64,000 nucleotides of DNA, from assembly GCF_963921235.1 (NCBI RefSeq), contig NC_086097.1:100504001-100568000 (forward strand), read 5' to 3'. Below, piece after piece: positions 1-64,000 of the stretch. How positions within the stretch are numbered: the stretch's first letter is position 1; the number at the start of each line of letters is the position of its first letter. The stretch is from Mobula hypostoma (lineage: Eukaryota). Made by a program: the position numbers and the translations under genes. The notes under the pieces are model-generated. The model ran no database searches, was not told where the DNA came from, and saw nothing but the letters and a program-made list of their open reading frames with translations.

Positions 1-159
1 GACTTAGATGATGCAGTCTGTACAGTACAGTGCAAGCACATTAAATTCAAATAAATTAAACAAAAAAATGGGAAAGAAAGAAATAATGAAGCAGCTGCAC
101 AGTTCCTCAACTTGGCAATCATGGGCAACCCACTCCAGGGTAGGAGTACTCACTTCTGA

Positions 160-857
160 GTCAAAAAACTATGGGCTGAAGATGGTGAAGGTGGCGTTTG
201 GCATGTCAGCCTTTATAAGTCAGGGCACTGAGTTCAGGAGTTGGAACATTATATTGTAATTGTGTAAAACTTTGGAGAGGCTGCAGCTGGAGTATCATGT
301 TCGCCTGCTGCGTTCACCAGCAACTTTGATGTGTGTAGCTGGAGTATTGTGTTCATTATGGTTACCATCATAGAAAAGTTGTCTTTAAGCTGGGCAAAAC
401 GCAAAGAAGATTTATAATAATGTTGCCAGGACCCGAGGTGCTGAGTTTTATATATATGTGGAGAGGCTCAACAATCTAGCAGTTTATTCCTTGAAGTGCT
501 ATTTTGGGTGACCTTACAAAGGCATATAGGGGCTTAGATAGGGTGAATGCACACTATCATTTTCCCAAAGAAGGGTTATAAAATACGGTGAGCAGAAAGA
601 CTTTAAAGTGTCCAGAGGGGCAAGTCCTTCACACAGGTAGTGCTAGTTATATGGAACAAGCTGCCAGAGGAAGTGGTTGAGACAGGCACAGTTATAACAT
701 TTAAACTAACATTTAGACAGGTACATACATAGGAAAGTTTCAGAGAGGTATGGACCAAAAGCAGGTAAATGGGACTAACTCAGGTTGTCATCTTGGTCAG
801 CATGAATGAGATGGGCCAAAGGATCTGTTTCTGAGTTGTACAGGTCTATGGTTCTAA
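160..857 (+). mobile_element. Degraded CR1-type LINE 3' end
   Basis: Translates to a decayed CR1 ORF2 C-terminal motif (VKVAFGMSAFISQGTEFRSW, cf. VKKANGMLAFIARGFEYRS in younger copies here); ends in a TCTATGGTTCTA tail. Confidence 0.75.
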
Positions 858-1439
858 GGTTCACTCCAGGAAACGGGGATTATACTCATCTGTGTATTAT
901 GGGAGTTAGAACCCCTAGCTTTTAGAGAAACCATTATAACTCGACCATACCTGTCCTTCAATGAAGACTAGTATTACCTATGGGACCACTCTGAGACAGA
1001 ATGTATATGTCAACAAGCTCCAGAGACTCACTGATTCTTCACTGATCCTTCAATGCTGTCAAGACTAACCATAGTTCAGGTGGCTTGACTAGGGTAGTCA
1101 CCACAGGGAAAACCATTGCCAATTTATCTCCTCCATGCAGGGGGTGAAAAACTACTCCAAATCTTAGTTGTTACTGTTTCATCAGAATGGCTGAGCATCA
1201 GGTCTGACAATTGGTCTTTGACCTGGAACATTAACAGTTTCATCTGCATGGATGCAGCGAGAGCCTGGTAAACGTCGGCCACGTCCCATTCCCAGGAGCC
1301 CTCCCTCCCATCAACAATGTCCATGCATCAGCACGGCTTTTGGTTGATGCATGTTTGAAGATCAAGGCATCAGATCCAGCACAAAACTCATGGTCCAGCA
1401 GGTAGCAGTGATCACTGCCCTCTGATATGTTTATGAGGC

Positions 1440-1960
1440 TCAGATTACCTACACCAGGCCTTCTGAAGAGGTAACACCAATGACATCTCTGTGAAATCCT
1501 CTAGCTTTCTGGCAGGAAGAGGCAATGGATATTTTCTAGTTTCCCAAGCCAATACCGCCAGCATTGAGGTTTTGTGTTGGACGTGCGGGTTGTGTTGTTT
1601 GCAACACCAGACTCCCACAGCGAGCATTCCATTGTGAGTCCTATCTTGGGGAGAGATGACTGGTGGACAGAGGAGAAGGTTCAGGGAGGTGCTCAGAGTG
1701 GCCCTTGAGGACCCGTGGCCCCCGATGGCTGAACAAGGAGAAGGAGCGCTGAGGACTTCGGGGCCACAGGTTGAGATCAAACAAGGTCTCTGGGTCGGCA
1801 GCACAGCACCTCACCAATGGGCCTGCCCACCCATCAGCTACCTCCTGCCCCATCTGTGCTGGGCTCCAAATTACCCACACCAACCCAAATCCACAAGACT
1901 GGAGTGGAAGCCAGGTAACCCTCCATGCTGAGGTACAGCCTGAGAGAGGAGCAAATTGTT
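1440..1960 (+). mobile_element. Ancient RTE-clade LINE 3' fragment
   Basis: Remnant motifs SQANTASIE, GGQRRRFREVLRVALE and a Cys-containing C-terminal stretch (TSCPIC) resemble the RTE/BovB ORF C-terminus; heavily degraded. Confidence 0.45.
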
Positions 1961-2799
1961 TAACAAGCACCACAGTTTTGTTTATGGGATCTTCAGATGC
2001 AAACAATTGCTGCCACATTTCCTACATCCCAATCAAAAAAATACAGCAGATGATAGAGTTTTGAAATAACAATGTTGAGCAACTTTTTATTTTTGTGTGT
2101 GTATCAAGTTTGGACATTTGTGTGATTAAGGCCAGCTTTCTCTCCGCATTGTAGACATGATCTATTGGTCATGCTACAGCCTCATTGTCTGCAACACATA
2201 CTTCAGACAAAGGCATGCTTGGTCTCGCCTTACTGAAGATATTCTTCTTGCTTTACACATCAACCTCCCTGTCTTCTCTTGAAGTGAAATCTGCTTGTTT
2301 TTCTTTTTTCCTCAGAAACATTGACTCTGTTTCTTCACTGGCAGATCCTACCTGACCTTCTGAGCATTGCTGCTATTTCCCATTCCCAGACATATCACAA
2401 GGGTGACGATATTCCACAAGTGTGTTATGGTTTGGAAGTGCTTCAGGACATACCAGGGGTGTGAAGGACATGATCGACAGCCTGTCCTATTTATACATCA
2501 CATCCCAGTTATGGAAAAATCTGGGCAAACTCATTGCGTATCAGAGCTTATCAGGAGCCTTTTAGCTCGCTGTGTTCCCAACAGATAACAAGCTGTCTTC
2601 AGCCAACATTCCCTGCCCCAGCCAAAGTCTGTAGTCATTCTCTAATTCAGCAATCGCATACTGACGGTGACGGCTTATCTTTGGAAGTTTCCACTGTCCC
2701 TGGAAGTATTATTTTCTACGAAGCCTCAGAGGACAGTGGCTACTTCCAAGATGGAATATGGATTGGGACTGGGATTGCTCGCCGAGGTGGTTCAGGAGT

Positions 2800-3618
2800 G
2801 GCCTAACCAAAGTGTTATACCGTACAACCACAATATGAATTGCCAAATTTTATGCTGAGTGCTCTGCAGATGAAGGCAAAAGCACTGCATTCACCACCTT
2901 TACCACTGTATCTTCTTGCATTGTCACTTTCAGTCAGCTATGGACTCGCACCCCAAAATCCCGCTGTACATCAGTATTTTTAAGGTCCTGTCACTTATTG
3001 TTTGTTTCCCTCTTGCAATTGACATATAAAAGTGCAAGATCTCACACTTGTCTGGATTAAATTCTATGTGTCATTTTTCTACCTACATTTCCACTGATTG
3101 ATATCCTTTGACAACCCTGCACACTGTCCACAACTCCACCAATTTTGTATCATTTGCAAACTTACCAATCAAAGCACCGACATTTGTGTCCAAATCAGCT
3201 ATACATATTTCAAACACCGATCTGTGTGGAACACTAACAGGAGAAAATCCACAGAAGCTGGAAATCCAAGCAACACATACAAATTGCTGGAGGAACTCAG
3301 CAGGCCAGGCAGCATCTATGGAACACTATTACTCACAGACCTCACAGACTCCACCACAACTACCCACTGTCTTTAGTGCTCAAACCAAGTTTGAATCCAA
3401 ACCACCAAATCTCCATGGATCCCATGTGCCTTAATCTTCTGGATGAGCCTAACATGAGGGGTTAAAAATGTTGCTAAAGTCTGTGTAACAACATCCAAAT
3501 CAAGTTTGCAAGGCGTGACCTCCACTGCACAACACCATGCTGACTTTTCCTAATAAGGCCATGCTTTTTCCAGATGCCTAAGAATCTTCTCCAATAATTT
3601 CCATAGCACTGATGTAAG
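2800..3618 (-). mobile_element. Old CR1 LINE fragment, host of both LTR insertions (continues at 9434-9680 and 14766-14990)
   Basis: Antisense CR1 RT sequence stops at ...cactgatgtaag (3618) and resumes after 9433; a Penelope tail piece sits inside at ~3225-3325. Confidence 0.6.
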
Positions 3619-4763
3619 TGTAACGCTTAGGACTATCGACTCACGTTTGTCTAGGGAAAACCCCATCCTCCCGTCAAATCATGCCTCACGTTTGCGTAGA
3701 TGCTGTGTAAAGCACCCCGGTACAAACTCACACATAAAATATCAGACAGCACACAAGGTATGATTAACTGATTACACTTTATAGATCTTAATGTGACTAT
3801 ATGGTTGATAGAGATACAAATCTACAGAATCTCCGGAGGGGAAGGCCCCAAGCCCTCGGCTTTGCTTGTTGCTCGGCGGCTGGGGCGGGGTCGAAGCGCT
3901 CGGCAGAGATGGTGCTCGGTGCTCAGTGTTGGAGGGCTGGTCGGAGGCTCGAAGTTTTTGGACAGACTCAGAGTCGGCTGCGGTCAGGTGCTTCTAATGC
4001 ATCAGCAAGTTTGTGGTGCTTGGAAGTTCATGGCAGGGAGAGGTTCTCCCTTCTACCGTCTGCGTGAGATGATGGGGCTGTCGGGACTTTGAGACTTCTT
4101 TTTATCGTGCCCATGGTCTGATCTTTATCAAATTACGCTATTGTTTTGCACTATTGTAAGTATATGTTATAATTATGTGGTTTTGTCGGTTTTAGTCTTG
4201 GTTTGTTCTGTGTTTCTGTGATATCTCTCTGGAGGAACATTGTATCATTTTTTAATGCATGCATTTCTAAATGACAATAAACGAGGACTAAGTGTCCTCA
4301 TAATCTACTCTACTCTAATCTAAATACAAAAGGAAAAGAAAAAGGCGCCAAACTTATCAGAGTTCAACCAATTCGTCCACAACCGTTGGAGCTCAATTAA
4401 CGGAGTCTTCTCTCCACCATTCGATCTCCTCCAACCTCCTCGACCCTCCAACTGGGACCAACCATGGTGATCTACCAGAGCGCATCCAGCACTTCCTTCC
4501 TCTTCATTCTTCCTCGCTGAAAAACCCCCAAGCCTGCGCAAACTAATAGCTTTCACACAGACAGAAAGAATAACATCTCTTCCAGTGGTTAGCAAACGAA
4601 TACAAGTCCCGTTATCACTAATTATAACCCAAACATGCTGCTACAGAGAACCTTACCTCATCAGTGAACATTACAGAGAAGCCATTTCATTTTAACACTG
4701 TGGAGAAGCCATTTCATTATTAGCAGTTAGCAGTTAGCAGTTAACATTACTGAGAACCCCACA
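3619..4763 (-). repeat. 3' LTR of Gypsy element 1 (contains a ~500-bp insertion)
   Basis: Begins tgtaacgct, ends gagaaccccaca; colinear with 8789-9433 apart from 3822-4321. Confidence 0.95.
3822..4321 (+). mobile_element. Non-autonomous retroelement (SINE-like or LINE 3' UTR) inserted in the 3' LTR
   Basis: Absent from the partner LTR; ends with AATAAA followed by a (TAATC/TACTC)n tail; AAAT duplicated on both sides. Confidence 0.75.
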
Positions 4764-4776
4764 TTCTGCCCCCACC
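4764..4776 (-). other. Polypurine tract of Gypsy element 1
   Basis: Minus strand reads GGTGGGGGCAGAA immediately before the 3' LTR. Confidence 0.8.
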
Positions 4777-4792
4777 GAATTTAGTCATGCCT

Positions 4793-6650
4793 TCATGACG
4801 TTCGGATAATTTGCCAACCCTTCCTGCAAAACACAGAGCCCAATCCAAGTGCAGAAGGCAGTGACACACTGTAACTCCCCAAAACAGTATAGATCACACC
4901 ATGATCCCCAGGTGCTACATAGGCCAATTTATCTGGGGGGTTCCTACTTCTCTGTGACCTGCGTACCCCCTCTTCTAACTCTTCCACCTCAGACACTACG
5001 GGGGACCCTTTGGAGCTACGGGGTGAACCTTCCCGCGAGGGGTCACTCAAACCCCTCCGCACCCTGGAATATTCTGTCTCTTGTTCAGGCCCCACTTCCT
5101 CTCCTCCAGAGTCCTGCTGTATGTCCAGCTGCCCACCCATAGCCCCCCTCACCTCACCTGATGCAGTGGGAGAAGGGCCTGGAGTCCCTTCCCCCGTCAC
5201 GGGGGAGTTAACGAATGGCAGCATGTACCATACATCCAAATCATTATCCTCTGAATCAGTATCCCTTTCAGGGGCTGGGCCCGGCCCAGGCTCCTTCGCG
5301 GTGGGCTCTTCCCTCGTCCCGCACTTCCGCAGAGTCCTCGTACTAGGGGTAGACTCCAAGTTGGGCTCTTGGTCTACCTGCACCTCTTGGCTCGGGGCAA
5401 CAGGTGGTTCCAATGGAGAATCTTGACAGGCCCCTTCCCGTCCTCAGGCCTCACCTGGAAAACCGACAGGTTTGGCATCTGACTTTCCACCACATAGGGT
5501 GCGGCCGCCCAGCGGTCAGCCAACTTGTGCTTTCCAGGTAGCCCCAAATTCCTTATGAGGACTCGGTCACCCGGCAGGACCTGGGAGAACTTCACTTTTT
5601 GATCATACCTTCTCTTATTTCCCCAATTCTGCTTAGCGGCTGCCACCCCAGCCAATTCGTAAGCCCTTTTCAGCTCTCTCCTCATATCAGACACATACTT
5701 CAGATAGTGCTTCGGCGGTATGTCACCCGCGTCAGTCCCGAAACAGAGGTCAGTGGGCAACCTTGCCTCGCGCCCAAACATCAGATAATAGGGCGAATAC
5801 CCAGTAGCCTCATTGCGTATACAGTTGTAACAGATGCCCAATATGTTGACTCCACCTGCTCTTTTTGCTGATCTTCAGAGTATGTCTAGCAAAGTCCAAT
5901 TAAACCTCTCAGGTTGTGGATCGCCCTGCAGGTGATAGGGCGTGGTCCTCGATTTCTCAACTCCCAGCATGTCCAGTAACTCATAGATGAGCTTACTCTC
6001 AAAATCCCGTCCCTGGTCACTATGTATCTGCCGGGGAAGGCCATAATGCACAAAATACTTCTCCCATAACACTTTCGCCACTGTTGTCGCCCTCTGGTCC
6101 TTGGTAGGAAAAGCCTGAGCATATCTAGTGTAGTGGTCCGTGATGACTAAGACATTCGCTGTGTTGCTGGCATCAGGTTCTATTGACAGGAAATCCATAC
6201 ACACCAGGTCCAGGGGCCCTGCACTCTGCAAGTGGGACAAAGGAGCGGCCTACACAGGCAGTGTCTTCCGGCGTGTGCAGCCAATGCACGACTTAAGTAC
6301 TCTTCAGTCTCCAACTTCATTCGAGGCCAGTAAAATCGGTCTTTGAGCAATCCATAGGTCTTCTCCACCCCCAAATGTCCAGACTCATCGTGCAGTGACT
6401 TCAACACAATCTTCCGATACTTCACAGGCAGGACCAACTGCCAACACCAAGGTTGGTCCGGGGGTGACGTTACCCGGTATAAAACCTGTTTCCTTAACTT
6501 CAACCGAGGCCATTCCCTCAGTAATGGAGGCACTGAAGCGTTTCGTCTTCTCCACCCACGCCATATCCCCCTTCTCCACCGCGTACCAAATGGTGCCAAT
6601 GTGCGGGTCACCTCGCTGAGCAGCTGCCACTTTCCCCGGACTCAATTCCA
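4793..6650 (-). pseudogene. Gypsy integrase (frameshifted)
   Basis: Zinc-binding region LHDESGHLGVEKTYGLLKDRFYWP; core DLVCMDF...IHSDQGRDFES...PERFN; TGYSPYYLMFGRE; RRSQRSRNPPDKL tail; split across ORFs 6180-6611, 5875-6240, 5374-5841, 4793-5413. Confidence 0.95.
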
Positions 6651-6759
6651 GCAGCTGTTTGGTCTTCAGAGCAGTCAGCTCACAGTAAACTGGGCATTGT
6701 CAGAAACACCCAATGGGTCCACTGCGCGATATGGCATCTCCTTTTCCTCAGCCTTCTCT

Positions 6760-7310
6760 GTGAAAGGTGATTTTTCTCTTCGTGGTGTTCCTGACAACCA
6801 CTGCCATCCTGTTCACCTGTACCACCGAGGGCCTCTGCACTTCGGGCCTCACCAGCATCCCAGACGGAAATCGCGACTCCCCCTCGAGGTCTTCTGGGGC
6901 GTCCACTAAAAGGGCCTTGCCATCAGGCACTCAAGGAAATCTGGGGGTTCCCATCACTCTCGCCACTTTCCCGGATCTCATTACCTTGGGCTTCGACTGG
7001 TGCACCACACAGTTCCTCGTTTAAATTCAGTATCTGACCCAGGGTGGCTCTGCACTTCTCAAAAGCAGCCGGAAACATTGGGTGCACAGCCCAGGTCTCA
7101 AAAGTTCTCATCCGCCCTCTCCTGACAGGTCCCCCATGAGCCTCCACACCACAGGGGTGTTGGTCCCCACCAGAATTGACGCACCACCCATCTCAACCGG
7201 TTCCGGACAAACCAGCACTAACGTCTCCAGAACTTCAGACATCCCACCTTGGCTTCTGAAAACTCCAGCCTCACAGACAAATACCCGTCATACGGATAAT
7301 CACCAGCACT
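6760..7310 (-). pseudogene. C-terminal half of retropepsin protease plus post-protease region
   Basis: Reads DYPYDGYLSVRLEF...ETLVLVCPEPVEMGGASILVGTN; no D-T/S-G active-site motif is visible upstream. Confidence 0.6.
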
Positions 7311-7314
7311 GACC

Positions 7315-8718
7315 TCACTGGGTCTCCTCTAAGTTTCCCGACACCTCTCCCTGCTTGGATGCCCGGGGACTCGCTCTCCGAGGGGCTCCCTGCTGCTCAC
7401 ATTCCCGCCGGAAGTGCCCCTCTTTCCCGCAGTTATAGCACACGCTACCGGCTACTCCTCTTCTCATGGACCCCTCCCCCCCGCCTCTCGCAGCCCTCTG
7501 CGCTGTCTGTCCCCTGGGGGAGGGGCCTTCCCTACCGACCCCTCAGTTATCAGCCTGGCCACCATCTCCTTTATCAATTTCCGGGTGGAGCCGGCCCCAC
7601 TCACTTCACCACCAGGGGCTACACCTGAGGATTTCACCCCACTGACAGGGTCCTCCCGCAGCCTGAAGGAGTTCTCATCCCCCCCCTCACCGCGGCCTCA
7701 ACACGTTCTTATCCCCCCTCACGTCTTTGAACAGCTGAACGAACGTCGGAGGGGGGCACATTTTATAGGACTGCCGGAGACTCCAAGCAATCTTGTCCTC
7801 AGCCTGGGCACCCCTAACTCCCTGAGCCATCCTTAATTGATCCACCTTTTCAGCCTGAATGACCCCCCCCACCCAGCGCCAGAGCCCCCCAAGCCGTCTC
7901 TCTAGCTGAAAGAGGTACGCGGAGAGCTTCTCACCCTTCTCCTGACGCATGTTTTGAAACTCCCCGAGGAGCTCTCGGTCAACCGAAAAGCACTTTCCAA
8001 AGCCTGCAGGTAGTCATTCCGAGTGACCGAAGGCTGGTTAACCTTTACGTCTCACACTACCCCAGCTGCCACTCCCCGCAAACTTTCAACCAATCTCTGT
8101 CGCTTTTCCTCATCCGAGCACTGCCACTCACTTAACAACTGCGACATTTGCTCTACCCATGTCTCATAATCCTCGTCACCTTCGGGGGTGGGTGTTATCC
8201 CCAAGAAAATTCTTATCTTCTGGAGGGGCCCCTCTATCCTTCTCACGAGGGAGGTAATTGCAGATGCCAACTCGGAACTCTCTCCTTTCGCTGGGGAATG
8301 GGAACTAACCAAATTTTCCAAATCTGACCACACCTTCCCTTCATCCCTCAGTACCAAGAGAATTTGTTCCCTAAGATCCCCACCCTCATCCGCTGGTGAC
8401 TCAGCTCGCTGAGCTCTGGCCCCCCCTCCCCGACTATTTGCAGGCTCCATGGTCCTGCCTCCCCGGGACACCAATCTCCTCCGGCAACTCTGCCCCTCCT
8501 ATGTCCTCACTTGTCTGCACCAACACTATGTCTGTACCTGCCTCAAAATCAAAGTTTCACGATACAATTTCCACTTTGCCAACCGCTTTAACCGTACTCA
8601 AACCTCGAAGTAACACATCATCCAATACATACACTGGTCTCCACCCCCCAAACACACATGCCTTGCTCACTGGCACGCTCACAGCTGCATACCATTGCCG
8701 AAATGCGGCGGCTGCCAT
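7315..8718 (-). pseudogene. PNMA-like Gag (capsid plus CCHC zinc knuckle), frameshifted
   Basis: IRIFLGITPTPEGDEDYETWVEQ...WQCSDEEKRQRLVESLRG; QEKGEKLSAYLFQLE; CYNCGKEGHFRREC at ~7400-7441; ATG at 8718. Confidence 0.9.
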
Positions 8719-8766
8719 CACCACTCTACTTTAAACAGCGTGGTCACACAGCATCCACAGAATACA

Positions 8767-8784
8767 ATCCCGGACGAGCCCCCA
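8767..8784 (-). other. Primer-binding site complementary to tRNA-Pro
   Basis: Minus strand TGGGGGCTCGTCCGGGAT, the 18-nt tRNA-Pro PBS known from murine leukaemia virus, 4 nt from the 5' LTR. Confidence 0.9.
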
Positions 8785-8788
8785 CAAA

Positions 8789-9433
8789 TGTAACGCTCAG
8801 GGCTATCGACTCACGTTTGTCTAGGGGAAACCCCGTCCGCCCGCCAAACCATGTCTCACGTTTGCATAGATGCTGTGTAATGCCCCCAGGTACAAACACA
8901 CACATAAAATATCAGACAGCACACAAGGTACGATTAACTGATTACACTTTATAAATCCTAATGTGACTATATGGTTAATAGAGATACAAATACAAAAGAA
9001 AAGAAAAAGGTGCCAAATTTATCAAAGTTCAACCAATTCATGCACAACCTTTGGAGCTCAATTAATGGAGTTTTCTCTCCACCATTTGATCTCCTCTGAA
9101 CTCCTCGACCCTCCAACTGGGACCGACTACAGTGGTCTACCAGAGCGCGTCCAGCACGTCCTTCCTCTTCGTTCTTCCTGGCTGAAAACCCCACAAGCCC
9201 GTGCAAACTAATAGCTTTCACACAGACAGAAAGAATAACATCTCTTCCATTGGTTAGCAAATGAATACAAGTCCCATTATCACTAATTATAACCCAAACA
9301 TGCTGCTACAGAGAACCTTACCTCATCAGTGAACATTACAGAGAAGCCATTTCATCTTAACACTGCAGAGAAGTCATTTTATTATTAGCAGTTAGCAGTT
9401 AATATTACAGTTAATATTACTGAGAACCCTGCA
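8789..9433 (-). repeat. 5' LTR of Gypsy element 1
   Basis: TG...CA, 645 bp, adjacent to the PBS. Confidence 0.95.
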
Positions 9434-9680
9434 TAAAGATCATGGGTCTATAGCTTCTTATTTCTATTTCCCTTCTTAAGAAAGGAAGACTATGAACTGT
9501 TCTCCAGTCCTCTGGGGTTTTGCCTTTAACTAAAGAAGAAACAAAGGTGTCTTGTCAAATCCCCAGCAATCTCATTTCTTGCCTCTATCAAAAACCTGGA
9601 ATAATGCCCATCAGGCCCTGGGATCATATTGACATTAATATTCTTCAACTGAGTCAACACCTCTTCCTTGATATCAACAT

Positions 9681-9915
9681 TAATACTTTCAGTAATATTT
9701 GAACAATCTTGTAAATACATTGTTTGATTAAGTATTTGCTGCTGTTTATATAATTCATTATAGCTATATGTAAAAATACGTAAATTGCATACATTATGAT
9801 GCTGCCACGTGATACGTGCATGCTTTGCATAAAGTAAACACCAAGTTAGATTCGCATTCCTGGCTCTTTTTTTCTTTTAATTAGTTTAATATTTTGAGGG
9901 TTACAAAACACAACA
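9681..9915 (+). repeat. 5' LTR of Gypsy element 2 (first ~10 nt missing)
   Basis: Homologous to 14531-14765, 17142-17377 and 35944-36086; ends CAACA. Confidence 0.75.
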
Positions 9916-10236
9916 GTCTATTTTTAAAATGAATGCAAGACGATTACCTACCTATTGAAGCACAGCGAGATGCTCAAGTTCAAACAAAGTACAGTGAGAA
10001 ATGGTCATTAAAATAAGCGTAGCATGTATTTTTTCTTTGGAGCAGCATGTTTTCTTCACAGTAAGAAAGAAACAATTGTATTTAAAAAAAAGGGCAGAAA
10101 ATGGAAGAATTCACAGGTTCATAAACAATGAGTACTGGGAGACAATAATCATTAGAAATGAACAGAAATGGCTGGCTACATCATAAAGAATGATGCACTT
10201 AGTTACACAACAGATAACTGGATATTGTATACGGAG

Positions 10237-10557
10237 ATGTTGCTGGGACTGGAGAACCTGAGTTATATGGAAAGATTTGATAAGTAAGGACTGTATTCCT
10301 GAGAATGTAGAAGATTGAGGGGAGATTATGAGGGGTATAGATAGGGCAAATGCAAGCACTCTTTTTCCACTGAGGTTTGGTGGGACTACAACCAGATGTC
10401 ATGGGTTAAGGGTGAAAGGTGAAAGGACTAAGGGAACATGAAGAGAAACTTCTTCACGCAGAGGATCGTGTGAGTGTGGAATGAGCAGCTAGCACAAGTG
10501 GTACTGTGAGCTCAATTTCAAAATTGAAGAGAAGTTTGGGCAGATATATGGATGGTA
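10237..10557 (+). mobile_element. CR1 3' fragment (continues 13490-13617)
   Basis: CR1 ORF2 C-terminal remnant; (CTATGACT)n tail at ~13600-13617; split by a younger CR1. Confidence 0.75.
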
Positions 10558-13475
10558 GAAACATAGAAACATAGAAAATAGGCGCAGGAGTAGGCCATTC
10601 GGCCCTTTGAGCCTGCACTGCTATTCAGTATGATCATGGCTGATCATCCAACTCAGAACCCTGTACCTGCCTTCTCTCCATACACCCTGATCCCTTTAGC
10701 CACAAAGGCCATATCTAACTCCCTCTTAAATATAGCCAATGAACTGGTCTCAACTGTTTCCTGTGGCAGAGAATTCCACAGATTCACCACTCTCTGTATG
10801 AAGAAGTTTTTCCTCATCTCGGTCCGAAAAGGCTTCCCCTTTATCCTCAAACTGTGACCCCTCGTTCTGGACTTCCCCAACATCGGGAACAATCTTCCTG
10901 CATCTAGCCTGTCCAATCCCTTTAGAATATTATATGTTTCAATAGGATCCCCCCTCATTCTTCTAAATTCCAGCGAGTATAAGCCTAGTCGACCCAGTCT
11001 TTCATCATATGAAAGTCCTGCCATCCCGGGAATCAACCTGGTGAACCTTCTTTGTACTCCCTCTATGGCAAGAATGTCTTTCCTCAGATTAGGGGACCAA
11101 AACTGCACACAATACTCTAGGTGTGGTCTCACCAAGGCCTTGTACCACTGCAGTAATACCTCCCTGCTCCTGTACTCGAATCCTCTTGCTATGAATGCCA
11201 GCATACCATTCGCCTTTTTCACTGCCAGCTGTACCTGCATGCCCACTTTCAATGACTGGTGTATAATGATACCCAGGTCTCGTTGCACCTCCCCTTTTCC
11301 TAATTGGCCACCATTTAGATAATAATCTGTTTTCCTGTTCTTGCCACCAAAGTGGATAACCTCACATTTATCCACATTAAGTTGCATCTGCCATGAATTT
11401 GCCCACTCACCCAACCTATCCAAGTCACCCTGCATCCTTTTAGCATCCTCCTCACAGCTAACACTGCCGCCCAGCTTCGTGTCATCCGCAAACTTGGAGA
11501 TGCTGCATTTAATTCCTTCATCTAAGTCATTAATATATATTGTAAACAACTGGGGTCCCAGCACTGAGCCTTGCGGTACCCCGCTAGTCACTGCCTGCCA
11601 TTCTGAAAAGATCCCATTTATTCCCACTCTTTGCTTCCTGTCTGCCAACCAGTTCTCTATCCACATCAATACCATACCCTCAATACCGTGTGCTTTAAGT
11701 TTGCACACTAATCTCCTGTGTGGGACCTTGTCAAAAGCCTTTTGAAAATCCAAATATACCACATCGACTGGTTCTCCCCTATCCACTCTACTAGTTACAT
11801 CCTCAAGAAATTCTATGAGATCGTCAGACATGATTTTCCTTTCACAAATCCATGCTGACTTTGTCCGATGATATCACCACTTTCCAAATGTGCTGTTATC
11901 ACATCTTTGATAACTGACTCCAGCATTTTCCCCACCACCGATGTTAGGGTAACCGGTCTATAAATCCCCGGTTTCTCTCTCCCTCCTTTTCTAAAAAGCG
12001 GGGTTACATTAGCCACCCTCCATTCCTCAGGAACTAGTCCAGAATCTAAAGAGTTTTGAAAAATTATCACTAATGCATCCACTATTTCTTGGGCTACTTC
12101 CTTAAGCACTCTGGAATGCAGGCCATCTGGCCCTGGGGATTTATCTGTCCTTAACCTAACACTACCTCCCTACTAACATGTATTTCCCTCAGTTCCTCCA
12201 TCTCACTAGACCCTCAGTCCCCGACTATTTCTGGAAGATTATTTATGTCCTCCTTAGTGAAACAGAACCAAAGTAGTTATTCAATTGGTCTGCCATGTCC
12301 TTGTTCCCCATGATCAATTCACCTATTTCTGACTGTAAGGGACCTACATTTGTTTTAACCAATCTTTTTCTTTTCACATATCTATAAAAGCTTTTACAGT
12401 CAGTTTTTATGTTCCCTGCCAGTTTTCTCTCATAATCTTTTTTCCCTTTCCTAATTAAGCCCTTTGTCCTCCTCTGCTGGACTCTGAATTTCTCCCAGAC
12501 CTCAGGTGAGCCACTTTCTCTGGCTAATTTGTATGTTTCTTCTTTGGAATTGATACTATCCCTAATTTCCCTTGTCAGCCACGGGTGCACTACCTTCCCT
12601 GATTTATTCTTTTGCCAAACTGGGATGATCAATTGTTGTAGTTCATCCATGTGATCTTTAAATGCTTGCCATTGCATATCCACCGTCAACCCTTTAAGTA
12701 TCATTTGCCAGTCTATCTTAGCGAATTCACGTGTCATACCTTCAAAGTTACCCTTCTTTAAGTTCAGAACCTTTGTTTCTGAATTAACTATGTCACTCTC
12801 CATCTTAATGAAGAATTCCACCATATTATGGTCACTCTTACCCAAGGGGCCTCTCACGACAAGATTGCTAATTAACCCTTCCTCATTGCTCAATACCCAG
12901 TCCAGAATAGCCTGCTCTCTCGTTGGTTCCTCGACATGTTGGTTCAGAAAACCATTCCGCATACATTCCAAGAAATCCTCTTTCTCAGCACCTTTACCAA
13001 TTTGGTTCACCCAATCTATATGTAGATTGAAGTCACCCATTATAACTGCTGTTCCTTTATTGCACGCATTTCTAATTTCCTGTTTAATGCCAGCCTCAAC
13101 CTCACTACTACTGTTAGGTATCCTGTACACAACTCCCACCAGTGTTTTCTGCCCCTTAGTGTTATGCAGCTCTACCCATATCGATTCTACATCCTCCCGG
13201 CTAATGTCCTTCCTTTCTATTGCGTTAATCTCCTCTCTATCCAGCAATGCTACCCCACCTCCTTTTCTTTCATGTCTATCCCTCCTGAATATTGAATATC
13301 CCTGAATGTTGAGCTCCCATCCTTGGTCACCCTGGAGCCATGTCTCTGTGATCCTAGCTATATCATATTCATTAATAACTATCTGCACTTTCAATTCATC
13401 CACCTTGTTATGAATGTTCCTTGCATTGACACACAAAGCCTTCAGGCTTGCTTTTACAACACTCTTAGCCCTTAT
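10558..13475 (-). mobile_element. CR1 LINE with nearly complete ORF2 (AP endonuclease plus RT), 5'-truncated and frameshifted
   Basis: ORF 12243-13436 has endonuclease motifs (ITETW, MGDFN, SDH); ORFs 11813-12109 and 10653-11831 have RT motifs (YLDFQKAFDKV, GVPQGSVLGP, KFADD); (CTATGTTT)n tail. Confidence 0.97.
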
Positions 13476-13685
13476 ACAATTATGTTGAAAAGTAGGGGTA
13501 TGGTGGGCTATGGTCAGGTTTCGGTTGATGGGACTAGGCAGTTTAAATGGTTTGGCCTAGACTAAATGGGCTGAAAGGCCTGTTTCTGTACTGTACTTTT
13601 CTATGACTCTATGACTCCAAGAACCTATAATGGAGAAAAGGTAACTCCTGTCGGAATGATATTCATAACAGTGAAATAAAGGCCA

Positions 13686-13864
13686 TAGTACCATAAGACA
13701 TAGGAGCAGAATTAGGATATTTGGTCCATCGAGTCTGCTCCACCATTTCATCATGGCTGATTTAATTTTCCTCTCAGCCCAGTCTCCTGCCTTCTCCCCG
13801 CATCCCTTCATGCCCTGACCAATAAAGAATCTATCAAACTCTACCTTAAATGTACATAAAGACT
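13686..13864 (-). mobile_element. Short CR1/SINE 3' tail fragment
   Basis: accataagacataggagcagaattagg... is the antisense of the tail seen at 27250-27286 and 60680-60733; another copy at ~16095-16165. Confidence 0.65.
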
Positions 13865-14234
13865 TTAAGCAAGAAGAGAATCCAAGGAGTTTCAGGAAAG
13901 TTGCAAGCATCTGGATTTTGTGAGTATAAAGAACTAGAATCTTCTCTATATGCGTTAAGGTTATTGCATGAACTTCAAGTGGGAGACAAAAAGCTGCTTG
14001 TAAAAGTAGATGCAAAGACCAAAGCCCAGCTGCATGAATGGAAGGCCAAAAAGAAAGTAGTCAATGGAGATATGAGAACAAGATTTTGAGATGATGTTGT
14101 GGATGAGGAAACCAGTAGGAAAGATCAGATCGAAAGGGAGCAATAGAAGGATTCATGAGAATACTCCAGTGGACTAAATGCACCTTCCCAAGATCAAGAT
14201 GCACAAACTAGAAGAAGAAAAAGGAGAAGAAAGG
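13865..14234 (+). pseudogene. RBM25: RBM25 (RNA-binding protein 25) partial retrocopy: RRM C-terminal half and downstream region
   Basis: LSKKRIQGVSGKLQASGFCEYKELESSLYALRLLHELQVGDKKLLVKVDAKTKAQLHEWKAKKK, then past a stop and frameshifts DEETSRKDQI / KGAIEGFMR / EYSSGLNAPSQ; matches recalled vertebrate RBM25 (WKRVQGASGKLQAFGFCEYKEPESTLRALRLLHDLQIGEKKLLVKVDAKTKAQLDEWKAKKK...KGAIEVLIREYSSELNAPSQ). Confidence 0.92.
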
Positions 14235-14530
14235 TGGTTACTGCTGTCTGAACCACTTCCTGCAGTCTCAGAGTCAATCCCACGGAGGAGGCCCCAGGAC
14301 CTGAGACTCACAGCCACGTCTCACCTGACAAGCAGAGTGATCTCCCTTGTCAGGAAAGATGCTATCCCACAAGAGTAAGAAAGCCTCCATAGTGATTAAA
14401 TCTTCAGGCCTGATTGGGACATTTTAAAAATTACTATGCTGTGGATGTCTGTATAGTAGTTGTATTATCAGCGTATACAGTTGCAATGCATTTTATATTG
14501 AGTTGGAGTTTATAACTAAGCAGGGAGGAG

Positions 14531-14765
14531 TGTTGTGTATTTAATATTTCAGTAATATCGTAAATCTGTTGTTAGATTAAGCATTCTTTGTTGATTATAT
14601 AATTCATTATGGTTATGTGTAAAAATACCTGAATTGTAAATGTCATGGCGTTACCGTGATACATGTGCACCTTGCTTAGAGTAAACACAAAGTTAGATTT
14701 GTATTCCCGGCTCACTTATTTTTCTTCCAATTAGCCTCATGTTTTGAGAGTTATGATACATAGCG
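14531..14765 (+). repeat. 3' LTR of Gypsy element 2
   Basis: Starts TGTTG right after purine tract AAGCAGGGAGGAG; homologous to 9681-9915. Confidence 0.8.
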
Positions 14766-16444
14766 ACCATGCCCTAGAATGTCAACGTATCCCTCCTTGA
14801 TCTCATGGTTCTCTGGGTCCTTATCCTGAGTGAATACTGGCTTAAGCACAGATTTAACACCTTGCCCACTTCCTTCTGCTTCAGGCATAAATTCCCTGCT
14901 TTGCCTTTCAGTGATCCTACACTCTTCTTTTTGATATATGTACAAAATTCCTTGGATTCTCCTTAATACTATTCCTCAAGGATACTTCAGGGATTCTTGT
15001 CCTAATCCTGGGGATTTATTTAACACAATCGTGTTTGATGTGCTTCTGGAAGTATTAAATCCAGACCCCTCCTCCCATTTCCACCTGCCAAACACCTTCC
15101 CACTCTTTGAAACTCATAAATGCAAGTGTTTACAGAATTTGGAAAAATATATACATTTCTTCAATTGCCCTGCTGACTAGTCTAACAGCGACCAGGTGAT
15201 TAAATATCAACACCTGGTGATTGCACGATAACCTCCCCACAGGTGGAAACTGTCTTGTGCTTGGCCTCAAGTCCATCTGGCACTGAGCCCAGACCCCCAA
15301 AGCTCAGGAAACATTCTGATTCTCCCGATCTCCATCTGCCCCTCCCCCCTCCATACCACATCTAGGCCTGGTGCTCCTTAGAGCCAGAGCCAATACAGCA
15401 CAGAAACAGGCCCTTTGGCCTATCCTGGCCATGATCACTGTCAGATGCCCACCCACATTCGTTCCAACCTTGCCTCTGCACCTTCAGGATCAGGCCCTAT
15501 AAGGCAACAGGTTTCCGCACTGCCCTTTGTACCCTCCCTACACTACAGATGAGAACACCCTGCAGCTTGAAACTTCCATATTCTAGACAACAATTATATC
15601 TCAACTTTTAAAAATGTTGTGGGAAAGACTTCATTTGGAGCCCTGCCTCTCTAACCACAGCTGTTTCAGTTCAAAGATACTTGAGAAGTTCAGGCTCCAG
15701 TAGAACAAAACTCTGAAGGTTTTTAGGCCCAGTTTTAGCAGAAAGAGATGGAAAAGACTGACTCCTGGCTGTTTAGTAGACACTGAGTTACAGGGAGGAT
15801 TTACATACATACAAAACAATCTACATCACCATGTTTCATAGCACAAAGTTACATCACCTGAACATTTCTCAAGAAACATGAGTTGGAAAAGAATGATGCG
15901 TTTATTTACTTCCTTTTTTCTCATCACTTCCATGAGAAGGGATTTTATTCCTAACTCCAATATTCGAATGATGATTTGAGAAGCCTGTGAGGGTAAAACA
16001 AGGGGATCGTGTGTAGCAGGTTGACAGTTAGAAGCTGTGTGTTGTAGCACAGTGAATAAGGAAAAACAAGAAGTCAACAATGCAATGACCCAGATATGAG
16101 ACCAAAAGACATGGGAGCAGAATTAGGCCATTTACTCCATCGAGTCTGCACCACCACTCAATCATGCATAAAAACATGAATATCTGAAATTATGCATCAA
16201 AGTAAGGAGAAGGTCATATCAGTTGTGGCCCACCAAACCTGTAGATCCAGGAAGAACAACTTAGAAGATGCATGTGTGATTCTTCACATAACTCTGGGTG
16301 AAAAGAAAATTCAGACAATGGATGAAGTATGTACACAACTGACTTTAGCTTGAACAGAGGCATGCTGGCCAATGGTATACTGTACTGTTAAGGAGGAAAC
16401 ATTCGTCCCATCATTAGATGTAACATAAAGCTGTAATTAAGAAG

Positions 16445-16800
16445 ATGTTTAATGCTGTGGGTCACAGCCTCAGAGACGTGGGTTCAATCCTGATCTCTGG
16501 AGCTGTCTGCGTGGAGCTTGCATGCTCTCTCTCAGTGACTGTGTGGGTTTCCTCCGTGTGCTCTGGTTTCCTCTCGCATCCCAAACACATGCGAGTCAAT
16601 AGTTTGATAGGACTTTACAAATTACCCCTAATGTATGGGTGAGGGGCAGAATCTGTGGGTGGGGGGGGGGAGTTGCTGGGAATGTGGAGAGATCCAAGTT
16701 GCCGGGTATAGGGAACTGAGGGAGAATGGGAATGATGGGATGGCTCTCCTGGGAGCTGCCATGTACCTGATGGTCCAAATGGTCTCCTATATTATAGTAA
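16445..16800 (+). mobile_element. tRNA-derived V-SINE (HE1-like)
   Basis: B-box GGTTCAATCC followed by V-domain GTGGGTTTCCTCCG.GTGCTCTGGTTTCCTC. Confidence 0.75.
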
Positions 16801-17141
16801 GTGGTTAATAAGGGACAAAAGAATGAAGTTAATGTTACTGAGGTCCATTGTCTGAATTTTCCTTTCAGTCAGAAGTATTGTGACCAACCACCCTAGCGTG
16901 TTCAAGCTATTCTTTCTGAATCCAGAATCTCTGCGACAACAAAGTATGCCTGTCAATTATTGATGATAAAGCTGACAACATGAGTGATTAACTGCGGCAG
17001 GAAACTTGGTTGTATGTTCACGGGTAACTTGATGTTCGGATTCTGCACCTTTATTATGTGACAAATGAACGTCACAAACACCTTGTAAGAAGAACAAAGG
17101 CGTTCAAAGATTCAAATAGTTGGAGATTTGTGAAAGCAAAT

Positions 17142-17377
17142 TGTTACGCTTTGTATCTTCAAAGCATTAAACTAATTCAAAGTAGGACAAGAATGTGAGT
17201 CTAATTTCATGTTTACTTCAAGCGAGGTGTGCCCGTATCACGTGGTAGTATCATGATGTATGCAATTCACGTATTTTTAATATAACCATAATGAATTATA
17301 TAAACAACAAAGATGCTCAATCAAACAATATATTTACAAGATTACTCAAATAATACTGAAAAATTAAATATACAAGA
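17142..17377 (-). repeat. Solo LTR of Gypsy family 2
   Basis: Reverse complement of the 9681/14531 LTR over its full length; no internal sequence. Confidence 0.75.
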
Positions 17378-17460
17378 CTAACGGATTAGTTGTGGAGAGA
17401 GTGTGGTCGGGAAGTAAAGACGGAGGGAGGGGATTGGTGTGAGAACGTTTCCTGACGGAT

Positions 17461-17705
17461 TCATAGAGCCGTACAATGCAGAAACAGATCCTTTGGTCCA
17501 GATGGTCCATGGCCACCAAGGCACCTTACTAAGCCAGTCCCATCTGCCTGTGCTTGGCCTATCTTCCTCTGAACTTTCCTACCGATGGATCTGTCCAAGT
17601 ACCTTTTAAATGTTGCTACTGTACCTGCCTTAACCACTTCTTCTGGCAGCTGCTTCCATATATGGATCACTCTCCGAGAGAAAAAGTGTCCCTCAGGGTC
17701 TTTAA
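17461..17705 (-). mobile_element. CR1 3' end fragment
   Basis: FFSRRVIHIWKQLPEEVVKAGTVATFKRYLDR motif. Confidence 0.75.
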
Positions 17706-17900
17706 CAACAGTGGATGAGAAGAGGGAACATTGGAACAGGGACGACTTTTGAAGAGGTGACAGAATACGGGTAAGATGCACGCCAGATCAGGGTATTATA
17801 GTGATGCAAGGATAAACACTTTCCGGACCTTTACCATGGAAGGGAAAGTGAATGAGAGGAAGAAAGCTACCTTAAATCTGTTTTCTCCAGAACAGATCAT

Positions 17901-19216
17901 TCATAGTCATAGTCATAGTCATACTTTAATGATCCCGGGGGAAATTGGTTTTCGTTACAGTTGCACCATAAATAATTAATAGTAATAAAACCATAAATAA
18001 TTAAATAATAATATGTAAATTATGCCAGGAAATAAGTCCAGGACCAGCCTATTGGCTCAGGGTGTCTGACCCTCCAAGGGAGGAGTTGTAAGGTTTGATG
18101 GCCACAGGCAGGAATGACTTCCTACGACGCTCTGTGTTGCATCTCGGTGGAATGAGTCTCTGGCTGAATGTACTCCTGTGCCCACCCAGTACATTATGTA
18201 GTGGATGGGAGACATTGTCCAAGATGGCATGCAACTTGGACAGCATCCTCTTTTCAGACACCACTGTCAGAGAGTCCAGTTCCATCCCCACAACATCACT
18301 GGCCTTACGAATGAGTTTGTTGGTTCTGCTGGTGTCTGCAACCCTCAGCCTGCTGTCCCAGAACACAACAGCAAACATGATCGCACTGGCCACCACAGAC
18401 TCGTAGAACATCCTCAGTATCGTCCGACAGATGTTAAAGGACCTCAGTCTCCTCAGGAAATAGAGACGGCTCTGACCCTTCTTGTAGACAGCCTCAGTGT
18501 TCTTTGACCAGTCCAGTTTATTGTCAATTCGTATCCACAGGTGTTTGTAATCCTCCACCATGTCCACACTGACCCCCTGGATGGAAACAGGGGTCACCAG
18601 TGCCTTAGCTCTCCTCAGGTCTACCACCAGCTCCTTAGTCTTTTTCACATTAAGCTGCAGATAATCCTGCTCACACCATGTGACAAAGTTTCCTACTGTA
18701 GCCCTGTACTCAGCCTTATCTCCCTTGCTGATGCATCCAGCTATGGCGGAGTCATCAGAAAACTTCTGAAGATGACAAGACGCTGCGCAGTAGTTGAAGT
18801 CCGAGGTGTAAATGGTGAAGAGAAAGGGAGACAAGACAGTCCCCTGTGGAGCCCCAGTGCTGCTGATCACTCTGTCGGACACACAGTGTTGCAAGCACAC
18901 GTACTGTGGTCTGCCAGTCAGGTAATCAAGAATCCATGATACCAGGGAAGCATCCACCTGCATCGCTGTCAGCTTCTCCCCCAGCAGAGCAGAGCAGATG
19001 GTGTTGAACGCACTGGAGAAGTCAAAAAACATGATCCTCACAGTGCTCGCTGGCTTGTCCAGGTGGGCGTAGACACGGTTCAGCAGGTAGACAATGGCAT
19101 CCTCAACTCCTAGTCGGGGCTGGTAGGCAAACTGGAGGGGATCTAAGTGTGGCCTGACCATAGGCCGGAGCAGCTCCAGAACAAGTCTCTCCAGGGTCTT
19201 CATGATGTGGGAGGTT
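17901..19216 (-). mobile_element. Rex1/Babar-type LINE, 5'-truncated, RT still open
   Basis: ORF 18049-19203: DPLQFAYQP, FFDFSSAFNTI, GAPQGTVLSP, KFSDD; (ATGACT)n tail at 17901-17921. Confidence 0.9.
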
Positions 19217-19369
19217 CAATAAAATGTCCAATGAGAGAACATCAGGTTTCACATTTGGAGATCAGAGTGACATCACCCATTGCTGCCCATGATAAGGTTA
19301 GACTGATAACTTGTCTCAAACAGCAGCAAACAAAGGTCTACACACAGCAGACCACTGATAGCCCAGGGA

Positions 19370-19945
19370 AACACAAGAGACTGCAGGTACTGGAATCAAC
19401 ACTATTCTGGAGGACCTCAGCCAAGCAGCATCTGTGGAAAGAAATGGCCAGTGGACATGTTGGAGTGGACCCTTCATCTGGACTGGATAGAGATGGGATA
19501 GATGGTTAAAGAAAAGGTGAGGGGAATGTGTGGAGCAAGAGCTGACAGGTGCTAGGTGGATTCAGGTGAGGAAGAGCGATAGGCAGAGAGGGAAGGGAGA
19601 GTGGAAATTATGACAGATGCTGCGAGGTGGAGGTGACAAAGAGCTAAAAATGATGGAATTGGGTTGGAAAGGAAGGTGGAGAGTGGAACCGAGTGAGGGA
19701 GGTGGGGGTGATGCTGGGAATAATGAGGAAGAGGACCCAGTGGGAAGAATGTGTGGGTGATGAACAGATGGATTGGGTGAAGGAGGGAAAAGAAACCGGG
19801 TGATGGGGACAGGGTTGGGTGTAGGAGGAAGCGAGAGGGGGAGCAAAATTACCACAAATGAGAGAATCCAATATTCATGACATCAGATTGTAGACTAGCC
19901 AGGTGGAATATGAGGTAGTGCTCCACTCTTTGAAATTTAGCCCTA
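19370..19945 (-). mobile_element. Degraded Penelope-like element 3' end
   Basis: EHYLIFHLASLQSDVMNIGFS matches the GIY-YIG C-terminus of 41330-42442; same terminal tgctggaggaactcagc-like motif. Confidence 0.75.
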
Positions 19946-20469
19946 ATCAGTGTGGGAATGCCCAACACTGATGGTGGTGGGGGTACAATCACAACACCAG
20001 CTTTGGGTCCAGTGGGTGTGGGGAGCCAATCGTGATAGTGTGTGACAGTATGGCTCTCTGTGAGACCTTCCCCATGCAACCTGGAGGAATTCCTTCTGAA
20101 GTTGCTGCGAGCTGGTCTGATCCAGAACTGTCAGCCCTGGGACTGATGTGGATCCGTAAGAGACCAGGGTGTCTCTGGAGCTCTTCTATTGAGGATCCAT
20201 CTCTCACTGCCCTGAATCAGCTCCACATGCACAATCTGCTCAGAGAGGTAATTGGCTTTTATTCCATTGTATCCAATGCTCTTCACTCTTGTTTCCTTAA
20301 CACTGCTTGTGGACACTTGGGGTCAGGGTTGCCATCTGCTGTTCGGGGTGAGTATATGAATCTGCCCCAGCAACCTCACCCTAACCAACAGAGTCACATG
20401 ACCTGTGTAGATAGCAGTAGTCTGTTGCTCCACAGTTTTAGGGAGGGAGGGATTGTTGAGACAAATAGC

Positions 20470-20915
20470 GATTGATAATTGGTTTGTTATTGTCACTTTG
20501 TTCAGCATGCCAGCCACTTAGATCACTTCACCACATCAGTACGTTGAAATAGAGCAAGGGAAAAGCAAAACAGGAGCAGAGTAAACTGTTACATTTACAG
20601 AAAAGTGTGGTCCAGGTAGACCAGAAGGGGCAAAGTAGATAGTGAGGTCAAAAGTCCACCTTATCACACGGAAGTCTCGTAATAGCAGGGTAGGAGCTGT
20701 CCCTGAGCCTGGTGGTACGTGCTCATAACCTTTTTAACTTCTCCCCATTGGGGAGAATGTCTGGGGTGGGAGGGGTCTTTGAGTATCTCGGCTGCTTTAC
20801 TGAGGCAGTGAGAAGTGTACGAGTCCACGGAGGAGAGGCTGGTTTCTGTGATGTACTGAGCTGTGTCCACAACTGTCTGCAGTTTCTCCGGGTCACAGAC
20901 AGAGCTGATCAGGAG
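20470..20915 (-). mobile_element. Rex1/L2-like LINE 3' fragment
   Basis: DTAQYITETSLSSVDSYTSHCLSKAAEILKDPSHP resembles the C-terminus of ORF 46555-47652. Confidence 0.65.
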
Positions 20916-21371
20916 TCTGGCTGACTTTACTAATCATGGAGTAACGTCATTGCACACTGAGCTGGCTACATCACAAACTGATCCACAAAGTTTTGGTGAG
21001 GTGACGTTAATGGGATGCAATTTGTAAAATGTAAACCTCAGAGGGAAAATGGGCTGCCAGATGCATCTTTCCTATTTCCCACAATCTCCTTACACTCTGT
21101 AGCCATCCTGCTATTTGTGGTGTTGTGCAGCATGAGTGACACACTTCATACAGGCAAAACGCAATGGTTTCTTGCTCTTGGATAGATTGTGATGGAGAGT
21201 GAGGCCTGCCTATTTACCACTGAGTGCACTATACATGCACTTCTGGGCCAATGCACTAGCACCTCAAATCACTCAGGTACCATCTCTCAACTGGATGCCC
21301 CTAACCAGAGAGCAATGTTTTAGTGGGTTGAGATTGTCTATCAGGACAATTCTTGTCTGGCTAAAGTGCCA

Positions 21372-21700
21372 GGAAGCACAGTGGTACAGCCGGTAGAAAC
21401 ACCATGTCCCAGTGTTGGAGATCTGCTTTCACTCCTGACTACCAATGCTATGTATTTGGAGTTTTCACGTTCTTCCTGTGATCATGTGGGTTTCCCCCGA
21501 GTTCTCAGTTTCTCTCCCACATCCTAAAAATGTGCAGGCTGGTTAGTTAATTTGCCATTGTAAATTGCCCCAAGGATGCGGATAAGCAGAATCTGGGGGC
21601 TCCTGGGAATTGGGAAGAATAAAAGAAGGAGGGTGGGGAATTACAGTGAATGGGTGATGGGGGGGCAGGGGCCCAAAGGGCCTCTGTCTGTGTTGTACAC
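21372..21700 (+). mobile_element. V-SINE copy (degraded)
   Basis: tRNA-like head, V-domain gtgggtttcccccgagttctcagtttctctcccac, and ttaatttgccattgtaaattgccc. Confidence 0.7.
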
Positions 21701-22319
21701 CCCATGGCTGCAATGCTCTGATGAAAATAAAGAGATCCCCATCTGGAGACCAGATACAACGACAATGGTGAATGTGAGGGCTAGAGCCCTTGGAATGAAC
21801 CAGACACCTCGCTTTGCCGGTAAGCTGCAACTCATATTAACTCCATCACACTGATGGCTCTTTGCCGTAGCATACCAGTTACCGTCCCTAGCGATTTTCC
21901 CTGAGTGAGAAATAAATTAGTGGCCAGCATTGAAGAGCATTCCACCGGTTCCCTCTGAGTCATCAACAATCCTAGTACTCTGGAAAGCCCTTGAGAGCAA
22001 ATGATAAAAATTAGCGCAGGGGCTGTTCATTTGGAAAGTTCGAGGAACCTCACAACCTATTCTCCAGGATATTTATTTCTAAAGGGTTCTCCATAGCTCT
22101 TTGTTGGATAAGAGAGATCAGTCAGGAGTTGTGAAGGCATCTATCTATGAAGTGTCATCATGAAGGCAGTTCTTCCAGACTACTTCACAGTCATTGCACC
22201 TTCGGACAGGCACGTTGAGCCTTCCCTCCTTGTCATGAACACCCCACACTTTGGGAGATGTTCCTGACTGGGAGGGGGATGGTGACCCTCAATCATTGCT
22301 TTCTTGGGATTGGCTAGTA

Positions 22320-22765
22320 GAATTTCTGGATACAATCTTCCATATTCAGCTAGCATATGTGTGTATATGTACCCAGGTCATCTTCAGGGAGCAGTGTCTC
22401 AGAAAGGCGGCATCCATTATTAAGGACCCCCAGCACCTAGGGCATGATCTTTTCTCACTGTTACCATCAGGTAGGAGGTACAGAAACCTGAAGGCCACAC
22501 ACTCAACAATTCAGGAACATCTTCCCCTCTGCCATCTGATTCCTAAATGGACATTGAACCCTTGGACATTACCTCACTTTTTCTTAATATACTGTATTTT
22601 CTGATTTTTGCACGTTTTTAATCTGTTCAATATACATATACTGTAATTGATTGATTGATTTCATTTATTTTTTTTTCTCTGCTATATTATGCATTGCATT
22701 GAACTACTGCTGCTGAGTTAACAAATTTCACGTACATGCCGGTGATACTAAACCCGATTCTGGTA
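22320..22765 (+). mobile_element. Rex1/Babar-like LINE 3' fragment
   Basis: EQCLRKAASIIKDPQH...LLPSGRRYR; colinear with 54422-54890. Confidence 0.8.
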
Positions 22766-23084
22766 TGTGTGTATATGAACGTGTATCTGTGTTTGTATGT
22801 GTAAATGAGTGTGTGTGTAAGAGAGAGAAAGACTAACACACAGACAATGTGTGTGAAATGGTGCATCAGGATGAAATACTGTGTTTTGGATAAAACTTCA
22901 TAATTTTCATAATCTTCATGCTATTTTTTCACATGCCCTGATGAGGTGCAGTTTTGGCTTCAATGTTGCAAACCGTGATGACAAATTCAAAACACTCAAT
23001 GAAAGACCTTGTTCTCAGGGCTGGACCAACATTTAGTCACAGATTCAGCAATAGCCAGGATGGGGGGGGGGGCGGTGGGGGCTA

Positions 23085-24272
23085 AAAATTACAATGGGAG
23101 ATAGAAAATGCATGCCAAAAGGACAATGTTATGATAATCATCAGAGATCTCAATATATAGGTAGATTAGGAAAGTTAGGTTGTTGCTGGATCCCAAGAGA
23201 GAGAATTTGTAGAAAGCCTACAATATGGCTTTTTAGAGCAGCTCATGGTTGAGCCCACTAGGGGATCAGCTAGTCTGGATTGGGTGTCATGTAATGAACT
23301 ATATTTGATTTGGGAACTTAAGGTAAAGGAACTCATAGGAAGCTGTGATCATAACATGACAGACTTCACCCTGCAATTTGAGAGGGAGAAGCTAAAGTCA
23401 GATGTATCAGCATTACAGTGGAGGCATGAGAGGAGATGAGTAAAGTTGATTGGAAGGTTACACTAGCAGAGGTGACAGCAGAGCAGCAATGGCTGGAGTT
23501 TCTGGGAGCAATTCAGAAGGTGCAAGATAGATGCATCCCAAAGTCAGGATGAGCAACTGTGGCTGACATAGGAAGTCAAAGCCAATGTAGAAGTAAAGGA
23601 GAGGGCATATAATAATCGAAAAATTAGAGGTAAATTAGAGGATTGAGAAACTTCTAAAAACTAACAGCAGATAACTAAAAAAGCCATTGGGGAAAAACGC
23701 AAAATATGAATGTAAACTAACCAACAATATCAAAGAGGTTACCAAAAGTTTTTTCAGATATATAAAGAGTCAAAAGAGTAGATATTAGATGCTGTAGAGC
23801 TAGTAATGGGGTCAAGGAAATAGTGGATGAACTGAATAAGTATTTTGCATCAGACTTCACTGTGGAAGTCACTAGCAGTATGCCAGAAGTTCGAGAGTGT
23901 CAGGGGGCAGGTATTATTGTGGAAGCAGCAAGGCTACAGAAGGTCTTGGATAGATTAGGAGAATGGATAAAGAAGTTGCAAATGGAATACAGTGACAGGA
24001 AGTATATTGTCATGCATTTTGGTAGAAGGAAGAAAAGGGTAAACTATTTTCTTTACAGGGAGAAAGTAAAAAATTCAGAAGTGCAGAGGGACTTGAGAGT
24101 CCTCATGCAGGATTCTTTAGGGTTAATTTGTAGGTTGAGTTAGTGGTAAGGAAGGCAAATGCAATGTTAGCATTCATTTTGAGAGGACTAGAATACAAAA
24201 TCAAGGATGAGGCTTTATAAGGCACTGGTGAAACCTCACTTGGAGAATTGGAGCAGTTTTTGGGCCCCTTAT
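23085..24272 (+). mobile_element. Older internally deleted CR1 (continues 26812-27286)
   Basis: EN remnants (VEPTRGSASLDWV, CDHN) and RT remnants; frame ...GPL| resumes as LRKDVLSLERVQRRFTRMIPG at 26812; TCTTATGG tail. Confidence 0.8.
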
Positions 24273-26811
24273 AGACATAGACATCGAAAATAGATGCAGG
24301 CGTAGGCCATTCGGCCCTTCGAGACTGCACCGCCATTCAGTATGATCATGGCTGATCATCCAACTCAGAACCCTGTACCTGCCTTCTCTCCATACACCCT
24401 GATCCCTTTAGCCACAAGGGCCATATCTAACTCCCTCTTAAATATAGCCAATGAACTGGCCTCAACTGTTTCCTGTGGCAGAGAATTCCACAGATTCACC
24501 GCTCTCTGGGTGAAGAAGTTTTCCCTAATCTTGGTCTTAGAAGGTTTCCCCTTTATCCTCAATCTGTGACCCCTCGTTCTGGACTTCCCCAACATTGGGA
24601 ACAATCTTCCTGCATCTAGCTTGTTCAATCCCTTTAGGATTTTATATGTTTCAATAAGATCCCCCCTCAATCTCCTAAATTCCAATGAGTATAAGCCTAC
24701 TTGATCCAGTCTTTCATCATATGAAAGTCCTGCCATCCCAGGAATCAATCTGGTGAACCTTCTTTGTACTCCCTCTATGGCAAGGATGTCTTTCCTCAGA
24801 TTAGGGGACCAAAACTGCACACAATACTCCAGGTGTGGTCTCACCAAGGCCTTGTACAACTGCAGTAGTACCTCCCTGCTCCTGTACTCGAATCCTCTTG
24901 CTATGAATGCCAGCATACCATTGGCCTTTTTCACCGCCTGCTGTACCTGCATGCCCACTTTCATGACTGGTGTATAATGACACCCAGGTCTCGATACACC
25001 TCCCCTTTTCCTAATTGGCCGCCATTCAGATAATAATCTGTTTTCCTGTTTTTGCCACCAAAGTGGATAACCTCACACTTAACCACATTAAATTGCATCT
25101 GCCATGAATTTGCCCACTCACCTAACCTATCCAAGTCACCCTGCATCCTCTTAGCATCCTCCTCACAGCTAACACTGCCGCCCAGCTTTGTGTCATCCGC
25201 AAACTTGGAGATGCTGCATTTAATTCCCTCGTCTAAGTCATTAATATATATTGTAAACAACTGGGGTCCCAGCACTGAGCCTTGCAGTACCCCACTAGTC
25301 ACTGCCTGCCAATCTGAAAAGGTCCTGTTTATTCCCACTCTTTGCTTCCTGTCTGCCAACCAATTCTCTATCCACATCAATACCTTACCCCCAATACCGT
25401 GTGCTTTAAGTCTGCACACTAATCTCCTGTGTGGGACCTTGTCAAAAGCCTTTTGAAAATCCAAATATACCACATCGACTGGTTCTCCCCTATCCACTCT
25501 ACTAGTTACATCCTCAAAAAATTCTATGAGATTCATCAGACATGATTTTCCTTTCACAAATCCATGCTGATTTTGTCCGATGATTTCACTGCTTTCCAAA
25601 TGTGCTGTTATCACATCTTTGGTAACTGACTCTAGAATTTTCCCCACCGCTGATGTTAGGCTAACCGGTCTATAATTACCCGGTTTCTCTCTCCCTCCTT
25701 TTTTAAAAAGTGGGGTTACATTAGCCACCCTCCAATCCTCAGGACCTAGTCCAGAACCTAAAGAGTTTTGAAAAATTATCACTAATGCATCCACTATTTC
25801 TTGGGCTACTTCCTTAAGCACTCTGTGATGCAGACCATCTGGCCCTGTGGATTTATCTGCCTTTAATCCCTTCAATTTACCTAACACCACTCCTCTACTA
25901 ACAAGTATTTCCCTCAGTTCCTCCATCTCACTGGACCCTCTGTCCCCTACTATTTCCAGAAGATTATTTATGTCCTCCTTAGTGAAGACAGAACCAAAGT
26001 AGTTATTCAATTGGTCTGCCATGTCCTTGCTCCCCATAATCAATTCACCTGTTTCTGTCTGTATGGGACCTACATTTGTCTTAACCAACCTTTTTCTTTT
26101 CACATATCTATAAAAGCTTTTACAGTCAGCTTTTATGTTCCCTGCCAGTTTTCTCTCATAATCTTTTTTCCCCTTCCTAATTAAGCCCTTTGTCCTCCTC
26201 TACTGGACTCTGAATTTCTCCCAGTCCTCAGGTGAGCCACTTTTTCTGGCTAATTTGTATGCTTCTTCTTTGGAATTGATACTATCTCTAATTTCCCTTG
26301 TCAGCCACGGGTGCACTACCTTTCTTGATTTATTCTTTTGCCAAACTGGGATGAACAATTGTTGTAGTTCATCCATGCGATCTTTAAATGCTTGCTATTG
26401 CATATCCACCGTCAACCCTTTAAGTGTCATTTGCCAGTCTATCTTAGCTAATTCACGTCTCATACCTTCAAAGTTACCCTTCTTTAAGTTCAGAACCTTT
26501 GTTTCTGAATTAACTATGTCACTCTCCATCTTAATGAAGAATTCCACCATATTATGGTCACTCTTACCCAAGGGGCCTCTCACGACAAAATCGCTAATTA
26601 ACCCTTCCTCATTGCTCAATACCCAGTCTAGAATAGCCTACTCTCTAGTTGATTCCTCGACATGTTGGTTCAGAAAACCATCCCGCATACATTCCAAGAA
26701 ATCCTCTTCCTCAGCACCCTTACCAATTTGGTTCACCCAATCTATATGTAGATTGAAGTCACCCATTATAACTGCTGTTCCTTTATTGCACACATTTCTA
26801 ATTTCCTGTTT
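24273..26811 (-). mobile_element. CR1 LINE, same family as 10558-13475, 5'-truncated within the endonuclease
   Basis: ORFs 24961-26103 and 24365-24964 carry the RT motifs; near-colinear with 10558-13086. Confidence 0.97.
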
Positions 26812-28080
26812 AAGAAAGGATGTGTTGTCATTGGAGAGAGTTCAGAGGAGGTTCACGAGGATGATTCCAGGAATGAAGGGGTTATGTAAGGAGCTTTTGA
26901 TGGCTCTGGGCCTGTACTCACTGAAATTTAGAAGAATGAGCGGGGATCTCAATGAAACCTACCAATGATGAAAGGCCTAGAGAGAGTGGATATGGAGAGG
27001 ATATTTCCTATGGTGGGGGAGTCTAGGACCAAAGGATACAGCCTCAGAATAGAGGGATGTCCATTAGAATGGAGGTGAGGAGGAATTTCTTTAGCCAGAG
27101 GGCAATGAAACTGTGGAATTTGTTGCTACAGACAGTTGTTGAGGCCAGGTTACTAGGTGTATTTAAGGCGGTGATTAATAGGTTATTGATTAGTCAGGGC
27201 TGAAAGGTTACGGGAAGAAGGCAAGAGAATGGGGTTTAGAGGGGATCAGCCAATTCTGCTCCTATATCTTTTGGTCTTATGGTCTGATACATTCCGAGGG
27301 AAATAAAACCTGAAAATCATAAAAACAGCTAATGCTGGAGACCTAAAATAAAAACAGAAAATGCTGGAAACTCTCAGCAGGTCAGGTGACACCCATGGGA
27401 GGAAAACCAGAGTTAACATTTCAGATCAGAACAAAACCCATTCTGAGTTATGGAAGGAAGGGGATAATATTCACTCAGCACCAGAGTTTGGTGCTGAACC
27501 GAGGTCGTTCTCACCCGAAGAGAGACCAGAAGTTTGCAAAAATAACCCACTGCACCACTGGTAGGGTGCAATTTGTGTAAGAAACATTATCCATGTAAAT
27601 CAAACACAATAAGGTAAGATGACCTGCAGGTCAACTCGAATTTAAAGCCATTACCCTCAGTATTAAGGTAGCAGTTTGATTTTGGGCTTGAGATGACTGG
27701 ATTCTCTGGAAGGTGCTGTGGTCACTGAAGTCTCAGAGCATCATTGTGGATTGCCTGTCCGGTTTCTGGCAGCCTTATCAATCATGCTCTCTCCATCATA
27801 AGGTCAGAAGTAGGGTGGACCACTGCTGACAGAGGCAGCTCACCAACCTCATCTCCACAAACTCCTGTTCCTTGACTTTTCCTGGTGAGGAGCACAGAGA
27901 CCGCACCCACCCTCTGCAGCCCGATGTGCACACTGTTTCTGATTCGGATTCTGACACTGTGCTATACACATATCACCAACAGCTTGTCCTGGTCCACCTA
28001 GTGGACACTACAGTCAAGAAAGCACACCACTAACTCTGCTTCCTTATGCAATGCCGTGGGAAGGATTTTACTGCTAACGA

Positions 28081-28688
28081 TGTAGGGCATTTCATGTAAT
28101 GGTTTTCTGTAAGAGCAGTCCGTTCTGCATTCAGCCTGTTTGAGTTTCAGCTAAGATAAGGGGCTTTGCTGTTCTGCTTAGGAATGTTGAGTCAGCCAAT
28201 CAGGATGGTGGAATTGGGAGAAGGTTCTAGAGACCACTGAGTGGAGAGGTTTTTGTGACTGACACTGGTGTAGGTCGAGGTCTTTTTGGTGGGAGCTGGG
28301 GGCAGACAGGAGTGAAGATAGCTAGGATGCCATCCCTATTGCACAAGGTGCTTTGTGCAGATGAATGGCTTCTACGAGGAAGGACTAATACTCCCATGGG
28401 GGAGCCCATTTGTTTGAGGTGGATTTTGAGCAACAGTCAGAAGGTGGTGTGTGCTTTCTCACAGATCGAGGGTCCAGCATGTGAGTTAAAGGCAACTTCA
28501 AGATCCAACTTATGTGCACACTTGACTGCTTCATTATGATGGGCCATTTTGCTTTTTCCTTTCTTTTCTTTAATAACTGTTTGGTTAAGCTAACATTCTT
28601 AAATATAATTTCTTTATAATTGTATGCAGTGTAAGGTCTGTTAATCTTGCCAATAGGCGATCGACTGGGAGCTGTAAGTTACATAATA
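28081..28688. repeat. Possible LTR-like repeat hosting the Tigger element
   Basis: Abrupt TG start and a CCAAT motif; no partner copy in the window. Confidence 0.25.
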
Positions 28689-29520
28689 CTGGTGCACATT
28701 CCTTTATCCGAAATTCTGAAATCCAAAAAGCTCTGAAAACTGAAGTTTCTTTCGCCGACAGCTGACATCACTCAGGTGTGACGTGGCAGCACTAGCAGAG
28801 GCCGCCAGACGTCAGATGTGGCTCAGCGCTCGTACTGGTTACACGTGCATTTGCTGTTTGCTGATATTTTGTGTTCACTGGTGACTTTGTGTTTAATTTC
28901 ACAGTGAAAATGTCAAAAAGAGCTGCAGATACCCCTATGGGTAACAATGAGAAAAAGAGAAGGAAGCATCTGTTTCATTATCAACAACGCAGAAAGTGAA
29001 GTTATTGCAGAAGCTTGATCGTGGTGTGTATGTGTGGCGTCTTACTGAAGAAAATAGTGTTGGAACTACCACTGTATATGATTTAAATAAACAGAAAGAC
29101 AAGTTACTGAAGTTTTATAGTGACAGTGACAGTGACGTTCTACATTTATTCCAATAAGTCATTTACCACATGTTTGATTCGGTTCGTTTGAAGCTGTATA
29201 TTTTTATATTTTATTGAATGTTTTTGTTGGAAATAAAAGTTTTTCTTGTCATTATTCCCTAAACAATACAGTATAACAACTATTTACATAGCATTTACAT
29301 TGTGTCAGGTATTATAAGTAATCTAGAGATGATTTAAAGTATACGGGAGGATGTGTGTAGGTTTGGTCCACCGCACTGAGACAGGTTAAATAAGGGACTT
29401 CAGCATACGTGTTTTTTGGTATGGGGGGCGGGGGTGGGATCTGAAATCTGAAAAATTCTGAATTCTGAAATGCAAATGGCCCCAAGGATTTCGGATAAGG
29501 GATAAGAGATTGTGGACCTG
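28689..29520 (+). mobile_element. Non-autonomous Tigger/pogo DNA transposon (832 bp) with N-terminal transposase remnant
   Basis: TA on both sides; imperfect TIRs (ctggtgcacattcctttatccgaaat / atttcggataagggataagagattgtggacctg); 28910-29130 encodes MSKRAADTPMGNNEKKRRKHL / QKVKLLQKLDRGV...VGTTTVYDLNKQKDKLLKFY (CENP-B-type HTH). Confidence 0.9.
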
Positions 29521-29584
29521 TATTCACACAATCTGGGGTTCAGGTGGACGAGTCCTCCCAACCTCACAGGTTTGGTGGGACCCA

Positions 29585-30525
29585 GGTGCCAGGAGGGACA
29601 TCAACTTCTGCCATCTCCAATAGGATCCCACCAGCAAGCATATCTTTCCCTTCCCCCGACTACTTTCTGATTTCTGTAGGGAATGGTCCCTACGTGGCTT
29701 CCTTGTCCATTCGTCCCTCCCCACTGATCTCCCTCCAGACACTTATCCTTGCAAGTGAAACAGGTGCTACACCTGCTCCTACACCTCCTCCCTCACTGCC
29801 ATTCAGTGCCTTAAACAATCCTTCCAGGTGAGGCGACACTTCATCTGTGAGTCTGTTGAGGTCACCTATTGTATCCGGTGCTCCTGATGTGGTCTCCTGT
29901 ATATTGGTGAGACCTGACGTAGGTTGGGAGACTGCATCATCAAGCACCTATGCTCTCTCTGCCAGAACAAGCAGGATCTCCCAGTAGCCACACATTTTAA
30001 TTCCACTTCCCGTTCCCATTCCAATATGCCCATCCATGGCTTCCTCTACTGTCACAATGAGGCCACACTTATGTTGGAGGAGCAACACCTTATACTCCAT
30101 TTGGGTAGACTCCAAACTGATGGCAAAAATATCGATTTCTTGAACTTTCAGTAATGCCCCCCTCACCCCACCTTCACTATCCTCGATCCCCTTTTCTCTC
30201 TCTCACCTCATCTCCTTGCCTCCCTCTGGTGCTCCTTTCCTTTTCACTTTCTTCCATGGTCTTCTGTCCTCTCCTATTAGATTCCCCCTTCTCCAGCCCT
30301 GTATCTCTTTCAGCAATCAACTTCCCAGCTCTTTACTTCACCCCTTACCCCCCTCCCAGTTTCACCCATCACCTTGTGTTTCTTCTTCCCCTCTTTCCAC
30401 CTTCTAACTCTGACTTGTCATATTTCTTTCTCCGGTCCTGATGAAGGGCGTTGGCTCGAAACTTCAATTGTACTGTTTTCCATAGATTCTGCCTGGCCTG
30501 CTGAGTTCTGCAGCACTTTGTGTGT
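29585..30525 (+). mobile_element. Penelope-like element 3' part (GIY-YIG remnant plus terminal repeat)
   Basis: DLPVATHFNSTSRSHSNM...LEEQHLILHLGRLQ; hammerhead-like motif at 30431-30470. Confidence 0.88.
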
Positions 30526-30603
30526 TACATACAGCAAACTCCTTTCCATCGGCACAATCAGCACAGCCTTTCCGTGACTGATGGTGGCCGTGAATATTAC
30601 CAT

Positions 30604-32222
30604 GGGGTGGCACCATAGCACAAAACTTAACAGTGCCAGCGGTCTGCGTTCAATTCCCGCTGCTGCCTGTAAGGAGTTTGTACGTTCTGCCGTTCACCAT
30701 GTGGGTTTCCTCCGGGTGTTCTGGTTTCCTCCAGGTGCTCCAATTTCCTCCAGGTGCTCCAGTTTCCTCCAGGTGATCCGGTTTCCTCGATGTGCTCCAG
30801 TTTCCTCCAGGTGATCCAGTTTCCTCCAGGTGATCCAGTTTCCTCCAGGTGCTCTGGTTTCCTCGATGTGCTCCGGTTTCTTCCAGGTGATCCGGTTTCC
30901 TCCAGGTGCTCTGGTTTCCTCCAGGTGCTCCAATTTCCTCCAGGTGCTCCGGTTTCCTCCAGGTGCTCCAGTTTCCTCCAGGTGATCCGCTTTCCTTGAT
31001 GTGCTCCAGTTTCCTCCAGGTGATCCAGTTTCCTCCAGGTGCTCTGGTTTCCTCGATGTGCTCCGGTTTCTTCCAGGTGATCCGGTTTCCTCCAGGTGAT
31101 CTGGTTTCCTCCAGGTGCTCCAATTTCCTCCAGGTGATCCAGTTTCCTCCAGGTGCTCTGGTTTCCTCCAGGTGCTCCAATTTCCTCCAGGTGATCCAAT
31201 TTCCTCCAGGTGCTCTGGTTTCCTCCAGGTGCTCCGGTTTCCTCCAGATGCTCTGGTTTCCTCCAGCTGATCCAATTTCCTCCAGGTACTCTGGTTTCCT
31301 CCAGGTGATCCAATTTCCTCCAGATGGTCTGGTTTCCTCCAGATGATCTAATTTCCTCCAGATGCTCTGGTTTCCTCCAGGTGCTCTGGTTTCCTCCAGG
31401 TGCTCCGGTTTCCTCGATGTGCTCCAATTTCCTCCAGGTGATCCGGTTTCCTCCAGGTGATCCGGTTTCCTCCAGGTGCTCCGGTTTCCTCCAGGTGATC
31501 TGGTTTCCTCTGGGTGATCCAGTTTCCTCCAGGTGCTCTGGTTTCTTCCAGGTGATCCGGTTTCCTCCAGGTGCTCTGGTTTCCTCCAGGTGCTCCAATT
31601 TCCTCCAGGTGCTCCGGTTTCCTCCAGGTGCTCCAATTTCCTCCAGGTGATCCAATTTCCTTCAGGTGCTCCAATTTCCTCCAGGTGATCCAATTTCCTC
31701 CAGGTGCTCTGGTTTCCTCCAGGTGCTCCGGTTTCCTCCAGATGGTCTGGTTTCCTCCAGGTGATCCAATTTCCTCCAGGTACTCTGGTTTCCTCCAGGT
31801 GATCCAATTTCCTCCAGATGGTCTGGTTTCCTCCAGATGATCCAATTTCCTCCAGGTGCTCCGGTTTCCTCCAGGTGCTCCAGTTTCCTCCAGGTGCTCT
31901 GGTTTCCTCCAGGTGCTCCAATTTCCTCCAGGTGCTCCAGTTTCCTCGATGTGCTCTGGTTTCCTCCGGGTGCTCCAGTTTCCTTGACGTGCTCTGGTTT
32001 CCTCCAGGTGCTCCAATTTCCTCCAGGTGATCCAATTTCCTCCCACCATTGAAAGATGTACCAGTTGGTAGGTTAATTGGCCATTGTAAATTGTCCAGTG
32101 ATTAGTCTAGGATTACATTGGGGGTTGCTGGGCACAGCAGCTTGAAGGACTAGAGGGGCCTATTCCGTGCCATATCTCAATAAATAAACAAAGAAACAAA
32201 CAAATAGATAAATAAGTAAATA
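30604..32222 (+). mobile_element. V-SINE with internal minisatellite expansion
   Basis: SINE head 30604-30703 and SINE 3' half 32044-32222 with (TAAA)n tail flank the array; compare the intact copy at 33655-33935. Confidence 0.85.
30704..32043. repeat. 19-bp minisatellite, about 70 copies (GGTTTCCTCCAGGTGCTCC and variants)
   Basis: Direct tandem periodicity of 19 nt over ~1340 bp. Confidence 0.97.
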
Positions 32223-32254
32223 ATCTTGGCCAGGATACCATTAAAATGTATGAC

Positions 32255-32860
32255 ACAGCTAGACAGGATGGTGAGGAAGATGTTTGTCACATTTGCCTTT
32301 GTTTCTCCAAACACAGAGTATAGAGTTGGACCATCACGTTACAACTGTGCATGTTGCTGATGAGACTACACTTGGAGTTTAATGTACAGGTCTGGTCACC
32401 CACCCAACAGAAGGGTATCATTAAGTTGGAAAGAATGCAGAAAAAGTTCATGAGGATGTTTTACATTGTAAGAAGAGGCTGGATAGGCTGGGACTTTTTC
32501 CATGGAGGAAAGGGGATTGAGGGTGACCTTATTGATGTTTGCACTTCATAAGGGGGGTAGATAAGATGGGCGGTTAGAATCTTTTTTTCTAAGATCGGAG
32601 AGGTCAAAGGGACTGATTTGCAAAAGACCCAAGAGGAACCTTTTTCACATGAAGGCTTGTGGGAATGAGGAATTGCAGAGCGAACTGGTAGAGGCAGGTA
32701 CAAGTACAATGTTTAGGAGATATTTGCACAGGTATATGGATAGGAAAGGTTTAGAGTGAAATAGGCCAAGGCAGAGATAGACAAAGTTACTTGTTTGGAA
32801 AGACTTCTTGGTCAGCTTGGGCGGGTTAGGTTGAAGGGCCTTTTTCCACATCATATGACA
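32255..32860 (+). mobile_element. Degraded CR1 3' fragment
   Basis: LMRLHLEFNVQVWSP...KLERMQKKFMRM motif. Confidence 0.7.
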
Positions 32861-33654
32861 CCAAATGAACAATGTATTTCCCTGAGATCTCTCGGCCAGC
32901 CAGGACTACAGTTGAAACTCTCCTTCAGAGCTGCAGTGTATGGCTTTGCCTGGGTTCCATTTACACCTCCTGCAGTGTGGCTTTCCTCAATGATTTATGG
33001 ACTTGGCGGCACCCAGGGAACTTGATGTGAGATTCAATAATCAGCATTCAGCTCAGTTTGCCTCGTTGAATTGATTTGTTTCTTGTTTCCTACCCATTGA
33101 CCATAAAGCAACATGGACATTTATTCCAGTAACACTACGTCTAATTATCTTAGTGAATTAACAACCACATCAGTACAGCTCGTTGTGAAAATCATGTGTA
33201 CAGTCCAAAATTTATTTGGCCTTTAATCTAACAAATCAAACAACTGGGTTTTCTTTGACCAACGGCAGTACTTCAAGCTTGGTTGAACAATCATGTAGTG
33301 TGTGTGATAGCAGGATCAGCCAGAACTAAAGTCCAGCATTTCATTGTGGCTGAAGGAACAGAGAAATGGAGGGAATGATTTCAGGTTTAAAGATCGGATA
33401 TAATCATGCTGGAGAGGGTGCAGAGGATCTTCAGGACTGGAGAAGGTGAATTGTTGTTCAGAAGGGATTTGGTGAATAAGAGAACGTGATTACAGTGGGA
33501 GAGGAATCAGCATGTTGTCTAGCTGCTAAACGAACATGCCACCTGGGCAGAGTCAGAAAGGGCAGTGGGAGCCCACTCAACAGAAAATGGATGCACTTAT
33601 AAAGAATGAAATAATCCAGTGCTGTGGGAAAGAAGCAGAAGAGTGGGTCCAGGG

Positions 33655-33935
33655 GCATGGTAGCACAGTGGTTAGCACAATACTTCACAGTACAAGCGAA
33701 ACCGGTTCAGTTCCTGCCACTGGAGGTAAAGAATTTGTAAGTTCATCCTGTGACCGTGTGGGTTTTCTCTGGGTGCCCTGGTTTCCTCCCACTGTCCAAA
33801 GACAAACCGGTTGATAGATTAATTAGTCATTGTAAACCATCCCGTGATGAGGCTGGGATTAAATTGGGGGATTTCTGGGCGGTGTGGCTCGAAGGGCCAG
33901 AAGGGCCCATATCGCATTGTATGTCAATAAATAAA
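33655..33935 (+). mobile_element. V-SINE (full length)
   Basis: A-box TAGCACAGTGG, B-box GGTTCAGTTCC, V-domain, (TAAA)n tail. Confidence 0.8.
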
Positions 33936-34880
33936 TGAAATCATTCACCAAAGCATGGAGCATGTGGAAAGGGGGCTTCCTTCTGATTCTGTAACTCACA
34001 CTCAAGCGATGACTATCAGCTCATCACTTACACAGACTCTTGTGTCTAATCTGCACTCTTCTGTGTGAGCAAGAATAGAACATACTGGTGAAGCAAGCTC
34101 TGCAGAAACCCAAGTCAACTTGAGTTTATACTCAAGAACCATAAAGTACAAATACAATAAAAGATCTTGCAGCAACATCACACATGGGTACAGGCACCAA
34201 TCAGAATCAAAATTATGCATAAATTATACTAGACAGTGAAGAAAAAAAGACTGCACAAGACGTCAGTGCAAAAAAGAAGCACATCATTGACAAGTACAGT
34301 ACGTACAATGCAAGAAGCTGTCTGTGGTATTCCATTGCTGAGGTAGGGTTACAGTTGTGCAGCTTGACTGATGTTTGTACGAAAGTTTCTGTTGCTGAAC
34401 CTGGTGGTGTGGGACTTCAGGCAGGGTGCAGTTATTATTTAGGTTTAGTTTCAATTCAGTTGGATTATCATTAAGGAGTCAAAGAGGCCCTTCATCCCAA
34501 ATAGTCCATGCTGATAAAGATGTCCATCTAAGCGAGTCTCACTGCCCATGTCTGGTCTGTATCTGTTGAAACCTTTCTTGGGGAAAGGGTGATAGATGAG
34601 GTCTACATAGACTTCACTAAGGTCTTTGATAAGTCTCTGTATCATAGGCTGCTATGGCAAATTAGATTGCATGGGATCCAGGGAAAGCTAGTAAAATAGA
34701 TACACTATTGGCTTGATAGTAAGAAGCGGAGGGTGATGGCGGAAGATTATTTTTCAGACGGAAGATCCAAGGTTAGCATTGTACTCAGGGGTCAGTGCTA
34801 GGCTCACTTGTCATCTATATCAATAATTTAGATGAGAAAAATTGGATGATTGTTGGTAAGTTGAAGCCAAAGTAGTAAAG

Positions 34881-35704
34881 CAACAGATGCAAAATGCTGG
34901 ACGAACTCAGCAGGCCAGGCAGCATCTATGGAAAAGAGTAAACAGTCGATGTTTCGGGCCAAGACCCTTCATCATGACTGGAGAAAAAAAGCTGAGGAGT
35001 CAGTGTAAGAAGGTGGAGTGATGGGAGGAAAAACACAAGGTGATAGGTGAAACTGGGAGGCCGGGGGGAGAGGTGAAGTAAAGAGCTTGGAAGTTGATTG
35101 GTGAAGGAGATAAAGGACTGGAGAAGGGGGAGTCTGATAGGAGAGGACAAAAGATCATGGAAGAAAGAAAAGGAAGAGGAGTTCAAAAGGAAGGAGGTGA
35201 TGGGCTGGTAAGGAGATAAGGTGAGAGACAGCCAAGGGGGTGGGGAATGGTGTGGGGAGGGTCTATTACCGGAAGGTTTAGAAGTCAATGTTCATGCCAT
35301 CAGGTTGGGGGCGAGACAGACGGGATATAAGGTATTGCTCCTCCAACCTGAGTGTGGCCTCATCACAACAGTAGAGGAGGCTATGGACTGACCTGTCGAA
35401 TTTGAATGGGAAGTGGAATCAAAATAGGTGGACACTGGGGGCTCTGTCTGCCAGAAAAGGTGAGATCTCCTAGTACACTCCCCATCCCAGTTTCACATAT
35501 CATCTTGAGTTTCTTCCTCCCCTTCCCCCACTTTCTAACTCTGACTTCTCAACTTTTTTCTCCAGTCCTGCCGAAGGGTCTCGGCCGGAAACGCTGAATG
35601 GACTTTTTTCCATAGACACTGCCTGGCCTTCTGAGTTCCTCCAGCATTTTCTGTGTGTTGCTTGGATTTCCAGCATCTGCAGATTTTCTCTTGTTTGTGA
35701 CTGG
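34881..35704. mobile_element. Inverted pair of Penelope-like 3' ends inserted as one unit
   Basis: Minus arm ~34881-35440, plus arm ~35480-35704; 15-bp flanking duplication gccaaagtagtaaag (34866-34880) / gctaaagtagtgaag (35705-35719). Confidence 0.8.
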
Positions 35705-35943
35705 GCTAAAGTAGTGAAGATGGCTATCAGGATTGACAGAGGGTTCTCGATCAGCTGGGTAAATGGGCCAAGGAATAGGAAACGGAAATTAAATCAGATA
35801 AGAGCAAGATGTTGCATTTTAGGAAGACATCTGAGAAGTGAACTTCACAGTGACCGGTAGAGCTCCGGGAAGCATTGTACAACTATGGGACTGAGGAGTG
35901 CATGTACATGGTTCCCTGAAAGTAGCATCACAGGTAGACAGGG

Positions 35944-36086
35944 TTGTATTTAATATTTCAGTAATGTTTGAGTAATACTGTAAATATATTGTTTGATTAA
36001 GCAGTCTTTGTTGTTTAAGTAATCAGTACAGGTTATATGTAAAAGTATGTGAATGACATATGTCACCATGCCACCACATCATAACA
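35944..36086 (+). repeat. Internally deleted solo LTR of Gypsy family 2
   Basis: Matches the LTR 5' half, ends ATAACA, flanked by AGGG on both sides inside a CR1. Confidence 0.7.
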
Positions 36087-36791
36087 AGGGTGGTGAAGCA
36101 AGCTTTTGACTTCATCAGTCAGGGCACTGAGTATATAAAAGTTTGGCTGTTACGTTGCAGTTGTACAAGATGCTGGTGGGGCTGCACTGGGAATACTGCA
36201 TTCGGTTTCGGTCATCCTGCTATAGGAAAGATGCAATTAAGCAGGAAAGAGTGCAGAGATTTCTGAGGATATTGCTGGGGCTTAAGGGACTGAACTTGAG
36301 TAGATTGTGTGATTTTTCATTAGAATTCAGGAGAATGAGGAGTGAACCTATAAAAGTTTATAAAATCATGAGGGGCTTCCTATGGTGATGGGGGGGTTCA
36401 ATGCGCACAGTCTTATTCCCAGGGTTGGGAATGAACAGCTAGGCAGCATAGGTGTAAAGTAAGAGAAGTAAGGTTTAATAGGAACCTGAGGGGCGCCTTT
36501 TTCACCTAGAGGCTGGTCAGTATGTGGCTGGTACATTTAGAACATTTGAAAGGGCAGGGACATAGATAGGCAAGGTTCAGAGGAGCATAAGCCAAACACA
36601 GGCAAATGGAACAAACTTAGATGGGAATCTTAGTTGGTATGGACTAGATGGGCTGAAGGGCAGGTTCTGTGCTGTATGACTCTGTGACACTATGACTCTA
36701 TCCATGTACCTGTTCGAGTAATTTTTAAGATTATGCTAAACCATTTAATGTTGAGATCTGTAATTTTTCCACAATATTCTCATGAGATATA

Positions 36792-37560
36792 TAGAAACAT
36801 GGAAACATAGAAAATAGGTGCAGGAGTAGGCCATTCGGCCCTTCGAGCCTGCACTGCCATTTATTATGATCATGGCTGATCATCCAACTCAGAACCCCGC
36901 CCCAGCCTTCCCTCCATACCCCCTGACCCCCGTAGCCACAAGGGCCATATCTAACTCCCTCTTAAATATAGCCAATGAACTGGACTCAACTGTTTCCTGT
37001 GGCAGAGAATTCCACAGATTCACCACTCTCTGTGTGAAGAAGTTTTTCCTAATCTCGGTCCTAAAAGGCTTCCCCTCTATCCTCAAACTGTGACCCCTCA
37101 TTCTGGACTTCCCCAACATCGGGAACAATCTTCCTGCATCTAGCCTGTCCAATCCCTTTAGGATTTTATACGTTTCAATCAGATCCCCCCTCAATCTTCT
37201 AAATTCCAACGAGTACAAGCCCAGTTCATCCAGTCTTTCTTCATATGAAAGTCCTGCCATCCCAGGAATCAATCTGGTGAACCTTCTTTGTACTCCCTCT
37301 ATGGCAAGGATGTCTTTCCTCAGATTAGGGGACCAAAACTGCACACAATACTCCAGGTGTGGTCTCACCAAGGCCTTGTACAACTGCAGTAGTACCTCCC
37401 TGCTCCTGTACTCGAATCCTCTCGCTATAAATGCCAGCATACCATTCGCCTTTTTCACCGCCTGCTGTACCTGCATGCCCACTTTCAATGACTGGTGTAT
37501 AATGACACCCAGGTCTCGTTGCACCTCCCCTTTTCCTAATCGGCCACCATTCAGATAATA
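36792..37560 (-). mobile_element. Young 5'-truncated CR1
   Basis: Open ORF 36889-37524; near-identical to 53119-53785. Confidence 0.95.
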
Positions 37561-37664
37561 TGGCTACTCAATCACAAGTATTTTTATAATGTCTGTTTGA
37601 GAAGCTGATAGCAAACACAGCACATTCATACATAAGAGTTTTGCCTTAACACATGGATTCTCAC

Positions 37665-38980
37665 TAGCTATGGCACACTTCGACCACAGCCTACCGGTCA
37701 ACCTTGACGCTTTGCAATTCACTTACCGGAGCAACAGGTCAACAGCAGATGCCATCTCTCTGGCCCTACATTCCTCCTTAGAACACCTGGAGAATAAAGA
37801 CACGTACGTAAGGCTCCTTTTCATTGTCTACAGCTCTGCCTTTAATACCATCATTCCAATAAACTGATTCCGAAGCTCCAGAACCTGGGCCTTAGCACTC
37901 AGATCTGCAGCTGGATCTTCAACTTCCTCTCAGACAGGACCCAGGCTGTAAAAATAGGGGACAAGCTCTCCTCTACAATCACGCTGAGCACCGGTGCCCC
38001 AGAAGGCTGTGTGCTCAGCCCCTGCTGTACTCACTGTACACCCATGATTATGTAGCAAAGTTTCCATCAAATTCAATATATAAGTTTGCTGATGACACAA
38101 CAATTGCAGGCCGTATCTCGGGTAATGATGAGTTTGAGTATAGAGAGGAAATTAAGAACCTGGTGGCATGGTGCGAAGACAATAACCTATCCCTCAACAT
38201 CAGCAAGACGAAGGAATTGGTTGTTGACTTCAGAAGGAGTAGCGGACCGCACGACCCAATTTACGTCGGTGGTGCGCAAGTGGAACAGGTCAAAAGCTTT
38301 AAGTTCTTCGGGGTCAATATCACAAATGACCTGACTTGGTCCAACCAAGCAGAATCCACTGCCAAGAAGGCCCACCAGTGCCTTTACCTCCCGAGAAAGC
38401 AAAAAAAATTTGGCCTGTCCCCTAAAACCCTCACTAATTTTTATAGATGCACTGGAGAAAGCATCTGGGGTGCATCACAACCTGGTATGGAAGTTGTCCT
38501 TTCCAAGACCGGAAGAAGCTGCAGAAGATCGTGAACATGGCACAGCACATCACACAAACCAATCTTCTGTCCTTGGACTCACTTTACACCGCATAGTGTC
38601 GGAGCAGTGCTGCCAGGATAATCAAGGACATGACTCACCCAGCCAACACACTTTTCGTCCCTCTTCCCTCTGGGAGAAGGCTCAGGAGCTTGAAGACTCG
38701 TACGGCCAGATTTGGGAACAGCTTCTTTCCAACTGTGATAAGACTGCTGAACGGATCCTGACCTGGATTGGTTTGTTCTCTCCAAATATCCGGACCTGCA
38801 TCTCGGTTTTTTTGCACTATCTTACTTTCCATTTTTCTATTTTCTATTTATGATTTATAATTTAAATTTTTAATATTTACTATCGATTTGTAATCCAGGG
38901 AGTGGGAAGCGCAGAATCAAATATCGCTCTGATGATTGTGCGCTCTAGTATCGATTGTTTGGCAACAATAAAGTATAAAG
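37665..38980 (+). mobile_element. Rex1/Babar-type LINE, 5'-truncated, frameshifted
   Basis: Same family as 46335-47903; TAAAGTA tail. Confidence 0.9.
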
Positions 38981-39399
38981 TTCAGCATATCTTTCAGAAC
39001 CTAGGGTAGCATCAGTAACATGCAGGTAACTGGTCTGGGACCGGTGGTTGGTAACGTGTTACCTGGTCACTGGTGACCCATGGATAAAGACTGGACTCAC
39101 CTCTTATGTTAACACACTGCAGGAAGGCAGTTCAAATGTCAGAGTGCAGGACCTCTTCCCTAACAGGATCACCTACTGTGGTCCTGTCACCTGAGCTGTG
39201 AGAACAGAATGAGCTCCATTGCTCGAGAAAGGACCTTTGACGACCAATGCTCACGAGAATTTGCAAACCACTGAAAAATAGTCTAATGAGTAAAGTAATT
39301 TACAGGTAAAGTAAAACATGTCAACACATTTTAAATAAACTAAAATAAGACAGTACGTGAAACTCGAGTAGCAATTTGTATATTGGTCTGCTGTCATTC

Positions 39400-39860
39400 C
39401 TAATTCAAGGTCAATATCACATTTATTGGTGCAATGCCAGGTGCAATGAAAACATTGCAGCATCAGATAAGCAGCACTCACACAAAATACATAGGTTAAA
39501 CGTATATGATACAAGAAAGAACACAATTAGAACAAGAAAATCAACAAAATCCATTGTAGTTAAAAGTGAGCAAAGCGGTCTTAGGGTTGTGCTGGCTGGT
39601 TCAAGAGCCAAGTGGTCGAAGGGAAGTTACTGTTCTGGAACCTGATGGTGTGCGATTTCAGGCTTCTGTACCCCCGGCCCAGTGGTGGCTGTGAGAAGAT
39701 GGCCTGGCCCAGGAGATGTTGCCCCAGCAGTGCCTCCTGTAGGCACTGCTGATGGTGGGGAGGGATGTGCCTGTGATCTATTGGGCTGAGTTCACTACTC
39801 CCTGCAGCTTCTTACTTTCCTGCTCATTGGGATTACCGTACCAGACCATGATGGGATACT
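39400..39860 (-). mobile_element. Degraded Rex1/L2-like 3' fragment
   Basis: Antisense of the ...GQKPEIAHHQVPEQ / SFFP-type region plus AATAAA-bearing 3' UTR. Confidence 0.5.
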
Positions 39861-40653
39861 TCTGGGCCTCAGAAGAAATGGAGACTGTTGCTCTTTCAGT
39901 CTGACCTGTCTCAGGTTGTTGGTTGGTCCCCTCCTCTCAAATGTTGGTGACCCAGTGTCACCTCCCCCTTGGCGGTTTGGGGGTGTTCACCGAGAGCATT
40001 AAACTAGAGAAATGCAATCAGCTATGCATGAATCCCAACATTCGCTACTTAACCCGAGACGTTGTGTTTGATTTGTGTGTTCACTGATGGCCCTCAGTGG
40101 TACACCTGTACTCCACACTCTCCATCTTCTCCTAGCCCTCCACCATCGCTTTCAATACACCCGGGAATGCCTTGAGATGTGTTTGGGTGCTGTGTGACGA
40201 CAATTGACTATCTCACTCCGTGAGAGAAGGTCGGGCTAATTTTCATCACTTGTACTGAGCCATAGGGTGTCTAAATCCGGGAGATGCTTCTGAGGTGAGG
40301 TAAGATTGGCTTCAACCAACTGGAAGGTCATGTGCTAGTGTGAGCTCCATTCTGGGGTAATGCACTGATCCAAGGTCAATATTGAATTTATTGTCAGAAG
40401 CACAAGTATGTGCCAGCAGTACGGCCAAAAACTTACGTGCAGCAACATCACTGGCTCGTGGTGTCAAATAAACAGCATTCATGTGAGAAACAGAGATTAA
40501 AAATCCGAGATGATGCAGAAAGGGAAAAGGTTGCAACTTGGTTGTTTGTCAGTCTTTGTACATGTGTAGTTTTTCAGATTCTATTGTATCTCTTTGTTTT
40601 CCTGTGAACGCCTCCAAGAAAATCAATCTCAAGCTACTGTATGGTGACATATA

Positions 40654-40860
40654 AAGAAACCCCTTAACTCTGAGTGGAGTCATCGAGACGCCGTGATGAT
40701 GGCATATTTTTAGCCGGCTTTCTTATTTTTACGAGGCCGAGTTGCTAGCTCGATGCTCAACCCAGCACAGATGGAAAGCGTGCAAGGGAGCTGGCTGGAT
40801 TCGAACTCGGGAGCCTTCGCTCCAAAATCTGGCTCTGATGCCACTACGCTACCAGCCGGC
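40654..40860 (-). mobile_element. tRNA-derived SINE (207 bp)
   Basis: Minus strand A-box TAGCGTAGTGG and B-box GAGTTCGAATCC; 13-bp TSD atggtga(c/t)atata at 40641-40653 and 40861-40873. Confidence 0.85.
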
Positions 40861-40949
40861 ATGGTGATATATACTACTTTAATAATAAATTTTAAAGGTT
40901 TCAAGGGTACATTTAATGTCAGAGAAATGTACACAATATACATCCTGAA

Positions 40950-43133
40950 GCACAAAATACTCTGCAGATGCTGGGATCAAAGCAACACACACAACATGCT
41001 GGAGGAACTCAGCAGGTTGGGCAGCATCCGTGCAAACGATCAGTCAACGTTTCGGGCCAGAACCCTTCATCAGGACTGAAGAGGGAGGGGGCAGAGGCCC
41101 TATAAAGAAGGTGGGGGGAGGGTGGGAAGGAGAAGGCTGGTAGGTTCCAGGTGAAAAACCAGTAAGGGGAAAGATAAAGGGGTGGGGGAGGGGATAGGCA
41201 GGAAAGGTGAAGAAGGAATAGGGGAAAACACAATGGGTAGTAGAAGGAGGTGGAACCATGAGGGAGGTGATAGGCAGCTGGGGGAGGGGACAGGATGAAA
41301 TAGGGATAGGGGAAGGGAGGGGGAGGGAATTACCAGAAGTTGGAGAATTCTATGTTCATACCAAGGGGCTCGAGACTACCTAGATGGTATATGAGGTGTT
41401 GTTCCTCTAACCTGAGTTTAGCCTCATCATGGCAGTAGAGGAGGCCATGTATGGACATATCCGAATGGGAATGGGAAGCAGAGTTGAAGTGGGTGGCAAC
41501 CGGGAGATCCTGTCTGTTGTGGTGGACGGAGCAGAGATGCTCGACAAAGCAGTCCCCCAATCTGCGTCCGGTTTCACCGATGTAGAGGAGGCTGCACCGG
41601 GAGCACCGGATGCAATAGATGACCCCAACAGACTCACAAGTGAAGTGTTGCCTCACCTGGAAGGTCTGTTTGGGGCCCTGAATTGTGGCAAGAGAGGAGG
41701 TGTAGGGACAGGTGTAGCACTTACGCTTACAGGGATAAGTGCCGGGTGAGAGATCCATGGGGAGGGACGTGTGGACCAGGAAGTCCCGGAGGGACCGATC
41801 CCTGCGGAAAGCGGAGAGAGGCGGAGAGGGAAAGATGTGCTTAATGGTGGGGTCCTGTTGAAGATGGCGGAAGTTGCGGAGGATAATGTGCTGGATCTGG
41901 AGGCTGGTGGGGTGGTAGGTGAGGACAAGGGGAACTCTGTCCCTGTTGTGGTGACAGGAGGATGGGGTGAGGGCCGAAGTGTGGGAAATGGAGGAGATGC
42001 AGGTGAGGGCATCATTGATGACAGCAGAAGGGAAACCACGATCTTTAAAGAAAGAGGACATTTGAGATGTCCTGGAACGGAAAGCCTCATCCTGGGAGCA
42101 GATGCGACGGAGACGGAGGAACTGGGAATAGGGAATGGCATTTTTGCATGTGGCGGGGTGGGAAGAGGTATAGTCGAGGTAGTTATGAGAGTCAGTGGGC
42201 TTGTAGAAGATGTCAGTGGACAGTCTGTCTCCAGAGATGGAGACTGGGACATCAAGAAAGGGGAGAGAAGTGTCCGAGATAGACCAAGTGAATTTGAGGG
42301 CTGGGTGAAAGTTAGAAGCAAAGTCGATGAAATTGACGAGCTCAGCATGGGTGCAGGAAGCATCACCAATGTAGTCGTCAATGTAGCGAAGGAAAAGTTG
42401 GGGAGCAGTACCAGAATAGGTTTGGAGCATAGACTGCTCCACATAACCAACGAAGAGGCAGGCATAGCTAGGGCCTCATGCGAGTGCTCATAGCTACATC
42501 CTTGGTCTGAAGAAAGTGGGAAGAGCCAAAAAAGAAGTTATTAAGTGTGAGTACCAGTTCCGCCAACCGGAGGAGGGTAGTGGTGGTGGGGAACTGGTGA
42601 GGTCTATTGTCCAGAAAGTAGCAGAGGGCTTTGAGGCCTTCTTGATGGGGAATGGAGGTGCATAAGGATTGGACATCCATAGTGAAAATGAAGCGGTCAG
42701 GATCAGGGAACTGGAAGTCATTGAAGAGGTGGAGGGCATGGGATGTATCCCGGATGTAGGTGGGGAGGGACTGAACTATGCGTGACAAAATGGAGTCCAA
42801 GTAGGCAGATACAAGTTCGGTGGGGCAGGAGCAGGCAGAAACTATGGGTCTACCAGGACAGTCAGGCTTGTGGATCTTGGGGAGGAGGTAAAACCGAGCG
42901 GTGCGGGGTGTGGGAAATATGAGCTTAGCGGCTGAGAATGGAAGGTCTCCAGAGCTGATGAGGGTGGTGATGGTACAGGAGACAATGGTTTGATGTTTTT
43001 TGGTGGGGTCCTGTTCCAGAGGTAAGTAAGAGGAGGTGTAAGAGAGCTGCCGTTTGTCCTCAGTGAGGTAGAGGTCCGTCTGCCAGACTACTATGGCACA
43101 ACCTTTGTCAGTGGGTTTGATGGTGAGGTTGGG
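40950..43133 (-). mobile_element. Penelope-like retroelement (RT plus GIY-YIG endonuclease), 5'-truncated
   Basis: ORF 42468-42800 (FTMDVQSLCTSIP) and ORF 41330-42442 (FLRYIDD; VIYCIRCSRCSLLYIGETGR); terminal repeat with hammerhead motif. Confidence 0.95.
41040..41079 (-). ncRNA. Minimal type I hammerhead ribozyme motif
   Basis: Minus strand TCAGTC-CTGATGA-AGGGTTCTGGCCC-GAAACGTT-GACTGA: stem I, CUGAUGA core, stem II, GAAA, palindromic stem III. Confidence 0.85.
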
Positions 43134-44020
43134 ATTAACAGGACCCCACCACTAAGCACATCTTTCCCTCTCCACCTCTCTCTGCTTTCTGCAGGGATCG
43201 GTCCCTTCATGACTCCCTGATCTACACGTCCCTCCCCATGGATCTCCCTCCCGATACTTATCCATGTAAGCGTAAGTGCTACACCTGTCCCTACACCTCC
43301 TCTCTTGCCACCATTCAGGGCTCTGAACAGTCCTTCCAGGTGAGGAAACACGTCACTTGTGAGTCTGTGGGGGCCATCTATTGCATCCGGTGCTCCCGGT
43401 GCGGCCTCCTCTACATCAGTGAGACCCGATGCAGATTGGGGGACCGCTTCGTTGAGCACCTCCGCTCAGTCCACCATAATAGACAGGATCTCCCAGTAGC
43501 CACCCACTTCAACTCTGCTTCCCATTCCCATTCAGATATGTCCATACGTGGCCTCCTCTACTGCCATGTTGAGGCTAAACTCAGGTTGGAGGAGCAACAC
43601 CTCGTATACCATCTAGGTAGTCTCCAGGCCCTTGGTATGAATATAGAATTCTCCAGCTTCCGGTAATTCCCTCCCCCTCCCTTTTCCCCTATCCCTATTT
43701 CACTCTGCCCCCTCCCCCAGCTGCCTACCACCTCCCTCATGGTTCCACCTCCTTCTACTACCCATTGTGTTTTCCCCTATTCCTTCTTCACCTTTCCTGC
43801 CTCTCCCCTCCCTGCTTCCTCTCCCCCACCCTTTATCTTTCCCCTAACTGGTTTTTCTCCTGGAACCTACCAGCCTTCTCCTTCCCACCCTCCCCCCACC
43901 TTCTTTATAGGGCTCCTGCCCCCTCCCTCTTCAGTCCTGACGAAGGGTTCCGGCCCGAAATGTTGACTGATCGTTTGTATGGATGCTGCCCGACCTCCTG
44001 AGTTCCTCCAACGCGTTGTG
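43134..44020 (+). mobile_element. Inverted duplicate of the Penelope 3' end (GIY-YIG plus terminal repeat)
   Basis: ORF 43238-43666 nearly identical to the C-terminus of 41330-42442; reverse complement of ~40985-41860. Confidence 0.95.
43931..43970 (+). ncRNA. Minimal hammerhead ribozyme motif
   Basis: TCAGTC-CTGACGA-AGGGTTCCGGCCC-GAAATGTT-GACTGA. Confidence 0.75.
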
Positions 44021-44029
44021 AGGGTTCCC

Positions 44030-44790
44030 ATATGTCTTGAAACGCTTTTTCTTCGCAACCATTCACAAAAACAGAGGAATGCCCCCAAAGAATGAATGAC
44101 AGCTAAATGTTAGAACCCCAAACTCCCCCCCCCAGCTCCCCCCTCCTGCACGTAAGCATCAGCATTTTCGATCCCCCCTCCCCCACCAGCAAAAAATAAG
44201 TGTCGGCACCCCCCCACCGTGCATTCAAGCATGAGCAAAGCATCAGCATAGACACAGACTTGCAGTACCCAAAGACTACATTATTCACCCAACATTCATC
44301 ATACCACAGGCTCCCTCTCTCCCTAATAGGGGAAAAAGAGATGTCTCTCTTTCACAGCGAGAGGGGAGTCAAAACAAACAACTCGCTGGTTTACGATGTT
44401 AAAAGTCCATTGTGATGCTTTTTCCGAGCTCTGTGCCCAAAGATCTCAGGCCTCAGGGCACACAGTCACAGATCTTCCGACTCCCACGACACACTGCTCT
44501 CCTGCCGGGACACCGACCTTCAATCCGCCTGTCTCCAGAGCCACGAGATCTGGGACCTCCAAAGGTGAGCTAAGCTCTTGGGCCAATCCTTGGCTTGTCG
44601 AATAACGGCCAGTCATAAAACCCTGAAAACGGGTCCCATTCCCGCAAAAAACCGAAGTCAGTGTGTAACTCCAGGTCAGGGTCATCAAAAAAAAACCCTG
44701 AAAGGGAAAAATAGAGATATTAAAGATGGAAATAGAGCTGTTTCCGAAGATGCATGGAAAGGAGTCGCTATTAAGCGCCATCATGACTAA
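44030..44790 (-). mobile_element. Probable non-autonomous retroelement hosting the Penelope insertion (3' end at ~40895-40948)
   Basis: atacatcctgaa (40937-40948) recurs approximately as atatgtcttgaa (44029-44040); non-coding; family unnamed. Confidence 0.4.
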
Positions 44791-45384
44791 ACTCCTTCCT
44801 CCAGACATTTACTTTGAACTTTGAACTTTTAAACTTTGAAGTTCTTTCCTGACCTCACAATACATCACAGACTGCATCCGACCAGGTTTTAAAGGCTGGA
44901 ACACCCTCCAAACCTTTCCTTTAGATTTTCCATGGGATTCAATAATCCGACAGAGCTTTCCATATGACTCTTCCATTTGGTTGAAGCCAAACTTATCTGA
45001 CCACTGGAGCATGCTCCCAGATTTAGACACGCACCCCTCTGCCTGTGGCTCAGTGCAGTTCTGAACATTAGCCTGATGTGCTCTCTCCTCCTTAGACAAC
45101 GCCAACACTTTATGGAATGCTTCAGTTGGGTCAACCGATACTGTGCACAGGACATTTGGTGACAGTGACATTTAAGGACACTCTGACTCTCAAGTCAGAT
45201 GACAACCTGTGACAGATAATGTCCATTCCAGTTAGCAGACACAACAAATCAGATGAGAACGAGCACTGGACTCCCACTTGATTAAACTTGTGGTAACCTG
45301 CCTGGAACTTTAGACTCCCACCACAGTGTCCAGTACCGAAGCAGGAGTGGACTTTCTGGAGCTGCCTCAGGGCACCTCTAACAT

Positions 45385-45665
45385 CAAACAGAGCTGCTGC
45401 CTCACAGATCTGGAGACCAGGTTCCATCCTGACCTTGGATACTCTCTATGTGGAGTTTGCAATTTCTCTCCTTGACCGTATGACTACACCCCGGCTGCTC
45501 TGCTCTCTCCCCACATTTAGACATGTAGGCTAATTGGCTGTTGGAAGTTTGCCCTGGTGAATTGTGAATGTAGAAGAACAGGTTACAGGAAAGTCAGTGG
45601 AGGATTGGGAGTTCTTTGTGAGTCAGCACAGACTCGATGGGTCGAATAGACTTTCTATGTCTTAC
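45385..45665 (+). mobile_element. V-SINE copy (degraded)
   Basis: GGTTCCATCC B-box-like, gtggagtttgca..., CR1-like tail gactcgatggg. Confidence 0.6.
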
Positions 45666-45799
45666 AGAAATATTGGAACCCTAGTAACTGCACTGGGCGT
45701 ACCTCTTTCCTTTGTCCTGAAATCTCTGCACGGAAGGACTCTCAGGACATGTGGGAATGGAAAGGCAGCAACGAATGTGCGGTGGTTTTCCCAGAAGCC

Positions 45800-46190
45800 C
45801 GTCCCATCTGGGGATGAAACCAGATGTGAGGCCATCACAGATGCACTCCTCCATGGCCACCCTTTCTGCAGCTGATAGGCAGTAGAGTCTTCCTCGGGGT
45901 GGACAGTTTTCACACGGTAATTCAACGGCACAGTCGTAGGTTTGACGAGGTGGGAGAATGTGGCCCTTTTCTTAACTAAAAACGTCTAGCAGGTCTGCAT
46001 ACTTGGGACAGCCCAGGAGGCAATGAGAAGACCATCTCTGAAGTGCACCAGTAGATGAGGTGCCTGGGGAACCTGTTTCAGGATCCCACTAATGATGTTC
46101 CAGAGGGGGAAATGTAACCCAGACATCCTCACACTGATATAACAACAAGCACATCTGTCCAAGTCACACTGGGTAAATCCATCCAATTCC
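45800..46190 (-). mobile_element. Ancient Gypsy (sushi-like) pol fragment, RT N-terminus
   Basis: Minus strand reads KYADLLDVFS*EKGHILPPRQTYDCAVELPCENCPPRGRLYCLSAAERVAMEECICDGLTSGFI. Confidence 0.7.
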
Positions 46191-46334
46191 CACTGGGAGC
46201 ATCCGTCTAATTCTTGCTGGGAGCTTCAATCCCATTTCTGCTGGTTAACCCATCCAATTTACGGCAAAATGATCTGGACATTTCATTCACATATGCAACA
46301 AATACTATTGACAGTCAATAGTCAATACGGGCCC

Positions 46335-47903
46335 AGATGGCGTCCCAGGACGGGTTCTCCGGGCCTGTGCAAGCAAGCTAGCTGGAGTGTTTGCTGACAT
46401 CTTCAACTGCTCCTTTCTTCAGTCTAAGATCCCCTCATGTTTTAAGAAGGCAACGATAATCCCAGTGCCGAAGAAGAGCAAGGTGGCATGCCTGAATGAC
46501 TATTGACCTGTGGCTCTGACATCAATTGCTATGAAGTGCTTCGAGTGATTAGTTATGGCACACATCAACCACAGCCTACCGGTCAACCTCGACGCTTTGC
46601 AATTCGCCTACCGGAGCAACAGGTCAATGGCAGATGCCATCTCTCTGGTCCTACATTCCTCCTTAGAATACCTGAAGAATAAAGATGCATACATAAGGCT
46701 CCTTTTCATTGACTACAGCTCTGCCTTTAATACCATCATTCCAAATAAACTGATTCCTAAGCTCCGAAACCTGGGCCTTAGCACTCAGATCTGCAGCAGG
46801 ATCTTCAACTTCCTGACAGACAGGACCCAGGCTGTAAAAATAGGGGACAAGCTCTCCTCTGCAATCACTCTGAGCACCGGTGCCCCACAAGGCTGTGTAC
46901 TCAGCCCCCTGCTGTACTCACTGTACACCCATGATTGTGTAGCCAAGTTTCCATCAAACTCAATATATAAGTTTGCTGATGACACAACAATTGTAGGCCG
47001 TATCTCGGGTAATGATGAGTTTGAGTACAGAGAGGAAATTAAGAACTTGGTGGCATGGTGCGAAGACAATAACCTATCCCTCAACGTCAGCAAGACAAAG
47101 GAATTGGTTGTTGACTTCAGAAGGAGTAGCGGACCGCATGACCCAATTTACATCGGTGGTGCGCAAGTGGAACAGGTCAAAAACTTTAAGTTCCTTGGGG
47201 TCAATATCACAAATGACCTGACTTGGTCCAACCAAGCAGAGTTCACTGCCAAGAAGGCCCACCAGTGCCTTTACTTCCTGAGAAAACTAAAGAAATTTGG
47301 CCTGTCCTCTAAAACCCTCACTAATTTTTATAGATGCACCGTAGAAAGCATTCTTCTACGGTGCATCACAACCTGGTATGGAAGTTGTCCTGTCCAAGAC
47401 CGAAAGAAGCTACAGAAGATCGTGAACACAGCGCAGCACATCACACAAACCAATCTTCCGTCCGTGGACTCACTTTACACCGCACGCTGTCGGAGCAGTG
47501 CTGCCAGGATAATCAAGGACATGACCCACCCAGCCAACAGACTTTTCACCCCTCTTCTCTCCGGGAGAAGGCTCAGGAGCTTGAAGACTCATACGGCCAG
47601 ATTTGGGAACAGCTTCTTTCCAGCTGTGATAAGACTGCTGAACGGATCCTGACCGGGATCTGGGCCCTACCCTCCAAATATCCGGACCTGCTTCTCGGTT
47701 TTTTTGCACTACCTTATTTCCCATTTTTCTATTTTCTATTTATGATTTATAATTTAAATTTTAATATTTACTAATTTTAACTATTTTTAATATTTTGAAT
47801 ATTTGTAATCCAGGGAGTGTGAAGCGCAGAATCAAATATCGCTGTGATGATTATACGTTCTAGTACCAAATGTTTGGTGACAATAAAGTATAAAGTATAA
47901 AGT
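46335..47903 (+). mobile_element. Rex1/Babar-type LINE, 5'-truncated
   Basis: ORF 46555-47652: [39 protein letters not shown]; (TAAAGTA)n tail. Confidence 0.92.
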
Positions 47904-48449
47904 ACTTGACTGCAAATACTGTCTCATGTAAATGCAAGTGGCAAACACTGGGCAGAACTCACAGATCTCACTGTGTACTTGGGTATCAGAGCTTTGTCAC
48001 CAGCTGAGGGAGAGCTGAGACTGGGGGGTCTGCGAACGTGGGTGACAGGACAGAGAAAGAGGAGACAGAGTTAATGTTTGAGATTTCAGAATTGGGAATG
48101 TGAGAAAGCAAGCTGCTGTCTGCTGGGGGAACGCATCAGGCAAGGGGACTATCTGTGGTAGGGTGAGACCCGGGTTGCTGTGGTGAAATTTGTTCAGGAA
48201 GACTTCTGGTGCATAGTGTAGATTTACGGGGTTAATTAGAGATGGAGAGGAACGCAAAGCTGTGAATCACAGGTCAGAGCTGCTGCCTTGCGAGAGCAAC
48301 AGAGAATATTGTAAATGATCAGCAGATCTAACGGTGTCTGTGGAGACAAAACTCAGGGGATGCCTCACCACACCATTCCCATTCCTCTTCCTGCACACAC
48401 AATCACAAGGGTTCTAATATTTCCAGAGGACATAGAAAGAAGCCATTTG

Positions 48450-48735
48450 GGTGACACAGCAGTGTGGTGGTTAGGGCATCGCTTTACAGTGGCGTCGAGG
48501 TTCAATTCCTGCCACTGTCTGTGAGGAATTTGTACGTTCTCTCCGTGACTGCGTGGATTTCCTCTGGAGACCAGTTTCCTCCACATTTCAAAGACATAAG
48601 GTTAGGGTAAATGAGTTGTGGGCACGCTATGCTGGCGCCAGACGTGTGGTGACATTTGTAGGCTGCCCGGCGTAATCGTCACTGATTTAATTTGATTTGA
48701 CACAGATGTTGCATTTCACTGTATGCTTCATAGTA
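48450..48735 (+). mobile_element. V-SINE whose tail is split by a Tc1-like composite (tail resumes at 49289-49300)
   Basis: B-box GGTTCAATTCC and V-domain; tail ...tgcttcatagTA | TAcacgtgacaa. Confidence 0.7.
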
Positions 48736-49288
48736 CAATACTGCGTAAAAGTCTTAGACACACACTGTATACACAGCTAGGGTGGCCAAGACTTCTGCAC
48801 AGTACTGTAGTAATTGTATGTATTGCACTGTACTGCAGCAAAAATAAAAAAAAAACAAAATTCATGACATATGTGAGAGATAATCAAGCTGATTCTGAAA
48901 TGGGTCTTATTGTGGACTGAGAGTGGGAAGGGGGCAGGGAGATGGGAATCATGGTTGGGAAAGGGGAGGGAGAGGGGAGGGAACAGGAAGCACCGGAGAG
49001 ACATTCTGCAATGATCAATACACCAGTTGTTTGGAATCAAATGACCTTGTCTGGTGTCTCAGGGCTGGGTGTGTCTGTATCCGCACCACTCTCCACCCCT
49101 GGTACTCCGTCTCTGCCACCCGTCCCACACCCCTCCACAGAGCTTCACCCTCACCATTCTCAACATGCTTTGCTCCAGCAGATTTACAAACTCACTCTGC
49201 TCCACGTTGACAAATACAGTACTGTCCAAAAGTCTTAGGCACCCAAGCTATATACAGTATATGTGTTTAAGGCTTTGGCGCAGTACTG
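48736..49288. mobile_element. Tc1/mariner-like composite bounded by two 72-bp palindromic mini-MITEs (48736-48807, 49217-49288)
   Basis: Each mini element approximates CAGTACTGTGCAAAAGTCTTAGGCAC...GTGCCTAAGACTTTTGCACAGTACTG and is flanked by TA. Confidence 0.75.
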
Positions 49289-49329
49289 TACACGTGACAA
49301 AGAACCTAGTCATTATCTTTATCTTTCTT

Positions 49330-49790
49330 TGGGTTTGTGCTGACTCACAGAGCAGTTCCATTCCTCCATCTCAAAAGCCAGGCTCCCCTTCATAGCTCTG
49401 TCTACACTTCTCAATGCCTCAGGAAAGCAGCCAACAATAACCAAGGTCCCCTCCAACCCTGGCCATCCTCTCTTCTCCCTGCTTCCATTAGGCAGAAAAT
49501 ACAGGAGCTCGAAAACATCTACCACTAGGCTCAAGAACAGCTTCTATCTCACTGCTATAAGACTCTGAAAGGATCCCTCATGCACGATAAACTTTTGATC
49601 TCCACATCTACCTTGACATGACCCTTGCACTTTCTTTGTCTACCTGCACTGCACTTCCTCTGTAACTGTATCATTCTGTCTTCTTTTCACTACCTCAATG
49701 TGCTTACTGTATGCCTGGAATGATCTGACTGAAAGGCCCACAAACGAAAGTCTTTTACTGCATCTTGGTACATGTGACAATAATAAACCA
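49330..49790 (+). mobile_element. Rex1/L2-like 3' fragment
   Basis: SVYTSQCLRKAANN...; ends gtacatgtgacaataataaac. Confidence 0.6.
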
Positions 49791-49929
49791 TTTGCCAGTA
49801 CCTGTAACTTCTCCTGTAACCCATGATAGAAACTGAGATACTGAAAGGCAGGCAGCAGTTCTGCTGCTGTTTCCTCTGGAAGAAAGAAACACATTTTAAC
49901 AGTGATGTTACTCATTATATCTGTTGAGG

Positions 49930-50380
49930 AAGAGGAGGCATTTTTGTAGCACCCACTGCAGCTATTGTCCCAATGTTGAGCACAGTGGATAAGTACTGTA
50001 ATCAGTGCTAATCGTGTATATATGGAGTGTGAGAGACTGCAGAATTTTAGTATCTCAAGGAGCTGCTCTTCAAGTTTTGGCTGTGCTGCATCCCATGCTC
50101 CTGATCTTCAGTCACCTGGTGCGTTTGCGGATGGGTTGGTCGGGGAATCTCCTGGTCAGTTTGCTCCTGGGCCTGAGCAAGGTGGCCATTCACACGGGCA
50201 GTGGAGTTTTCAGCCTGAGCTGATTGTCTGTCCCTCTTCCAGGGTTACATGTGCCCTGCTTGCCCCTGGAGAAGGAGAACAATGCGGGTGCAATAAGGAA
50301 TTTCAGGGCTGGGAAACACCACAGAGGCTCGAGTGCATTCTGGATAGAGATGATTGTGTTGTACTATGAAACTAGTAAAT
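49930..50380 (+). mobile_element. Degraded Tx1/L1-clade ORF2 C-terminal fragment
   Basis: VYMECERLQ...MLLIFSH...LLVSLLLGLSKVAIH. Confidence 0.55.
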
Positions 50381-50395
50381 GTGTGAATTGTGGAA

Positions 50396-50574
50396 CAAGT
50401 GAAAATCCGCAGATGCTGGAAATCTAAGCAACACACACAAAATGCTGGAGGAACTCAGCAGGCCAGGCAGCATCTATAGAGAAGAGTCCAGTCGACAACT
50501 CAGGTCAAGACCCTTCATCAGACTGAACTCTTTTCCATAGATGCCTCCTGGCCTGCTGGGTTCCTCCAGCATTT
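50396..50574. mobile_element. Miniature palindromic Penelope-derived insertion
   Basis: Two opposing Penelope termini; 16-bp direct repeat tgtgtgaattgtggaa at 50380-50395 and 50575-50590. Confidence 0.8.
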
Positions 50575-51049
50575 TGTGTGAATTGTGGAATATTGTAGCA
50601 TTGTATTGATGTGATGCTGTAATCACTGAATAAATTCCGAAGGAAAGGACAAGGATATCAGACTTGTGACTTACACTCTTTGGACTTGATATCCAGCACA
50701 GGGTACTTGCAGGGCAGAGCTCAGTCAACCAATCAACACTGGGAAAGTATCTCTGGCAATTGTCTTCTACAGCACAAGTGCCACCTGCTGGCTGCACCCC
50801 TCACTTCCAAAACCATCATAGCTCAGATTCTGCAGACCCGGGAACCTAGAAGAACAAGCAAGATGCGAGAGGATCTCAACGGGTCAGGCAGCATCTATAG
50901 AGGGAAATGAACAGTCAACACCTTGGGTTAGGCCCTGCAGTCCACGATGTTGTGCCAACCTTTTAACTAACTCTAAGATCAATCTAAATCTTCCCTCCTA
51001 CATTCCCTCTATTTTTCTATCATCCCTGTGCCTTCCTAAGAGTTTCTTA

Positions 51050-52200
51050 TATAGAAACATAGAAAACTTACAGCACAATACAGGCCCTACGGCCCACAAT
51101 ACTGTGCCAAACACTTACTTACTTTAGAAATTACTAGGCTTACCCATAGCTCTCTATTTTTCTAAGCTCCATGTAACTATCCAGGAGTGTCTTAAAAGAC
51201 CGTATTGTATGCGTCTCCACCACTGTTGCTGGCAGCCCATTCCACGCGCTCACCACTCTCTGCGTAAAAAACTTGCCCCTGACATCTCCTCTGTACCTAC
51301 TTTAAAGCACCTTAAAACTGTGCCCTCTCGTGCTAACCATTTCAGCCCTGGGAAAAAGCCTCTGACTATCTACACAATCAATGCCTCTCATCATCTTATA
51401 CACCTCTATCAGGTCACCTCTCATCCTCTGTTGGTCCAAGGAGAAAAGGCCGAGTTCACTCAACCTATTCTCATTGGGCATGCTCCCCAATCCAGGCAAC
51501 ATCCTTGTAAATCTCCTCTACACCCTTTCTATGGTTTCCACATCCTTCCTGTAGTGAGGCGACCAGAACTGAGCACAGTACTCCAAGCGTAGTCTGACCA
51601 GGGTCCTATATAGCTGCAACATTACCTCTCGGCTCCTAAACTCAATCCCATGGTTGAGAAAGGCCAATGCACCGTATGCCTTCTTAACCACAGAGTCAAC
51701 CTGCGTAGCAGCTTTGAGTGTCCTATGGACTCGGATCCCAAGATCCCTCTGATCCTCCACACTGCAATCCTCCACACTGTCTTACCATTAATACTATATT
51801 CTGCCATCATATTTGACTTACAAAAATGAACCACCTCACACTTATCTGGGTTGAACTCCATCTGCCACTTCTCAGCCCAGTTTTTCATCCTATCAATGTC
51901 GCGTTGTAACCTCTGACAGCCTTCCACACTATCCACAACACCCCCAACCTTTATGTTGTCAGCAAATTTACGAACCCATTCCTCCACTTCCTCAAGCAGG
52001 TCATTTATAAAAATCACGAAGAGGAGGGGTCCCAGAACAGATCCCTGAGGCACACCACTGGTCACTGGCCTCCATGCAGAATATGACCTGTCTACAACCA
52101 TTCTTTGCCTTCTGTGGGCAAGCCAGTTCTGGATCCACAAAGCAATGTCCCCTTGGATCCCATGCCTCCTTACTTTCTCAATAAGCCTTGCATGGGGTAT
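51050..52200 (-). mobile_element. CR1 LINE 3' part (second family)
   Basis: WIQNWLAHRRQR...GVPQGSVLGP...; LYRTLVRLRLEYC; CTATGTTT tail. Confidence 0.9.
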
Positions 52201-52204
52201 CTAA

Positions 52205-52440
52205 TGCCCCTAATAAATCTGCCTCTACACCATACCTGGCAGGACATTCTATCCACTCATCTCTTTCTGTACAACAAACAGACCTGCCATACTGCACCAA
52301 CCACTGCCGCTGGGCTATAAACGTGCAGGAGCAATGTGTGGTTAAGTGCCTCGCTCAAGGACACAATACGCTGCCTCAGCTGAGGCTTGAACTTGCAATC
52401 TTCAGATCACTAGTCCAACACCTTAACCACTAGGCCATGT
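52205..52440 (-). mobile_element. tRNA-derived CORE-like SINE
   Basis: Minus strand TGGCCTAGTGG (A box), AGTTCAAGCC (B box), then GTGTCCTTGAGCGAGGCACTTAACC. Confidence 0.7.
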
Positions 52441-53118
52441 CCTAACCTCTGTCATTCCTCCTATAAATTCCTCCAATTACCTTAAAATTATGCCCCTAAT
52501 ATTAACCATTTTCACCCTGAGAGGAAGTCTCTGCCTATTCACTGGATCTATGCCTATGACCATCTTGTACACTTCTGTTAAGTCACCTCTCATCCTCCTT
52601 CACCCCAAAGAGAAAAGACCTAACTCACTCAACGTATCCTCATATGATATGCTCTCCTATCCAGGCAGCAGCCTGGTAAATCTTCTCAGCACCCTCTCTA
52701 AAACTTTCACATCTTTCCTATCAATACACACAAAATGCTGGAGGAACTCAGCAGGCCAGGCAGCATCTATGGAAAGGAGTATATTTGATGTTTCAGACTG
52801 AGACCCTTTGGCAGGACTGGAGAAAAAAAGCTAAGGAGTAGATTTAAAAAGTGGGGGAGGGGAGAGAGAAACACAAGGCAACTAGAACTGAACACAATAT
52901 TCTAAGTGTAGTCCAACCAGGGTTTTAAAGACGTTCCAGATTGAATGTTTTCACACTTTTCTGGGTTGAACTCCATCTGCCACTTCTTAGCCCAGCTCTG
53001 CGTCCTTCAGTGTAACCTATGACCTAGGACATGCAATGGGAAGAAGTTCAAAGGAGATGAGCGGGACAAGTTTTTTTACATAGCGGTGGGTATCTGGAAT
53101 GTGGTGGTGGCAGATATA

Positions 53119-53785
53119 TAGAAACATAGAAACATAGAAAATAGGTGCAGGAGTAGGCCATTCGGCCCTTCGAGCCTGCACCGCCATTTATTATGATCAT
53201 GGCTGATCATCCAACTCAGAACCCCGCCCCAGCCTTCCCTCCATACCCCCTGACCCCCGTAGCCACAAGGGCCATATCTAACTCCCTCTTAAATATAGCC
53301 AATGAACTGGACTCAACTGTTTCCTGTGGCAGAGAATTCCACAGATTCACCACTCTCTGTGTGAAGAAGTTTTTCCTAATCTCGGTCCTAAAAGGCTTCC
53401 CCTCTATCCTCAAACTGTGACCCCTCGTTCTGGACTTCCCCAACATCGGGAACAATCTTCCTGCATCTAGCCTGTCCAATCCCTTTAGGATTTTATACGT
53501 TTCAATCAGATCCCCCCTCAATCTTCTAAATTCCAACGAGTACAAGCCCAGTTCATCCAGTCTTTCTTCATATGAAAGTCCTGCCATCCCAGGAATCAAT
53601 CTGGTGAACCTTCTTTGTACTCCCTCTATGGCAAGGATGTCTTTCCTCAGATTAGGGGACCAAAACTGCACACAATACTCCAGGTGTGGTCTCACCAAGG
53701 CCTTGTACAACTGCAGTAGTACCTCCCTGCTCCTGTAATCGAATCCTCTCGTTATAAATGCCAGCATACCATTCACCTTTTTCAC
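53119..53785 (-). mobile_element. Young 5'-truncated CR1
   Basis: ORF 53216-53818; near-identical to 36792-37455. Confidence 0.95.
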
Positions 53786-53889
53786 TGGGGCTTTGAAAAG
53801 ATGTTTAGGTAGGCACATGAATGTGAGGGAAATGGAAGCACTTGGACATCGCGTAGGCAGAAGGAATTAGTTTAGTTGGGTTGGCCATG

Positions 53890-54890
53890 TCTATGTGGCT
53901 AGGCATAGCTCAAATACCATCTATAAATTTGCTGATGATACAACCATTGCTGGTAGAATCTCAGGTGGTGATGAGAGGGCGTACAGGAGTGAGATATGCC
54001 AACTAGTGGAGTGGTGCCACAGCAACAACCTGGCACTCAACGTCAGTAAGATGAAAGAGCTGGTTGTGGACTTCAGGAAGGGCAAGATGAAGGAACACAC
54101 ACCAATCCTCATAGAGGGATCAGAAGTGGAGAGAGTGAGCAGTTTCAAGTTCCTGGGTGTCAAGATCTCTGATGATCTAACCTGGTTCCAACATATCGAT
54201 GTAGTTATAAAGAACGCTAGACAGTGACTGTACTTCATTAGGAGTTTGAAGAGTATTGGTATGTCAACAAATACACTCAAAAACTTTTATAGATTACCGT
54301 GGAGAGCATTCTGACAGGCTGCATCACAGTTTGGTATGGGGGGGCAGTGGGTGGAGGGGTCGCTACTGCATGGGACTGAAAGAAGCTGCAGAGGGTTTGT
54401 TAATTTAGTCATAAATTTTGTAAATTTCTGGATACAGTCTTCCATATTCAGCTAGCATATTTGTGTGTGTGTATACTGTATATAGGTACCCAGGACATCT
54501 TCAAGGAGCAGTGTCTCAGAAAAGCAGCATCCATTATTAAGGACCCCCAGCACCCAGGGCATGCCCTTTTCTCACTGTTACCATCAGGTAGGAGGTACAG
54601 AAGCCTGAAGGCACACACTCAGCGATTCAGGAACAGCTTCTTCCCCTCTGCATCCGATTCCTAAATGGACATTGACCCCTTGGACACTACATCACTTTTT
54701 AAAATATATGTTATTTCTGATTTTTGCACAATTTTTAATCTATTTAATATACGTATACTGTAATTTTATTTATTTATTTATTTATTATTTGTTTCTTCTG
54801 TATTATGTATTGCATTGAACTGCTGCTGCTAAGTTAACAAATTTCATGACTCATGCCAGTGATCATAAACCTGATTCTGATTCTGATTAT
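53890..54890 (+). mobile_element. Rex1/Babar-type LINE 3' part
   Basis: [12 protein letters not shown]...[15 protein letters not shown]...FKFLGV; (CTGATT)n tail. Confidence 0.88.
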
Positions 54891-54915
54891 TAATTTAATT
54901 AGTTCAGGACAACAT

Positions 54916-56185
54916 TAGAAACATAGAAAACCTACAGGACAATACAGGCCCTTCGACCCACAAAGTTGTGTCGAACTTGTCCTTACCTTAGAACTACCTA
55001 GGCTTACCCATAGCCATCTATTTCCATGTATCTATCCAGGAGTCTCTTAAAAGATCCTATTGTTTCCACCTCCACCGCTGCCGCTAGCAGCCCAGTTGTG
55101 AGCCTGTTCCTGTGCTTCGAAACTACTACACTATCCACAACAGCCCCAACTTTCGTGTCACATGCAAAGTTACTAACCCACCCTTCCACTTCCTCATCCA
55201 GGTCATTTATAAAAATCACAAAGAGCAGGGATATCAGAACAGATCCCTATGGAACACCACTGGTCACTAACCTCCAGGAAGAATACGCTCCATCTACAAT
55301 CACCTTTTTATAGGCAAGCCAATTCTGTATTCACACAGCCAAGTTTCCCTGGATCCCGTACCTTCTGACTTCCTGAATGAGCCTACCCTGGGGAACCTTG
55401 GCAAATGCCTCACTGAAATCCATATACCCCACATCCACATCTCCACATTCATCAATGTGTGTTGTCACATCCTCAAATAATTCAATCAGGTTCGTGAGGC
55501 ATAATCTGCCCCTCACAAAGCCTAATCAGACTATGCTTCTAGAAATGCTCAGAAATCCTGGCTCTGAGAATTTGATCCAGTAATTTGCCCACCACCCACC
55601 GGTCTATAACTCGCTCTCCTGAACACAGGAATTACATTTGCCTTCTTCGGTCACCTGGTACTACAATCATAGCCAGCAAATACACAAAGTTCATCAGCAA
55701 AGGTACAGCAATCTCTTCCCTTTTTTCCTGTCGTAACCCAGGGTAGATCTTGTGCATCCCTGGTCACTTATCCATCCTAACATTTTTCAGAAGTCCCAGC
55801 CCGTCCTCTTTCTGAACATTGGCACATTTGAGATATCAGCCTGTTCTCACAGACCTCTCACTGGTGATTACCTAGGCAAAGTGTTCATTACCTCCTCCAA
55901 CTCCAGGCATAGTTCCTCTTCTCTCCCTGATCGGCCCTACTCTCACTCTAGTCATCTCTCTGTTCCTCACATAGTCCATTCCTCTCCAAAGTCCATTCTT
56001 CAGCTCCTTCCTGGCTACCTTGCAACTCCCTAGAGACCTGTCTGATCCTTGCTTCCTAAACTTCTTTCTTCCTCTTGACTAGATATTCATCTCTCATCAA
56101 GCACTGTTCCTTCGCCCTACCATCCTTTCCCTGCCTCAATGGGACGAACCTATTCAGACTCCCAGCAAGTGCTCCCTAAGCAACC
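54916..56185 (-). mobile_element. Degraded, deleted CR1
   Basis: IFINDLDEEVEGWVSNF; CLTNLIELFEDVT...YMDFSEAFAKVP. Confidence 0.75.
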
Positions 56186-58825
56186 TATAAAACCCTGGTT
56201 AGCCCATTCCTGGAGTGTTGTGTCCAGTTCTGGTCGCTTCATTACAGGAAAGATGTGGAAGCTTTAGAGAGGCTGCAAAAGTGACTTAGCAGGACATCAG
56301 AGAGCAGTAGGTGTATGGAACATGCTGCCAGGAGTGGTGGTAGAGGCAGATACATTAGGGACATTTAAGAGACTCTTGGATAGGCAGATGGATGATAGAA
56401 AAGTAGAGAACTACTTTGGAGGGAAGAGTTAGATTGATCTTGAGTGAGATTAAAAGGTTGGCACAACGTCATGGGCTGAAGAGCCTAACTACGTTGTATT
56501 CCATGTTCAGTAAGGATTCACTATTTACCCTAGCAGCAACGTTAGGCTGACTAACATATAAACCTTTAGCCATGTTCCATTCTCTTCCTGCCAGTACAGA
56601 TTATGTTGACCATTTCCCTATTCTTTGTCAATACACCTTTTCTAATTTACTGTCCAATACGTGGAACAAAAGCTCTGTAATCTCTTCTAAGAACTGAAAG
56701 CGATTACATTGTGGTTGTGAATCGATCTCTGGAGAGTGAAGCTGGTGGACATAAAGGGTCTTTTCTCATTTCAGCAGGGCTTCTGGAGATTCACTTTCTC
56801 CTTCTCTCCCCCCTTACACATACAACTCAGCAGTGATTTTTTTTAAACACAAGAACAACAATAAACTACTGACTACAGTTCCAACACTGTGATTACCTAG
56901 TTCCACATTCTGAGTGTAACGTATTTACAATGGGAGAAAATCCTAAATGGCAGAACCTCACTGACTATTCAACTACCGCTGCTCGGCTTGAAAGGTTCTT
57001 ACCACGAAACACCAAACAATGTGTTCCTGCTAATATGATGGGCTGAATGACCTGTTTCCCTGTTGAATGACTCTGTGAGTTTCCTAAAGGAGGGACGTAG
57101 TGACGGTGGGGTGGGGGAGACCTCACCCCACCCCAATTGGCAGTGGTCAGCCCAGCATCGTCTGGAGCATACAGCTGGCTTTGTGATATCATCCCACTGT
57201 GCATCCATTTGTTTCTGAAGCCACCTTCCCCCACTGTCTGTTCCCTACCCAGGAAGAGATTCCCTCCCCCTCCCCTTTACCGTACCCACACTGGTGTCTC
57301 TGTAACCCAGCACATGACCCCCACCCACCTGGTCTAACAGGTGTGAAGCCAGTGTCTCAGCTGCTGGCCAGTGCACCTCCGACACACTGTGCCCAGACTC
57401 CCACTCTGTCTGAGGTCTGCCCCTGGGTGTGGGTTGGAGCAGTCACTGTGTGAAGTGGGTCCTGTCAGGTAAGGGCAAAACCAGGCCCAGGGGTGTTCAG
57501 AAATCATCTGTCCACATGAGAACGTTCAGCTGGAACGTGCTCGGTCGGACCAGGCACGCTGTGGTATACACTTGGTAGACCAGACTAATAAATCCTGTTG
57601 CCTAGGCTCATCGAGGTCCCTCCCACACTGCCATTCTCTCTTCTCCTCCATCCCACATCTCCTCAGTCAGAAGATGAAAAGGTTTGAGAACAGGTATCAA
57701 GTAAGCTGCAATCCTGTTGTTATCAGATCAGATCTTCTCTGGAGTAAAGATAAACTCCATCTCTCAGTCTACATCATCGAGGTCCTTGTCCTGTGTTGTC
57801 TACCTGCACTGCACCTCCTCTGTAACTATAACACCATGTTCTGTCTGCTCCCTTTTGTACCACCTTGATATGTGGAATGACATTTTTTGTTGACATTCCA
57901 GGTTCTGGGAGAAAGTGGCCAGAACGGCACCAGGAATGTGGGAATGTCATCTCATGGATTGGTGGAGACACCCAGGAACATTCCCACAGGTTCATTTCTG
58001 AATGGTCCATGGAAGTCACCTTGCTACTTTCACTCTATTTTTACACACTAGTTTATTTTTGATATTCTTTTTATTTCTTCTTGTAACATAGAGTGTATTT
58101 TTTGTCTTGTATGGTACTGCCATCACAAAACACCACATTTCAGGACAGGTACCAGTGGTAATAAAGCTGAATCTGATTCTGGAGCAGACGATGAGTCGGG
58201 GTGTGTCGGAACTCTCAGTGTCAACCCCAGTTGTGGTATCCCAGGAAGGTGGGAATGACAAATGAATGGAGCTCAGGGCACAGCATCAGGAAATGGGCAG
58301 CAACAGGGAACGTTCAATTAGTCGGTGAGTTTCTGATGAGAGAGTGACAAAGGCCAATGCAGTAACGTGGTGCAGAAGAAATTGGATACGTTCAAGATAG
58401 GAGGAGTTTTACAGGATGACATAGCTAGACCATGTCGGACTAACGGCACAGCTCCAGTGAAACACTACACCACATGACTGAACAAAGGGTCTCCATGTGT
58501 ACAATTTACTATGGGGCCCTGTGTCTGGAAACAGGGCAGACATGTGATACAGCAGGAAGTAACAGCCTCCCAGTGCGAAGGGGACATCACTTCTCCTCTT
58601 GCTAAGGAACGGTTATTAGGCAATCCTGGTAGGCGCAGCCAACAGGAAACTCCCAGAACGAAGAGATTTGTTTATTAGTGTGGAGCATCTTCCTCAGTGG
58701 GAGATATAGGTTTGAATAACAAGGCCAGTGTGTCCTGGGAGAAAATTAAGTCACATCTACTCACAGGTGACTGGAGACAGCAGAGGGAGCTCGAGTTTAA
58801 TGCACCAGGTTGTGGAGGAGTGTGA

Positions 58826-59079
58826 GTGAGATTACTGTTTAATCATATCGACACCCTTTCTCCCATTCCACAGTGAGATTACTGTTCAATCACACCGACA
58901 CCCTTTCTCCCATTCCACAGTGAGATTACTGTACAATCATATCGACACCCTTTCTCCCATTCCACAGTGAGATTACTGTACAATCATATCGACACCCTTT
59001 CTCCCATTCCACAGTGAGATTTCTGTTCAATCATATCGACACCCTTTCTCCCATTCCACAGTGAGATTACTGTTCAATC
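58826..59079. repeat. 47-bp tandem array, left part (~5.4 units)
   Basis: Unit GAGATTACTGTTCAATCACACCGACACCCTTTCTCCCATTCCACAGT. Confidence 0.97.
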
Positions 59080-62000
59080 TTTTATTTGGAATAATAAAAG
59101 ACCAAGAATTAGTAAATGTCACTTATAAAAATTGAAAAAGGATGGAGGTCTTGCTTTGCCTAATCTAAGAATATATTCTGAAGGAAGTAGCTGTGGAGAT
59201 TGCGGAGGCATCAGCGATGATCTTTCAAAAGTCGATAGATTCTGGCATGGTTCCGGAGGACTGGAAGATTGCAAAGGTCACTCAGCTATTTAAGAAGGGG
59301 GCAAGGAAGCAAAAAGGAAATTATAGACCTGTTAGCTTGACATCCGTGGTTGGGAAGTTGTTGGAGTCCATTGTCAAGGATGAGGTTACAGAGTACCTGG
59401 AGGCATATGACAAGATAGGCAGAACTCAGCATGGATTCCTTAAAGGAAAATCCTGCCTGACAAACTTATTACAATTTTTTGAGGAAATTACCAGTAGGCT
59501 AGACAAGGGAGATGCAGTGGATGTTGTATATTTGGATTTTCAGAAGGCCTTTGACAAGGTGCCACACATGAGGCTACTTAACAAGGTAAGAGCCCATGGA
59601 ATTACGGGAAAGTTACATACATGGATAGAGCGTTGGCTGATTGGCAGGAAACAGAGAGTGGGAATAAAGGGATCCTATTCTGGTTGGCTGCCGGTTACCA
59701 GTGGTTTTCGGCAGGGATCAGTGTTGGGGCCGCTTCTTTTTACATTGTACATCAATGATTTAGATTATAGAATAGATGACTTTGTGGCTAAGTTTGTTAC
59801 GATACGAAGATAGGTGGAGGGGCCGGTAGTGCTGAGGAAATGGAGAGTCTGTAGAGAGACTTGGATAGATTGGAAGAATGGGCAGAGAAGTGGCAAATGA
59901 AGTACAATGTTGGAAAGTGTATGATTATGCACTTTGGCAGAAAATATAAACAGGCAGCCTATTATTTAAATGGGGAAAGAATTCAAAGTTCTGAGATGCA
60001 ACGGGACTTGGGAGTCCTCGTATAGAATACCCTTAAAGTTAACCTCTAGGTTGAATCAGTAGTGAAGAAGGCGAATGCAATGTTGGCATCCATTTCTAGA
60101 GGAATAGAGTACAGGAGCAGGGATGTGATGTTGAGGCTCTATAAGGCGCTGGTGAGACCTCACTTGGAGTACTGTGGGCAGTTTTGGTCTCCTTATTTAA
60201 GAAAGGATGTGCTGACGTTGGAGAGGGTACAGAGAAGATTCACTAGAATGATTCCGGGAATGAGAGGGTTAACATATGAGGAATGATTGTCCGCTCTTGG
60301 ACTGTATTCCTTGGAGTTTAGAAGAATGAGGGGAGACCTCATAGAAACATTTCGAATGTTAAAAGGCATGGACAGAGTGGATGTGGCAAAGTTGTTTCCC
60401 ATGATGGGGGAGTCTAGTACGAGAGGGCATGACTTAAAGATTGAAGGGCGCCCTTTTAGAACAGAAATGCAAAGAAATTTTTTTAGTCAGAGGGTGGTGA
60501 ACCTATGGAATTTGTTGCCACGGGCAGCAGTGGAGGCCAAGTCATTGGGTGTATTTAAGGCAGAGATTGATATGTATCTGAGTAGCCAGGGCATCAAAGG
60601 TTATGGTGAGAAGGCAGGGGAGTGGGACTAAATAGGAGAAAATGGATCAGCTCATGATAAAATGGCGGAGCAGACTCGATGGGCCGAATGGCCTACTTCT
60701 GCTCCTTTGTCTTATCGTCTTATGGTCTTATGGGGCTGTTAATGTGTGATACATGTCTTTTTGGTTATATTGGGTTGATAAGAGTCATCCGTCAATTTGA
60801 GTAGACCTGGAACTGAAAATTGTAAAACAGTTTTATTTAACCTCGTTATTGGGAGCTGCTTTACCTTTGCAATTAGCTAAAGTTGTTAATTTAAACCTAT
60901 ATCCTTTGATTAAGTATTCTTTACAAATTTGGCTCCAGTTCCGCAATTTTTTTAATCTTAAAAAATTTAAACTTTGTGGTTTAATTTATGGAAATTACTG
61001 TCTCTAGCCTTCTTTGAGTGATCCAATTTTTTTACTTTGGAAAAATACAAGTATTAATTCATTTTTGGATTTATTTAAAGAAGATAGATTGATGTCTTTA
61101 GAACAATTAATTGATAAATATTTTCTTTCATACTCACACTTTCTGCAATACCTTCAAGTTAGACACTTTTTACAAAAATATTTAAGTAATTTTCCTTACA
61201 TATTGGAGGCTGACCTGTTAGATACTATTATGAGTATGAATCCTTCACTCAAGGGTTCTATTGGAAGAATTTATAATTTATTATTACAATGGGATAAGTG
61301 TCCTTTATCAAAGATTAAACAGGATTGGGAAAAGGAACTCAATTTGACTTTTATGACGGAGGATTGGATGCGGATTTTGAAGTTGGTTAACTCTTCTTCA
61401 ATTTGTGCTAGCCATTCATTGATTCAATTTAAAATTGTACATTATTACCATTTGACAAAGGAGAGACTTTCTAAAATCCTTTCTAATGTTGATAGTCATT
61501 GTCATAGATGTAAAACCGAGATAGTTACACTGACAAATATGTTTAGGTCTTGTTCTATATTGGAACAGTTCTGGAAGTCGGGTTTTTCAACAATTTCTAA
61601 AGCACTTAAAATTAATCTATAACCAAATAAATTAACTGTGCTTTTTGGAAAAATTCCTCAAAATATTCATGGTACTAGTGTGTCTGACCAAAATGTTATT
61701 GCATTTGTTACATAGATAGCTAGGAGGGCCATTTTGTTGAAGTGGAGGGATACATCAGCTCGAACTTTGTCACAATGGTTCTCTCAAGTGGTGCTATGTC
61801 TTAGTTTGGAGAAAATTAGAAGTTCAACCTTTGAACCTTTATTTGAATTTGACAAAAGATGGGGCTCATCCGCACATTACTATCATTTGAGCTAATTGAC
61901 AGATTTTTTCCATGATCTAATTGCAAATTTTTTAGCATATTTTCTTTTCGTGCCGGCAGTTTGATGTTTGTTTTTAGAAGATTTTTGTATGATGCATGGC

Positions 62001-62190
62001 TCTGGGGTTGTACACCTAATGGGTTCATTTATTTCTCACTTTTTCTGCTTAGTAGGTTTTTTTTTGTTACCACAAAATCTTTTTCAATCTTTCAGATGAT
62101 GTCTTTATTGAGACATTGCAAGTGTTGTTAATCCAATGTACTCATGTAATTTCTTTTGTATAATATAAAAATAAAAAGACTTAAAAAGAA
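59080..62190 (+). mobile_element. 5'-truncated L1-clade LINE inserted in the 47-bp array
   Basis: FIWNNKRPRI...KKDGGLALPNLRIY; ORF 61014-61622 with LIQFKIVH...CHRC zinc-finger region; A-rich tail; TSD agattactgttca(a/t)tc at 59064-59079 and 62191-62206. Confidence 0.88.
59176..60733 (+). mobile_element. CR1 LINE nested in the L1
   Basis: ORFs 59193-59813, 60062-60286, 60287-60631 (RT motifs); (TCTTATGG)n tail. Confidence 0.95.
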
Positions 62191-64000
62191 AGATTACTGT
62201 TCATTCATATCAACACGCTTTCTCCCATTCCACAGTGAGATTACTGTTCAATCATAACAACACCCTTTCTCCCATTCCACAGTGAGATTACTGTTCAATC
62301 ACACCGACAGCCTTTCTCCCATTCCACAGTGAGATTACTGTTCAATCACACCGACACCCTTTCTCCCATTCCACAGTGTGATTACTGTTCAATCACACCG
62401 ACACCCTTTCTCCCATTCCACAGTGAGATTACTGTTCAATCACAACGACACCCTTTCTCCCATTCCACAGTGAGATTACTGTTCAATCACACCGACACCC
62501 TTTCTCCCATTCCACAGTGAGATTACTGTTCAATCACATCGACACCCTTTCTCCCATTCCACAGTGAGATTACTGTTCAATCACACCGACACCCTTTCTC
62601 CCATTCCACAGTGAGATTACTGTTCAATCACACCGACACCCTTTCTCCCATTCCACAGTGAGATTACTGTTCAATCACACCGACACCCTTTCTCCCATTC
62701 CACAGTGAGATTACTGTTCAATTACACCGACACCCTTTCTCCCATTCCACAGTGAGATTACTGTTCAATCACACCGACACCCTTTCTCCCATTCCACAGT
62801 GAGATTACTGTTCAATCACACCGACACCCTTTCTCCCATTCCACAGTGAGATTACTGTTCAATCATATCAACACCCTTTCTCCCATTCCACAGTGAGATT
62901 ACTGTTCAATCACACCGACACCCTTTCTCCCATTCCACAGTGAGATTACTGTTCAATCACACCGACACCCTTTCTCCCATTCCACAGTGAGATTACTGTT
63001 CAATCACACGACACCCTTTCTCCATTCACGTGAGATTACTGTTCAATCACAACTTCCACAGTGAGATTACTGTTCAATCACACCGACACCCTTTCTCCCA
63101 TTCCACAGTGAGATTACTGTTCAATCATATCAACACCCTTTCTCCCATTCCACAGTGAGATTACTGTTCAATCACACCGACACCCTTTCTCCCATTCCAC
63201 AGTGAGATTACTGTTCAATCACACCGACACCCTTTCTCCCATTCCACAGTGAGATTACTGTTCAATCACACCGACACCCTTTCTCCCATTCCACAGTGAG
63301 ATTACTGTTCAATCACACCGACACCCTTTCTCCCATTCCACAGTGAGATTACTGTTCAATCACACCGACACCCTTCTCCCATTCCACAGTGAGATTACTG
63401 TTCAATCACACCGACACCCTTTCTCCCATTCCACAGTGAGATTACTGTTCAATCACACCGACACCCTTTCTCCCATTCCACAGTGAGATTACTGTTCAAT
63501 CACACCGACACCCTTTCTCCCATTCCACAGTGAGATTACTGTTCAATCACACCGACACCCTTTCTCCCATTCCACAGTGAGATTACTGTTCAATCACACC
63601 GACACCCTTTCTCCCATTCCACAGTGAGATTACTGTTCAATCACACCGACACCCTTTCTCCCATTCCACAGTGAGATTACTGTTCAATCACACCGACATC
63701 CTTCCTCCCATTCCACAGTGAGATTACTGTTCAAACATATCAACACCCTTTCTCCCATTCCACAGTGAGATTACTGTTCAATCACACCGACTTTACATTC
63801 TCCCATTCCACAGTGTGATTGCTGTTCAATCACACCGACACCCTTTCTCCCATTCCACAGTGAGATTACTGTTCAATCACACCGACACCCTTTCTCCCAT
63901 TCCACAGTGAGATTACTGTTCAATCACACCGACACCCCTTCTCCCATTCCACAGTGAGATTACTGTTCAATCACACCAACACCCTTTCTCCCATTCCACA
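62191..64000. repeat. 47-bp tandem array, right part (about 38 units, runs off the window)
   Basis: Highly homogeneous 47-nt period to the last base. Confidence 0.98.

Follow-up and report, generated by a model that had tools for sequence, protein, structure and literature searches.

How did a piece of a host gene, RBM25, come to lie between the two LTRs of a retrotransposon in the genome of Mobula hypostoma? The locus is part of a 64,000-nucleotide stretch of contig NC_086097.1 (hereafter the window), and a sequence-only reading had described it as a non-autonomous Gypsy shell carrying a captured mRNA fragment. Our analysis indicates that the locus is one old, dead and broken member of an LTR retrotransposon family with many copies, and that the RBM25 piece was likely picked up once, by the copying enzyme of the element itself.

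Architecture of the locus

The proposed LTR pair and its flanking repeats were both confirmed. The LTRs are 235 bp each and about 75% identical; they align between 9693-9903 and 14542-14753 (75.5% over 216 bp), with a local alignment score of 215, where 300 shuffles gave at most 49. The flanking AACAT and ACCAT agree at four of five positions, and the polypurine tract ahead of the 3′ LTR is present (Table 1). Of the TG...CA termini, only the inner ends are intact, the TG end being gone from the 5′ LTR and the 3′ LTR closing in a degenerate form. The first ~11 nt missing from the 5′ LTR are present in the 3′ LTR and in a solo copy at 17 kb. Because this 17-kb copy has near-terminal sequence at both ends, we read the missing termini as decay. 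A search of 9916-9960 for the TGG start alone found no primer-binding site.

The host CR1 was said to continue across the element, and its flanks are indeed collinear on another CR1 copy, lying in the same order ~101 nt apart here vs 117 nt there. All three nested CR1 pieces were recovered, and the largest, CR1b, has Pfam matches to RVT_1 and Exo_endo_phos (reverse transcriptase and endonuclease). CR1c sits directly 5′ of RBM25, and the 5′ capture junction, which the sequence-only reading had described as obscured by a CR1 tail fragment, is lost. The block minus its CR1 pieces comes to 1523 bp, which agrees, as arithmetic, with the earlier total of about 1.5 kb.

Table 1 Features of the locus and its surroundings (window positions)
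Feature	Positions	Strand	Remarks
Host CR1 LINE ORF2 fragment, downstream part (VDIKEEVL...PGPDG)	9441..9680	-	Left boundary approximate; aligns to CR1 at 25887-25783, 55811-55671
Left target-site repeat AACAT	9676..9680	+	By sequence comparison
5′ LTR	9681..9915	+	Lacks first ~11 nt (TG end) of family LTR; ends CACAACA
Leader	9916..10167	+	Sequence-based; no recognisable TGG-starting primer-binding site
Gag-like stub, 23 codons	10168..10236	+	Mag-type label by presumed likeness; cut at CR1a insert
CR1a, 5′ part of old 5′-truncated CR1 3′ fragment	10237..10557	+	
CR1b, young near-full ORF2 CR1, nested in CR1a	10558..13496	-	94% to copy at 24275-26813
CR1a, 3′ part	13497..13616	+	Ends in tail repeat
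Protease-like stub	13617..13679	+	Peptide 13620-13676; label by presumed likeness; multi-copy
CR1c, old CR1 3′ tail	13683..13864	-	Cuts RBM25 cargo on 5′ side; 76-85% identity with further copies in the window
Spliced RBM25 coding fragment, end of RRM to KKEKK run	13865..14233	+	Putative exon border 14068/14069; pseudogenised
A/G tract, RBM25-to-tail junction	14223..14234	+	Candidate microhomology; varies among copies
Integrase C-terminal-like tail	14235..14412	+	Label by presumed likeness; frameshifted; multi-copy
Polypurine tract AAGCAGGGAGGAG	14518..14530	+	PPT-like sequence, then TGTTG
3′ LTR	14531..14765	+	TGTTG start; degenerate 3′ end; one 11-nt repeat unit missing
Right target-site repeat ACCAT	14766..14770	+	4/5 identical to left repeat
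Host CR1 ORF2 fragment, upstream part (...EGYVDILGH)	14766..15130	-	Right boundary approximate

The gag, protease and integrase labels rest on what we take to be a likeness to Mag-type Gypsy proteins. The databases lent these labels no support: Pfam matched none of the four stubs and homologue searches came back empty, with decayed queries of 20-57 residues. The tail frame gave no match; read through its frameshift with X it gave seven candidates, all with E values above 1. A library of 1.84 billion proteins yielded one unrelated-looking match (E 9.5e-4, 35%), and stub scores in the Atlas stayed below 0.9. The protease peptide also had to be moved, from 13618-13682 to 13620-13676. Between the stubs, so labelled and in a copy whose 5′ junction is lost, reverse transcriptase, RNase H and the integrase core are absent. 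The family is likely a non-autonomous Gypsy of Mag type. Protein and PPT-LTR motif searches found no autonomous partner element. The 36 loci with the PPT-LTR motif in metagenome contigs were rejected, since none matched the element beyond 23 bases, which is the chance level.

The RBM25 fragment and its copies

The assignment of 13865-14234 to RBM25 was correct. Positions 13865-14233 match residues 81-205 of an RBM25-like protein (P0001) of the shark Heptranchias with 72% identity (E 1e-48), in a frame that slips after about 14130. Pfam on the six local frames returned only a weak RRM_1 match (E 0.074), and a PDB search only distant RRM proteins. The piece is internal: it comes from near the 5′ end of a coding region of ~800 residues, lies in the same sense as the element, and ends about two codons short of an exon end.

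The sequence-only reading had staked its proposal on an exon-exon junction within this piece, and database proteins bear this out. Six of 120 RBM25 proteins depart from the normal frame right after the residues 'NG'; in four of them the next residue is V, the outcome expected from reading on into the intron, and one skips to a later exon. The window RBM25 runs uninterrupted across this conserved exon border, which argues that the cargo derives from spliced mRNA, with the border placed from database proteins. A second border, which we presumed to lie near 13909, found no support among the database RBM25 proteins and is not claimed. The best 10 of 83 matches of a literature search contained no RBM25 exon map.

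The 3′ anchoring, poly-A tail and own target-site duplication of a LINE-made processed pseudogene are not seen in the RBM25 piece. The absence of poly-A had been pointed out before and holds (no run of A in 13865-14300 exceeds 5). The claim that RBM25 has no target-site duplication of its own stands for the piece alone, around which there is only a 4-mer repeat. It is not strictly clean, because the 5-bp repeat AAAGG at 13678-13682 and 14230-14234 flanks CR1c plus RBM25.

RBM25 is present in many copies. In the sequencing runs X1 and X5, both of DNA, between 57 and 126 and between 72 and 127 contigs, respectively, carry another letter at single RBM25 positions (15 RBM25 places among 40 of 266 rows, with a ceiling of 128 on the contig count per position). 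Summed depth over RBM25 in X1 is ~400-3300x that of unique flank, which is not a copy number. In the same run the protease-like stub reaches a summed depth of 8590 vs 13-28 at unique flank, and 123 contigs cover the integrase-like tail at 14249. The family likely comprises hundreds of copies or more.

The RBM25-tail junction at 14234/14235 is bridged by four of the 32 listed pieces, with at least 31 letters on each side. These pieces (record 30 of X5, records 14-16 of X15) are 12.7-14.1% diverged, and three of them come from X15, one of two runs whose RNA nature is a guess. Joints from 14205, 14225 and 14226 to 14243/14244, among the best 15 of 818 joints, account for 12 contig counts over three runs (loose ends were taken as the best 24 of 3588). 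Summed depth at the junction stays above the unique level. At the other end, three of the 32 listed pieces start at 13864, and two carry 18 and 127 more letters that are not CR1c. Separately, one RBM25-tail chimeric contig of the likely-RNA run X15 stands at depth 151, vs 2-13 for other listed pieces.

As RBM25 is multi-copy and its junction with the tail recurs in diverged copies, capture preceded amplification, and the chimera was re-copied as a non-autonomous element. The cargo is spliced, in sense, devoid of poly-A and joined to the tail in diverged copies; therefore, it travelled with an LTR element. The interpretation given in the sequence-only reading is supported in part: the cargo is fixed in a multi-copy family and was not captured at this locus.

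These copies also weigh on the explanations that involve LINEs. CR1c and RBM25 might be two cDNAs primed at the two sides of a single break, as in twin priming, in a one-off LINE event with AAAGG as target repeat, as suggested by their head-to-head arrangement, by the presence of AAAGG at both ends, and by the younger look of RBM25 (5.8% divergence vs about 12%, half the LTR-LTR distance). However, such a 5-bp repeat is expected by chance in 6.5% of trials, and the diverged copies bearing the RBM25-to-tail junction, with more than 100 contigs over RBM25 positions, largely refute this event, which we regard as extremely unlikely. Alternatively, a LINE-made RBM25 retrocopy may have inserted in an intact founder LTR element, after which deletions trimmed its ends and pol and the hybrid was amplified without any template switch. 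Amplification alone fits both routes, and CR1 activity is dense, with three inserts in this copy. Still, this route seems unlikely for an internal, sense piece without poly-A: it requires two extra deletions, and internal mRNA pieces replacing element ORFs are the rule in the accessible text of Tan et al. (PMC5131818).

Unity of the insertion and proposed origin

Did the block insert as one unit, as the sequence-only reading held? The collinear host CR1 and the 4/5 target repeat speak for it, and the LTRs weaken it: the 3′ LTR has 31 private changes vs 15 in the 5′ LTR (p=0.026, over 194 columns with a single outgroup). By distance, the 5′ LTR stands closer to the 17-kb solo copy (18.6%) than to the 3′ LTR of its own pair (24.7%), and an 11-nt unit present in the other three LTR copies of the window is missing from the 3′ LTR. 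CpG decay was rejected as the cause of the LTR distance, since 44 of 185 non-CpG sites differ. The asymmetry, the missing unit, and repeats at both internal gaps would suit a mosaic, in which ectopic recombination or gene conversion, acting once insertion had taken place, joined a 5′ half with LTR and gag stub from one element to a 3′ half with RBM25, tail and LTR from a related one. We consider this improbable, as both LTRs are bounded by a single collinear host CR1 with its target repeat and the asymmetry test has only one outgroup. Moreover, RBM25 differs from the conserved protein at 8 of 138 nonsynonymous sites (5.8%), comparable to the private changes of the 5′ LTR (15/194, Fisher p=0.66) and different from the 16% of the 3′ LTR (p=0.005), a pattern not expected from a simple two-halves mosaic. 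The match between RBM25 and 5′ LTR fits a cargo and element that aged as one unit; the difference from the 3′ LTR speaks against it. This insertion is common to a second organism (B), in which the junction between 3′ LTR and flank is present and differs at 8 positions over 274 bp.

The 1.5-kb shell is probably a decayed copy rather than a mobile unit, because a CR1 insert lies precisely at each of the two internal gaps of the element. In wild-type cells, none of 25 LINE insertions showed a long target-site deletion (PMC2666801), so the two large gaps would need later deletion. The rarity of such deletions can also be read in favour of a mobile unit that was already ~1.5 kb, with RBM25 starting at 13865 and CR1 either inserted cleanly at the joints or captured; the 1523 bp that remain and the orientation of CR1a in the element's sense agree with this. 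Yet two inserts would need to strike two pre-existing joints, the joint from 13679/13682 to 13865 is not among the best 15 of 818, and other records continue 5′ of 13864 with different letters, two listed pieces carrying letters other than CR1c there. A ready-made 1.5-kb unit, as first described, is thus very unlikely.

Based on these findings, we consider it probable that RBM25 was captured by template switching into a founder LTR element and that the product was then amplified in trans. An internal piece of spliced RBM25 mRNA, which may have been packaged along with the element RNA, would have replaced most of the founder's pol region as reverse transcriptase switched templates. Minus-strand synthesis would have passed through the LTR, the polypurine tract and the integrase tail, crossed over to RBM25 at the A/G tract, about two codons before the exon end, and later returned to the element. 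Several observations stand against this template-switch reading. Neither capture junction is seen, since this copy has lost the 5′ one and the 3′ tract differs from copy to copy. The unconfirmed Gypsy proteins, the LTR asymmetry, the missing TG end and primer-binding site at the 5′ LTR, AAAGG around CR1c plus RBM25, and the origin of three bridging pieces in a run guessed to be RNA also count against it. The chimera would have retained its cis signals and been mobilised by enzymes that an intact relative supplied. The present copy may then have landed in an old CR1, with CR1a and CR1c arriving later and CR1b last, while deletions at or after the insertions of CR1a and CR1c would have taken out the greater part of gag, all of protease but the stub, and the 5′ part of the cargo.

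Significance and comparison with known systems

We found no report of an RBM25-LTR family among PubMed Central CC papers and bioRxiv. An amplified exon block in a vertebrate offers many independent copies of one old capture; therefore, its junctions, its age and selection on its cargo are testable. The present copy is a poor specimen for this, being dead and lacking the 5′ capture junction. A broader scenario, which we find doubtful, is that shark or ray Gypsy elements repeatedly made large, long-lived non-autonomous families from captured mRNA, whose cargo either aided spread (host-like coding, silencing escape) or yields an RNA regulating the parent gene. If true, the depth-151 contig of the likely-RNA run would be one such copy that is expressed, and cartilaginous-fish retrocopy catalogues would largely count LTR-family copies and not independent LINE events.

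Processed pseudogenes of cartilaginous fishes are described as LINE-made, and attributed to LINEs and selective filtering, in the accessible text of bioRxiv 10.64898/2026.06.26.734816, the main text of which contains no occurrence of RBM25 or Gypsy. Like these pseudogenes, the cargo described here is an intron-free host mRNA copy in a cartilaginous-fish genome, and the filter of that study, as its available text describes it, would probably overlook an internal piece like the present one. Meanwhile, the Mag lineage of Ty3/Gypsy has LTRs of 145-287 bp in five table rows and a 5-bp target-site duplication in four of five (PMC3286476, in part). Our LTRs of 235 bp are similarly short, whereas the lineage-defining reverse transcriptase, RNase H and integrase core are absent and no primer-binding site is recognisable.

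Host gene pieces within LTR elements are also known from maize Bs1, with pieces of three genes, and from human HERV-K/FAM8A1, described as a single captured pseudogene (both after the accessible text of PMC5131818). Unlike these, the present family holds one internal coding piece that was amplified and has decayed. The closest match is the LTR-mediated retrocopies, or pseudo-LTR retrotransposons, of animals (Tan et al. 2016, Genome Res 26:1663, PMC5131818; as far as the accessible text goes). Those retrocopies and this family share a partial spliced mRNA, cut at both ends and without poly-A, between LTRs; here, LTR-element sequence lies on both sides of RBM25 and both LTRs are present, with CR1c intervening on the 5′ side. 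Their cargo replaces part of the ORFs and the chimera is re-copied non-autonomously, with diagnostic microsimilarity at 25 of 29 junctions. The capture mechanism is thus already in print, and it is the scale that looks unusual: the re-copied cases of Tan et al. occupy few insertion sites (18 for nine fly retrocopies), in contrast to the more than 100 diverged contigs over single positions here. This case adds scale and a lineage to a known mechanism of gene capture.

Anatomy of the RBM25-carrying LTR element

The stretch 9681-14765 is a real feature: a dead copy, interrupted by CR1 insertions, that belongs to an amplified LTR family carrying a piece of RBM25. The sequence-only reading had described an LTR pair around the block, a polypurine tract (PPT), three nested CR1 pieces, a total of about 1.5 kb without them, and AACAT/ACCAT flanks with the host CR1 continuing across the element, and all of this held up. 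Two related 235-bp repeats bound the element, with 75.5% identity over 216 bp and a local score of 215 against a maximum of 49 among 300 shuffles. A PPT-like tract was found ahead of the 3′ LTR, the flanks match at four of five bases, and the host CR1 on both sides is collinear with another CR1 copy (spacing ~101 nt here versus 117 nt there). Removal of the three CR1 pieces leaves 1523 bp; the largest of them is young, matching 24275-26813 at 94%, with reverse transcriptase (RT) and endonuclease.

The 3′ LTR begins with TGTTG and the 5′ LTR terminates in CACAACA, and the outer termini have decayed: the 5′ LTR lacks its first ~11 nt and the end of the 3′ LTR is altered. The equal lengths of the LTRs have unlike causes, since the 3′ LTR lacks an internal 11-nt repeat unit. 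A TGG-type primer site was looked for after the 5′ LTR and not found. Two further LTR copies in the window indicate that the LTR belongs to a dispersed family.

Features of the element and its surroundings in the window
Feature	Positions	Strand	Remarks
5′ LTR	9681-9915
Gag-like stub	10168-10236		putative label; Mag-type Gypsy likeness
CR1a	10237-10557, 13497-13616		nested
CR1b	10558-13496		nested
Protease-like stub	13620-13676		putative label; Mag-type Gypsy likeness
CR1c	13683-13864		nested
RBM25 cargo	13865-14233
Integrase-tail-like stub ("tail")	14235-14412		putative label; Mag-type Gypsy likeness
PPT-like purine tract	14518-14530		directly before 3′ LTR
3′ LTR	14531-14765
17-kb LTR copy	17142-17373	minus	probably a solo LTR of this family; degenerate 5-bp flanking repeat (3/5)
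Partial LTR copy	35950-36083		135 bp of the same family; 75-78% identity
Second Gypsy-type element	4322-9429	minus	younger; adjoins host CR1 fragment
Its 443-bp repeats	4322-4759, 8988-9429		90.7% identity
Its PNMA-type gag	7687-8498	minus
Its integrase zinc finger and core	5875-6641	minus
19-bp minisatellite	30704-32043		~70 copies
47-bp tandem repeat arrays	58825-59079, 62191-64000		94-96% matches; continuing past window end
LINE-like RT frames	18049-19215, 37896-38534, 46549-47652		followed by ALKBH8_N Pfam match

Stubs like gag, protease and the integrase tail lie in the regions that the earlier reading named, the protease-like peptide being shorter than the 13618-13682 proposed. We take them to resemble Mag-type Gypsy proteins. 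Their labels drew no support from Pfam (0/4 stubs), from two homologue searches, from a representative protein library (one weak match, no support for the Gypsy label) or from an Atlas search, all with short and decayed queries.

Elsewhere in the window, a NAD_binding_8 Pfam match in the minisatellite is spurious, a product of its long open frames. The frames combining RT with ALKBH8_N presumably represent another LINE family and not pieces of an ALKBH8 gene.

The RBM25 cargo and its copies elsewhere

The cargo matches residues 81-205 of a shark RBM25-like protein, its best hit, at 72%, with frame slips in its second half; a shark as best hit makes a cartilaginous-fish host likely. Among 120 database RBM25 proteins, six depart from the normal frame exactly after the residues 'NG': four go on with V, which is what intron read-through would give, one jumps to a later exon and one enters unrelated sequence. 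The window reads uninterrupted across this point (14068/14069), which indirectly indicates that the piece derives from spliced RNA, the border being placed by database proteins rather than by the species' own gene. The expectation that the piece spans more than one exon was thus borne out, as was the lack of a poly-A tail (longest A run, 5). The shark protein departs from frame past residue 207, so the piece would end about two codons short of the next exon end. Given a cargo of this kind, insertion of RBM25 into the founder element at the DNA level seems unlikely.

Contigs of four runs were aligned at 80% likeness onto 13540-14860 (X1 and X5 are DNA; X15 and X21 are tentatively taken as RNA). 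At no fewer than 15 RBM25 places (40 of 266 rows), the letter differed from that of the window copy in 57-126 X1 contigs and 72-127 X5 contigs, 128 being the upper counting bound. Seven codons of this copy deviate from the conserved protein; for four of them the changed base lies among those places, hence those four changes are private to it. Summed depth over RBM25 and tail reached ~400-3300 times that of unique flank in X1; as depth does not equal copy number, we claim only that the family likely comprises hundreds of copies or more.

The junction itself is shared. Among the 32 pieces listed, at least four (one from X5, three from X15) bridge 14234/14235 with at least 31 letters per side and are 12.7-14.1% diverged from this copy; a fifth, with 24 letters on the tail side, was left out of the count. 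Three of the best 15 of 818 joints link RBM25 to the tail over an A/G tract (12 contig counts), so the tract varies among copies. At least three of the pieces listed begin at 13864, two of them extending upstream by 18 and 127 letters of sequence other than CR1c. In X21, two joints on 14080-14277 occur at depth 151 (14080 to 14182; 14226 to 14244, short side 34 letters), other listed pieces of this putative RNA run being 2-13 deep; they suggest one chimeric RBM25-tail contig, which was looked for in X15 and not found.

Our initial alternative was a one-off LINE event at this locus: CR1c and RBM25 are arranged head to head, with AAAGG on either side of the two. This repeat arises by chance at a frequency of 6.5%, and the multi-copy, diverged bridging contigs count against such an event, which we regard as hardly credible. 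RBM25 stands as host cargo of the LTR element, as the sequence-only reading proposed, and is carried by a multi-copy family rather than being private to this locus.

Origin and age

We consider it probable that RBM25 was captured by template switching in a Gypsy founder, amplified in trans and later overlaid by CR1 insertions and deletions. RBM25 mRNA would have been co-packaged with Gypsy element RNA; minus-strand synthesis may have left the integrase tail for RBM25 at the A/G tract and afterwards returned to the element. The chimera would have retained its LTRs and PPT and been copied in trans, one copy inserting into an old CR1. CR1a and CR1c presumably inserted next, with deletions there eliminating the bulk of gag, the remainder of protease and the cargo's 5′ portion; CR1b would be the last arrival. 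These deletions are the weak step of the account. PMC2666801 describes 25 LINE insertions in wild-type cells, all free of long target deletions, so the deletions here likely arose after insertion. That the mobile unit was truly a 1.5-kb shell is quite improbable.

Compared with the conserved protein, RBM25 is changed at 8 of 138 nonsynonymous sites (5.8%, CI 2.5-11%), a divergence that agrees with the 5′ LTR (p=0.66) and disagrees with the 3′ LTR (p=0.005). The 17-kb copy, 18.6% from the 5′ LTR, is nearer to it than the 3′ LTR is; against that copy, over 194 columns, the 5′ LTR has 15 private changes and the 3′ LTR 31 (p=0.026). CpG decay is insufficient as the source of the LTR-LTR distance. 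Chance, another subfamily or later conversion are possible explanations of the 3′ excess; a locus that is a mosaic of two elements is as unlikely as DNA-level insertion. In organism B (run X5), the 3′ LTR-flank junction is present (window 14587-14860, 8 differences in 274 bp), so the insertion predates at least one species split; in organisms C-G, 0.22-0.28 of sampled words were present.

Comparison with known systems

Our search of PubMed Central CC papers and bioRxiv turned up no description of an RBM25-LTR family. Assignment of the element to the Mag lineage is tentative. Its LTR length and 5-bp target repeat match four of five Mag rows from PMC3286476. A preprint on cartilaginous-fish retrocopies (10.64898/2026.06.26.734816) ascribes these to LINEs, requires a terminal exon junction for a call and names MIPOL1, SUDS3, SDF2L1, SLU7 and ZNF276 as top parents. 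It is rather doubtful that captured cargo promoted the spread of such families, or that it has come to regulate the parent gene. In its mode of action the element parallels the LTR-mediated retrocopies that Tan et al. (2016, PMC5131818) describe, with four of the six features of that class found in it; capture of this kind is already known, and the RBM25-LTR family is a further case of that class.
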